From a virus (lineage: Duplodnaviria > Caudoviricetes), in the IMG/VR virus record IMGVR_UViG_3300037311_000517, positions 1 to 46,925 of that record: a stretch of 46,925 nt of DNA. One strand, given 5' to 3'. Of the stretch, positions 1-46,925 are shown one piece after another. The notes beneath the pieces are model-generated. The model worked only from the letters and a program-made list of their open reading frames with translations. It had not been told where the DNA came from and ran no database searches. Made by a program: the position numbers and the translations under genes. Position 1 is the stretch's first letter. Each line of letters begins with the position of its first letter.

Positions 1-741
1 TCATTCGAGCCGCTCGAAGCGGCTTTTCACGCACACCCTGCCGCCGATGACTAGGGATCGTGGAGCGGGGAAGGCGGCGTAGTCGGGATTGACGCTGCAC
101 ACGTAGAGCGCATCGCCGCGATCCTGCAACAGCTTGATTTGCTGGCCGTGACCGCTGTTAATCAGGTAGATGCCATCGCCCTGGTAGGCGGTGATCCCTG
201 TGTCCACAATCAGGGTGTCGCCGGGCATGATCTTGGGCGCCATCGACTCGCCCCGGCCGGTGATGATGCGCAGCCGTCCGGCCGGCGGGACATAGCCGAA
301 CAGGTTGCGCAGATAGCTCGCCGCAATGTCGATCGAGCCTATGATTTCAGGGTAATCCGAGTTGATGACGCCTTCGCCCATTGCTGCTGTCGCATCTAAC
401 TGTGAGACACGAACGTAGGCCCCGTGCGTCTCAGTGGCTGCGATGGAAACGTGTCCGGTACGCGCTTCCGCCTGGGGGGAAGGAAGCTGTTGTTCAGGTA
501 GGTCGGTGCGGATCGCCGAAGGGTCGATGTCCAGTTCGCGGCAGAGCAGGACCAGCGTCTTGAAGCTGATCTTGTTCCGGCCGCTGAGGTAGTGATTGAC
601 CGCGCCCTGGGTGATGCCAAGGGCGTCGGCCAGTTGCGCCTGCGACGGTTTCCTCCCGCGCGCCTCCCAGTGATCGCGCAGACGCTGCGCAGCGGCGATG
701 TCTTCTGGAGTCGGCTTCGAGGCGCGTGAGGAGGTGTTCAT
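1..741 (-). CDS. cI: CI-like phage repressor (XRE HTH + S24 autopeptidase)
   Basis: HTH SQAQLADALGITQGAVNHYLSG; catalytic Ser motif GESMAP and Lys motif QIKLL; divergent from a cro-like gene. Confidence 0.93.
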   Translation of the reverse strand: MNTSSRASKPTPEDIAAAQRLRDHWEARGRKPSQAQLADALGITQGAVNHYLSGRNKISFKTLVLLCRELDIDPSAIRTDLPEQQLPSPQAEARTGHVSIAATETHGAYVRVSQLDATAAMGEGVINSDYPEIIGSIDIAASYLRNLFGYVPPAGRLRIITGRGESMAPKIMPGDTLIVDTGITAYQGDGIYLINSGHGQQIKLLQDRGDALYVCSVNPDYAAFPAPRSLVIGGRVCVKSRFERLE

Positions 742-820
742 ATGACCGATACTATTACGTGAGTCGATATTAAGTCAATACGGGCATTGACGAAAAAGAT
801 ACGGGTTGTAATCTGTCGGC
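742..820. promoter_or_regulatory. Divergent cI/cro promoter-operator region
   Basis: AT-rich. Inverted repeat GTCAAT-N6-ATTGAC (774-791) gives back-to-back -35 boxes. Rightward TTGACG(787)-16nt-TAATCT(809); leftward TTGACT(778)-18nt-TAGTAT(754). ATACGGG direct repeats at 778 and 799. Confidence 0.75.
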
Positions 821-1288
821 ATGAAAAGCCTTGCCGACTACCGCCGTTCCCTCGGGCTGACCCAAGCCCAATTCGCCGCCCTGCTCGCCGAGGCCGGCTG
901 CCCCTGTACGCAGGGACTGGTATCGCATTGGGAGCGGGGTGCCGTGGCGATCACGCCGCTGCGCGCGCGCCAGATCGAGGCGGCGACCGGCGGGGCGCTG
1001 CGCAAGGAAACGCTGGTGTTCTTCGACGGCCCGGATTGGACCGATCGCGCGGATGACCTGTTGCAGCGTTTCGCGTCGGGCCGGACGACGCCGTGGTCCG
1101 GGGAGGCGTTTCTGACCTGGGCGCGCATGCAGGGGCTGGGTGATCCACCGAGCGACTGTGCGTTGGAGCGGCTGCTGCGCGATGCGATCCGGCGCGGAGA
1201 ATTGGTGGCGATGCGGGTCAAGCGACCGGGCGCGCGCAAGCCGGCCGCGACTCTGTATGTGACGCCCTCGCTGGTGGAGGGTGTGTGA
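821..1288 (+). CDS. Cro-like HTH regulator with an extra C-terminal domain
   Basis: N-terminal HTH LTQAQFAALL...TQGLVSHWERG...IEAATGG, divergent from cI; about 85 extra C-terminal residues. Confidence 0.85.
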   Translation: MKSLADYRRSLGLTQAQFAALLAEAGCPCTQGLVSHWERGAVAITPLRARQIEAATGGALRKETLVFFDGPDWTDRADDLLQRFASGRTTPWSGEAFLTWARMQGLGDPPSDCALERLLRDAIRRGELVAMRVKRPGARKPAATLYVTPSLVEGV

Positions 1289-1395
1289 TGTACGGCCGGG
1301 TCTTGCCATCGCTCGCATGCATGACCGCATCAACTGCTGGACGCCAGCGGGTCGAATCTGTTGCCGTGCCTGCATGGGTGGAGCGTGCGGCATGA
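1288..1395 (+). CDS. Small 35-aa ORF translationally coupled between cro and the replication gene
   Basis: TGATG overlap with the cro stop and ATGA overlap with the replication gene start; MYGRVLPSLACMTASTAGRQRVESVAVPAWVERAA. Confidence 0.5.
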   Translation: MYGRVLPSLACMTASTAGRQRVESVAVPAWVERAA

Positions 1396-2480
1396 GCTTC
1401 GCCAAACTCGATAGCGGCATCGTCAACAGCACGCTCTGGGTGCAGCCGGACGACGTGCTGCGCGTGTGGATCTGGATGTTGTCCCAGGCGGACGCGAATG
1501 GCGTCGTCCGCGTGGCCGCGCCTGCGCTTGCGATGAACTGCATGAAATCGGTGGATCGCATCCGCGAAATCCTGACCCTGCTGGAGTCGCCGGACCCCGA
1601 TTCGCGTTCGGAAAACGACGAAGGGCGCCGATTGCGCAAGGTCAGCGGCGGGTGGCAGATCATCAACTATCGCGCCTACCGTGCGGGAGAGGGCGATAGG
1701 GGCAACGCCGGGCTCGATGCCGAGGGCTACATCTACTACATCGGCGATACGGAGGCGGGAACGGTGAAGATCGCGTTCAGCAAGAATCCGTGGTCGCGGC
1801 TCTCCGATCTTCGTGCCACGCATCCGAACATCGAACTGTTGGCCGTCGAGAAAGGGACCGGGCGCGACGAAAAGAAACGCCATTCCGAATTCGCCACGCT
1901 GCGCACCAAGGGCGAATGGTTCAGACGTTCGCCAGAACTCGATAGCCTCATCGCCGCGCTTGGACGCCCAGGAAAGGAAAAGCCTGGGGCCACTGGCGGA
2001 CTACGGGTCGCTACGGGTAGCGACGGCGTAGATACGGGTCGCGCTACGAAAGAAGCAGAGGCAGAAGCAGAGGTAGAAGAAAATCAAGAGCAGGGAAGTG
2101 CATCGCCTGACGGCGACGCTCCCCCCGCGCCCGCCAACGATCCGCAAAGCGCAGCGTCGCCTTCGGCGGATCGCATTCCCTACCAAGCCATCATGGACGC
2201 CTACAACGCCACGATGACGGGATTGGCGAAGGCGCGGGAACTGTCGCCCAAGCGTCGCGCACTGATCCGTTCGGCGTGGCAGGCGTCGGCCCAACGGCGC
2301 AGCGTGAAGTTCTGGCAGGCGTATTTCGACGAGTGCCAGGACGATCGGTTCAACAACGGCACCGGGCCGTACAAGCCGCCGCACGAGGACTGGCGGCCGA
2401 CGTTCGACTACCTGCTGCGCGAGGATGTGGTGACGAAGATTTTTGAGGCGGCGATGGATCGCATGGAGCGTGGCGAGTGA
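1392..2480 (+). CDS. Phage replication initiator (O-like) with an internal GIY-YIG (T5orf172-type) domain
   Basis: Lies between cro and dnaB; start MSFAKLDSGI with GGAG RBS; N-terminal region ending GGWQIINY; YIYYI...VKIAFSKNPWSRL...GEWF; EAEAEA linker; C-terminal W.PTFDYLL motif. Confidence 0.8.
   Translation: MSFAKLDSGIVNSTLWVQPDDVLRVWIWMLSQADANGVVRVAAPALAMNCMKSVDRIREILTLLESPDPDSRSENDEGRRLRKVSGGWQIINYRAYRAGEGDRGNAGLDAEGYIYYIGDTEAGTVKIAFSKNPWSRLSDLRATHPNIELLAVEKGTGRDEKKRHSEFATLRTKGEWFRRSPELDSLIAALGRPGKEKPGATGGLRVATGSDGVDTGRATKEAEAEAEVEENQEQGSASPDGDAPPAPANDPQSAASPSADRIPYQAIMDAYNATMTGLAKARELSPKRRALIRSAWQASAQRRSVKFWQAYFDECQDDRFNNGTGPYKPPHEDWRPTFDYLLREDVVTKIFEAAMDRMERGE
2001..2083. repeat. Putative replication origin: iterons plus purine-rich tract inside the initiator gene
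   Basis: TACGGGT at 2002, 2012 and 2033, partial CTACG at 2044, then strand-biased AGAAGCAGAGG repeats; same position as lambda ori inside gene O. Confidence 0.6.
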
Positions 2481-3949
2481 ACGCCCGATCGCGTGCCCAC
2501 GACGACAGCCGCCTGGAGCAGTGGCGCGTGCCGCCGCAGTCCATCGAGGCCGAGCAGGCGGTGCTGGGCGGGCTGATGCTTGCGCCGGATGCGTTGACGC
2601 AGATCGCCGACTGGATCAAGGCGGAGGACTTCTACCGGCGCGATCACCAACTGATCTATCGCGCGATCGGCGAGCTTGCGCAGCAGCGCACGCCCTACGA
2701 CGCGGTGACACTGGGCGAGTGGTTCGAGGCGCAGGGGCTGGTCGAACAGGTGGCCGGCGGCGCGTATCTCGTCGAGTTGGCCAGCACCACGCCCTCGGCG
2801 GCCAACATCGTCGCCTACGCCGAAATCGTCGCCGACAAGGCCAAGTTGCGGCAGTTGATCGACCTGGGTTCGATTATCGTCAACGCCGGCTTCCAGCCCG
2901 AAGGCCGGGACACACGCGACCTGATCGCCGAAGCGCAGCACGCCATCGCGCGCCTCGCAGGCCATCCGCGCGCGGGTGGCGTGAAGGCGATGCCGGAGGT
3001 GGCGCAACGCTGGTTCGCGGACTTGCAGCGCCGCTACGACCAGAAGGGCGGGCTGTGTGGCCTTGCGACGCCGTGGGCAAAATTCAACGCGATGACCGGC
3101 GGGCTGATGCCGGGCGACCTGATCGTTCTCGCGGGTAGGCCGGGCATGGGCAAGAGCGGCGTCGCGATCAACATCGCCACGGCGAATGCCCTGAGCGGCA
3201 AGCGCGTGCTGTTCTTCAATCTCGAAATGACCGATGTCAGCATCTTCAACCGCTGCATCTCGTCGATCATGGACGTGCCGTTGCAGTGGTTGCGGCAACC
3301 GGCCGACGACACGGCCGAGAGCGAGACGTATTGGGCGCGCGTGGCCGAGGGTGTGCGACGCATGCGCGGCGCCGGCCTGATGATCGACGACACGCCGTCG
3401 CTGAGGTGCGAACAGATCGTGGCGCGCGCGCGCCGTGAACACCTGCACCAGCCGGTCGATCTGATCGTCGTGGATCACTTGCACCTGATGCCGTTGCCGG
3501 GCCAGACCCGCGAGACGGTGGAGATCGGCGCGATCACGCGCGACCTGAAAGCCCTCGGCAAAGAACTGGGCTGCCCGGTGATCCTGCTGGCGCAGTTGAA
3601 CCGCGGCGTCGAGGCGCGTCCGAACAAGCGCCCGGTCATGCGCGATCTGCGCGAGTCGGGGAGCATCGAGCAGGATGCAGACCTGATCGTGTTCGTCTAC
3701 CGCGACGACTACTACGCCGAGCAGGAAGGCCGCGAGAGCGAATTCCCCGGCCTGATCGAAATCAACATCGCCAAGCAGCGCGAAGGCGTGACCGGGCGCG
3801 TTTGGGGGCGCAGTCGGCTGGACGTGGGCCGCATCGACGACTGCGACGATCCGCCGAGCCTGATGCCGGCCTCTCCCTCACACCGACCGACGCGCGCGAC
3901 CAAGACCCGCGCGCGCTGGGGCATGTACGCGCAGGAAGACCACCGATGA
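2477..3949 (+). CDS. dnaB: Replicative DNA helicase DnaB-like
   Basis: PPQSIEAEQAVLG N-terminus; Walker A GRPGMGKS; IVVDHLHLM; LAQLNR; DLRESGSIEQDAD; AKQREG. Confidence 0.97.
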   Translation: MNARSRAHDDSRLEQWRVPPQSIEAEQAVLGGLMLAPDALTQIADWIKAEDFYRRDHQLIYRAIGELAQQRTPYDAVTLGEWFEAQGLVEQVAGGAYLVELASTTPSAANIVAYAEIVADKAKLRQLIDLGSIIVNAGFQPEGRDTRDLIAEAQHAIARLAGHPRAGGVKAMPEVAQRWFADLQRRYDQKGGLCGLATPWAKFNAMTGGLMPGDLIVLAGRPGMGKSGVAINIATANALSGKRVLFFNLEMTDVSIFNRCISSIMDVPLQWLRQPADDTAESETYWARVAEGVRRMRGAGLMIDDTPSLRCEQIVARARREHLHQPVDLIVVDHLHLMPLPGQTRETVEIGAITRDLKALGKELGCPVILLAQLNRGVEARPNKRPVMRDLRESGSIEQDADLIVFVYRDDYYAEQEGRESEFPGLIEINIAKQREGVTGRVWGRSRLDVGRIDDCDDPPSLMPASPSHRPTRATKTRARWGMYAQEDHR

Positions 3950-4020
3950 CGGCCCTGCGTTCCATCGACACACGCGCCGTTGCGGCGCAGACACCGCATT
4001 TTCAGGAGATTGCACCATGA
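3946..4020 (+). CDS. Possible 24-aa coupling ORF between dnaB and Q
   Basis: ATGA overlaps at both ends (MTALRSIDTRAVAAQTPHFQEIAP). Confidence 0.3.
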   Translation: MTALRSIDTRAVAAQTPHFQEIAP

Positions 4021-4733
4021 CCGATGTGCGCCGGATGCTCGCGCGCCTCAATCCCGCCACGTCTCGCCTGGAGGCGGGCCACGGCGGCGGATGCGAGTTG
4101 ACCCCGCAGGACGTGGCGGCGGCGCTGGCGTTCGTACCGGCGGGCCTGGGCCGCGAGGTGCTATGCGCGCTGTGGTGGCCCGAGGGCGCGCGCCTGAGCC
4201 GCGAGGCGTTGCACGAGGCCATCGCCGACCGGCAGCGCGCGGAGTTCGCGCGGCGCCGTCAGGTGCTGGAAGTCGCGCAACTGGAACTGCACTGTGCGGA
4301 GGAAGCGGCCTTCATCACGAACCGCGTCTCGACCGACACGCGCGTGCGGATCGCGGGCTTGCGTGCGAAGGCGGCGGTGGCGAAGGACGCGGTGTGGCCG
4401 TGGCGCCCGGAAATGCATGTCGTCATCCGGCGCGCGGTGCTGGACGAGTTGGCACGGCCGAATCTGTGCCCGGACTGCGGCGGTGCCGGCGAGATGATGC
4501 TGGAGGCACTGCGCATTACCTGCGAAACCTGCGAGGGACGCGGCGTGCTGCCGGTGTCCGATCGCGCGCGCGCCGCACGCATCGACCGCGACGAGGCGGC
4601 CTATCGGCGCACATGGCGGCCGATGTACGAATGGTTGCTGCGACTGCTGTCCGATGCCGAGGCGCAGGCGCGTCGCGAACTGGCGGCGGCGCTGCGCACC
4701 TGTGATGAGGTCGCACCCGTGCCGCGCGCCTGA
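4017..4733 (+). CDS. Late antitermination protein Q-like
   Basis: LTPQDVAAALA motif; zinc finger CPDCGGAG...CETCEGRG; C-terminal HTH-like RAARIDRDEAAYRRTW; last gene before the late region; CAGGAG RBS. Confidence 0.8.
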   Translation: MTDVRRMLARLNPATSRLEAGHGGGCELTPQDVAAALAFVPAGLGREVLCALWWPEGARLSREALHEAIADRQRAEFARRRQVLEVAQLELHCAEEAAFITNRVSTDTRVRIAGLRAKAAVAKDAVWPWRPEMHVVIRRAVLDELARPNLCPDCGGAGEMMLEALRITCETCEGRGVLPVSDRARAARIDRDEAAYRRTWRPMYEWLLRLLSDAEAQARRELAAALRTCDEVAPVPRA

Positions 4734-4751
4734 TGACGAGGGCGATGCGCG

Positions 4752-4772
4752 TGCGGAGGTGATGCCTCCGCA
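4752..4772. promoter_or_regulatory. Inverted repeat in the putative late promoter / qut region
   Basis: TGCGGAGG-TGATG-CCTCCGCA, perfect 8-bp stem between Q and the tRNA-like gene. Confidence 0.4.
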
Positions 4773-4814
4773 AGAAAACCGGATTCTGGTTACACGCGGA
4801 GTTGCTGCCGCGAT

Positions 4815-4887
4815 CGCGGGGTGAGGAGTGGTCCGGCTTGGGCTTCATCCGCCCAAGACGCCGGTTCGACTCCGGCCCCCGCTACCA
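4815..4887 (+). tRNA. Atypical tRNA-fMet-like gene (CAT anticodon), possibly pseudo or decoy
   Basis: Acceptor CGCGGGG/CCCCGCT with C1:U72 mismatch, A73 and encoded CCA; T-arm GCCGG-TTCGACT-CCGGC; anticodon arm TGGGC-TTCATCC-GCCCA; weak, short D-arm. Confidence 0.75.
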
Positions 4888-4898
4888 CTTGCCCTACG

Positions 4899-4924
4899 AC
4901 GCCCGCACATGCGGGCGTTTTCGT
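4899..4924 (+). terminator. Intrinsic terminator after the tRNA-like gene (tR'-like)
   Basis: ACGCCCGC-ACAT-GCGGGCGT followed by TTTCGT. Confidence 0.7.
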
Positions 4925-4959
4925 GTCCGCTGCACGCGGCACGACCACCAGGATTCGCC

Positions 4960-5256
4960 ATGACCAGGACCGACCCGCATGAGCTGCACACCCTGTCGCC
5001 GACCGATCCAGCGCCCGAACCTGCCGCGTCCACCGTCGTCGCCGACGCCGGCATCGACGCCTCCGGCGACGCCCGCGCCGAACCCGCCGCCATCGCAGAT
5101 CCCGACGACGCCCCCGTGAGCCTCGCGATGCGCGTGTTGGCGTGGCTGCCGTTGCGGCTGTGGACCGATTGCGGCGTGTGCCTGTTCTGGCGCGGCGCCG
5201 TGGTCGGTTCGGTTGCGACAGGCGCGCTTGCGCTGGTGGTGTCGGCGCTGCTGTGA
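4960..5256 (+). CDS. Small membrane protein (acidic N-terminus, CxxC, C-terminal hydrophobic helix); possible holin-related
   Basis: AGGA RBS; hydrophobic C-terminus; GTGA overlap with terS. Confidence 0.6.
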   Translation: MTRTDPHELHTLSPTDPAPEPAASTVVADAGIDASGDARAEPAAIADPDDAPVSLAMRVLAWLPLRLWTDCGVCLFWRGAVVGSVATGALALVVSALL

Positions 5257-5807
5257 ACGCAAGCCAAGACCCGCGCGGCAAACGCAAGCGCAAGCCTGCG
5301 AAACCACGCGTCGAGGTGGCACCGTTGGCGGAGCCGCTGCCGTCGTCCGTATCGCTGACGACGCAGGCGCGGCGCGACTGGGATTTGGACGACGTGTGCG
5401 AACGCATCGCCGCAGGCGAGACCTACACCGTCATCGCAGCGGATTACGGCAAGAGCCAGGGCGCGCTGTCGCTGTGGCTGGCGGCAGAAACTAATCGTTC
5501 CGCGCGCGCGCGCGAGGCGGCTGCGATGGCCGGGCGGTTCTGGGACGAAGCGGCGGAAGCTGGGATTCGGGCGGCGACCGACGTGCTGGGGCTTGCGAAA
5601 GCCCGCGAATTGGCGCAACACCTCCGCTGGCGGGCGTCCAAACTCAGTCCCGCCTACGCCGACCGCAGCAAGGTCGAGGTCGGCGGCGCGGTGGGCGTGT
5701 TCGACGCGGCGCAGGCGCTGACCCCGGAGCAGTTGCAGCGGGTCGCGCAGGCGGTGCTGGAGGGCTTACCCCAGGACGGAGCCTCCGGTGACGGCGGGGG
5801 CGCGTAA
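5253..5807 (+). CDS. terS: Terminase small subunit (Sf6-like)
   Basis: DDVCERIAAGET...IAADYG HTH; ARARE; LRWRASKLSPAYADR motif; directly upstream of terL. Confidence 0.85.
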   Translation: MNASQDPRGKRKRKPAKPRVEVAPLAEPLPSSVSLTTQARRDWDLDDVCERIAAGETYTVIAADYGKSQGALSLWLAAETNRSARAREAAAMAGRFWDEAAEAGIRAATDVLGLAKARELAQHLRWRASKLSPAYADRSKVEVGGAVGVFDAAQALTPEQLQRVAQAVLEGLPQDGASGDGGGA

Positions 5808-7251
5808 CGCGCAGATCGCGGCGCTGCTGACGGCCGCGCGCGACAACCTGCTGGCCTACTGCTGCGCGGTCGATCCCAAGTACATCCCCTACGCTTGGCA
5901 CAAGTACCTGTGCCGGCGGTTGGAGGCGGCGATCCGGCGCGGTCGCGCCCGTTTGCTCATCTTTGCCCCGCCCCAGCATGGGAAAAGCGCGCTCGTCAGT
6001 TGCAAATTGCCCGCCTGGGTGATGGGGCGGCACCCCGACTGGCCGGTGATTGCGGCGAGCTACGGCGTCGATCTGGCGGAACGTAACGGCAAGGCCGTGC
6101 GCGATTTGATCGGCTCGCCGATCCACGGCGCGATCTTCCCGGCATCGCGCTTAGACGGCAGTAGCACGGCCAAAACCGACTTCCAGACCACGGCCGGCGG
6201 CCAGTATTACGGCACGACGGTCATGGGTGGCGGTACAGGCTTCTCGTCCAAGCTGTTCGTGGTCGATGATCCGTTCAAGTCGCGCGCCGAAGCCGATTCG
6301 GAAGTTGTGCGCGAGCGGGTGAAGGACTGGTATCGCTCCGTCGTCTACTCGCGTCTCGCCGAAGACGCGGTGCTGATCCTCATGCACACGCGCTGGCACG
6401 AAGATGACTTGGCCGGATGGTTGCTGCGCGAACACGCGCACGAGGACTGGGAGGTCATCAATCTGCCGGCGCTGGCCCTGGAGAACGATCCGCTGGGGCG
6501 TGAAGTGGGGCAGGCGCTGTGCCCGGAGCGGTATTCCGAGGCCGCGCTGGAACTCAAGCGCATCGCCAGCGGTTCCCGTGACTGGGAGGCGCTCTACATG
6601 CAGCGTCCCGTCGCCGGCACGGGCGGGTTCTTCAAGCGCGCGTGGCTGCGCGAGTACGACAGCATCCCGATCACCATCGCCCGGCCGATGAACCGCTATC
6701 TGCTGGTCGATCCGGCCGGCAGCAAGGCGAAGCGGTCGGATTTCACGGCGGTCGTGGTGGTCGGTCTGAACACCGATGGCCGCTATTACCTGCTGGACGC
6801 GGTGCGCGACAAGCTCAACCTGCGCGAACGCGCGGCGCTGGTGATTCGCATGCACCGCAAATGGAAGCCGCACAAGGTTGGGTACGAGAAGTACGGCAAG
6901 GACGCGGACATCGAACACTTGACGGTCGCGATGGAGGCGGAGAACTACCGTTTCACGGTCCACGAACTCGGCGGGCAGATGTCCAAAGAGGCGCGGATCA
7001 AGCGGCTGGAGCCGGATTTCGAGAACGGTCGCTGGTGGTTGCCGCGCACGCTGCCCAAGGCGCTGCACGACGGCAAGCCGGTGGACGTGATCGAGCGGTT
7101 CGTCAACGAGGAATACCTCACGTTCCCGGCCGGCGTCCACGACGACATGCTCGACAGCATGGCGCGCATCTACGACATCCAAGCCGTGTTCCCCAAGGGC
7201 ACCGGCAGCGTGCGCCGCGCGTCGGCGTCGGATTCCAATTTCGCGTGGTGA
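5788..7251 (+). CDS. terL: Terminase large subunit
   Basis: Walker A PPQHGKS; Walker B VVDDPFK; HTRWHEDD; nuclease motifs VDPA...SDFTA and HDDMLD. Confidence 0.96.
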   Translation: MTAGARNAQIAALLTAARDNLLAYCCAVDPKYIPYAWHKYLCRRLEAAIRRGRARLLIFAPPQHGKSALVSCKLPAWVMGRHPDWPVIAASYGVDLAERNGKAVRDLIGSPIHGAIFPASRLDGSSTAKTDFQTTAGGQYYGTTVMGGGTGFSSKLFVVDDPFKSRAEADSEVVRERVKDWYRSVVYSRLAEDAVLILMHTRWHEDDLAGWLLREHAHEDWEVINLPALALENDPLGREVGQALCPERYSEAALELKRIASGSRDWEALYMQRPVAGTGGFFKRAWLREYDSIPITIARPMNRYLLVDPAGSKAKRSDFTAVVVVGLNTDGRYYLLDAVRDKLNLRERAALVIRMHRKWKPHKVGYEKYGKDADIEHLTVAMEAENYRFTVHELGGQMSKEARIKRLEPDFENGRWWLPRTLPKALHDGKPVDVIERFVNEEYLTFPAGVHDDMLDSMARIYDIQAVFPKGTGSVRRASASDSNFAW

Positions 7252-7258
7252 ACCGACC

Positions 7259-9361
7259 GTGATCGTCCCAGGCTCCACCAATGCCGCAGGCGACCTCCTG
7301 CTGCGGCGGGAGCATGCGGCGCACGCCTATCAGGTCGAACAGTCGGTCGGGCTGCGCTCGCGCCTGGGCGCGTTCGTGCGCGACGCCTTTGTGCGCGCGA
7401 AGCGGCACAAGGAATCCGTGGTCTGGCGCAACGGCGCCAGCGTCCACGAAACGATGATGCGCTGCCTGCGCATGCGCCACAACGAGTACGACCCGGAACT
7501 GGCGCGCGCGCTGGACGGGATCGACGTGTATATGCCGCTGGCGTCGATGAAGATGCGCGCGGCGCAGGCGTGGATACGCGACACCCTGGCGAACGCGGAG
7601 GACAAGCCGTGGACGGTGGAGCCAACACCGATTCCCGAACTGTCCGACGCCGGCAAACTCGCGGCGCGACAAGCCTTCCTGCTGGAATTGCAGCGCAGCG
7701 GCGTCGAATTGCAGTACCTCGCGCCGTTTCAGGTGGAGGCGCGCATCAAGCAACTCGAAGACGTGGCGGCGGACATCGTGCTGGAGACGGCGCGCGATGC
7801 CTGCGGACGGATGGAGAAGCACATCGCCGACCAGCTCGAAGAAGGCGGCTGGCGCGAGGCGTTCGACGCGGCGATCGACGATCTGACGGTGTTCCCCGGT
7901 GCGGTCTTGAAGTCGCCCATCGTGCGCCGCGTGCAGGCGCCGCAGTGGGACGGCGAGCGGTTGCGGATCGTGGCGCGCACCAAGGTCCGGGTCGAGCGCG
8001 TCTCGCCGTTCGACCTGTACCCCGCGCCCGATGCGACGAACCCGCAGGACGGCAGCTACCTGTGCGAGCGCATGCCGATGACCGGCAAGGCGTTGTCGGA
8101 CTGCATCGGCCTGCCGAACTTCTCCGAGCGCGCGATCCGCACGGCGCTGACCCTGCATCCAGGTGGGTACGCCTGCGGCGACGTGGCGGCGAGCGAGCGG
8201 GCGCAGTTGGAGGGGTTGAGTCCTTCGCAGGCGTCGGGCGTGTCCGGGGCATCGTCGCAGGGCCACGACGGGACGTATGACGTGGTGGACTTCTGGGGGC
8301 GGGTGCCCGGCGCGGTGCTGCTGGAGTGGTGCCAACTCGAAGGATTGCATCCCAGCGCCGTGTTCGGCGAGCGCAGCATCGACCCGGACGCCTACTACGA
8401 GGCGAACGTCTGGCTGCTCGGCGATCTGGTGCTGCGCTCGCTGCTCAACCCGATTCCGACCGGGCAACGGCCGTATCAGGTGGCCTCGTTCTCGCGCTTG
8501 CCGGGGAGTTTCTGGGGCGAGGGACTCGGGCAGATCCTGCGCGATGTGCAGCGACAGGTGAACTCGGCCGCGCGCCGGCTGGTGCAGAACATGGCCTACG
8601 CTTCCGGCCCGATCGCGGAAATCAACCTCGATCTGCTCGACGAGAGCGAGGACGCACCGAATCTGGTGCGCCCCTACCGCGTGTTCTACACGCAAGGCGC
8701 GGGTAAGGGGCGCGCGATCAACATGGAGAAGATTCCGAGCGTCGCGGCGGAGTTGAACGCGGTGCTGCAAGCCTACTGGCGGCTCGCCGATGAAGTCAGC
8801 GGCGTGCCTGCCTACGCCTACGGCGGCACGACGCCGGCCTCGGGTGCGGCGGCGACGATGGGCGGCCTGAGTCTGCTCTACAACAGCGCGCTGCGCGGCA
8901 TCAAGCAGGCCATCGGCAACCTCGACAAGCATTTGATCGAGCCGACCATCGCCGCGTACTACCTGTTGAACATGCTGCTGAACCCCGATGCGAGCCTGAA
9001 GGCGGACGCGACGGTCGTCGCGCGCGGCGCGAAAGGCATCATGGCCCGCGAGATGCGTCAGGCGCGCACCGTGGAGACGTTGCAGGCGATCACGCCCTTC
9101 GCGCAAGGCGGTCTGCTGCCGCGCGAAGGCATCGTGAACCTGTTGCGCGACTGGGTGGGGCTGCAAGGCTTCAATCCCGATCTGATTTTCGGCAAGGCGG
9201 TTCCCATGAACACGCCGGGCGTGGTGCCATCGAACCCCGCGAATGCGGGCGAAGGCACGGGCGCGCGTGCGATGCCCTCCAGCACCCCCGCGACGGCGAT
9301 GCCGACGCTTGATGGCCGCCAGGGCAGCGTCGTCGATGCGCTGGCGGGCGATGCGATCTGA
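7259..9361 (+). CDS. Portal protein
   Basis: 700 aa directly after terL; ERVSPFDLYPAP, PGSFWGEG, N.AAR.LVQNMAYASGP and ADEVSGVP motifs typical of podovirus portals. Confidence 0.85.
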   Translation: MIVPGSTNAAGDLLLRREHAAHAYQVEQSVGLRSRLGAFVRDAFVRAKRHKESVVWRNGASVHETMMRCLRMRHNEYDPELARALDGIDVYMPLASMKMRAAQAWIRDTLANAEDKPWTVEPTPIPELSDAGKLAARQAFLLELQRSGVELQYLAPFQVEARIKQLEDVAADIVLETARDACGRMEKHIADQLEEGGWREAFDAAIDDLTVFPGAVLKSPIVRRVQAPQWDGERLRIVARTKVRVERVSPFDLYPAPDATNPQDGSYLCERMPMTGKALSDCIGLPNFSERAIRTALTLHPGGYACGDVAASERAQLEGLSPSQASGVSGASSQGHDGTYDVVDFWGRVPGAVLLEWCQLEGLHPSAVFGERSIDPDAYYEANVWLLGDLVLRSLLNPIPTGQRPYQVASFSRLPGSFWGEGLGQILRDVQRQVNSAARRLVQNMAYASGPIAEINLDLLDESEDAPNLVRPYRVFYTQGAGKGRAINMEKIPSVAAELNAVLQAYWRLADEVSGVPAYAYGGTTPASGAAATMGGLSLLYNSALRGIKQAIGNLDKHLIEPTIAAYYLLNMLLNPDASLKADATVVARGAKGIMAREMRQARTVETLQAITPFAQGGLLPREGIVNLLRDWVGLQGFNPDLIFGKAVPMNTPGVVPSNPANAGEGTGARAMPSSTPATAMPTLDGRQGSVVDALAGDAI

Positions 9362-9380
9362 CGATGGAGCACACAACCCC

Positions 9381-9716
9381 ATGAGAATGGACGGCGACGA
9401 ACTTCAGCCGGGCGACGCGGTGTTCGACATCGTGTACGGCCCCGGTTTCATTCACCGCATCGACACGCATGCGCAGGCGTTCTTCGTGCGCTTCGGCAAC
9501 CGCAGTGCCGGCTACCGGCCCGATGGCGTGAGCGACCGCGCGCAGCGACGCACGCTGTACTGGCAAGACCCTGTTGTGTTCGTGCCTGCGAAATCGCAAG
9601 CGAAGTGGCAGTTGCTGCTGCGGATGGTGCGCGCGCTGTGGCGCACGATCGAGCGCGATCCGCTGGTGGAAGTCATCGCGCAGGAGAACGTGCAGGGAGG
9701 TGGGCATGGCCCGTGA
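9381..9716 (+). CDS. Hypothetical phage protein
   Basis: GGAG RBS; GC3-rich codons; SH3-like start QPGDAVFDIVYGPG. Confidence 0.7.
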   Translation: MRMDGDELQPGDAVFDIVYGPGFIHRIDTHAQAFFVRFGNRSAGYRPDGVSDRAQRRTLYWQDPVVFVPAKSQAKWQLLLRMVRALWRTIERDPLVEVIAQENVQGGGHGP

Positions 9717-10086
9717 AGGCTTCCTGTACTACGGCGCGCTGCCGACGCTGGCGGATGAGGCGCCGAATGTCGAAGTGACGTTCGCGCCCGTGATCCTGCG
9801 CTTTGCGGGCCACGGCTGCGCCGAAGTCGAAATGCTTGTCCACCCGCGCATCAAGGATCAGGCGGACGCCTGCTGCGCGCCGCCGAGCGCGCCGGAGTTG
9901 TGGACGACCTACCGCCTCGACGGCTGCAAGACGGTGCTGTGCGAACGCCATAACCAGGTGGTGCTGGCGATTCCGGGCACGTATCGCGTGCGTGTGTGCC
10001 GGGGCGACCTGGACACGGTTGTGTATTGGGAAGAATCCGAGGCGTTGGCGAACCGGGCGTTGTTGCCGGTGCCAACGGCTCACTGA
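9706..10086 (+). CDS. Cys-rich hypothetical virion protein, paralog of 13169..13567
   Basis: GGAGG RBS; 6 Cys; NQVVLAIPGTYRV resembles TQLAVVLPGRYRL of 13169..13567. Confidence 0.72.
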   Translation: MAREGFLYYGALPTLADEAPNVEVTFAPVILRFAGHGCAEVEMLVHPRIKDQADACCAPPSAPELWTTYRLDGCKTVLCERHNQVVLAIPGTYRVRVCRGDLDTVVYWEESEALANRALLPVPTAH

Positions 10087-10099
10087 GCGAGGAACACGC

Positions 10100-10708
10100 A
10101 TGTCCTGTTGCGACGAGATCAACATCGACGGCACGACCGTCCGCAATCTGACCCTGCTGCAACCGCAGATCATCGGCGGTGCGCTGCTGGGAACCATGAT
10201 CGGCACCGATTGCCGGGGTGCGCCCGTCCTGGCCGGGCAAACGCCGCTGGCGACGTGCGCGGACTTGGCCGCCGCCATCGACGGCCTGCCGACACCCGGC
10301 GCCAGTGTGCGCGTGACCGCCGTTACCTTCACCGCCGATGGCCGTCTGGTCATTTCGTTGTCCGATGGTACGCACGTCGAAACGCCGACGCCTGCATCGC
10401 TGACGACCGATCAAGTCGCGGCGGTGTTTCGGACCTGTGCAGGTCAGGCGCATACGCCCGGCACGCGCGTTCCAACGTGTGCGGAAATGCAGGACGCGAT
10501 CGACACCGCGACAACCGGCGCACGCATCGGCATCACGGGCGCCAACCCGCCTGCGACCAGCGAGAAGGACACCCTGCCGACGACGATCTATGGCGGGCGC
10601 GACGGGCTGCTGGGCCGTCCCATCGGCTGGGTGAACATCGGCGGCTACGTGCTGCCGTACTACGCCTTCGTCGATTGCGGCGCTGCCGCCGCCGTCGAAA
10701 ACCACTGA
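10100..10708 (+). CDS. Cys-motif fibre/appendage-like protein
   Basis: GAGGA RBS; carries the CAG..H.PG...P.CAE motif shared with the next two genes; fibre-like DGRLVISLSDGT. Confidence 0.75.
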   Translation: MSCCDEINIDGTTVRNLTLLQPQIIGGALLGTMIGTDCRGAPVLAGQTPLATCADLAAAIDGLPTPGASVRVTAVTFTADGRLVISLSDGTHVETPTPASLTTDQVAAVFRTCAGQAHTPGTRVPTCAEMQDAIDTATTGARIGITGANPPATSEKDTLPTTIYGGRDGLLGRPIGWVNIGGYVLPYYAFVDCGAAAAVENH

Positions 10709-10736
10709 CCGCGCCCGCACACACACGGAGCCGTAC

Positions 10737-11045
10737 ATGGCCGAACACCGCCCCCTCACATACGACGCGGGCGAACACCGCCCGTTCGCCGCAGGCGACA
10801 CGGTGCCGGTGGATACGGTGCCGGGTGGTGGATTCGCCGCCGCGTTCGTCTCCTGCGCCGGCCACGCGCACGCGCCGGGCGCGGCGATTCCGCTGTGCGC
10901 GGAGATGCGTACCGCGATTGAAACCGCCCTTCTGCAAGCCCTCGCCCGACTGACCGAAGGGACGGGCATCCGAATCACCGTGCGCGCCGATGGCACCTAT
11001 CTGCTGACCAACACCTGTTGCGATCAGTCCCACGTCGAATTCTGA
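10737..11045 (+). CDS. Short paralog of the N-terminus of 11056..12690
   Basis: RPL.Y..G.H.PFA.GDT.P.D, CAG..HAPG.AIP.CAE, G.GI.ITV and TNTCCD are all shared. Confidence 0.8.
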   Translation: MAEHRPLTYDAGEHRPFAAGDTVPVDTVPGGGFAAAFVSCAGHAHAPGAAIPLCAEMRTAIETALLQALARLTEGTGIRITVRADGTYLLTNTCCDQSHVEF

Positions 11046-11055
11046 CGGAGTTCCC

Positions 11056-12690
11056 ATGCCCGAACGTCGCCCCCTGAAATACGAACGCGGACAGCACACG
11101 CCGTTCGCGCCCGGCGATACCCTGCCGCCGGACGTGATTCCGCCGGAATCCTTCGCGCGCGTGTTCAAGACCTGTGCCGGCGCGGATCATGCGCCCGGCA
11201 ACGCGATTCCGACCTGTGCGGAACTGGCCGACGCGATCGAACTGGCGCAGCAACATTTCCTGAATCGGATTGTCGCCGGCCCCGGTATCGCGATCACGGT
11301 CGGGCCGGGCGGGTCGCGGATCATCACGAACACCTGTTGCGACTCGCAGCACACCCTGGTCGGCGTGGTGCCGCTGGCGACGCCCATCGTCGAAGGGCAG
11401 GCCGCGTGCTGGCGGATCGAGGTGACGCCCGTCGTCGCCGGGAGCGATCTTGGGCTGTCCCTGAGCCTGTTCGGCTCGGAGCAGGCATTGCGCGGCTATC
11501 CCGCGCCGGTCGGCGTCGTCATCCCGGCCGGGCAGACGACCGTGGAGGTGTGCGTGGCGACGCTCGACGACGGCACGGTGCTGGGTACGCGCGAACTGTG
11601 TCTCCAGGTCGATGCACCGCGCTTGTCGCAAGGCGGCAACGCGTGCGTCGCGATCCTCGACAACGACACCGCGCCGCCCTCGACGCATACGATTACGGCG
11701 GTCAACGTCTCGCCCGGTTACACCGTGCCCGAGGGCACCAACGTCTGTTGGGAGATCGTGCTGGATGCACCCGTGACGGGCGCGGCGGTCACGATCCCAG
11801 TGTCGCTGTCCGGCGACGAACAGGCGATCCACGGCTATCCCATCGCCTCGCCGCTGACTATTCCTATCGGTCAGTCGCGCGCGAGCGTGTGCGTGCAGAC
11901 CAGCGACGACGCGATCGACGAACCGGATCGCGAATTGGCATTCGACATCGGCACCACGCCGCGCATTCCGACGTTTCCAGGTGGGCGCGTGCCGGTGACG
12001 ATCACCGACAACGACGCGACACTCGCGCTGATCGACATCACCAGCGATCACCCCGGCGCGGTGTCGCCGGGCGAGACGGTGTGCTGGACGGTCTATCTCA
12101 ACGGCATGGCGCCTGCGGGTGGATTCCCGTTCGTCGTCACCGTCAGCGGCACCATCGTCGATGGCGGTCAAGTCTGCGCCAGCTACGACGGCGCGGCCAA
12201 TGGGCCGATCCTGACCACGCTGTCCGGGCAGATCGTCGCGGGTGCGGCGACGGCGACGGTCTGCCATCTGTTGCCGGCGACGCCGGGATTGCCAGCCGGC
12301 GCGCTCGCGCGCGATGCGGGGCAGTGCTTCGCGATGGACTGCTCGCCGCCGAATCCCAATGTCTACACCGCCGATCTGACGATCGCACCGAACGGCGACA
12401 TCGGCGGCGCGGCGGCGGGCGCGGGCGGCAACTGGATCGGCAGCAGTGGTGCGAATCCGGCCGATTTTGAGGTGCGCGTCAGCGGCGCCTTGTCGGGTGG
12501 TCCCGATGGGCTGGATGCGTGGTTGTCGCTGGGCGCGGCACGCGCCTGGACGCGCACCCTTGGCTGCGGCACCAGCGCATTGATCGGCGGCCGGGTGCAG
12601 ATCCGCCGCAGCAGTGACCAGCAATTCGTCGTGGACGAACCCTACGGCGGCTATCAGGTCTTCACGGGCGTCAACGCCGTCTGCCCGTAA
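11056..12690 (+). CDS. Calx-beta/Ig-like repeat adhesin-type virion protein (possible receptor-binding or head fibre)
   Basis: Two clear repeats (V.EG...IP.GQ....V.T.DD...I.DND) plus a third degenerate one; about 17 Cys; C-terminal AWLSL domain. Confidence 0.8.
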   Translation: MPERRPLKYERGQHTPFAPGDTLPPDVIPPESFARVFKTCAGADHAPGNAIPTCAELADAIELAQQHFLNRIVAGPGIAITVGPGGSRIITNTCCDSQHTLVGVVPLATPIVEGQAACWRIEVTPVVAGSDLGLSLSLFGSEQALRGYPAPVGVVIPAGQTTVEVCVATLDDGTVLGTRELCLQVDAPRLSQGGNACVAILDNDTAPPSTHTITAVNVSPGYTVPEGTNVCWEIVLDAPVTGAAVTIPVSLSGDEQAIHGYPIASPLTIPIGQSRASVCVQTSDDAIDEPDRELAFDIGTTPRIPTFPGGRVPVTITDNDATLALIDITSDHPGAVSPGETVCWTVYLNGMAPAGGFPFVVTVSGTIVDGGQVCASYDGAANGPILTTLSGQIVAGAATATVCHLLPATPGLPAGALARDAGQCFAMDCSPPNPNVYTADLTIAPNGDIGGAAAGAGGNWIGSSGANPADFEVRVSGALSGGPDGLDAWLSLGAARAWTRTLGCGTSALIGGRVQIRRSSDQQFVVDEPYGGYQVFTGVNAVCP

Positions 12691-12708
12691 CCTATCGAGA
12701 CGAACACT

Positions 12709-13161
12709 ATGGCGAATATCGTGTGCAACCCCGTGGTCGTGACGGCGACCTCCGGCTTTCCCTTCGAGATGATCGCGGGTGGCTGTTACGTCACCAACGG
12801 CGGGGACGGGACATCGGTGCAGTATTTCATCGACGTGCGCCAGGACGGGCGGGTGACGGAAGGCTCCAGTCTCGCGCTTGTGACGCCGGGCAATCGCGGG
12901 CGCTGGCTCGCGTCCGGCGATGCGGCGGCGAACTACGAATTGCGCGTCGCCAGCGGCCACGCCCCCGATGGCGTTGCGGTCGGCGCGTGGTTGTCGCTCG
13001 CGGCGGGGCAGTTCCTGAGTTGGTCGTACACGCTTTCCGGCGCCTCCGGCGGCCGGTTCGTGTCGGCGACGATCGAATTGCGCCGCGTGAGCGATGGCGT
13101 CGTCATCGACACCGCGACCGTGGACACCGTGCAACTCGGCGTCAACGTCGAGTGCGTGTGA
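12709..13161 (+). CDS. Stand-alone paralog of the C-terminal domain of 11056..12690
   Basis: GRWL...ANYELRV...AWLSL...IELRRVSD aligns by eye with GNWI...ADFEVRV...AWLSL...VQIRRSSD; both end in VN..C. Confidence 0.8.
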   Translation: MANIVCNPVVVTATSGFPFEMIAGGCYVTNGGDGTSVQYFIDVRQDGRVTEGSSLALVTPGNRGRWLASGDAAANYELRVASGHAPDGVAVGAWLSLAAGQFLSWSYTLSGASGGRFVSATIELRRVSDGVVIDTATVDTVQLGVNVECV

Positions 13162-13168
13162 GGCGGGC

Positions 13169-13567
13169 ATGAGCAGCATTTTCGATGTGCCGACCTGCAC
13201 GCCCGGCATCCTGGGCTACGCCGGCCAGCCGAACGGCCGCCGCGACGACGTGTACCTGTCGCCGGATTCCGAATCGGTCGAGTCGCCGGAGTTCGAGGTG
13301 ATCGCGCCGGCCGCGATCGTCTCGGCGTTCGATCTGAAACCGGGCCAGCGCGTGCGCGTGGACATGGTGACGGGTTATCGCGACACCACGCTGTATGCGC
13401 CCTCGATCCACCACGGCCAGCCGCTGCAACTCGATCCGACCAATACCCAACTCGCGGTCGTGCTGCCGGGCCGGTATCGGCTCGTCGCCGAAGGCGTGGT
13501 CCCCGGCATCGACATGCCGACCGTGATCGTCCTGCGCCGCAACGGCGTGACGCAGGCGCTGGCATGA
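13169..13567 (+). CDS. Hypothetical virion protein, paralog of 9706..10086
   Basis: GAGG RBS; ATGA overlap with the next gene; LPGRYRL motif. Confidence 0.75.
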   Translation: MSSIFDVPTCTPGILGYAGQPNGRRDDVYLSPDSESVESPEFEVIAPAAIVSAFDLKPGQRVRVDMVTGYRDTTLYAPSIHHGQPLQLDPTNTQLAVVLPGRYRLVAEGVVPGIDMPTVIVLRRNGVTQALA

Positions 13568-13860
13568 GCCGCAGCATGTTGCCTGAGAGCCCATCGCGCG
13601 ATCCACAGCGCGAACTCGCGCGCGTGCGCGATGCGATCCGTTCGCTGTCCGCCAATGCCAATGCGTGGCGCATCTTCGTCGCGCATCTGGCGCAACTCGA
13701 TCAACACGCGGCCGAACGCCTCGTCGGCATGGACGACAAAGACGACATGTTGCGCCAGCAGGGCGCGGCGCGCGCCATTCGACAACTCTATGCGCTGGCG
13801 GCCTCCGCCGCCAGCGCCCCGCACACCGCCGCAACGGCGTCGCACGACCCGCTGCTGTAG
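13564..13860 (+). CDS. Small helical phage protein upstream of scaffold
   Basis: Coupled start; ERLV....MLRQQGAARAI motif like the small pre-scaffold proteins of podoviruses. Confidence 0.75.
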   Translation: MSRSMLPESPSRDPQRELARVRDAIRSLSANANAWRIFVAHLAQLDQHAAERLVGMDDKDDMLRQQGAARAIRQLYALAASAASAPHTAATASHDPLL

Positions 13861-13867
13861 TGCCACC

Positions 13868-13889
13868 CCGGCGCAAGCCGGCGTTTCTT
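13868..13889 (+). terminator. Possible weak terminator
   Basis: CCGGC-GCAA-GCCGG then CGTTTCTT. Confidence 0.45.
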
Positions 13890-13896
13890 CCTCCCA

Positions 13897-14006
13897 GGAA
13901 TACCGACGACGCCCGCAGCGCGTCGCGCTGGAATACCGATGCCCACCGGCTGGCCAGCCGCGTGCCACGGCTCCGGCGCGACGACGCGCGGGTCGCACGC
14001 GGCTCC
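13897..14006 (+). promoter_or_regulatory. Structured RNA leader of the scaffold gene
   Basis: Long rod hairpin with two nested GGAATACCG/CGGCTCC internal-loop motifs. Confidence 0.6.
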
Positions 14007-14021
14007 GATCCCGAGGTTCCC

Positions 14022-15059
14022 ATGTCCGATTTTTTCTCGCTTGAACAACTGCAACAGCAGGCTGACGCCACGACGGGTGCCGCGCGCACGCCGCCGACGC
14101 CGGCCCCTGACACGCCTCCCTCACCCGCCGCACCCGTCGCGACACCGGCTCCGCCGGCCGCGCCAGATGCGCAATACGTCGATCTCCAGCAGTGGCGACC
14201 CGGCCCGGATGCGTCCGCGCCCGATACCGTCGCGCCGCCGGCCGACGATGCGAAGTGGGAAGCCCGCTATCACGCCCTGAAGGGCAAGTACGACGCCGAA
14301 GTGCCGCGTCTGTCCGAAGAAGTCCGCGCCCTCAAGGGGCAGGTCGGGCAGGGCGGCGGCATCGACACGGCCGCCGAACTCCAACTGCTGCGCGATCTGA
14401 CCCAGCGGCAGGCGCAGGAACTCGACACGTTCAAGCAAACCGCTCCGACCGGCACCGCGCGTGACCCTGCGGCGGCGACGGGCCTGGGCGACTTGAACGA
14501 CGATGATCTGGCGTTCGAGTTTGGCGAGAACGGCGCCAAGGCCATCCGTGCGCTCTTGACCAAGGTCGATGGCTTGCAGCAGCAAGTCACCGAACAGGTC
14601 AAGCCGCTGGAAACGCGCCTGACGCAGACCGAAACCCACAGCTTCCGCGAACGTCTCGCCCAGCGCCTCGGCGCTGCGCAGTCGGTGTTCCAGGACGGCG
14701 AGTGGGCGGGCTTCGTGTTCCAGCCGATCCCCTTCGGCGGCGGCAAGACCTTCAATCAGGCGCTGCAAGAAGCGGACGCCCGCCGCGACATCGACGGCAT
14801 CGTCGAAATCGTGCAGGCGTTCCAGCAGCGCAAGGCATCCCCCTCTGATCGCACCTCCGCACCTTCGGCGCTGGACGCGCTTGCCGTGCCCGACCGCATC
14901 CATGCGGGCGGCGCACCGGCTGCCAGCCAGCGATTCCGGGGCGGCGACATGGACGCGATGATGGGGTTGTGGCAACGCGGGCAAAAGACGTTTCAGGAGC
15001 TTCAGCAGTTCGAGCGCGCTTTCCAGCAGGCGCTACGCGAGGGGCGTGTCGATCCCTGA
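14022..15059 (+). CDS. Capsid scaffolding protein
   Basis: Pro/Ala-rich N-terminus; WEARYHALKGKYDAEVPRL coiled coil; directly upstream of the capsid gene; GAGG RBS. Confidence 0.78.
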   Translation: MSDFFSLEQLQQQADATTGAARTPPTPAPDTPPSPAAPVATPAPPAAPDAQYVDLQQWRPGPDASAPDTVAPPADDAKWEARYHALKGKYDAEVPRLSEEVRALKGQVGQGGGIDTAAELQLLRDLTQRQAQELDTFKQTAPTGTARDPAAATGLGDLNDDDLAFEFGENGAKAIRALLTKVDGLQQQVTEQVKPLETRLTQTETHSFRERLAQRLGAAQSVFQDGEWAGFVFQPIPFGGGKTFNQALQEADARRDIDGIVEIVQAFQQRKASPSDRTSAPSALDALAVPDRIHAGGAPAASQRFRGGDMDAMMGLWQRGQKTFQELQQFERAFQQALREGRVDP

Positions 15060-15133
15060 CGGGTGACGTAGACCCCCTCGTTTGAGGGCCGTGGACAGCG
15101 CATTCCCAACGCTGACTCACGGAGATTCGTTCC

Positions 15134-16084
15134 ATGACCATTCCCGCCGCGACCGGCTACCCGCAATACAGCGGGTCGCTGATCCAGCCGCATTTCTATC
15201 CGCGCTTCCTCATGCGTTCGTATGCCGAAACGCTGATGAAGGACATCACCACCACCGCCTACACCGGGCAATTGCGCCAGTTCGGCGACCAGATCACCTT
15301 CCAGCGCGAGCCGGTCGCGCGTATCCACCGCTACCAGAAGAACCTCCGGCTCCAGACCGACACCCCCGAGATCGACACCACCACACTCACCGTGGACGAG
15401 GGCTTCTACTGGAACTACAAGCTCGATCGCGTCGATGTGAAGCAGATCCGCAATGCGGACGAACTGCAAAACGTCCTCATTACATCGGGCGGCCGTTCGG
15501 TCGGTTACGCGCAGGAAAAGTCGATCCTCGCCAAGATGATCCGCGATGCCGCGCCCTACAACAAAGGCATCAACGCCGGCCTCATCAGCCGCAACGTCAA
15601 CCTGGGCGCGGTCGGCAATCCGTTGCAGATCACGGGCGGCAATTTCCTGGAGTTCTTCGCCCGCTGCAACCAAGTCATGTGCGAAAGCAACGTCTGGGAA
15701 GCGAGCGAGATGTTCATGATCTTGCCCCCGGCCTCGACGGCGGCGCTGTTCACATCGCCCTTGTCCAATGCCTTCGTCACCGGCTTGCCGCGCAGCTTCA
15801 TCGTCGATTCCAGCGGCAAGCCCATGCGCCACATCGAACCGGCCGGCTTCCGCCTGCTCGGCTCGAACTTCGTCCCGACCGTCTACGACACGACGGCGAA
15901 CGCGCAGTGCAGCTTCGTCATCTTCGGCCGCCGCATGGCGACCGGCTACGTGCAGCAGCTCTCCGATGCGGATGTCATCAAGTCCGAACACTTCTTCGGC
16001 AGCTACTTCCGTGGCCTGTCGATCTTCGGCCACAAGCCGCTGTTCCCCGAACAACTCGGCGTCGCCTACGTGCGATTCAACTGA
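15134..16084 (+). CDS. Major capsid protein (HK97 fold, P22-coat-like)
   Basis: GYPQYSGSLI.P; Y.G.L...GD.I; TLTVDEG.Y; FG...RGL.IFG.K...PE.L; strongly biased codons; follows the scaffold gene. Confidence 0.88.
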   Translation: MTIPAATGYPQYSGSLIQPHFYPRFLMRSYAETLMKDITTTAYTGQLRQFGDQITFQREPVARIHRYQKNLRLQTDTPEIDTTTLTVDEGFYWNYKLDRVDVKQIRNADELQNVLITSGGRSVGYAQEKSILAKMIRDAAPYNKGINAGLISRNVNLGAVGNPLQITGGNFLEFFARCNQVMCESNVWEASEMFMILPPASTAALFTSPLSNAFVTGLPRSFIVDSSGKPMRHIEPAGFRLLGSNFVPTVYDTTANAQCSFVIFGRRMATGYVQQLSDADVIKSEHFFGSYFRGLSIFGHKPLFPEQLGVAYVRFN

Positions 16085-16094
16085 GGAGACCTTC

Positions 16095-16724
16095 ATGGCC
16101 TACCACCACCTGTACCACGGCGGCGGCAAGACCCCGTTCGATGCGCTGTTCGGCCAGAATGCGGCCGGCTGGATCGACGACGGCTGCACCGCCTGTCCCA
16201 CGCCGGCCGATCTGGCCGGCGCCCTCACCACCGAACTGCTCGATCGCGTCCACACCGAAGCGGCGGGGCACAAGGTCCACGTCGCCTACGGCCTCTCGCG
16301 CTCGCTGGACTTCTATCCGGCGCTGGTCGATACCGGCTACACCATGCGCGGTGATTGCGTGGTGCCCAACGGCGACGAGGGGCGCTTGCAGCCGGGCTTG
16401 CAGCAGTACCTCGTCTGCCACGACATCGCCAGCGAGGACGTGATCTATCCGATCGTGATTCCGCCGGGCTGTTTCCTGCACGGGTTTTACTGGAAGGTCG
16501 AATCGGCCGAAACCGGCGTGACCTTGCAGGCGTCCACCGTGCGCGGCGCGTTCAACGCCGCGATCGACGCTTCGGTGCTGGGCAGCGACTACACCGTCGT
16601 CAATGCGTGGCAGCCGCTGGCCGATGCGGTGACGCTCTCGGTCAGCGGTTGGCCCGCGACGGGTGCGACGAAGTTGCGGCTCACGGTGTCCGCGATCATC
16701 TTCCACCCCGATACCGGCAACTGA
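16095..16724 (+). CDS. Probable capsid decoration / minor structural protein
   Basis: GAGGAG RBS; between the capsid gene and a strong terminator; IPPGCFLHG beta-sandwich-like C-terminus. Confidence 0.7.
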   Translation: MAYHHLYHGGGKTPFDALFGQNAAGWIDDGCTACPTPADLAGALTTELLDRVHTEAAGHKVHVAYGLSRSLDFYPALVDTGYTMRGDCVVPNGDEGRLQPGLQQYLVCHDIASEDVIYPIVIPPGCFLHGFYWKVESAETGVTLQASTVRGAFNAAIDASVLGSDYTVVNAWQPLADAVTLSVSGWPATGATKLRLTVSAIIFHPDTGN

Positions 16725-16756
16725 CCGTCACACGCCGCACATCGCGCCTCTCCCAC

Positions 16757-16784
16757 AGCCCCGCTTCGGCGGGGCTTTTTTGTT
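16757..16784 (+). terminator. Strong intrinsic terminator after the capsid genes
   Basis: AGCCCCGC-TTCG-GCGGGGCT followed by TTTTTGTT. Confidence 0.92.
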
Positions 16785-16797
16785 GCCCGAGGAACCC

Positions 16798-17199
16798 ATG
16801 CAACCCTTTTCCCTTCAGCAAACGCCCCAGCCGCATACGTCGCTGGACATCCACCGCAACATCGAACATACCGGCGAGAAGATGGCCGTCTTCCAGGACG
16901 CACACGGCCATCTGTATCCGCGTGACGACGAGTTCGAGCTGTTGCCGGGCCTCACGCCCGGTTACACCACCAACGGTCGCGACTTCGAGCAGGCCGGCGA
17001 GCCGATCCGCAAGGTCGGCTCCATCCTCACCGTGCCGACGATCGAGACCGACGTTCACGGCAATCCCCTGGACATGGCGACCGCCGGCCTGGAAGGTGGG
17101 TTCGATGACGCCGACAACCGTGCCGGCGAAACCAAGCGCAAGTCGGTCAAGCGCCGCAACGAGCGCATCGACGACGGTGCCAGCGGGGCGGCGCTGTAA
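16798..17199 (+). CDS. Hypothetical phage protein
   Basis: GAGGA RBS; TAATG overlap with the next gene. Confidence 0.75.
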   Translation: MQPFSLQQTPQPHTSLDIHRNIEHTGEKMAVFQDAHGHLYPRDDEFELLPGLTPGYTTNGRDFEQAGEPIRKVGSILTVPTIETDVHGNPLDMATAGLEGGFDDADNRAGETKRKSVKRRNERIDDGASGAAL

Positions 17200-17909
17200 T
17201 GGCCGAGTTCGCGGCGGCGCTCATGCTCGAAGTCGCGCGCCTGCTCAACGATGCCGAGCCCGGCTACGAGCACATTCGCTGGGCGCGCGCCGATCTGCTC
17301 GAATACCTCAACGACGCGCAGCGACAGGTCTACCTGTATCGACCGGAGTTGTACGCGCACACGGACGTGTTCGCGCTGGTGCCCGGCGCGCGACAGGGAC
17401 CGTTGCCGGAGGGCTGCCAGTTGCAGAAGATCATCGGCTCGGCGGGCGATGCCGGTCGCGCGCGCAAGGTCGATGACGGACTGTTACAGGCGTTCGCCGA
17501 CACCGGCTGCGCGCCGGTCAGCGTGTGTGGCGATTACCGCGTGCGCGGCTACAGTTTCACGCCGCAAGACCCGCAATCGTTCTTCGTCGATCCGCCCGTG
17601 CCCGACGACGGTCAACCGTACACCGTCGCGCTGGTGTGCCAGCAGTCCCCGGAGGCGATCACCCTGGCGCAATTGGATGATGCCGATCCGCGTAATGATC
17701 GGCTGGTGACGCCCGCGCGTCTGCATAACGCCTTGATCGAGTGGATGCTGTATCGCGCCTACAGCGTCGATATGGAATCGGCGCAGTCCTTCGCCAAGCA
17801 ACAGGATCACCGCCAGCACTTCTACGCGATGCTCGGTGTCTCCGAAGCGAAGGAGCGCGTCGTCGCCGGTTCGCAGGCCGGACGCGCGCCGGACGGGGCG
17901 CGTCCGTGA
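17199..17909 (+). CDS. Head-tail adaptor protein (DUF6682-like)
   Basis: LLND......RW...DLL.YLNDAQ......RP.L and ALIEWMLYRAYS.D.E motifs. Confidence 0.78.
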   Translation: MAEFAAALMLEVARLLNDAEPGYEHIRWARADLLEYLNDAQRQVYLYRPELYAHTDVFALVPGARQGPLPEGCQLQKIIGSAGDAGRARKVDDGLLQAFADTGCAPVSVCGDYRVRGYSFTPQDPQSFFVDPPVPDDGQPYTVALVCQQSPEAITLAQLDDADPRNDRLVTPARLHNALIEWMLYRAYSVDMESAQSFAKQQDHRQHFYAMLGVSEAKERVVAGSQAGRAPDGARP

Positions 17910-18565
17910 CCTGCGGGCCGCGCTACACCGACTTCGCGCCGTTCCTGGCGCGCGTGGTCGCCGCTGCGCCGGGGTTGCCGGATGTCGCGGCGCACAGCTA
18001 TCTGCGCGATGCGGCGATCCGGTTCTGCGAGGCGTCCGGCTGGCTGGAACGCGATGCGGTCCTGCCGATGGCATGCGGGATACGCGACTATCCGGTCGTG
18101 CCCGCCGACTGCGAGCGCGTGGTTCGCATCGTCGCCGTCGAAATCGGTTGCGGCACGACGGATGACGGCATGCAGAATGACCGCATGCTCGATCCGCGCC
18201 GCGATGTGATCGAAACCGGCTGCGGTTTCCGCGTCGAAGCGTTGGAGACGCCGGACGTGTCGGTCTGGATCGACCGCGAGGGTGATGCTGGCGACACCCT
18301 GCGGGTGCGCTACGTGGCCGCGCCGCGTCACGATGCGTGTCGGCTTGATGCGCGGCTCGTAGAGGAATGGGGCCGGGCCTTGGTCGAGGGCGCGCTCGCG
18401 GACGTGCTGTTGTTGCCGGGACAGCCGTTCAGCGATCCGCGTCTGGCGGCCGTCTACAGCCAACGCTTCGACGCCGCGATCCTGCGTGCCCGCACGCGCC
18501 GCCTACGCGGTCGCACGGGCGGCGCGCGGACGATGGTGCTGGAGCGCGGCGATTTTGCGGTGTAG
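17906..18565 (+). CDS. Second adaptor / tail tubular protein A-like
   Basis: GTGA coupling; LRDAAIRFC..S.W and GALA..L..PGQPFSDP.LA motifs. Confidence 0.7.
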   Translation: MTCGPRYTDFAPFLARVVAAAPGLPDVAAHSYLRDAAIRFCEASGWLERDAVLPMACGIRDYPVVPADCERVVRIVAVEIGCGTTDDGMQNDRMLDPRRDVIETGCGFRVEALETPDVSVWIDREGDAGDTLRVRYVAAPRHDACRLDARLVEEWGRALVEGALADVLLLPGQPFSDPRLAAVYSQRFDAAILRARTRRLRGRTGGARTMVLERGDFAV

Positions 18566-18574
18566 GAGGTTCGC

Positions 18575-19081
18575 ATGGCGCGCCCGCTGATCGTGGAGCC
18601 GAACACCGAACGCCTGCAAGTGGTGCTGATGCGCGACTGTGCGACGGTCGATGCGGCGAACGTCACCTTGACTGTCACGCGCAAGGGCGAGGTCGCATGT
18701 CCGCCCGCGCTAGATGGCGTCGATGCGTGCGCGCGTCCGTGGCCGCGCGCGCATGATGTGGCGGAAGGTCGCTGGGGCGGGTGTGGTGGCTGCGGCGAGT
18801 CGAATTGCGGCGCATGCGGCAAGCGTGCGCCGACCTTGGCGCCGTGCCGGCCGTGCGACGAGGCGTTGCCGGTCGCGTGCCGGTCGCCGTCGAAAACCTA
18901 CGTCGCGCAATCCGTCGTGCGGGGCGTCGCGACCTTCCTTCTCGACCACGATCTGACCGAGGCGCCCGAAGGATGGTATCTCGGGCGCGTGGCCGTGGAC
19001 GGGTGCGAGGTGGCCGTGTTGACGGTGTGGGTGCGATGCGGTGCTGTCATCGCGCGAAGTGTCGGATTGTTGTTTACGTGA
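18575..19081 (+). CDS. Cys-rich hypothetical protein
   Basis: AGGAGG RBS; 12 Cys in 168 aa including CGGC, CGAC and CRPC. Confidence 0.75.
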   Translation: MARPLIVEPNTERLQVVLMRDCATVDAANVTLTVTRKGEVACPPALDGVDACARPWPRAHDVAEGRWGGCGGCGESNCGACGKRAPTLAPCRPCDEALPVACRSPSKTYVAQSVVRGVATFLLDHDLTEAPEGWYLGRVAVDGCEVAVLTVWVRCGAVIARSVGLLFT

Positions 19082-19133
19082 TTGATTTGGATAACGAAAG
19101 ACGGAGTTGCGAAGATAGTCTGTCAGCGAGGAC

Positions 19134-19937
19134 TCAACGATCATCCGTTTCTTCAAGCGAACGAATCGGGCTGCCGTAATAGTCGCGAATCAAATCTTCT
19201 CGGGACGCTTGAATGCCGATGAATTCGGCGTCATCTTCTGCGCCGGGCGGAAGAAAACAGAGTATGGTGCCACCGTTCATTTTTTTCTCATACAGCTCCA
19301 ATGTGACGAGAAATGCACGCAGCGCGAAGCGGGGCAGGCCGCGAATCGCCCACCGTTTAGGGCTGAGATTGGCGTCTCGAAAAATGCGTTCTGCATGGGG
19401 TCGTGAGAAGGTAAGGGGAATCAGATTTTTATCGAAGCCAGGAAAGCGAGCGCCATAATGCGAGCCTGTCAGTTTTCCATCCCGAAGCTCCATGATGATC
19501 CAGAAGGGTTCGCCGACATAATCCTCGTGGGGTAATGCCACGGTGGTTAACCGCTCTGCAAGAAGCTGGTTGATAGAAGGCAAATCCTCAAAACGCAAGG
19601 GAAGAATGTCGTGGTATTTGGCGAAGCCATCGGCCCCACTTTGGTAGCCGTTCCGAGCAACGATGACCCCTGTGATGTTGCCAATGTCGCGGAGCTTGGA
19701 TTCAAATTCTTGAACTTGGCCTTTCGAGATGGACGTGGCCCAATCCTTGCATTCAATGGCGACGCGATGCCGAATGCCGGCCTTTGTGAACTCGTAGTAC
19801 ACGTCGATTTCGTGCTGCTCACCTGATTTTCCAGTCATGAACATCGGGTTGCTGACAGCAACACCTTCGTCTCGCATGTTCAAAAGAAAGGCGTAGACAC
19901 GCCGAACGTCTTTTTCGAGGGATGCGCCAGGTTTCAT
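19134..19937 (-). CDS. Mrr-like (Mrr_cat) restriction endonuclease moron, putative anti-phage gene
   Basis: LE.....GKSG..HEIDV...AIECKDW...V..F..KL.D....GVIV...GYQSGA; AT-richer than its flanks; opposite strand. Start chosen at MKPGASLE (ORF is open to 20006). Confidence 0.85.
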   Translation of the reverse strand: MKPGASLEKDVRRVYAFLLNMRDEGVAVSNPMFMTGKSGEQHEIDVYYEFTKAGIRHRVAIECKDWATSISKGQVQEFESKLRDIGNITGVIVARNGYQSGADGFAKYHDILPLRFEDLPSINQLLAERLTTVALPHEDYVGEPFWIIMELRDGKLTGSHYGARFPGFDKNLIPLTFSRPHAERIFRDANLSPKRWAIRGLPRFALRAFLVTLELYEKKMNGGTILCFLPPGAEDDAEFIGIQASREDLIRDYYGSPIRSLEETDDR

Positions 19938-20005
19938 GCGTGCGTATTGGTCATGGGTCAATTCCGTGTTTGTCGATACCCGTAGTCGGGCCATTCCATC
20001 TGACA

Positions 20006-21679
20006 ATGACTTCCATCAATTTTCGTGGTTTAGTCGGCATGCGTCCACGCGCTCATCGCGCGTTGCTCGCCGGCAATGAGGCGATCTGGGCCGAAAACGT
20101 CAATCTCTGGCATGGCACTATCGAAGCATATCGCACGCCGTTGCCGGTCGATCCGCGCGGGGCACCGCATCGCACGATCTTCCGCACGGAGGCAGGTTGG
20201 ATCGCGCTGCCCGGCGTCGATGATCTTGTTGCCGGCCTGCCCGGATGCTCGCGCGTGATCGCGGTCGGCGAGGATCTGCGTGCCCCGGTATGGGCCGATG
20301 CGGCGGACGCCGTGGCCGGTCGCTGGTGGCGGCTGGGCCTGCCCGTGCCGATGCCGCCGGTCGCGACCCCGAGCGCACCGCCAAGCTGGGCCGGGCCGAA
20401 CGACCAGCGCAGCGAATACCGCGCGTATGTTGTCACCTACGTGGATCGGTTCGGCAACGAAGGCCCGCCGTCGCTGCCGTCCGCGCGTTTCGGGATCGAC
20501 TACGGCGCGGCCGTCCTGGTGCAGTGGGACAGCGCCCCCAGCGGCGGCTGGGATGTGCAGGCGGCGCGGTTGTACCGGCTGACCGCGAGTGACGCGGGCG
20601 CCGAGCAGATCGGCCTGCCGCGCATGGAGGACTTCCACCTCGTCGGGGAATTCCCGGCAGCCGTGAACGGGGTCAATGATGCCCTCCCGAATCTGGACCT
20701 GGGCGAGCCGCTGACGACGATGCGTTTTGCGCCCCCGCCGGAAGGACTGACGCATCTGATCGCCGAACCGAATGGCACCCAACTGGCCGGCGCGGCCGGC
20801 CGCGAGCTGTGGGTCTGTGAGCCGCACGAATTCCATGCGTGGCCGGACGCTTACCGCCTGCACCTGGACGACACCATCGTCGCGCTGGCCTGGACCGACA
20901 GCGGGCTGTACGTGGCCACGGACGGGCACCCGTACTGGATCGCGCCGCAGGCGGACGAACTTGGACGGCGAGAGGTGTTCCGCATGGTGGAGCCCATGCC
21001 CTGCGTCTCGCGCCGGTCGATGACGGTCACGCCGAGCGGGAGCGCGCTCTACGCCGGTCGCGACGGCATGGTCCTGCTGCATGGCCGCCAGTCCCAGCGC
21101 GTCAGTCAGGCGTACTGGGGTGAAGACGACTTCGCGGCCCTGCGGCCGGAGACGATGCTCGCCGCTGTCCACGATGGCCTGTGGTTCGGCTTCACCGCGA
21201 ACAGCGGCTGGATGCTCGATCTGACCGACCCGGCCTATCCCGGCCGGCAGTTGGGCCTGATCGCGCTGTCGCTGCGCCCAACCGCACTGCTTCGCAGTCG
21301 CACCGACGCGCTGTTCCTGGCGCTGCCGACCGGCATCGGTCAGTGGAACGCCGGCCCGACCTACCTGTCGCTGCGCTACCGGACGCGCTGCACGGTCACG
21401 CCGGGACAGATGAACTGGGCGGCGGCCAAAGTGGTCTGGGACGTACACCCGTTCCGCGGTGACTGGGCGGAGGCTGCCCCGGCAACCACGTTCCGGCTGT
21501 GGACCGACGACCGGCTGCGCTTCGAGCGGGAGCTACGGCACTCCAACCCGTTCCGGTTGCCGCACCTGAGTCGGCATCTGGGGTTCGAGATCGAGATCGA
21601 ACGGCCGGAATCGCCCGACAAGGGTGTGCTACGCGAAATCCACATCGCCACCAGCATCGCCGAACTGGCGGCGGGGTAG
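20006..21679 (+). CDS. Tail nozzle / tail tubular protein B-like
   Basis: F.G..PR....LL....A..A.N; YVVTYVDRFGNEGPPS.PS; EP...HAWP..Y; PCVSRRSM; PFRLP C-terminus; sits after the adaptors. Confidence 0.8.
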   Translation: MTSINFRGLVGMRPRAHRALLAGNEAIWAENVNLWHGTIEAYRTPLPVDPRGAPHRTIFRTEAGWIALPGVDDLVAGLPGCSRVIAVGEDLRAPVWADAADAVAGRWWRLGLPVPMPPVATPSAPPSWAGPNDQRSEYRAYVVTYVDRFGNEGPPSLPSARFGIDYGAAVLVQWDSAPSGGWDVQAARLYRLTASDAGAEQIGLPRMEDFHLVGEFPAAVNGVNDALPNLDLGEPLTTMRFAPPPEGLTHLIAEPNGTQLAGAAGRELWVCEPHEFHAWPDAYRLHLDDTIVALAWTDSGLYVATDGHPYWIAPQADELGRREVFRMVEPMPCVSRRSMTVTPSGSALYAGRDGMVLLHGRQSQRVSQAYWGEDDFAALRPETMLAAVHDGLWFGFTANSGWMLDLTDPAYPGRQLGLIALSLRPTALLRSRTDALFLALPTGIGQWNAGPTYLSLRYRTRCTVTPGQMNWAAAKVVWDVHPFRGDWAEAAPATTFRLWTDDRLRFERELRHSNPFRLPHLSRHLGFEIEIERPESPDKGVLREIHIATSIAELAAG

Positions 21680-21690
21680 GAAAACCCTGA

Positions 21691-21728
21691 CAGGGCGGTG
21701 CGGCAATCACCGATGCCACATCGCCCTG
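21691..21728. terminator. Long hairpin between convergent genes (possible terminator for the minus-strand moron)
   Basis: CAGGGCGGTG-C-GGCA pairs with TGCC-A-CATCGCCCTG; TTTT follows on the minus strand after a short spacer. Confidence 0.4.
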
Positions 21729-21817
21729 CGGATCGGTAAGGTGGCTTCCGTCAGGTCCGGGGCCATTGGCTACCCCACCCGGACGGCCGTCGGGCACGGC
21801 CCTTGCTGACCCTGCCG

Positions 21818-22516
21818 CTATGCCTTGACGAGCGCGCGCCGGAGGAAGGCTTCCGCCTCTGGCGGGTAGCCCTTGTATTCGGGTTTCGCCACGGCGTCCA
21901 TGTAGCGCAGGAAGAACGTGCGCTTCGGAACATACTTCGCGTAGAGCGTTTTCTGATGCACCCAGAGTTGCAGCAGCTTGTCGCTGGTTTGGTTGAATTC
22001 CAGAAAGCAGTTCGTATCGGTGTCGGCAGCCAAGTCCCAGAGCCACATCCTGCGCGGATTCCACTCGACGCGGTAATGTCCTTTCTCGTCGCGTTGACCG
22101 AGCGTGAAGGTCTTGCGCCAGAACTCCTGAATATCGACGACCCAGATCACGCGCCGCCCGGTGTGCGTTCGGTAGAAGTCCACGCGGGCGCGCGAGTCTC
22201 GGATGTCGATGCGGCTGTGCTGAATCTCGATCACCGTGTTGTCGCTGCCGAGGATGTCGGCGCGATGCTCGTTGTTCGGTCCCATGACCACTTCGCAGTG
22301 GGCGTCGTCGATGGTCGCCTTCCACTGCTCATGCCATTCGGATTCCTGCTCGTAGCCTGCGGGTAGTTTCGGTGCGCCGCCGACGTAGGCCCAATACTGC
22401 AAGATTTCGCCGACGCATGCCTTGACCGGAAGGCGGGTCCAAGGGCAGGTGCCCAGCGCACCGCTACCAGCGATGTGGGCGCGGACGCGGCGTCCGTTGT
22501 AAAGCGCGATCAGCAT
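21818..22516 (-). CDS. CoiA-like PD-(D/E)xK nuclease moron
   Basis: ES.WH..WK; HRADI......IEIQHS.I......R..FY; VIWVVD; AAGGA RBS; own AT-rich upstream region. Confidence 0.8.
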   Translation of the reverse strand: MLIALYNGRRVRAHIAGSGALGTCPWTRLPVKACVGEILQYWAYVGGAPKLPAGYEQESEWHEQWKATIDDAHCEVVMGPNNEHRADILGSDNTVIEIQHSRIDIRDSRARVDFYRTHTGRRVIWVVDIQEFWRKTFTLGQRDEKGHYRVEWNPRRMWLWDLAADTDTNCFLEFNQTSDKLLQLWVHQKTLYAKYVPKRTFFLRYMDAVAKPEYKGYPPEAEAFLRRALVKA

Positions 22517-22773
22517 GGTGCGTTCCTTCGATGGAGTCGTGTCGATAGCAGCAGAAGATCGCGTGGCTGTCTATGGTGAAAATTACGAGTTCCATGAAAA
22601 GACGGACGGTGGAATACATTGAAAACTGTCCGTAAAACGTACAGAAATCAAAGTGCTTTCGGCAAGCGATTGATTTTCATGGTGCCGCGATAAAAATTTC
22701 GATTCGGTCAAACTTCGCGAAATTCGCGCAAAAAAATCAGTGTAATTTTTCAGCAATTCCATCCATCCAACCC

Positions 22774-22808
22774 AGGCCCGCCCGGCAACGCGCGGGCCTT
22801 TGCATTTT
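22774..22808 (+). terminator. Intrinsic terminator upstream of the ejection module
   Basis: AGGCCCGC-N10-GCGGGCCT followed by TTGCATTTT. Confidence 0.65.
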
Positions 22809-22818
22809 CGGAGCCACC

Positions 22819-23277
22819 ATGCAGATCAAACGCAACAACGACATCCCCCTGAGCATGGCCGATGCGCTGGTCGATCTGGTCCGCCGCTACGTGGTCGCGC
22901 TTGATGCGGACGCGACGCCGCACGAGGCCGGCATCGTGCGCGCGCTCGTGCCGGTGCTGGCAGGCGCGGGCGGCATTTCGATGTACGTCGGCGCCGCGAT
23001 CAACGCGGCCGGCGTGCCGGTCGGCCTGCTGATGGGCTACAACGCGATGGCGCCGCTCGACGGCGAGATTCAGGCGCATGCGCCGCTGTTGATGGTTGAT
23101 ACGGCGGGCGAGGGCGTCACCGCGACCACTGCCACGGAATTGGTGGCCGATTTCGAGACCTGGGCGAAAGAGCGGCAGGCGACCCAGTTGCGCGTGGAAC
23201 TCGCGCCGAACTGCGGGATGCCGATGCTGGCCGGCTTCCGCGCGTCCACGACGGCCTACAGCAAGAAGATCGGCTGA
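22819..23277 (+). CDS. GNAT-fold (acetyltransferase-like) protein
   Basis: PVGLLMG; LVADFETWAKERQATQLRV; GF......YSKKI; usual position before podovirus ejection genes; acetyl-CoA loop looks degenerate. Confidence 0.6.
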   Translation: MQIKRNNDIPLSMADALVDLVRRYVVALDADATPHEAGIVRALVPVLAGAGGISMYVGAAINAAGVPVGLLMGYNAMAPLDGEIQAHAPLLMVDTAGEGVTATTATELVADFETWAKERQATQLRVELAPNCGMPMLAGFRASTTAYSKKIG

Positions 23278-24587
23278 TGGCGACCGCTGTCCTCGTCACC
23301 AACTGGGGTGGCGCGTCGTTCATGGACGCGGCGTATCTATCGATGCTCCAGCATCGCAACCTCGTCCAGAACGACAACACCTCCGCCGTCAACGCCTGGA
23401 TCAACGCCGAGTCGCAGCAACGGCAGGACATCAACCAGCAGATCCGGCAGGTCATCTACAACCCGACGCTGCCGACCATGCTGCCGGGCACGATTTCCTG
23501 GGGCACGATCCTTGCGGGCGCCGGCATCGGTGGGTTGCTGGGCTGGATGCTCAACGACGACGACTATGCCGGCTTCGGCCAGACCCTGCCGCGCTACAAC
23601 TGCGACACCGGCAACGTCGAAGTGGTGCCGGGCGACCCGGACGGCAACAGTCAGGTGACGAGTACGATCGTCGGCGCGGGCTTGGGTGCGTTGCTCGCGT
23701 ATCTCGCGCAGCCGTCGATCCACGTTACGCCGAACCCGGCCGCCGGCCGCGACCGCTACCTCGCGGAACTGGCCTACAAACAGCAACTCGACAGCGTAGG
23801 CGTCAAGGCCATTGGCCAAGTCGCGATCCAGATCGCGATCGACAACTACATCGCCAGCAAGCAACGCGACTTGGTGCGCTCCATCGCCAACGATCAGGCC
23901 GCGCTCGCCAATCGCCAACTGGTGATGGCCGAGAAGGAGTATTGCCGCTACACCACGATCTTCGCGCCGGTCGAAGACGCGACGATGGCGCAGGTCGCCG
24001 CCGATCCGCGCTACGTGCCGCAGTACGAGTTGCACATGGGCCGCGCGCGCAACGACGCCGCGCGCGCTTTCGGCAAGGCGATGACCGGACTCAATCGCAA
24101 GCTCTCGCGCTACTGCGCGGGCGCGAACGCGAATCTGCTGCGCGAGATTCATTCGGAGTGGGCGCGCACCGAAGTCGATGCCGTGAACCATGCGTGGCGC
24201 TACGAGGAATTGCAGGCGTGGCGTCGCGACGATGTGCAGTTCAACCGCAAATTGCAGATGTTCAACATCGGTCGCAGCCTGCAAGCGAGCGCGACCGGCG
24301 ACATGCGTGCGGCGACAGCGGCGATCGGCGGCGCGAACGAGGCGTTGATGAGCGGCATGAGCGGCTACTACGGCGCGTTGCAGGCGAGTTTCGGGCGCTT
24401 CTCCGGCTACCTCATGCAACAGTCGCGCGCGAACAGCCTGCAATCGTTCGGGATGGGGGCCGCGATGCTCGCGCGCGGCGTGTCTGGCGGCTTCGGTGGT
24501 TTCGATGGCGACGCACCGGACGACGACACCTTGCTCAACTTGCGCGATGCCCGTGGCCTTGCCGCACGCATGGCGCCTTTCGCGTAA
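23277..24587 (+). CDS. Internal virion / DNA ejection protein
   Basis: TGATG coupling; two glycine-zipper hydrophobic segments (AGAGIGGLLGW, VGAGLGALLAY); helical Ala/Gln-rich body. Confidence 0.7.
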   Translation: MATAVLVTNWGGASFMDAAYLSMLQHRNLVQNDNTSAVNAWINAESQQRQDINQQIRQVIYNPTLPTMLPGTISWGTILAGAGIGGLLGWMLNDDDYAGFGQTLPRYNCDTGNVEVVPGDPDGNSQVTSTIVGAGLGALLAYLAQPSIHVTPNPAAGRDRYLAELAYKQQLDSVGVKAIGQVAIQIAIDNYIASKQRDLVRSIANDQAALANRQLVMAEKEYCRYTTIFAPVEDATMAQVAADPRYVPQYELHMGRARNDAARAFGKAMTGLNRKLSRYCAGANANLLREIHSEWARTEVDAVNHAWRYEELQAWRRDDVQFNRKLQMFNIGRSLQASATGDMRAATAAIGGANEALMSGMSGYYGALQASFGRFSGYLMQQSRANSLQSFGMGAAMLARGVSGGFGGFDGDAPDDDTLLNLRDARGLAARMAPFA

Positions 24588-24613
24588 CCCGACCGTCACT
24601 ACGGACTTTCCGC

Positions 24614-26158
24614 ATGCCGACCTACGATCCGCTCGCGATCCTCGATCGCGCCAGCGCCAGTTCCGCACAGTGGTTGCAGCAACTCGACGAGGCTGCCGCG
24701 CGGCAGGCGGACGCCCGGCAGCGCGCCTTCACCTTCGGGCTGGCGAACGATCTCGCGTTCAACACGCATCAGACTTCACTCGACAAACTCAACGCCGGCA
24801 ATGTCTACGGCGCAAGCCGGGCAGAAGCTGACACCCGTCTGCTACCCGCCTACGAGACGCGGCAGGGTGCGCTGTGGCGCCTCGACACCGATCAGGCGCA
24901 GATGCAGGGCCGCTTGCTGCCGGCACAAGAAGCGATGCAAGGCTCGGCCTACCGCTTGGGAAACGAACAGAACCACCTCGCGCTCGACACGCTCGGTCGC
25001 GCCTGGACGCCGGACAACCAACGCGCGCGCGACGCGGCCGAGGACATGCGCTACCAGAACCCGGTCGCCGATGCGGCGGCGCGGGATGCGGCGGGGCGCC
25101 TCGCCGATCCGTTGCAATCGGCGCAGGCCGGACAGCGTGCGGCGGCGGCGTGGCCGGGCGCGCAGGGCGTCGCCGGCCAGTACGGCGCGCCCTACGCCAG
25201 CGGCCTCTATGCGGCCGCGAGTTCCGCCCTGCTCGCCGGCAACGTGGACACCGCCAATGCCCTGCTGCAACAAGCGCAACTGGGACAGGTCGCGAAGAAC
25301 GCGGCGGGGCAGATCACCTACACCGATGCGCAGGGTCACGCCTATCCGACGATGCCGGCGGCATCGGCCGCCGCGTTGCTGCAAACGCTCACGGCGCAAT
25401 CGCCGACCGCGTGGCAGCACTACACCGACGCCGCCACGCGCGGCAGTACGACGCTCACGCCCTCACAGGAGAGCCAGAAAACCGTCCTCGAACACCGGAT
25501 TCAGACGCTGGACAAGGCCATCGTCAACGCGCTCGACGACACCGAACGCGCCTCGCTGCAACAGCAGCGCGACGATGCGACGCGCGCGCTCGGGGCGTTG
25601 TTCGGCGGGGTTGTGCCTACCGCACCGGCCGGCGCGTTCGATGCGCTGGGATTCGGCGCGCGCGTGGAGGATGCCCCGGCGGCCTCGCCGTCCACGGCAT
25701 CGCCCCAGCGCCGTCCCGCGAACCCGGCCCCGGTCGCCGCGCCCGCCGTCGCGCGTGCAGGCAGCGATGTCGAGATCGACCCGGCGATCGGCACGATCAA
25801 GCGCCCGCGCGAACAGCCGCGCACCGCCGATGCGCTGGAGACTTATCGCGACGCGGCGCAGCGGTGGCGCGATGCGGAGCGCAAGCTCAAGGAAGCGCAG
25901 CAGTCGCAGGAACGCTATCAAAGCACGGGCCGGGGCGTCGATCGACGCATCGCGGTCGAACGCTATACGCAGGCGGAAGCGCAGGCGCGGCGCGCGTTGC
26001 TCGATGCGCGCACCGTCTACCAGCGGGCGCAGCAGGAAGACGACACCGAACGGCAGCGGCGGACGGCACGTCCGGCCGTGCCGCAGACCACGACCGCCTA
26101 CGGCATCACCCTGCCGTCGTATGGCGCCGAACCGTATGAGGGGCCGTACCGGCCATGA
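24614..26158 (+). CDS. Internal virion / DNA ejection protein
   Basis: Start MPTYDPL after ACGGA; Ala/Gln-rich coiled coils; ATGA overlap with the next gene. Confidence 0.7.
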   Translation: MPTYDPLAILDRASASSAQWLQQLDEAAARQADARQRAFTFGLANDLAFNTHQTSLDKLNAGNVYGASRAEADTRLLPAYETRQGALWRLDTDQAQMQGRLLPAQEAMQGSAYRLGNEQNHLALDTLGRAWTPDNQRARDAAEDMRYQNPVADAAARDAAGRLADPLQSAQAGQRAAAAWPGAQGVAGQYGAPYASGLYAAASSALLAGNVDTANALLQQAQLGQVAKNAAGQITYTDAQGHAYPTMPAASAAALLQTLTAQSPTAWQHYTDAATRGSTTLTPSQESQKTVLEHRIQTLDKAIVNALDDTERASLQQQRDDATRALGALFGGVVPTAPAGAFDALGFGARVEDAPAASPSTASPQRRPANPAPVAAPAVARAGSDVEIDPAIGTIKRPREQPRTADALETYRDAAQRWRDAERKLKEAQQSQERYQSTGRGVDRRIAVERYTQAEAQARRALLDARTVYQRAQQEDDTERQRRTARPAVPQTTTAYGITLPSYGAEPYEGPYRP

Positions 26159-26898
26159 CGGACGCCGCTTACGATGCGTTCCGCAACCGCCTGGAGTCCG
26201 GCGGCGACGACAACGCCCACAACCCGCGTTCCGGCGCGCTGGGCAAGCATCAGTTCCTGGCTTCGACCTGGCTCGGGTTGGTGCGTCGTCATCAGCCCGC
26301 CTGGGCGCAGGGACTATCGAACGCGCAGATCCTCGATGCGCGCCGCGATGGTGCGCGATCGGATCAGATGGTCGCGCTCTACGATCAGGAGAGTGCGCAG
26401 CAGTTGGCCCGCGCCGGCTATGCCGCGACGCCCGGCAATCTGTATCTGGCGCACCATTTCGGGGCAGCAGGCGCGCAGAAGATTCTCGGCGCGAGCGACG
26501 ATACCCCGATGCAATCGCTGGTCACGCGCGCGGCGTACCGCGCCAATCCGCACTTGCACGGCAAGACCAAGGCGCAGGTCATGGCGGATTTCGTGCGGCG
26601 CGGCGGCGGGGCGGCGGCATTGTCTGCCGCGACGCCCGCGCGGACGACGGCATACACACCGTTTGCGCCTGCGGCGCAGACACCGCAATCCGTCACGGCG
26701 CCGGCTTGGCGTCCGGCATCGCTTCCCGCGCCGTCGCCATCACCGCCGCAGGCGGCCTACACCCTGCCGGGTCCGGCACCGATGCCGGAGGCGCGGGCAC
26801 CCGCGCCCGACTCCATGGCGATCGATCCGGCCGCGCCGTCGCCTGACGCTGCGCCTGAACCGACCCCACTCGAAACGCTACTGAGGATGCTGCGGTAA
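26155..26898 (+). CDS. Virion-associated lytic transglycosylase / lysozyme-like protein
   Basis: LESGG...A.NP.S.A.G..QF...TW and LYLAHHFG..GA motifs; Pro-rich tail; TAATG-coupled to the giant gene. Confidence 0.85.
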   Translation: MTDAAYDAFRNRLESGGDDNAHNPRSGALGKHQFLASTWLGLVRRHQPAWAQGLSNAQILDARRDGARSDQMVALYDQESAQQLARAGYAATPGNLYLAHHFGAAGAQKILGASDDTPMQSLVTRAAYRANPHLHGKTKAQVMADFVRRGGGAAALSAATPARTTAYTPFAPAAQTPQSVTAPAWRPASLPAPSPSPPQAAYTLPGPAPMPEARAPAPDSMAIDPAAPSPDAAPEPTPLETLLRMLR

Positions 26899-29800
26899 TG
26901 GCGACCGATCCCTACAACCCGCTCGCGCCGCGCGCGTGGAATCCGAACGTCCCCGACTGGATGAACGTGGCCTACGGCGCGCACCCGCCGCAGGCACCGG
27001 CCTTCACCCCGGAGGTGATCGACGTTTATCACTGGGGCAATGTGCGTGCGCGCAGCGGTTACGACACCGCGCCACCCGAGCGTCAGCGTGCGATCCGCGA
27101 CGAGTACGCGAACACCGCCCTGCCCGAAGTCGCGCGCCTGACCGGCGCCGATCTGGCACAGATGCAGGCTGCCTTTCGGGCGAACAACCCCGAGGCAACA
27201 GCCGCGACGCCGCCGGCCAGCGACGATGGGGATTTCGTGCGCGGCGTGAAAAGCTACTGGCCGGGCACCAAGGCATCGGTCTACGGCCTGGGCGCACTGG
27301 CGGCCGATCTGGTCGGCGCAGATGATACGGCCCGCGATTGGGCGCAGCGCGCGCAGGCACTGAATCAGGAAATGGGAGCGACCGCCCGGCCCACCGACAG
27401 CCTGAGCGGTGCATGGGGCAGCGGCGATGGCGTGCTGGGCACAACCGGAAACCTGCTGGACTGGGCGCAGTACACCATCGGCCAGATGCTGCCGAGTGTC
27501 GCCGAATCGCTGGTCACGGCGGCGGCGGGTGCGGCGGCCGGTTCGGAAGTGCCGGTCCTTGGCAACATCGCGGGCGCGGTCGCCGGCCTACTCGGCAAAA
27601 CTGCGATCAAGAAGGAATTGCGTGAGCGCACGGCCGCGCTGGTCGCCGAACACGCGGCGAAGCGCATCGCTGCCGGCACGGCGGAAGACATCGCCAAGCG
27701 CGAAGCCGCTGACCTGGGCCAGCAATTCCTCACGCGCACGTTGCAACGCGAGATCGGCAGCGTCGGCGCGCTCGCGACCGGCGCGACTGCGCGCGGTCTC
27801 GGCGACACCTACAACGCGGCTTACGATCAGGCGCAGCAAACCGGCGAAGACATCGACCTGACGCGCGTACTGGCGGGCGGTGCAGTCTACGGTGCCGCCG
27901 AAACCTTCGGCGACAAGGTGCTGGCCGATACCTTGCTCAAGGGCGTCGGCGGCACGGGCGGCCTCACGCGCCGGATGGCGAGCGGCTTCGGCAAGAACGC
28001 GCTGACCGAAGGCACGACCGAAGCAGTGCAGCAGGCCGCGCAGCGATTCGGTGCGGCGCAGTCCCTGACCGATGGCGAGGCGTTGACCGAGTACCTGGAC
28101 AGTTTCGCGGCCGGCGCGATCGGTGGCGGCGTCTATGGCGCGCTCGGGGGTGTCCCGAACCGACCGGCGCCGAATCCGCCGCCCGTTCCGCCTGTTCCGC
28201 CGGGCTTGCCGGCACCGGATGGGCGCCCCGGTTACGGCACGGTCGATCCACGCGCGCCTGTTGTCGTGACGCCGGAGGGCGTGGCATCGACGCCTTCGCA
28301 ACAGAACGCGCAGCGCGCCGCCGATCTGCGGCAGGCGCGTGAACTGGATCGAACGGGACTGACGCCGGATGTGCGGGCAGCCGTGCGCGACCATGCGCTG
28401 CGCACGCCCGCAGCGGGTGCGGCGTCGAGCGCAGGCAGCGGGTCGCCTGCCGCGCCTCCCTCCGCGACCGTGCCGGCCGGGATCGACCCGGACACCGGAG
28501 AACTGCTCAACCCGCCGCCGGCTCCCGACACGGTGATGACGGCGATTCACGATTTTCTGAACGATTGGCAGGGCGAAAAAGCCCCCACGCGCGGCGATGT
28601 GCGCCGCTTCGTGGAAACGACGTATCCCGGCCTGTCCGCCGCGCGCATGAATCCGCTGATCGACCGTGTGCGCGAGCAACGCAAGGCGCAGGCGCCGTCA
28701 GTGATGGACAGCATCGACCTCCCCAGGGTCCAGGTGGGGGCGAACCCGGAGCACTGGACGAACCAGAATGCGCAGGCGGCACGCGATCAAGCAGATCGCA
28801 TGGGCATCAGCGACACGATGGAAGCGTTGTTCGCAACCGGCCTAACGGCGAAGGAAGTCGGGCTTCGTCTGGAAGACAGGTTGGCGACGATACCGAAGGA
28901 GGAGCGAGCGTCATTTGTTGTTATGGTACGGGCGACGTTGGGGATTCCTTCGCGCATGACGTTGGAAGGCCAGCAGGAATTTGATGCTTGGCTGGCGCAA
29001 CGCGATGCACGCATGCGGACGCAGACCGCCCAGGCGCAGCGGGTGGCAGCGCAGGTCGATTCGATCGACGCCGATGCGGCGGCGATGGAGGCGGAGCGCC
29101 GTCATCGCGAACGCGAGGCACCGACCGCGACCACCACGCCCCAGACCGACCTCTCGGCGGCGTCGGCGCGCACATCGGCGACGACGATGCCGGTCGCATC
29201 CGCGACCGACGACACCACAGGGCCGTTGGACCGTTCTGCGTTGCGCGGCCTGTTCGTCGAAACGATGCGCAAGAAGCGACCGGACATGACCGACTCGGAG
29301 CGTGCGTTCTACGATCAAGCGACGGACGAGTTGATCGACTGGATCGAGCGCCGGGACGCGCGCGCCTTGGTGTCGCGCAACTTGGGCGACGCGAAGATGA
29401 ATCCCGCGAGCCGCGCGGTGTTCACGGCCGCGACTGGCGTCCCATTGCCGCGCGGGCGGGCGGCTTCGGAGGACGCGATCTACCGCTGGGCTGGCACCGA
29501 TCGCGCGACGGAGCAGGCGCAGGATGCCGCGCGTCGCGCGCAGCGTGAGGCCGACCGGCGCGCCCCTGTGGAGGTGTTCCCCGATTTCGCCACCTTTGCC
29601 GAAGCGCGCCAGTGGCAGGAGGAACGTGCGCGCGTCTTCGGTGGATTGCAGAACTATCGCGTCACCGAGGAATACGGCCGGCTGTTCCCGATCCTGAAAC
29701 GCTTGGCCGATGCCTCGAACGAGGGCCATCGTGGGCGTCGGATGCAGGCACTGGCGACAGCGGGCCTTGCGATCGGCGACCGCGTGGAGGCGACTTCGCG

Positions 29801-32800
29801 CGACCTGATACGCGATGCGGCGCAGACGGCGCGCGGCACGCTCTACGCCAAATCCGGCTTCCCTTGGGTGCGGTTGGAGGCAGGCACCACGATCACGGTC
29901 AACCACAAAGGCAAGATCGAGCATCGCCGCGAAGTGCCGTGGTCGGAGCGGTGGACCAAGGTCGAACCGTCCCCCGCGTCGAGCGAGGCCGAGAACACCG
30001 CTGCGGACACAAGCGCATCGTCTTCGACGCCGAAGGCGTCCGAGGCGGTGGATGCCCCGCAGGCACCGACGAACAACGATGCGATCCTGATGGACTTCGT
30101 GGACGCCCTGGTCGCACAGGTGCGCTCCGGGCAGTCGGGGCGGGTGGACTTTCCGGCAACCTTCGGACACGTCATCGAGGTGGAGGACGCGATGCGGGCC
30201 ATGCGCTCGGCGTTCGAGCGGGCCGGCGCCACCAACAGCGGCGGCCGGTTCGGCGCCCGCTACGCGGTCGATGGCGGCCTCATCACCCTGTCGAACAGCA
30301 GCTACCGCCTGTGGGCGGATGTCGCGACCGATGCCTCCCGACCGCTTCCCACCCGTGGGACGGAGGCGCACACTGGAACGACGCCCGCGCAGGCCATGCC
30401 ACCCGAAACGGCGAGCGCCGAGAACGAGGAGGACACCCCCGATGCAACATCTGGTCAATCCGAACGCCTATCCGCCCGAGGTGCGCGAGCAACTGCTGGC
30501 GATGTCGTCGCAGACCGCGCGCGAGATCGCGAACCGCTGGATGCTGGGTTGGCCCAAACGGGTGCAGCGGCTGATCGCGGAGAACTACTATCTGGAGGCG
30601 TTGGCGGACCAGACCGAGCAGGAAACGCGGGCGAAGATGGACACCAGCCTGAACCATCTGTCGAGTTGGGAGAAGGCGCAGGTCTGGGAACTGTCGCTGG
30701 CGCCACCGATCTGGGATTACGAGGAGGAGGCCGTCAACGTCGTGGGCGACGAGGACGAGTAACCCAAGAGGCCGCAGCGATCGACGATCCTGCGGCCTCT
30801 TCCGTCGAGGCCGACACCGCATCGCCGCAGGCCGAGCCTGCGGCGATGCCAGAGGCGGAGGTCGCGGCCGGACAGGCCGATGACGGTATGCCGGCCGAAG
30901 GGTTGGCGGACGATCTGGGCAAGGGCGGACTCGCGCGCAAGGCCCGCGACAATCTCGCCGCGATCCGTATCGTCAAGACGCTCGATGCTGAAAACCGTGT
31001 GGCGACGCCGGAGGAACGCCGGCAACTGGCCCGCTACGTCGGCTGGGGTGCGCTCAAGGTCGTGTTCGATCCGGCCAATGCGCAGTGGGCGAAAGTCCGC
31101 ACCGAACTGCAAGGATTGCTCTCCGATGCCGAATGGCGCGCGGCGCGCGCCTCGACGCTCAACGCGCACTACACCAGCAAGACGGTCATCGACGGCATGT
31201 ACGCCGGCCTTGCGCGCCTGGGCGTCACGGGCGGGCGCATTCTGGAACCGGCGGTCGGCATCGGCCACTTCTTCGGCGGGATGCCCGCGAAGCTGCGCCA
31301 TGCCTCCGACCTGTTCGGCATCGAACTCGATCCGCTGACGCAACGCATCGCCGCCGCGTTGTACCCGAAGGCGAACATCCGCCAGAGCGGGTTTCAGGAC
31401 GTGGCGATCCTGGGCGAATTCTTCGATGTGGCGATCGGCAATCCGCCGTTCGGCAGCGAACCCATCGTTGATCCCGAACGCAGCGCGTATTCGGGATTCA
31501 GCATCCACAACTACTTTTTCGCCAAGTCCATCGACAAGCTGCGGCCGGGCGGCGTGTTGATGATGGTCGTCTCGCGCCAATTCCTCGACGCCAAAGACAG
31601 CCGGGCGCGGCAGTGGATCGCGGAACGCGCCGACCTGATCGCGGCGGTACGTCTGCCCCGAACCGCGTTCGCGGAGAACGCGGGCACCGAAGTCGTCACC
31701 GACATCATCGTCCTGCAAAAACGTGCTGCCGAGGCCGAGCCGCAAACGGATGAGCAGATTCAAGTGGCCTTGCGCTGGGTGCAGACGGCCGAACAGCGGT
31801 TGGAACATCCCGCGACCGGCGAGGCGATGACGTTCCGCGTGAATCCCTATTTCTTGGATCACCCCGATCATGTCCTGGGCACGCCCTCGGCCAGCGGTTC
31901 GATGTATCGGGCAAACGAGTACACCGTCGAGCCGTCCGGCGAGTTGGGGGCGCAGTTGCGGGCGTGGGCCGAGCGATTGCCCGAAGGCCGCTACACGCCG
32001 ATCGAGCGCACGGAGGCGATGACCGACACCGAAGTGCCCGAAGGCACGAAGGTCGGCGCCTACTTCGTGGCCGACGATGGCGGCATCCATGTTCGCAGCG
32101 AAGATCGCATGGGTACGGCGAAAGCAGTGCCGTGGACGGCGCCGGGCGCGACCGCCGAGGCACGCATGCGCGGCATGATCGAGTTGCGCAACGTCCTGCG
32201 CCAGCAAATGCGTTTGGAGCGTTCGCCAGAGGCGACGACGAAGCAGATCGAGACCAATCGGCGCACGCTCAACGACCGCTATGACGCTTTCCTCAAGCGG
32301 TACGGACATCTCAACGCCTCGCGCACCAATCGCAGTTTGTTTTTCGACGACCCCGATGCGAGCCTGCTGCTGGCGCTGGAGTTCGACTACGACGCGGGCA
32401 TCAGCGAGGCCGTCGCCAAGCGCGAGGGTGTGGCGACGCGCGCACCGAAGGCGACCAAAGCCGACATCTTCCAGCGCCGCGTGCTGTTCCCGCCGTCGGA
32501 TGATGTGACCGTCACGAGCGCCCGCGACGCGCTGGTCGCGAGTCTCAACTATCGGGGCCGACTCGATCCGGCGTACATGACCGAGATTTACGGAAAGGAT
32601 CGCGCCGCGATCGTGGATGAACTGGGGGCGCTGGTGTTCGAGACGCCCGAGGGGGCGCTGGCGACCGCTGATGACTATCTCTCGGGCGATGTGAAAACCA
32701 AGCTCGCGGAAGCGAAGGACGCCGCCAAGCGCGACCCGCGCTTTGCGCGCAACGTCGAGGCGCTGACCAAGATCATTCCGCGCGACAAGACCCCCAGCGA

Positions 32801-35800
32801 AATCACCATCGCGCTCGGCGCGCCGTTCCTGCCAGTGGAGGATCTGCGTGCGTTCCACCGCGAGATCACGGGCGCCGACGCGAACATGACCTATTCGCGC
32901 GGTTCGGGCCTGTGGTTCGTCCGCGTGGTCGGTGAGCCGGACCCGGTGCTCAATACCGCCACCTGGGGCACGAAGGACATGGAGGCGACGGACATTTTCC
33001 AGGCTACGCTGGTTGGGCGTGCGGTGGTCGTGACGAAGACCTACCGACGCGGCGATGGCAGCATGCAAACGGTCGTTCTTGAAGCCGAAACCGAACAGGC
33101 GCGTGAGAAGCAGAACGCGCTGCGCGTCGAGTGGCGCGCATGGGTCTGGCGCGACCCGGAGCGCGCTGAACGCCTGCTCGCGCTCTACAACGAGAAGATG
33201 AATCGCACGGTCGAACGGCGATTCGATGGCCGTCATCTCACGTTGCCGGGCATGAGTCCGGGTTTGACCTTGTTGCAGCATCAGCAGAACGGCGTGTGGC
33301 GCGGATTGCAATCGCGGCAACTGCTGCTCGATCACGTCGTCGGCGCCGGCAAGACCTTCCAGATGGTCGCGATCGCGATGGAGATGCGCCGTCTGGGCAT
33401 CGCACGAAAGCCGCTGTTCGCGGTCCCCAATCACCTGACGGTGCAGTGGCGCACCGAGTTCGCGCGCCTGTATCCCGGCGCGGTCGTGTTGGCGGCGGAG
33501 CCGGACGACTTCACGCGCGAAAACCGCAAGAAGCTGTTTTCGCGGATCGTGACCGGGGACTGGGATGCGGTCATCGTCGGTCATTCGTCGCTGAAGAAAA
33601 TCGGACTGCCGGAGGAGACCGAGACGCGCATCCTTCAGGAACAGGTCGATGAAATCGCCGGCCTGATCGAAGCGATGAAACGCGAGCGTGGCGACAAGGG
33701 CATCGTGCGCGAGATGGAGGGCATCCGCGTTCGCCTGCTGTCGAAGATCAAGAGCAAGCAGGCCGCCATCGGTCAGCGCGACGATGTGCTGACCTTCGAC
33801 GAACTGGGCGTCGATGCGCTGTTCGTGGACGAATTGCACGAGTTCAAGAACCTGTTTTACACCACGGCGATGTCGCGTGTCCCCGGCATGGGTAATCCGA
33901 ACGGTTCCGACCGCGCGTTCGATCTGTTCGTGAAAACGCAGTGGTTGTTCGAGACCTTCGGCGACAAGGCGCCGATCGTCACCGCGACCGGCACCCCGGT
34001 CAGCAATTCGCTGGTGGAGATGTTCAACCTCCAGCGGTACATGCAGTACCCGACGTTGAAGCGGCAGGATTTGCACGTCTTCGACGCCTGGGCGCGCCAG
34101 TACGGCAGCATCGAGAACGTCTACGAGGTCGCGCCCTCGGGCGCAGGATTCCGCGCCTCGACGCGGTTCGCGAAATTCCAGAACCTGCCGTCGCTGATGG
34201 CGGGCTACCGCGCGTTCGCCGATGTCGTGACCCTGGACGATCTGAAGGCGCAGGAAGCCGCGCAGGGCAAACGCTTCCCGGTGCCGAAGCTGCTCGGCGG
34301 CAAACCGCAGATCGTGGTGGCCGAGCGGTCTCCGCTGGTCTCGGAGTTCATGGGCGTGCCGCATCTGGCCCGAAGCAAGGCCGGTGGCGTCGAGTTCGGG
34401 TTCAATCCGGGGGCGGGCGAAACGACGACGATCACGACGCAGGAGGACGGGCGCTTCAAGGTCGAGGTCGAAGGCGGGCCGTATGTCCGTTCCCTCGGTG
34501 TGTATCCCACCCGCGAAGAGGCGGACATGGCCGTGGTCGAGGCGGCGTTGACGCCGAAGATCGACCTGAACCCAGCGTCGATTCTGGGGCGGTTTGCGCG
34601 CATCCGCGAATTGACGCGGGAGACCAAGGGCAAGGTCAATGCGCTGTCCTTGACCGGGCAGGCCAATAAGGCGGGCTTGGACTATCGGTTGATCGACCCG
34701 ACCGCACCGGATTTTCCGGGGTCGAAAATCAACTTGTCGATTGAACGCATGCTCGCGTTGTATCGGCAGTGGGACGCCGAGAAGGGGACGCAGTTGGTGT
34801 TCTGCGACCTGTCGGTGCCCAATACGGCGCGTAAGTCGGCAGCAACCAAAGCGCAGCGCGTCTATGTGCGTGACGACGATGGGAGCGTGATCCACGCCCG
34901 AGGCACAGCGCATACCGTCGCGGACGTAGAGGAATTGCCGTTCCTGCTCATCGAGCGCAAACGCAAGGGGCAGGCGAGCGTCGCCGTCTACGATGCCGCC
35001 ACCGGGCGCCTTCGCTCGGATGGCCACGGCAGTCGGGAGAGCGCGCTGTTCTGGGCGCAGCAGGCACTGCGTTCGGATGACGGACGGCAACGCTGGCTGG
35101 CGCAGCGCGAAGCGGAACGCGAGGCCGGACAGGAGTTGAGTCAGGCCGAGATCGACGACTACAACGACGCCAACGCCATCGACACAGAAGCCAGCGCGTC
35201 GCTGGACTTGCAGGACATCGCGGCCCTGAGCGCGGCGGCGAGCTTCAGCGTCTACGACGATCTGCGCACCAAGCTCATCGCCGGGGGCGTGCCGGCGGAG
35301 GAAATCGCCTTCATCCACGACTACGGGAACCCCGATGCCAAGGCCAAGCTGTTCAAGCGCGTGAATCTGGGCGAAGTGCGGTTCCTGTTCGGCTCGACGC
35401 CGAAGATCGGCGCGGGCACGAATGTGCAGCAACGTATCGTCGGTCTGCATCACATCGACGCGCCGTGGAAGCCGAGCGATCTGGAACAGCGTGAAGGTCG
35501 CGCGATCCGGCGCGGCAACCAACTCTACGAGCGCGACCCGGACGGCTTCGAGGTCGCGATCTACCGTTACGCGACCCGCCAGACCTACGATACCCGGCGC
35601 TGGCAGTTGCTCGAACACAAGGCGCGCGGCATCGAGCAGTTGCGCAAGTACGACGGCCAGCAGACCGAGATCGAGGACATCGACGGCGAAGCGGCGAACG
35701 CGGCCGAAATGAAGGCCGCCGCGTCGGGTGATCCGCTGATCCTGCGCGAGACGCAGTTGCGCAATGAAGTCCGGCGACTGGAACAGTTGGAATTGGCGCA

Positions 35801-38800
35801 CGCCGACAACCAAACCGCCTTCCAGCGCCAGGCCCGGAGCGCGGAGGACTACGCGCAGACTGGCGGCGTGCGCCACCTGAAGGCGTTGCGAGCGCTTGCG
35901 GAACAGGCGGCAAAGCACCCACTGCCGGACGACAAGGAGGCCGTGCCGAGCGGGACGACGCTCGATGGCGAGCGGTTCGCCGAGCGCAAGGCGTTGACCC
36001 AAACGATCGCGCGGCGTGTCGGTGCGTTGCTCGGGCCGGCGGAATCGGTGGCATCGGTGGAACTGGTGTATCGCGGCGTGCGTTTTGACATCGATCGCTG
36101 GTTTGGGACATCGGTGCGCGTCTCCACCGATCTGGGCGAGGTGGCGATCTATGCGCGTGCTGCGGAGAGTTTTTCCGCGACCGGCCTGCTGACGCGGCTG
36201 AACAATTACATCGACCGCGTCGGCGCCGAAATCGTGGATGTCGAGGGCCGCATCGAACTCGCCAGAAACGATGCCGAGCGCTTCAAAGCCGAGGCCGCAA
36301 AGCCGTTCGATCAGGTGCAGGCGTTGCGCGAGGCGCGCGAGCAGTACCGCCGCGTGCAGCGGCTCCTGCTGGTGCGCGGGCCGGAAATCCCCGACCACGA
36401 ACGCCCGATGCTCGACGCCGCCCTGGAGACGCAGCGCGCGGCGCTGCGTGAGGTCGGGTTCGGCGATGCGCTGGACGAACTGCTGGACTACCGAAGCCTC
36501 AGCGATGACGGAACGGGGAATTTCAGCAAGCGTGCCGGACAGGCCGGGCGCGGGGCGAGCGTTGCCCAGGTCCGTCGTGTCGTGGACGACATGATGGTGG
36601 GCTGGAAGGGCGCCCCCGTGGTGCGCGTGGTCGAAACCCCCGATCACTTGCCGGCGTCGGCCCGACGTGCGTCCGATGTCCATCTCGCCGAGGGCTACTA
36701 CGCGCACAGTACCGGCACGGTCTACCTCGTCGCCAGCGCACTGCCGAACCGGCAGGCCGTGCAGCGTGTGCTGTTGCATGAGGCCATCGGCCATTACGGC
36801 ATCGAGGCCATCGCCGGCCCGGCGCTATGGGCGCAGATCGCCGAGGGCGTTCACCGGCTGCGCGAGAAGGGGCGTCACGGCCGGCTGTTCGCCGAACATG
36901 CCCGGCGCGGGTATCTCGACAGCGGTTGGGACGACACCGCGATCCGCGAGTTCATCGCGATGATGGCGGAATCAGGCATTCAGGACACGCTGCTAGACCG
37001 GCTGATCGCCGCCGTGCGTGCCTTCCTGCGCAGGCTTGGCGCGCGCTGGCGGTTGTCCGAGGCGGAATTGCGGCAGTTGATCGTTCGCGCCGCGCGGCAG
37101 GTTCGCATCGGTGGCGCACGGAATGTGATGGCAAACGGGTCGCAGATGGTCGTTGCGTTTTCGCGGGTGGCGGGCTTCCGTTCCGCGCTGCTGCAATCGC
37201 TGGAACGTGCCGAAGGCGCACCGCGGCGCGGGACCGCCGAGCAGTGGCAGCAATGGCTTGACGGCGTGCAGCGGCGCGGCGGGTTCAAGCAGGCCGAGCG
37301 CGATTGGCTCGATGTGGACGCCTGGTTGAGTACGCGGGAGAGCATGACGGGCGAGGCGCGGATCGCGCGCGAGGCGTTGACCGAATTCGTGCGCAACCAT
37401 CAGGTGCGGATCGGCGAACAGTTGATCGGAGGCGATACGGCGCGGTTTCATGCCGCCCTGGACCGATTGCAAGCAGCGGGATTCGAGGTCGAAATGCCGC
37501 CTTCGTATGGCGTGTCTCTGTTGCGCGACGGCGAGGAAGTCGATGAGCGCACGCTGACGGAGGTGCAGAAAGAAGATTTTGAGACGCTTTCGACCGGGAT
37601 GGAAACGGCGGAACCGCTCGTGTCTGGCGAAGGCGTGTATGCCCGCTACCAGATCGAAGGTGGGCGCGACTACCGCGAACTGCTGCTGACCTTTCCGGTG
37701 CAGCCGTCGAGCCGCAATGCGGATGAACCCTACCGCAGCGATCACTACCTGTCCGTGAAGAACGTGCTGGTCCACATCCGCTACAACGAGCGGGAGGACG
37801 TGGACGGCAAGCGCATGCTGTTCATCGAAGAACTCCAGTCCGATTGGCATCAGCACGGGCGGCGCTACGGGTATCGTCCGGCCACCGATCCCAAGGTCGC
37901 GCCGGATGCGCCGTTCAAGGCCACCGAGGAGTGGACCTTGCTGGCGATCAAGCGCATGGTGCGGATGGCGGCCGAGCGCGGGTTTCAGCGCATCGGCTGG
38001 ACGACCGGCGCGCAGCAGACCTCACGCTACGCGCGTGGCGAGCAGGTCGATGCCCTCGACTATCTGCCGCTGCCCTCGGGCGCGTACCGCGTCGCCGGAC
38101 TGAAGCAGGGCGAGGTGGTGCGCGAAATGGAGGTGCCGGCGACGTTGTTGTCGCCGTTGCTGGGCGAGAAGGTGGCGGCCCGTGTCCGCGCGGGCGATGG
38201 CGACCTGTCGCCGCGCGGCAGCACGCGGGGAACGCCCCTGCGGCGGCTGGATGCGTTGTCGCTCCACCTGGGCGACGCCGGCATGGGCGGGTACTACGAC
38301 GGTATCGTGCCGGCCGTAGTCAACCGCTGGGCGCGTCCTCTCGGCGCGCAGACGACGACCGCGAAAATCCGCCCCCGCTTCCGAGCGCACGCGCTCGACG
38401 TTCACGCCCTCGACATCACTCCGGCGATGCGTGCGGCTGTGGCGGAGGGGCTGCCAATGTTCAGCCGGCGCGCGCCGGAGGACTTCCTGGCCGATGTGGA
38501 CGCGGTGGTGCGTCTGGACGAAGACGCCAGCCGGCTCGATCGCGTGCGGCGATGGTTGCGCGACAGCACGCCCGCGAAACTGAAGGATGCCAGCCGCAGC
38601 GTGTGGCTCGGCGCGCTCGCAACGAATCAACTGACGGAACTCGGCAGCGATTACGACCCGGCCATCGCGGGATTCTCGCGGCTGCTCGATGCGATGTCGG
38701 CCGACCGCAATGCGTTGCTGGAAGAGGGCGCGGACCTTGCCGAATCCGTCCGTCGCTGGGCCGGTAAGCACAAGGAGGATGCGAAGCGCCTGTTCGATCT

Positions 38801-41315
38801 GATGCACCGTGCGACGCTCGAAGGCGTCGATCCGGCCGAAGCCTACAAGGGACTGCAATTCCGCTATAGCGGCCAGTTGCACGATGCCACGCGCAAGAAC
38901 ATCCGTGAGGCATTGAAGGCGTTGCGCGAGCAGATGCTCGGGCGCGGCGCCGACAACAAGATCGACATGATGGAAGAGGCGAAGCGTCTTCGCGGAATGC
39001 CGAAACGCGAAGAAGCGCGCAAGCGCCTCTATCCGACCTTGCGCGCAGCATGGGATGCGCTGACCCCGGAGGCGCAGGCGTTCTATCGCCAGATGCGCAA
39101 CCTGTATCACGACCGTTCTGTCATGGTCGAGGATGCGCTCGCGGCGCGCATCGACGCGAGAGAAGCGCCGGATGGGCTGAAGAAAAAGCTGATCTTCTCG
39201 ATCCGGCAGCAGTTCGAGACGCATCGGCTGCAAGGGGTGTATTTCCCGTTGCAGCGGTACGGCGAGTATTTCATTGCGGCCGAACGCGGCGACGAACCCG
39301 TGTTCCTGATGCTTGATAGTCTCGCCGCACTCGAACGTAAGGAAGCGGCGTTCAAGGCGCGTGGGTTCACGGTCAAGGCGCGCGGTCGGCTGCGCAGCGC
39401 GAGCGCCAAAGACGCGCCGAGTGGTTCGTTCGTCGCGGATATGATCGACAAACTCCGCAAGGCCGGTGTGTCAGAAAAGACGCAGGACGCGGTGTACCAG
39501 ACGTACTTGCAGGCGTTGCCCGAACTGTCGATGCGCAAGCATGCGATTCACCGGCAAGGCGTCGCCGGCTTCGATCCCGATGCGCTGCGCGCGTTCGCGC
39601 ACCACATGGCCCACGGCGCGCACCAGCTCGCACGACTGCGTTTCGGGCATGTGTTGGAACAGACCTTGACGGATCTGCGCGAAGCGCAGGACATCCGTCG
39701 GCGCGAACCCGAATCCGATACCCGTGCGGTGGTGGCGATGGACGCGATCCTGGGCGAACTCGATCAGCGCCACCAATGGGTGTTGAACCCGCAGGACAGC
39801 GCGATGACGAACCGTCTGTCGTCGGCGGGATTCGTGTACTTCCTGGGCGTGACGCCTGCGGCGGCATTGGTCAATCTGACCCAGACCGCGATCCTGACCT
39901 TCCCGCAGCTTGCGGCCGAGTACGGGGCAGCGAAGGCGATGCGTCATCTGCTGCGCGCGTTCAATGACTCGGCGCGGACGGCCGGGCACGCGCAGAAGGT
40001 CTTGAAGCGGGCGGATGAACTCAAAGCTCACGACGCCTTGCAGAAAGCCGGCGTCCTCGACAAGACCCAGACGCACGCGCTGATGGGGTTGGCGGAAGGC
40101 GGGCTTGCGACCTACAGCCCGAAGCTGGCGCGGGCGATGGAGGTGATCGGCTGGCTGTTCCATACCGCCGAAGTCCTGAACCGCGAAGCGTCGGGCATGG
40201 CGGCCTACCGACTTGCGCGCGATGCGGGTCAGTCTTTCGACGCGGCCGTCCGCGTCGCGGCCGAAACGATCACGGCCACCCACTTCAACTACAGCAACGC
40301 GAACCGTGCGCGGTTCCTGCAAGCAGGGCCGGCGAAGGTGGTGCTGATGTTCAAGCAGTACGGCCTGAACATGCTCTGGCACCTGGGCCGGATGGGCTGG
40401 AAAGCGACCCGAGGCGAAAGCCCGGAGGTTAAACGACTCGCGCGGCGCAACCTTGCAGGCGTCCTGATGATGAGCGGTTTCTTCTCTGGCGCAATGGGCT
40501 TGCCGATGGCCTCGCTGACCATCGGTGTGATCGACGCCATCGCGCATGCGTTCGGTGATGACGACGATCCGTGGGATACCGAAGCGGAGATTCGCAAGTT
40601 CTTCGCGCAGTTCGTCGGCGATGCCGGCGCGGAGATGATGATGCACGGTGCCGCGAACACGCTCACGGGCGCCGACATCGCCAGTCGCGTCGAAATGTCG
40701 CAACTACTCTGGCGCGATGCCGACCGCGAACTCGACGGCCGCGATGCCTACTACGCCATGATGGACAACGTGGCGGGGCCGATGTTCGGCATCGCCAAGA
40801 ACTTCTTTGTCGGCACGGAGCTGGTCGCCGAGGGCCAGGTCTATCGCGGCGTCGAAACGATGTTGCCGAAGGCGCTCAAGGATGCGATGAAGGCGGTGCG
40901 TTATGCCGACGAAGGTGTCACCTCCACGCGCGGCGATTTGGTGACCGAGACGGATGCGATGGACGAGCTGTTGCAGGCGATCGGGTTCACGCCGACCGAC
41001 GTTGCGAAACAGTACGGCGTGAATCGCGCCTTGAAGGGCCGCGAGCGGCACATCCTCGATCGTCGCAAAGCGTTGCTCGCGGCGTATGCGATGGCGCTGC
41101 GTCAAGACGATCAGGATGCGGCGTTGGAAGTGCGACGAAAGATCATGGCGTTCAACAAGGCATACCCCGAAAAGCCGATCACGGGGCAGACGATCCGGCG
41201 CTCGATGCGCGCGCGGGAGGCGTACAGCGAGCGGGCCGAGCATGCCGTTGTATACGACGGCGTATTGCGGCGAAGAATTGCAGAAGAAGAAGGGGTTGGC
41301 CGCGACGGTCTGTGA
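26898..41315 (+). CDS. 4805-aa DarB-like large polyvalent virion protein (N6-adenine MTase, SF2 helicase, zincin-like motif, PLxRFG-like C-terminus)
   Basis: LARYVGWG; NAHYT; LEPAVGIG; GNPPF; HVVGAGKT; VDELHEFKN; ATGTPVSNS; GAGTNVQ; EQREGRAIRRGN; LLHEAIGHYG; IEELQSDWHQ; YFPLQRYGEY. Confidence 0.93.
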   Translation: MATDPYNPLAPRAWNPNVPDWMNVAYGAHPPQAPAFTPEVIDVYHWGNVRARSGYDTAPPERQRAIRDEYANTALPEVARLTGADLAQMQAAFRANNPEATAATPPASDDGDFVRGVKSYWPGTKASVYGLGALAADLVGADDTARDWAQRAQALNQEMGATARPTDSLSGAWGSGDGVLGTTGNLLDWAQYTIGQMLPSVAESLVTAAAGAAAGSEVPVLGNIAGAVAGLLGKTAIKKELRERTAALVAEHAAKRIAAGTAEDIAKREAADLGQQFLTRTLQREIGSVGALATGATARGLGDTYNAAYDQAQQTGEDIDLTRVLAGGAVYGAAETFGDKVLADTLLKGVGGTGGLTRRMASGFGKNALTEGTTEAVQQAAQRFGAAQSLTDGEALTEYLDSFAAGAIGGGVYGALGGVPNRPAPNPPPVPPVPPGLPAPDGRPGYGTVDPRAPVVVTPEGVASTPSQQNAQRAADLRQARELDRTGLTPDVRAAVRDHALRTPAAGAASSAGSGSPAAPPSATVPAGIDPDTGELLNPPPAPDTVMTAIHDFLNDWQGEKAPTRGDVRRFVETTYPGLSAARMNPLIDRVREQRKAQAPSVMDSIDLPRVQVGANPEHWTNQNAQAARDQADRMGISDTMEALFATGLTAKEVGLRLEDRLATIPKEERASFVVMVRATLGIPSRMTLEGQQEFDAWLAQRDARMRTQTAQAQRVAAQVDSIDADAAAMEAERRHREREAPTATTTPQTDLSAASARTSATTMPVASATDDTTGPLDRSALRGLFVETMRKKRPDMTDSERAFYDQATDELIDWIERRDARALVSRNLGDAKMNPASRAVFTAATGVPLPRGRAASEDAIYRWAGTDRATEQAQDAARRAQREADRRAPVEVFPDFATFAEARQWQEERARVFGGLQNYRVTEEYGRLFPILKRLADASNEGHRGRRMQALATAGLAIGDRVEATSRDLIRDAAQTARGTLYAKSGFPWVRLEAGTTITVNHKGKIEHRREVPWSERWTKVEPSPASSEAENTAADTSASSSTPKASEAVDAPQAPTNNDAILMDFVDALVAQVRSGQSGRVDFPATFGHVIEVEDAMRAMRSAFERAGATNSGGRFGARYAVDGGLITLSNSSYRLWADVATDASRPLPTRGTEAHTGTTPAQAMPPETASAENEEDTPDATSGQSERLSARGARATAGDVVADRARDREPLDAGLAQTGAAADRGELLSGGVGGPDRAGNAGEDGHQPEPSVELGEGAGLGTVAGATDLGLRGGGRQRRGRRGRVTQEAAAIDDPAASSVEADTASPQAEPAAMPEAEVAAGQADDGMPAEGLADDLGKGGLARKARDNLAAIRIVKTLDAENRVATPEERRQLARYVGWGALKVVFDPANAQWAKVRTELQGLLSDAEWRAARASTLNAHYTSKTVIDGMYAGLARLGVTGGRILEPAVGIGHFFGGMPAKLRHASDLFGIELDPLTQRIAAALYPKANIRQSGFQDVAILGEFFDVAIGNPPFGSEPIVDPERSAYSGFSIHNYFFAKSIDKLRPGGVLMMVVSRQFLDAKDSRARQWIAERADLIAAVRLPRTAFAENAGTEVVTDIIVLQKRAAEAEPQTDEQIQVALRWVQTAEQRLEHPATGEAMTFRVNPYFLDHPDHVLGTPSASGSMYRANEYTVEPSGELGAQLRAWAERLPEGRYTPIERTEAMTDTEVPEGTKVGAYFVADDGGIHVRSEDRMGTAKAVPWTAPGATAEARMRGMIELRNVLRQQMRLERSPEATTKQIETNRRTLNDRYDAFLKRYGHLNASRTNRSLFFDDPDASLLLALEFDYDAGISEAVAKREGVATRAPKATKADIFQRRVLFPPSDDVTVTSARDALVASLNYRGRLDPAYMTEIYGKDRAAIVDELGALVFETPEGALATADDYLSGDVKTKLAEAKDAAKRDPRFARNVEALTKIIPRDKTPSEITIALGAPFLPVEDLRAFHREITGADANMTYSRGSGLWFVRVVGEPDPVLNTATWGTKDMEATDIFQATLVGRAVVVTKTYRRGDGSMQTVVLEAETEQAREKQNALRVEWRAWVWRDPERAERLLALYNEKMNRTVERRFDGRHLTLPGMSPGLTLLQHQQNGVWRGLQSRQLLLDHVVGAGKTFQMVAIAMEMRRLGIARKPLFAVPNHLTVQWRTEFARLYPGAVVLAAEPDDFTRENRKKLFSRIVTGDWDAVIVGHSSLKKIGLPEETETRILQEQVDEIAGLIEAMKRERGDKGIVREMEGIRVRLLSKIKSKQAAIGQRDDVLTFDELGVDALFVDELHEFKNLFYTTAMSRVPGMGNPNGSDRAFDLFVKTQWLFETFGDKAPIVTATGTPVSNSLVEMFNLQRYMQYPTLKRQDLHVFDAWARQYGSIENVYEVAPSGAGFRASTRFAKFQNLPSLMAGYRAFADVVTLDDLKAQEAAQGKRFPVPKLLGGKPQIVVAERSPLVSEFMGVPHLARSKAGGVEFGFNPGAGETTTITTQEDGRFKVEVEGGPYVRSLGVYPTREEADMAVVEAALTPKIDLNPASILGRFARIRELTRETKGKVNALSLTGQANKAGLDYRLIDPTAPDFPGSKINLSIERMLALYRQWDAEKGTQLVFCDLSVPNTARKSAATKAQRVYVRDDDGSVIHARGTAHTVADVEELPFLLIERKRKGQASVAVYDAATGRLRSDGHGSRESALFWAQQALRSDDGRQRWLAQREAEREAGQELSQAEIDDYNDANAIDTEASASLDLQDIAALSAAASFSVYDDLRTKLIAGGVPAEEIAFIHDYGNPDAKAKLFKRVNLGEVRFLFGSTPKIGAGTNVQQRIVGLHHIDAPWKPSDLEQREGRAIRRGNQLYERDPDGFEVAIYRYATRQTYDTRRWQLLEHKARGIEQLRKYDGQQTEIEDIDGEAANAAEMKAAASGDPLILRETQLRNEVRRLEQLELAHADNQTAFQRQARSAEDYAQTGGVRHLKALRALAEQAAKHPLPDDKEAVPSGTTLDGERFAERKALTQTIARRVGALLGPAESVASVELVYRGVRFDIDRWFGTSVRVSTDLGEVAIYARAAESFSATGLLTRLNNYIDRVGAEIVDVEGRIELARNDAERFKAEAAKPFDQVQALREAREQYRRVQRLLLVRGPEIPDHERPMLDAALETQRAALREVGFGDALDELLDYRSLSDDGTGNFSKRAGQAGRGASVAQVRRVVDDMMVGWKGAPVVRVVETPDHLPASARRASDVHLAEGYYAHSTGTVYLVASALPNRQAVQRVLLHEAIGHYGIEAIAGPALWAQIAEGVHRLREKGRHGRLFAEHARRGYLDSGWDDTAIREFIAMMAESGIQDTLLDRLIAAVRAFLRRLGARWRLSEAELRQLIVRAARQVRIGGARNVMANGSQMVVAFSRVAGFRSALLQSLERAEGAPRRGTAEQWQQWLDGVQRRGGFKQAERDWLDVDAWLSTRESMTGEARIAREALTEFVRNHQVRIGEQLIGGDTARFHAALDRLQAAGFEVEMPPSYGVSLLRDGEEVDERTLTEVQKEDFETLSTGMETAEPLVSGEGVYARYQIEGGRDYRELLLTFPVQPSSRNADEPYRSDHYLSVKNVLVHIRYNEREDVDGKRMLFIEELQSDWHQHGRRYGYRPATDPKVAPDAPFKATEEWTLLAIKRMVRMAAERGFQRIGWTTGAQQTSRYARGEQVDALDYLPLPSGAYRVAGLKQGEVVREMEVPATLLSPLLGEKVAARVRAGDGDLSPRGSTRGTPLRRLDALSLHLGDAGMGGYYDGIVPAVVNRWARPLGAQTTTAKIRPRFRAHALDVHALDITPAMRAAVAEGLPMFSRRAPEDFLADVDAVVRLDEDASRLDRVRRWLRDSTPAKLKDASRSVWLGALATNQLTELGSDYDPAIAGFSRLLDAMSADRNALLEEGADLAESVRRWAGKHKEDAKRLFDLMHRATLEGVDPAEAYKGLQFRYSGQLHDATRKNIREALKALREQMLGRGADNKIDMMEEAKRLRGMPKREEARKRLYPTLRAAWDALTPEAQAFYRQMRNLYHDRSVMVEDALAARIDAREAPDGLKKKLIFSIRQQFETHRLQGVYFPLQRYGEYFIAAERGDEPVFLMLDSLAALERKEAAFKARGFTVKARGRLRSASAKDAPSGSFVADMIDKLRKAGVSEKTQDAVYQTYLQALPELSMRKHAIHRQGVAGFDPDALRAFAHHMAHGAHQLARLRFGHVLEQTLTDLREAQDIRRREPESDTRAVVAMDAILGELDQRHQWVLNPQDSAMTNRLSSAGFVYFLGVTPAAALVNLTQTAILTFPQLAAEYGAAKAMRHLLRAFNDSARTAGHAQKVLKRADELKAHDALQKAGVLDKTQTHALMGLAEGGLATYSPKLARAMEVIGWLFHTAEVLNREASGMAAYRLARDAGQSFDAAVRVAAETITATHFNYSNANRARFLQAGPAKVVLMFKQYGLNMLWHLGRMGWKATRGESPEVKRLARRNLAGVLMMSGFFSGAMGLPMASLTIGVIDAIAHAFGDDDDPWDTEAEIRKFFAQFVGDAGAEMMMHGAANTLTGADIASRVEMSQLLWRDADRELDGRDAYYAMMDNVAGPMFGIAKNFFVGTELVAEGQVYRGVETMLPKALKDAMKAVRYADEGVTSTRGDLVTETDAMDELLQAIGFTPTDVAKQYGVNRALKGRERHILDRRKALLAAYAMALRQDDQDAALEVRRKIMAFNKAYPEKPITGQTIRRSMRAREAYSERAEHAVVYDGVLRRRIAEEEGVGRDGL
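30442..30762 (+). CDS. 106-aa gene nested in the +1 frame inside the giant gene
   Basis: GAGGAGG RBS 9 nt before the ATG; codons overwhelmingly G/C-ending; globular-looking sequence (EIANRWMLGWPKRV...YYLEAL); the host frame reads as a Gly/Arg/Ala linker over the same interval. Confidence 0.75.
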   Translation: MQHLVNPNAYPPEVREQLLAMSSQTAREIANRWMLGWPKRVQRLIAENYYLEALADQTEQETRAKMDTSLNHLSSWEKAQVWELSLAPPIWDYEEEAVNVVGDEDE

Positions 41316-41496
41316 TCCCAAAAGTCGTTCCGTGCGCTTGAAGACTGTGGTGTCCGCACATTGCGTTTCGCGCCGTGGTGCTACCGTCGAATCGCCCACG
41401 GAGTTGCGATTCCGCAGGCGTCAAACTATTAGCGAATGTCATTCTTATGGCGTCATTCGTTAATGCATATCCACGGATCAATTCAAGGAGATAGAC

Positions 41497-41907
41497 ATGG
41501 CCACTCAGGCTATCCGTTTCACAGCCGCAACCGCGGCGATTCTGTTTGCGATGATGTTCACTAGCACTGCCGCCTATGCGCAGTGTGGCTGCATGAGCGG
41601 TGGCGGTGACGCGCCGAAGGTAACGAGCGGTTCGGCATCAACGACGCCCAGCGCCATCAATTTGGTGCGCGACCCCACTTGGCAGGCGCATGAGTCCACG
41701 TGGCAGGGCGCGCGTTACATGCAGATATACAACACGACGAATGGAGTACGTGTTGCCGCTTTACAAATCGACGCAACCGGATGGGTGATTCAGACCGATT
41801 CGCAGTCGCCGGTGACGGGTCGCACGATCTATCGGGACAACGAAGTTGAGGTGATCCACTACCGGCAGTCGAATCAAGACCGTTGGATCGTTCGGCCCGC
41901 AGAGTAA
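41497..41907 (+). CDS. Small secreted protein with Sec signal peptide
   Basis: AAGGAG RBS; MATQAIRFTAATAAILFAMMFTSTAAYA|QCGC; beta-rich mature part. Confidence 0.82.
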   Translation: MATQAIRFTAATAAILFAMMFTSTAAYAQCGCMSGGGDAPKVTSGSASTTPSAINLVRDPTWQAHESTWQGARYMQIYNTTNGVRVAALQIDATGWVIQTDSQSPVTGRTIYRDNEVEVIHYRQSNQDRWIVRPAE

Positions 41908-41925
41908 GCAGGCTGAGTGCGTGAC

Positions 41926-43443
41926 CTAAGCAGTTTCTTCTGCAAGAAGTACGCTGATTCGGTGCGCATGGTGGTGCAAAATGCCGCCATGCGCACTGAC
42001 TTTTGCGTCGAGAAACAACGAGGCGGCTGCGCCTGCCTGACTAACTTGCGGTTCGCCTGGGCGGAATGCGGACACCGAAAAGTATACGCCGCGACGGCGG
42101 GCTGTTTGCCAGACGCGAATGCGCATATTCAGTTCTTCCGGCCTCCAGTCGCACATCAGCACAACCGCGCTGCATAGGCAGCGGTAAGCGGCAACTTGCA
42201 GACCAATAGAGAGCGATTTGGGATCGCCTTTATCGAAACTGGGCGCAATCGGAATACCGTTCGCCCATCGGTCCTCAAATGTCTGCGAGTGAACGACGGC
42301 GAACAAGCCTTTTTCTTCGATGCCGATGGGGTACACCGCCAAGGCATGCTCATGGAACAGTTTGCGTCGTTGTGCGCCACTGCTGTTGAGGCGGAATGCC
42401 TCCTCATGCTTGCCGTTTGCTCTGAGCAAACGGATGAGTTCATCTTGCTTCTCGTCGAGAAGGACATACATCTGCGCCATGCAAATGACTTGATCGCGCG
42501 CGTCGCTTTCGTTCGAGAGCAGCGCGATACGCGAAATCTTCCGGGCTTTCTCCTCTGCCACACCCGAGTCAATCGCTTTTTCGTAATGCGATGTGATACG
42601 AGCGCCGAAGAAGAGAATTGCGGAGGCTGTAAACGACAGTCCAATCTGAGCGAGAAAGGCGGACTCGTCAAAGGCGCCCGGAATGCCGGTTTTTGTCATC
42701 GTCTGTGCGATAGCAAGATTGACCAGAAAAACACCGATGGCAGAGCCAATCCAGCCGTGGTAGTACGTTAGAAACAGGGCGGGACCAATCATCAGCATCA
42801 GAATCGTCTTCCTGCCTACGTCGCCGCCGACATACCAATGCTCCACGTATGTGAACATCAATGCCACTGCAATCGTAGCTGCGGCAATATCACGAAATGC
42901 TTTTTTGAGCGGCCAGACATGCTGATGCCGGTTCAGCCAGATTAGAGCGGGCAACATCCCCATGAGCGCGCCCAAGTAGTTGCCAAGAAATCTGGTTGTG
43001 AAGAACGCAATCGTTGTGTTGTTATTCGGCCCGCCAAGGATCTCATTGAATCCTACCGTGCAAGCACTCCCCCACGCGGCAAAGAGCGCAGCGACAATTG
43101 GGAGGTGGCGAATCATCGCCTGCGGACTCAGCAATTTTTTTCGTAGCACATATGGCGCGGCAGAGACGCCTGCGATCAGTGCGAACGGTCCGAGGTATAC
43201 CCATATCCAATTCTTGTCGTTTTCGAGAGGGATGCGCCCGTACATGACCGCAGCGGCATCGCCAATGAAGATGAACGGCCAGTACCGGAGCGGCAACAGG
43301 AATAGGCAAACGGCGCGCAGACCGGCTGGAAGCGCCCACTGGTCGAATGAGTAGTAGCGTAGTATGAGGTAGGCGATGCCATAGCCAATGCTGATCGCAA
43401 TCCCTTTTGCAATCACCTTTGTCAATCCTTTGGCATGGTTCAC
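41926..43443 (-). CDS. MASE1-domain membrane sensor with a degenerate histidine kinase C-terminus
   Basis: W.LPAGLR...L.LLP.RYW MASE1-type start; many TM helices; HGW.G; remnants YP.GIE..GL, AAYR and V.AHGG but no H-box His. GTG start chosen by AGGGGG RBS (ORF is open to 43539). Confidence 0.82.
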   Translation of the reverse strand: MNHAKGLTKVIAKGIAISIGYGIAYLILRYYSFDQWALPAGLRAVCLFLLPLRYWPFIFIGDAAAVMYGRIPLENDKNWIWVYLGPFALIAGVSAAPYVLRKKLLSPQAMIRHLPIVAALFAAWGSACTVGFNEILGGPNNNTTIAFFTTRFLGNYLGALMGMLPALIWLNRHQHVWPLKKAFRDIAAATIAVALMFTYVEHWYVGGDVGRKTILMLMIGPALFLTYYHGWIGSAIGVFLVNLAIAQTMTKTGIPGAFDESAFLAQIGLSFTASAILFFGARITSHYEKAIDSGVAEEKARKISRIALLSNESDARDQVICMAQMYVLLDEKQDELIRLLRANGKHEEAFRLNSSGAQRRKLFHEHALAVYPIGIEEKGLFAVVHSQTFEDRWANGIPIAPSFDKGDPKSLSIGLQVAAYRCLCSAVVLMCDWRPEELNMRIRVWQTARRRGVYFSVSAFRPGEPQVSQAGAAASLFLDAKVSAHGGILHHHAHRISVLLAEETA

Positions 43444-43548
43444 GCACTGCCCCCTGTTCCTTGGTGTTGGCCCGGCAGCGCAGCCGTGAAACCCCAAACT
43501 TCGCCGCTCCGCCGCGCGCCTACCGCATTCTAGGCGCAAATGGCCTTG

Positions 43549-44208
43549 TCATAGCCAGCCGATGACCATTCCAAGCAGGCGCAGTTCCGACAATTCCGCG
43601 ATCGGGACCGATGTCTTCGCCCGTTCTTCGTTATCGCCGACCAGCACCCACGAGTCTCGGCGAATCGCGACGCGGCGAACATCCGTCCGCCCCCACAGCG
43701 AGTAGGCATACACCCCGCCATCGACGACATCCTCGTGGCGTGTAGCGCTGATGTCTACCAGGATGACGGCATGCCGCTTGATTTCGGGTTCCATTGTCCG
43801 CGACTGCTGCGTGACCCAGCGGACATTCTCGATGGGTGTAGCACCCAATTCGCGTCGCAGCATGAGTTCCGGCAGCCAGAGGCGTTCCTGTTCGTCGGCG
43901 CGACCGAAGCCCTGCAATCGCTCGATCACCGCATGGCCTACTGGCGGGTTCGCCCACGCCTCCGGACCATTGACTGAGGCGATGGCGCCTGATTGCAGCA
44001 AGCGGTCATAAGGCTGGCTGATCGACTCTGGCGGGACGCCGAGTATCTTCCCGATCTTGACGGCGTACTCGGCCGGGATCGGGCGCCGTCCGCTTCGCCA
44101 CTGCGCGACGCTGTTGTCGCTGAAGGTGCCGACTTGCGCTGCCAGCGTCCGGCTGCGGATGCGGGTCTGGTCCATCGCAGCGACAAATGCCTCGGTGTAC
44201 TTGTTCAT
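43549..44208 (-). CDS. Second CI-like regulator (HTH + S24-like domain with substituted catalytic residues)
   Basis: HTH SVAQWRSGRRPIP...LGVPPESIS; SRTMEP and DVRRV in place of DSMEP and VKR. Confidence 0.82.
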   Translation of the reverse strand: MNKYTEAFVAAMDQTRIRSRTLAAQVGTFSDNSVAQWRSGRRPIPAEYAVKIGKILGVPPESISQPYDRLLQSGAIASVNGPEAWANPPVGHAVIERLQGFGRADEQERLWLPELMLRRELGATPIENVRWVTQQSRTMEPEIKRHAVILVDISATRHEDVVDGGVYAYSLWGRTDVRRVAIRRDSWVLVGDNEERAKTSVPIAELSELRLLGMVIGWL

Positions 44209-44254
44209 AGGCGTGATCCTACTCGACCCGGCAGGGTGGCGACAGAAATTTGAT

Positions 44255-44290
44255 ATTGCCATTGACAATGCTCCGGGGCAATGGTTTCCT
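44255..44290. promoter_or_regulatory. Divergent promoter/operator between the second repressor and the csrA-like cluster
   Basis: TTGACA at 44262 inside palindrome CATTG-A-CAATG; ATTGCC...GGCAAT inverted repeat; -10 box poor. Confidence 0.5.
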
Positions 44291-44343
44291 TGATGCGCAA
44301 CCGCTGGCTCTCAGTCAGTCGTGGCGACACATGGAGACGCAGG

Positions 44344-44757
44344 ATGCAGGTCGAGACATGCCAAGTCGGGCGCACGCTGCGCCTCGGCGACAACACCCGG
44401 ATCGTGATCCGCCGCCGAGAGGGGGAGCGGGTCTGCGTGGACGTGACAGCGCCGGTCGGCACGAAGCTGATCCTGGGCGGTGCGTCCGTAAACCCGATCT
44501 CGGGAACGATCGGCGTCTGGACCTATTTCTTCTCGCTGCAAGCCCTCCGTCGTTTCCGCCTTGGCCGGTTCGAGGTGTGCATCTGGCTCCCCGGCGAACT
44601 CGTTTCCGATGCGGCCGACTGTGATGACTGGCTGCATATCGGCGTCACGCCTGCCCGCGATGCTCCTCTTGTCCCCCTGCCGGCTCCCGTCACCCCTGTA
44701 CGCCCCCTGTTGCAGGTTGAGGACGACGGGGGCCGGCTTCTTTTCGGGGTTGCCTGA
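44344..44757 (+). CDS. Divergent tandem CsrA-like protein 1
   Basis: VGRTLRLGDNTRIVI....GERV.VDVTAP followed by a second degenerate repeat (FRLGRFEV...LHIGVTP). Confidence 0.7.
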   Translation: MQVETCQVGRTLRLGDNTRIVIRRREGERVCVDVTAPVGTKLILGGASVNPISGTIGVWTYFFSLQALRRFRLGRFEVCIWLPGELVSDAADCDDWLHIGVTPARDAPLVPLPAPVTPVRPLLQVEDDGGRLLFGVA

Positions 44758-45135
44758 ATGCCTGTCTTCGATTGCACTGTGGGCGAATCGCTGAGGATCG
44801 GCAGCGACATTCGCCTGAACTTGACCGGGCGCGTGGACGAGATGCTCTACGTCTTCATCGACGCAGCATCGCGGCACGACCTGGGCGGTGTCGGTGGATT
44901 CCACGCCAGCGCGCCGTGCGGCGTCCGGCGGCGTGCGCATGTGCTGGCGCTGCGCGATCACGAGTCGTTCTCGATCGGCCCTGTCGGCATTACGGTCGAT
45001 GCCGTTCATCTGCGCATACCGGGTGCGCGTGCGCTGCGAGACGTGCGCCTGCACATCGCCCCGTCGTCGCCACTCATCATCGTGCGCCAAGAGCCGTCGC
45101 GTCCCCGCCGTCGTATCCATCGTCTCGCGGGTTGA
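44758..45135 (+). CDS. Divergent tandem CsrA-like protein 2
   Basis: [13 protein letters not shown]...IDA and [12 protein letters not shown]...VRLHI.....IVRQE. Confidence 0.72.
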
Positions 45136-45142
45136 TCGTCCC

Positions 45143-45544
45143 ATGTTGGTCCTGACTCGCCGTATCGGCGAAAGCATCCGCATCGGCGACCGCGTGCGCC
45201 TGACGATCCTCTCCAAGCTGCGCGCGCATCTCACGGTCGCGCTGGCCGTGCCCCCGAACATCGCCATCACCGATGACACCGATATGCCGGTCAGTCCCGT
45301 GCGTCGGCGGCATCGTCGCGGTAAGCGGTACTTGATTGCCGTGATGGTCGGCGATTCTCTGCGGATCGGCGACGAGGTGGTCGTGTCTTTCGGCGATGGC
45401 CCCTTCGTCGGCTACCTGGGGCTCGCACGCGGCCGACAAGTTCGGATCGGCATCGACGCCCCGCGCGAAGTCCCAGTCCATCGGGAAGAAGTCTACCAAC
45501 GCATTCAACGCGGGGAATCTGACCCGCGCAGGGAGCGACATTGA
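45143..45544 (+). CDS. csrA: Tandem (two-domain) CsrA/RsmA family RNA-binding protein
   Basis: [16 protein letters not shown]... and [10 protein letters not shown]...[23 protein letters not shown]. Confidence 0.9.
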
Positions 45545-45664
45545 TTGCGCACTCGCCGGCAGGGACGCTTTCAGGACGACAGGACAAGGGTCGAGATCGT
45601 CGCCGATATCGTGCTGCTCTGGGCGCGGGTGGCTTTTGGGATCGTGCTGTATTTCTTCATGTGA
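45545..45664 (+). CDS. Possible 39-aa single-pass membrane protein
   Basis: TTG start after GGGAG; basic N-terminus then IVADIVLLWARVAFGIVLYFFM. Confidence 0.45.
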   Translation: MRTRRQGRFQDDRTRVEIVADIVLLWARVAFGIVLYFFM

Positions 45665-45825
45665 GGCCGCCTCCGATGGCTGGGGTGCGGTATCGTATCC
45701 GCTGGAAACCGCAGCAATATCAGGGAGTTCGGCGAAATGACAGGGGCACAGAACGAAGTCGTAACGCGGGCGCGCCCGCCGCAGACCGATGCAGGAGCAA
45801 AGGCGTCGGCCGTTCAGGTGGCCCC

Positions 45826-46410
45826 ATGACAGCACCTTCTCCGCTCGATCAAGTGAAGCAGGGGCTGCCGCCCCCACCGGATGGCTTCGACTGGACCCTG
45901 TTTCAGAATGCGGTCTTCCTACAGCCCGACCACTGGCATGTCGTGACGAAAGAGGTGCCCTCGACAGCGGTCTTCCAGGGCCGGAGCATCTATGCCACCA
46001 GCCCGGTCCCGTTCTCGGACACGAGACCGTTCGATACGGGGTTGACGCTGGAAGTGCTGAGCGGCATGACATCGCCGACCTGGGTCAGTGCGAAACACTC
46101 TTTCGCGAATTACATCGACGGGTATCTATGCCAAGTTCGAGACGCCGATATTCTGCTGGCGTCCGAAAGGCAACAGCGAGGCATCGACACCGTGGTCGTG
46201 CGCTTTCGTGATACGCGGTTCGATCTGCCGCCGGAGATCGTTCACAAGTTCGCGTTGATCCACCATGAACTCGAAGTGGCGCATGTCTATACGTTTGAGA
46301 CGCCGGAGAGTCTGTGGACGGAACATTGGGCGCGGTACGGCACGCCGATCTTGGGCAACGTCACGATGGTCGCGCCGCAAATGCTCGGCGCTAGGGAGCG
46401 GCCGGCATGA
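45826..46410 (+). CDS. Hypothetical protein
   Basis: AGGTG RBS; globular composition from MTAPSPL; ATGA overlap with the next gene. Start uncertain (ORF is open from 45541). Confidence 0.7.
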   Translation: MTAPSPLDQVKQGLPPPPDGFDWTLFQNAVFLQPDHWHVVTKEVPSTAVFQGRSIYATSPVPFSDTRPFDTGLTLEVLSGMTSPTWVSAKHSFANYIDGYLCQVRDADILLASERQQRGIDTVVVRFRDTRFDLPPEIVHKFALIHHELEVAHVYTFETPESLWTEHWARYGTPILGNVTMVAPQMLGARERPA

Positions 46411-46925
46411 CCGCTGGGAGGAACGACGCCGACGACGGGTGCAAACAAGTGCCGCCAGTCGCACGTCAGAAGCCACCGCCGTTGCCGCGCATCGAATCGG
46501 CGCCACCAAGAGCGCATGTGCCGACGAAGCGCACGATCAGCGTCCTGTTGCTTTTGGCGGAGGTCGTTCAGCTTGAACTGTTGGTGTGGGCGTGGAGGAA
46601 TCTGGATTCGGTGTATCGCTGGAAGGAGTGGGAACACTTCGGGCATGTGGTTGGCTTGACGTTCGGCGTCGTCGGCTTGTTTTGGGTGATCGCGTTGATC
46701 TTCGTGGCGGTCGTCTTCGTGTTGCTGGCGACGGCGGCGGCAGCACTCACAGTGTCCTTCCTGATTCACTTGGTGGCCTCGAACCAGAAAAGAAAAACGC
46801 AGGCTGCGCTGTTTGCATGTGCGGGACTTCCGGCGGGAACAATCGTCGGCCTCTATGTGCTGTTTACGTCAGGGTTTTTCAGCAATCGTCGTCAACCGCC
46901 ACCTGTGCTGGAGCAACGAGCATGA
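46407..46925 (+). CDS. Hypothetical membrane protein
   Basis: GGGAG RBS; 3-4 hydrophobic segments; ends in ATGA, suggesting a coupled next gene outside the window. Confidence 0.7.
   Translation: MTAGRNDADDGCKQVPPVARQKPPPLPRIESAPPRAHVPTKRTISVLLLLAEVVQLELLVWAWRNLDSVYRWKEWEHFGHVVGLTFGVVGLFWVIALIFVAVVFVLLATAAAALTVSFLIHLVASNQKRKTQAALFACAGLPAGTIVGLYVLFTSGFFSNRRQPPPVLEQRA

What the first reader, a model, noticed from the sequence alone, without database searches (positions are those of the whole stretch)
30427..30762. A complete gene nested out of frame inside the DarB-like gene, just before the methyltransferase domain
Seen: GAGGAGG-N9-ATG opens a 106-aa +1-frame ORF with host-like G/C-ending codons and a Trp/Tyr-containing helical sequence with an acidic tail (DYEEEAVNVVGDEDE). 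Over the same span the 4805-aa frame stays open but reads as low-complexity G/R/A/D sequence, the signature of a shifted frame. Inference: true same-strand dual coding. A small partner gene that preceded the MTase-helicase may have been engulfed when that module fused to the ejection protein, and kept. It could be a chaperone, an inhibitor (acidic DNA mimic) or a packaging factor for the MTase-helicase, made from the same mRNA. Standard gene callers would miss it.
Basis: partly seen in the sequence, partly recalled or inferred. Interest (0 to 1): 0.8.

Follow-up and report, generated by a model that had tools for sequence, protein, structure and literature searches.

The report
Partner gene nested in methylase-helicase giant
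A conserved 106-residue gene with its own ribosome-binding site lies wholly inside, and one base out of step with, a phage's 4805-residue DNA methylase-helicase gene, an unannotated arrangement found in 76 of 80 related viral genes examined, and the small protein, likely a distant TnpV relative, would act as a dedicated helper or brake for the giant enzyme.

Summary
Confirmed. ATG 30442-30762 is a real same-strand nested gene in the +1 frame of the 4805-aa DarB-like gene. The inner frame is under purifying selection (dN/dS 0.06-0.40 in 20 pairs). The outer frame reads across it as a low-complexity linker and is kept open: 0 of 585 stop-prone sites carry a stop, against 74 expected. Contigs from two other studies cross the site without indels. 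The arrangement is family-wide: 76 of 80 methyltransferase-anchored viral loci carry a nested +1 gene and none a +2 one. So do 8 cultured phages (8P, Bcep22, Pavtok and others), unannotated. In Bacillota plasmids the nested gene is TnpV itself (PF14198). The window's protein fails Pfam TnpV and links to it only through an intermediate family (HHalign 61%, then 94%; matching helices). It also nests in plasmid-type genes with only 15-17 upstream codons, so nesting is tied to the methylase-helicase module, not to fusion with an ejection protein. The acidic tail is not conserved. Function is inferred, not shown: most likely a chaperone or inhibitor of the giant enzyme. The scan noted the same arrangement before on other DNA (six notes); seven paper searches listed no description.

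The parts
30426..30432 (+). Shine-Dalgarno GAGGAGG of the nested gene, 9 nt before ATG
   Evidence: an SD-like 4-mer precedes 27 of 33 projected starts in the family, against 46 of 489 control +1-frame ATGs
30442..30762 (+). Nested gene, +1 frame, 106 aa: predicted five-helix core (residues 1-89) and a non-conserved acidic tail; likely a distant TnpV relative
26898..41315 (+). 4805-aa DarB-like polyvalent protein gene (phrog_10089; adenine MTase, SNF2-type helicase, C-terminal LPD39)
30441..30764 (+). Long-frame G/R/A/D-rich linker (about residues 1182-1289) read from the same bases as the nested gene
30903..31820 (+). LPD36-like helices (GWGA motif) and N6-adenine MTase (NPPF motif) of the long protein, starting about 140-160 nt after the nested stop
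   Evidence: motif definitions from PMC5512222 section 14
33200..35600 (+). SNF2-type helicase/translocase lobes of the long protein (approximate; Pfam hits at residues 2131-2238 and 2802-2873, below cut-off)
26155..26898 (+). Upstream transglycosylase-like gene whose stop codon overlaps the long gene's start by one base
   Evidence: phrog_4067, E 6e-21

Best explanation
A conserved small gene with its own ribosome-binding site lies in the +1 frame inside the DarB-like methylase-helicase gene, whose own frame stays open across it as a low-complexity linker, and its predicted helical protein, likely a distant TnpV relative, would be made from the same mRNA and likely act in the producing cell as a dedicated chaperone or inhibitor of the methylase-helicase until that enzyme is packaged or transferred. 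Shown by sequence comparison: the nesting, selection on the inner protein, selection against stops in the outer frame, and recurrence across phages and plasmids. Inferred: translation of both frames (about 0.9), the TnpV relationship (about 0.7), the small gene being the older frame that the long gene extended over (about 0.8), and the partner role (about 0.4). Nesting would make the partner inseparable from the enzyme module when that module is moved onto new N-terminal carriers. A short ORF with a strong SD would also supply the partner in excess.
For: (1) dN/dS is 0.06-0.40 in the inner frame and 0.77-7.7 in the long frame over the same bases (20 chosen pairs); inner identity exceeds long identity in 527 of 528 pairs. 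(2) The long frame has no stop across the inner gene in all 49 loci with an MTase (duplicate contigs included), against stops in 17 of 24 loci without one. Stop-prone sites hold 0 of 585 stops (74 expected), 0 of 330 (48 expected) in 19 clade representatives, while the MTase control shows 17.9% against 21.0%. (3) 76 of 80 MTase-anchored viral loci have a nested family hit, all +1 and all inside the long ORF. Pavtok-type genes: frame open in 67 of 67, MTase in the same ORF in 64 of 64. True TnpV is nested in 6 of 6 Bacillota or gut loci with an MTase, and the frame is blocked in 3 of 3 without. (4) The inner type follows the MTase tree: 9 label changes against 34.4 in shuffles, and 26 window-type rows sit on one branch with support 100. 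The upstream part falls into 9 clusters among 33 loci. (5) The same partner goes with virion-delivered and plasmid-borne versions, so the shared client is the enzyme module rather than a capsid or a pilus (inference). (6) The families are mildly acidic (median pI 4.6-5.8) and predicted helical, like small dedicated chaperones (own knowledge).
Against: No expression, proteomic or interaction data exist here for either frame. P1 DarB, the one tested member, begins almost at its MTase and has no family member in the 26.5 kb examined, so the partner is not universally needed. L192 and L218 also lack one within 5 kb. 24 window-family and 3 TnpV loci have no MTase within the fetched flanks, so the protein may work without this client, or these may be relics: their -1 stops are still depleted, 26 of 330 against 63 expected. 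The direct link to TnpV is not significant (HHalign 0.6%, E 0.1; no Pfam TnpV hit in 59 members). No fold match in BFVD or PDB.
Confidence: 0.42

Rival explanations
1. The nested gene is real, but its protein acts on its own, as a small regulator or counter-defence factor (DNA-binding, or binding a host restriction or repair protein), and sits here only because it shares timing and purpose with the antirestriction enzyme.
For: Stand-alone copies occur in other mobile contexts. TnpV was reported as similar to viral transcriptional regulators by PSI-BLAST, function unknown (PMC12634702, passages). Tandem paralogues in L001, L004, L005 and L013 suggest diversification, as conflict effectors show.
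Against: Near-obligate nesting in one gene family across phages and Bacillota plasmids, and tracking of the MTase tree, are more than shared timing requires, although physical linkage alone also gives tree congruence. No helix-turn-helix or mimic family was hit. The acidic tail is rare (21 of 207).
Confidence: 0.3
2. The protein is a packaging or transfer adaptor (a Ulx-like role) that loads the giant protein into the capsid or onto the conjugation machinery and may travel with it.
For: The Bcep22-like DarB homologue of phage JC1 is virion-associated (51 unique peptides), and the authors found no homologue of the P1 helpers DdrA, DdrB, Hdf or Ulx (PMC9144972, passages), which leaves room for an unannotated helper. 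That Ulx aids DarB loading is recalled, not read.
Against: One small protein would have to serve both capsids and type IV secretion systems. No similarity to P1 Ulx or its neighbours. P1 DarB uses an N-terminal 30-residue signal (PMC9024508, passages).
Confidence: 0.15
3. The inner ORF matters mainly as a translation device: internal initiation throttles the long frame or couples to a restart that makes a shorter methylase-helicase, or a +1 frameshift joins the N-terminal part to the inner ORF.
For: In many phage loci the inner stop lies within about 200 nt of the MTase. In the Sinorhizobium phage PBC5 record the N-terminal part runs in frame into the inner ORF (orf33), which explains the phrog_938 hits.
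Against: The amino-acid sequence is under strong selection and folds well. The distance to the MTase ranges from a small overlap to over 3 kb. An SD precedes 60 of 60 Pavtok-type starts (start chosen with SD in view) and 27 of 33 projected window-type starts. The PBC5 fusion is one genome (two database copies), while its relatives keep the long frame whole, so it is likely a sequence error or a private mutation.
Confidence: 0.1
4. Artefact: a chance shadow ORF in a GC-rich gene, or two genes fused by an assembly error around an ordinary small gene.
For: GC-rich genes give long alternative ORFs, for example the 2025-aa antisense ORF 30717-36794. RefSeq annotates the small gene and a shortened MTase gene on two plasmids.
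Against: Contigs from two other studies cross the site with 48 and 47 substitutions and no gap. The long frame is open in those plasmids too. Selection acts on the inner protein and against stops in the outer frame. Complete genomes of cultured phages show the same arrangement.
Confidence: 0.03

Closest known systems
Embedded Rz1 within Rz (phage spanins; described for Bcep22-like JC1 in PMC9144972, passages)
   Same: A complete same-strand gene lies wholly inside another gene in a shifted frame; the arrangement is conserved over many phages; in the spanin case the two products work together.
   Different: Here the inner gene carries the sequence constraint and the outer frame reads as a linker of a 1,500-5,000-residue enzyme. 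The inner gene also occurs alone, and the arrangement spans phages and plasmids of several phyla. No interaction is shown.
TnpV of Tn4451 (Pfam PF14198)
   Same: Small helical protein of mobile elements, function unknown (PMC12634702, passages). True TnpV sits in the same +1 nested position inside MTase-helicase genes in 6 of 6 loci, plus L082 and L084. All profile alignments put the core W/Y-x4-P-x-x-V/Y-x-x-L-x3-G-x-L/Y in one register.
   Different: The window's protein has no Pfam TnpV hit, lacks TnpV's N-terminal Y-x4-DY-x-x-P-N-L segment, and links only through the Pavtok-type family.
DarB-type methylase-helicase dyad of polyvalent proteins (Iyer et al. 2017, PMC5512222; P1 DarB)
   Same: The long gene is a member: LPD36-like GWGA motif, NPPF adenine MTase, SNF2-type helicase, LPD39, phrog_10089.
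   Different: That paper's main text has no occurrence of TnpV, overlap or frameshift. P1 DarB has almost no N-terminal extension and no nested gene.
P1 iddB inside ddrB
   Same: An annotated gene nested in a P1 antirestriction-cluster gene.
   Different: iddB is antisense, lies in another gene, and shows no similarity to these families.

Membership tests
Nested same-strand out-of-frame gene pair | Inner ORF wholly inside the outer ORF, with its own start and SD | tested here: met
Nested same-strand out-of-frame gene pair | Purifying selection on the inner protein | tested here: met
   dN/dS 0.06-0.40 in 20 pairs; 7 of 9 listed strain differences in the ORF are silent in the inner frame, and 6 of those 7 change the long-frame residue
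Nested same-strand out-of-frame gene pair | Outer frame kept open beyond chance | tested here: met
   0 of 585 (74 expected), 0 of 1257 (160 expected), 0 of 128 (32 expected) stop-prone sites in three families; relatives are not independent
Nested same-strand out-of-frame gene pair | Both products translated | not testable with these tools
   needs ribosome profiling or MS
TnpV (PF14198) | Pfam score at the curated cut-off | tested here: not met
   no TnpV match at E up to 1 in 59 members or at E up to 0.1 in 98 distant hits
TnpV (PF14198) | Profile-profile homology (superfamily level) | tested here: inconclusive
   direct 0.6%, E 0.1; window to Pavtok type 60.7%, E 8e-5 over 59 ungapped columns; Pavtok type to TnpV 94.2%, E 1e-7; six reversed controls at most 1.1%; shallow alignments gave 1.7, 21.7 and 0.4%; Atlas lead TnpV on 11% of one cluster, score 0.80
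TnpV (PF14198) | Same helix layout as the bridging family | tested here: met
   window helices 24-36, 38-46, 50-66, 75-81 against Pavtok-type 3-17, 19-27, 31-51, 56-68 at offset 19; TnpV itself was not folded and no 3D superposition was run
DarB-type MTase-helicase dyad (long gene) | LPD36 GXGU motif, NPP(Y/F) MTase and SWI2/SNF2 helicase in one chain | tested here: met
   GWGA and NPPF in the sequence; phrog_10089 E 0; definitions
DarB-type MTase-helicase dyad (long gene) | Packaged in the virion and protects DNA from restriction | not testable with these tools
   shown for P1 DarB; virion presence shown for the JC1 homologue
Acidic DNA mimic (Ocr or ArdA type; features recalled) | Conserved, strongly acidic surface; fold like a known mimic | tested here: not met
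   core net charge -2; acidic tail in 21 of 207; no Foldseek match at E 0.001 or better
P1 Ulx-type DarB helper | Sequence similarity to Ulx | tested here: not met
   four family profiles found nothing better than E 0.94 in six frames of P1 6.5-33 kb

The most novel reading that the evidence does not exclude
DarB-like methylase-helicase genes of phages and conjugative elements across phyla are two-gene cassettes written on one stretch of DNA. An ancient TnpV-superfamily chaperone or inhibitor is locked in the +1 frame of the enzyme's own linker, so the enzyme module cannot be moved to a new carrier, or expressed, without its control protein. This is natural gene entanglement, and it gives TnpV its long-missing function.
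Probability: 0.35. Interest if true: 0.88.

Novelty: new variant of a known kind. Interest (0 to 1): 0.72.

Why it matters
Long, fully nested same-strand genes are rare and mostly lineage-specific in prokaryotes and their viruses (own knowledge). This one recurs at one spot in a widespread antirestriction gene family, from Bcep22-like podophages to gut Bacillota plasmids, and annotation shows only one of the two frames: the long one in 8 phage records and 2 Bacillota plasmid tables, the short one with a shortened or unlisted long gene in 4 plasmid tables (the plasmid tables are incomplete). It places TnpV, a common gene of unknown function, in a definite context and makes its function testable by a one-base change that is silent in the giant protein. 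It also offers a missing helper for DarB-like proteins in phages that lack the P1 accessory genes.

Tried and rejected
Complex prediction of the inner protein (1-94) with long-protein residues 1336-2110: no verdict, score 0.00 in two runs, controls not folded; it covered neither the helicase lobes nor the N-terminal part and is not used as evidence. Sequencing runs: no RNA holder listed. Pfam and PHROGs gave nothing for the window's family; Pfam TnpV found nothing in the window's own record. Foldseek found nothing at E 0.001 or better in BFVD or PDB. The wide structural search and a PDB search with the second model were not obtained, so a distant fold match remains open. Shallow HHalign comparisons were not significant. 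The longer +1 ORF from ATG 30271 was rejected because homologues start at 30442. The 2025-aa antisense ORF was taken as a GC shadow and not tested. The acidic tail as DNA mimic was rejected as not conserved. P1 Ulx and IddB were rejected as homologues. No second nested family member was found in the window. A PHROG scan of 30 other window ORFs named 8; most of the misses between 4.8 and 16.7 kb were minus-strand ORFs and probably the wrong strand. No phylum-wide count in host genomes was made.

Full report
Observation. GAGGAGG (30426-30432) lies 9 bases before ATG 30442, which opens a 106-codon ORF ending at TAA 30762, one base out of step with the 4805-codon ORF 26898-41315. The normal codon pattern of this DNA (low GC2, high GC3) moves to the +1 frame exactly here: 0.66/0.38/0.87 in the inner frame against 0.87/0.66/0.38 in the long frame. 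These are the only 2 of 80 windows of the long gene with GC3 under 0.6. None of 200 codon shuffles gave an SD-led ORF of 90 aa or more with that pattern. The window is a provirus record, 74% complete, with repressor, replication, Q-like and virion genes. The closest inner-gene relatives lie in Lysobacterales and unclassified Pseudomonadota genome bins, which suggests the host group (inference). The long protein matches phrog_10089 (DarB-like) and carries the LPD36-MTase-SNF2 dyad defined in PMC5512222 (section 14 read) and LPD39.

The inner gene is real. It has 20 close homologues among 27 candidates, 127 by profile and 100 clusters at 50% identity. In 20 chosen pairs dN/dS is 0.06-0.40 in the inner frame and 0.77-7.7 in the long frame over the same bases; the high values mirror the inner constraint and are not positive selection. 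The MTase gives 0.06-0.20 in the 18 pairs that could be computed. Inner identity exceeds long identity in 527 of 528 pairs, on an alignment made in the inner frame. Among strain differences in other studies' contigs, 9 of the 40 rows shown (85 in all) fall in the ORF: 7 are silent in the inner frame and 6 of those change the long-frame residue. An SD-like word precedes 27 of 33 projected starts, against 46 of 489 control ATGs. AlphaFold gives a five-helix core, mean pLDDT 78, with a disordered tail.

The long frame is real too. Of 75 loci with a family hit, 49 have an MTase (duplicate contigs included). All 49 have no long-frame stop across the inner gene and 48 have the MTase in that same ORF. 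Of 24 loci without an MTase, 17 have stops; 2 more are cut by contig ends. In 33 MTase-linked loci (near-identical copies and L034 dropped), 0 of 585 sites where a synonymous T would create a long-frame stop carry it, against 74 expected. In 19 clade representatives it is 0 of 330 against 48. The same test inside the MTase gives 175 of 975 against 628 of 2994. A contig from another study spans the whole stretch with 48 substitutions and no gap, and a second spans 30342-31400 with 47 and no gap; the identical run may be the window's source. An assembly error is excluded.

The arrangement is family-wide. Pseudomonas phage 8P carries a window-family gene inside its 5145-aa 'structural protein'. 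Of 139 phage records with an MTase match I fetched 10 more. All 7 cultured phages (Pavtok, SopranoGao, Itty13, Bcep22, VvAW1, Atu_ph08, Heva) have an unannotated SD-led +1 ORF of 102-109 aa before the MTase, and all 3 gut records have one further upstream. A scan with the Pavtok-type protein gave 67 viral loci: the long frame is open in 67 of 67, and the MTase is in the same ORF in 64 of the 64 that reach it. Anchoring on the MTase instead, 76 of the best 80 of 356 confirmed loci have a nested hit at E 0.01 or better. All are +1, none +2, all lie inside the long ORF, and 69 have an SD. One hit (L191) is doubtful. Of the 4 misses, one is cut by the contig end, one has a weak candidate (E 0.006) and two have none.

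Link to TnpV. I recalled TnpV as a lead; the Atlas gave it independently as a weak one. The gut nested ORF L083 is true TnpV (E 7e-32), and 3 Pavtok-type and the Bcep22 ORFs hit PF14198 below cut-off (E 2e-4 to 0.045; 4 of the other 8 did). Of 24 plasmid records with a TnpV match I fetched 8. With L083, TnpV is nested at +1 inside a continuous MTase-helicase ORF in 6 of 6 loci that have the MTase, and the frame has 3-4 stops in 3 of 3 that do not. With deeper alignments HHalign gives window to Pavtok type 60.7% (E 8e-5, 59 ungapped columns), Pavtok type to TnpV 94.2%, Bcep22 type to TnpV 95.9% and Bcep22 type to Pavtok type 91.8%. Window to TnpV directly is only 0.6% and window to Bcep22 type 0.8%; six reversed controls reach at most 1.1%. 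The Pavtok-type model has helices in register with the window's. I put homology at about 0.7 and do not file the protein in PF14198.

Origin. The inner gene has the ordinary codon pattern and stand-alone homologues, so it is likely the older frame, over which the enzyme gene extended at its 5' end. The inner type follows the MTase tree (9 label changes against 34.4 shuffled; FastTree, 83 rows), whereas the 400 residues upstream fall into 9 clusters among 33 loci: one of 23, one of 3 and 7 singles, some short or cut. Linkage and shared descent alone would cluster the labels, so this shows co-inheritance, not co-evolution. Azoarcus versions start only 15-17 codons before the inner ATG, so nesting does not depend on fusion to an ejection protein. 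P1 DarB has its MTase at the N-terminus and no family member nearby.

Mechanism. Shown: nesting, selection on the inner protein, selection against outer-frame stops, recurrence. Inferred: both frames are translated from one mRNA, and the small protein serves the enzyme module. The constant neighbour in both virion-delivered and plasmid-borne versions is the MTase-helicase, an enzyme proposed to act on newly transferred DNA (PMC5512222). It must be folded, kept quiet and made ready for export in the cell that produces it. A dedicated chaperone or inhibitor fits best (0.42). Rivals are an independent regulator or counter-defence protein (0.30), a loading adaptor (0.15), a translation device (0.10) and artefact (0.03). 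Against the best reading: P1 and two viral loci lack the gene, 27 loci have it without an MTase nearby, and no structure match was found. The acidic tail that suggested DNA mimicry is present in only 21 of 207 family members.

Literature. PMC5512222: term search of the main text and section 14; TnpV, overlap and frameshift do not occur; its external supplementary files were not seen and might list the small protein. PMC9144972, PMC9024508 and PMC12634702: passages only. The JC1 paper finds the DarB-like protein in virions and lists no gene between gp69's ends in the table rows seen; I did not examine the JC1 sequence. Seven searches, seen as listings only: TnpV with overlap (9 papers); DarB, nested gene, phage (0); polyvalent and DarB terms (22); Ulx, DarB, capsid (6); TnpV with Tn4451 (2); TnpV, helicase, methyl (2); DarB-like with overlap terms (25 of 393 listed, none holding 'DarB-like'). 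No title or abstract start describes this nesting. Most subscription papers are not covered, including the original Bcep22 and Tn4451 work. Six earlier notes of this scan describe the same arrangement on other DNA; I saw them after reaching the TnpV result, and they are not independent support.

Verdict. Observation confirmed; interpretation partly supported. Nested same-strand genes are a known kind (Rz1 in Rz), so this is a new variant: an apparently old, cross-phylum gene-within-gene in which the hidden gene carries the constraint and the visible giant supplies only an open linker. Interest 0.72.

Noticed in passing
L007, L008, L026, L030, L037, L038 (long-frame N-termini); L034, L037, L038 just after the overlap: The plasmid-type long proteins begin with QLDLF or a near variant (QFDFF, QANLF, QNGLF), and three carry KPQLDL(L)FD after the linker. 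This resembles the beta-clamp-binding motif QL[SD]LF (recalled) and may explain why even a 15-17 codon extension is read across the inner gene.
   Followed up: no
L001:5695-5961, L004:5695-5961, L005:5695-5961, L013:2136-2408: A second, diverged paralogue is nested in tandem upstream of the main inner gene, with the long frame open over both.
   Followed up: partly
L085:752-7309 (Sinorhizobium phage PBC5 orf33): The deposited sequence runs the N-terminal part of the giant gene in frame into the nested ORF, which puts the nested family at the end of phrog_938 ('endolysin'). Likely a sequence error or private frameshift.
   Followed up: partly
L077 (Pseudomonas phage Itty13, NC_070969 3571-9428): The record annotates hypothetical proteins on the strand opposite to the DarB-like gene over this stretch.
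   Followed up: no
L014-L016, L018-L020, L024, L028, L029, L031-L033, L035, L039-L049: 24 copies have no MTase within the fetched flanks. Many still show few or no stops in the old long frame, as if recently left behind by loss of the giant gene. Their neighbours were not annotated.
   Followed up: partly
L159:2989-3288, L183:4648-4917, L237:4645-4974: Nested proteins that look intermediate between the Pavtok type and TnpV, with a TnpV-like C-terminal helix.
   Followed up: partly
L021 and L057 (same contig), L034: The long frame breaks inside or just before the MTase (147 and 81 codons after the inner stop) while the inner gene is intact.
   Followed up: no
window 30717-36794 (-): 2025-aa antisense ORF over the MTase-helicase region; probably a GC shadow.
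   Followed up: no
window 44888-45544 (+), 43549-44268 (-), 1-741 (-): A CsrA-like domain and two CI-like repressor genes in one provirus record; a CsrA-like protein is virion-associated in JC1.
   Followed up: no
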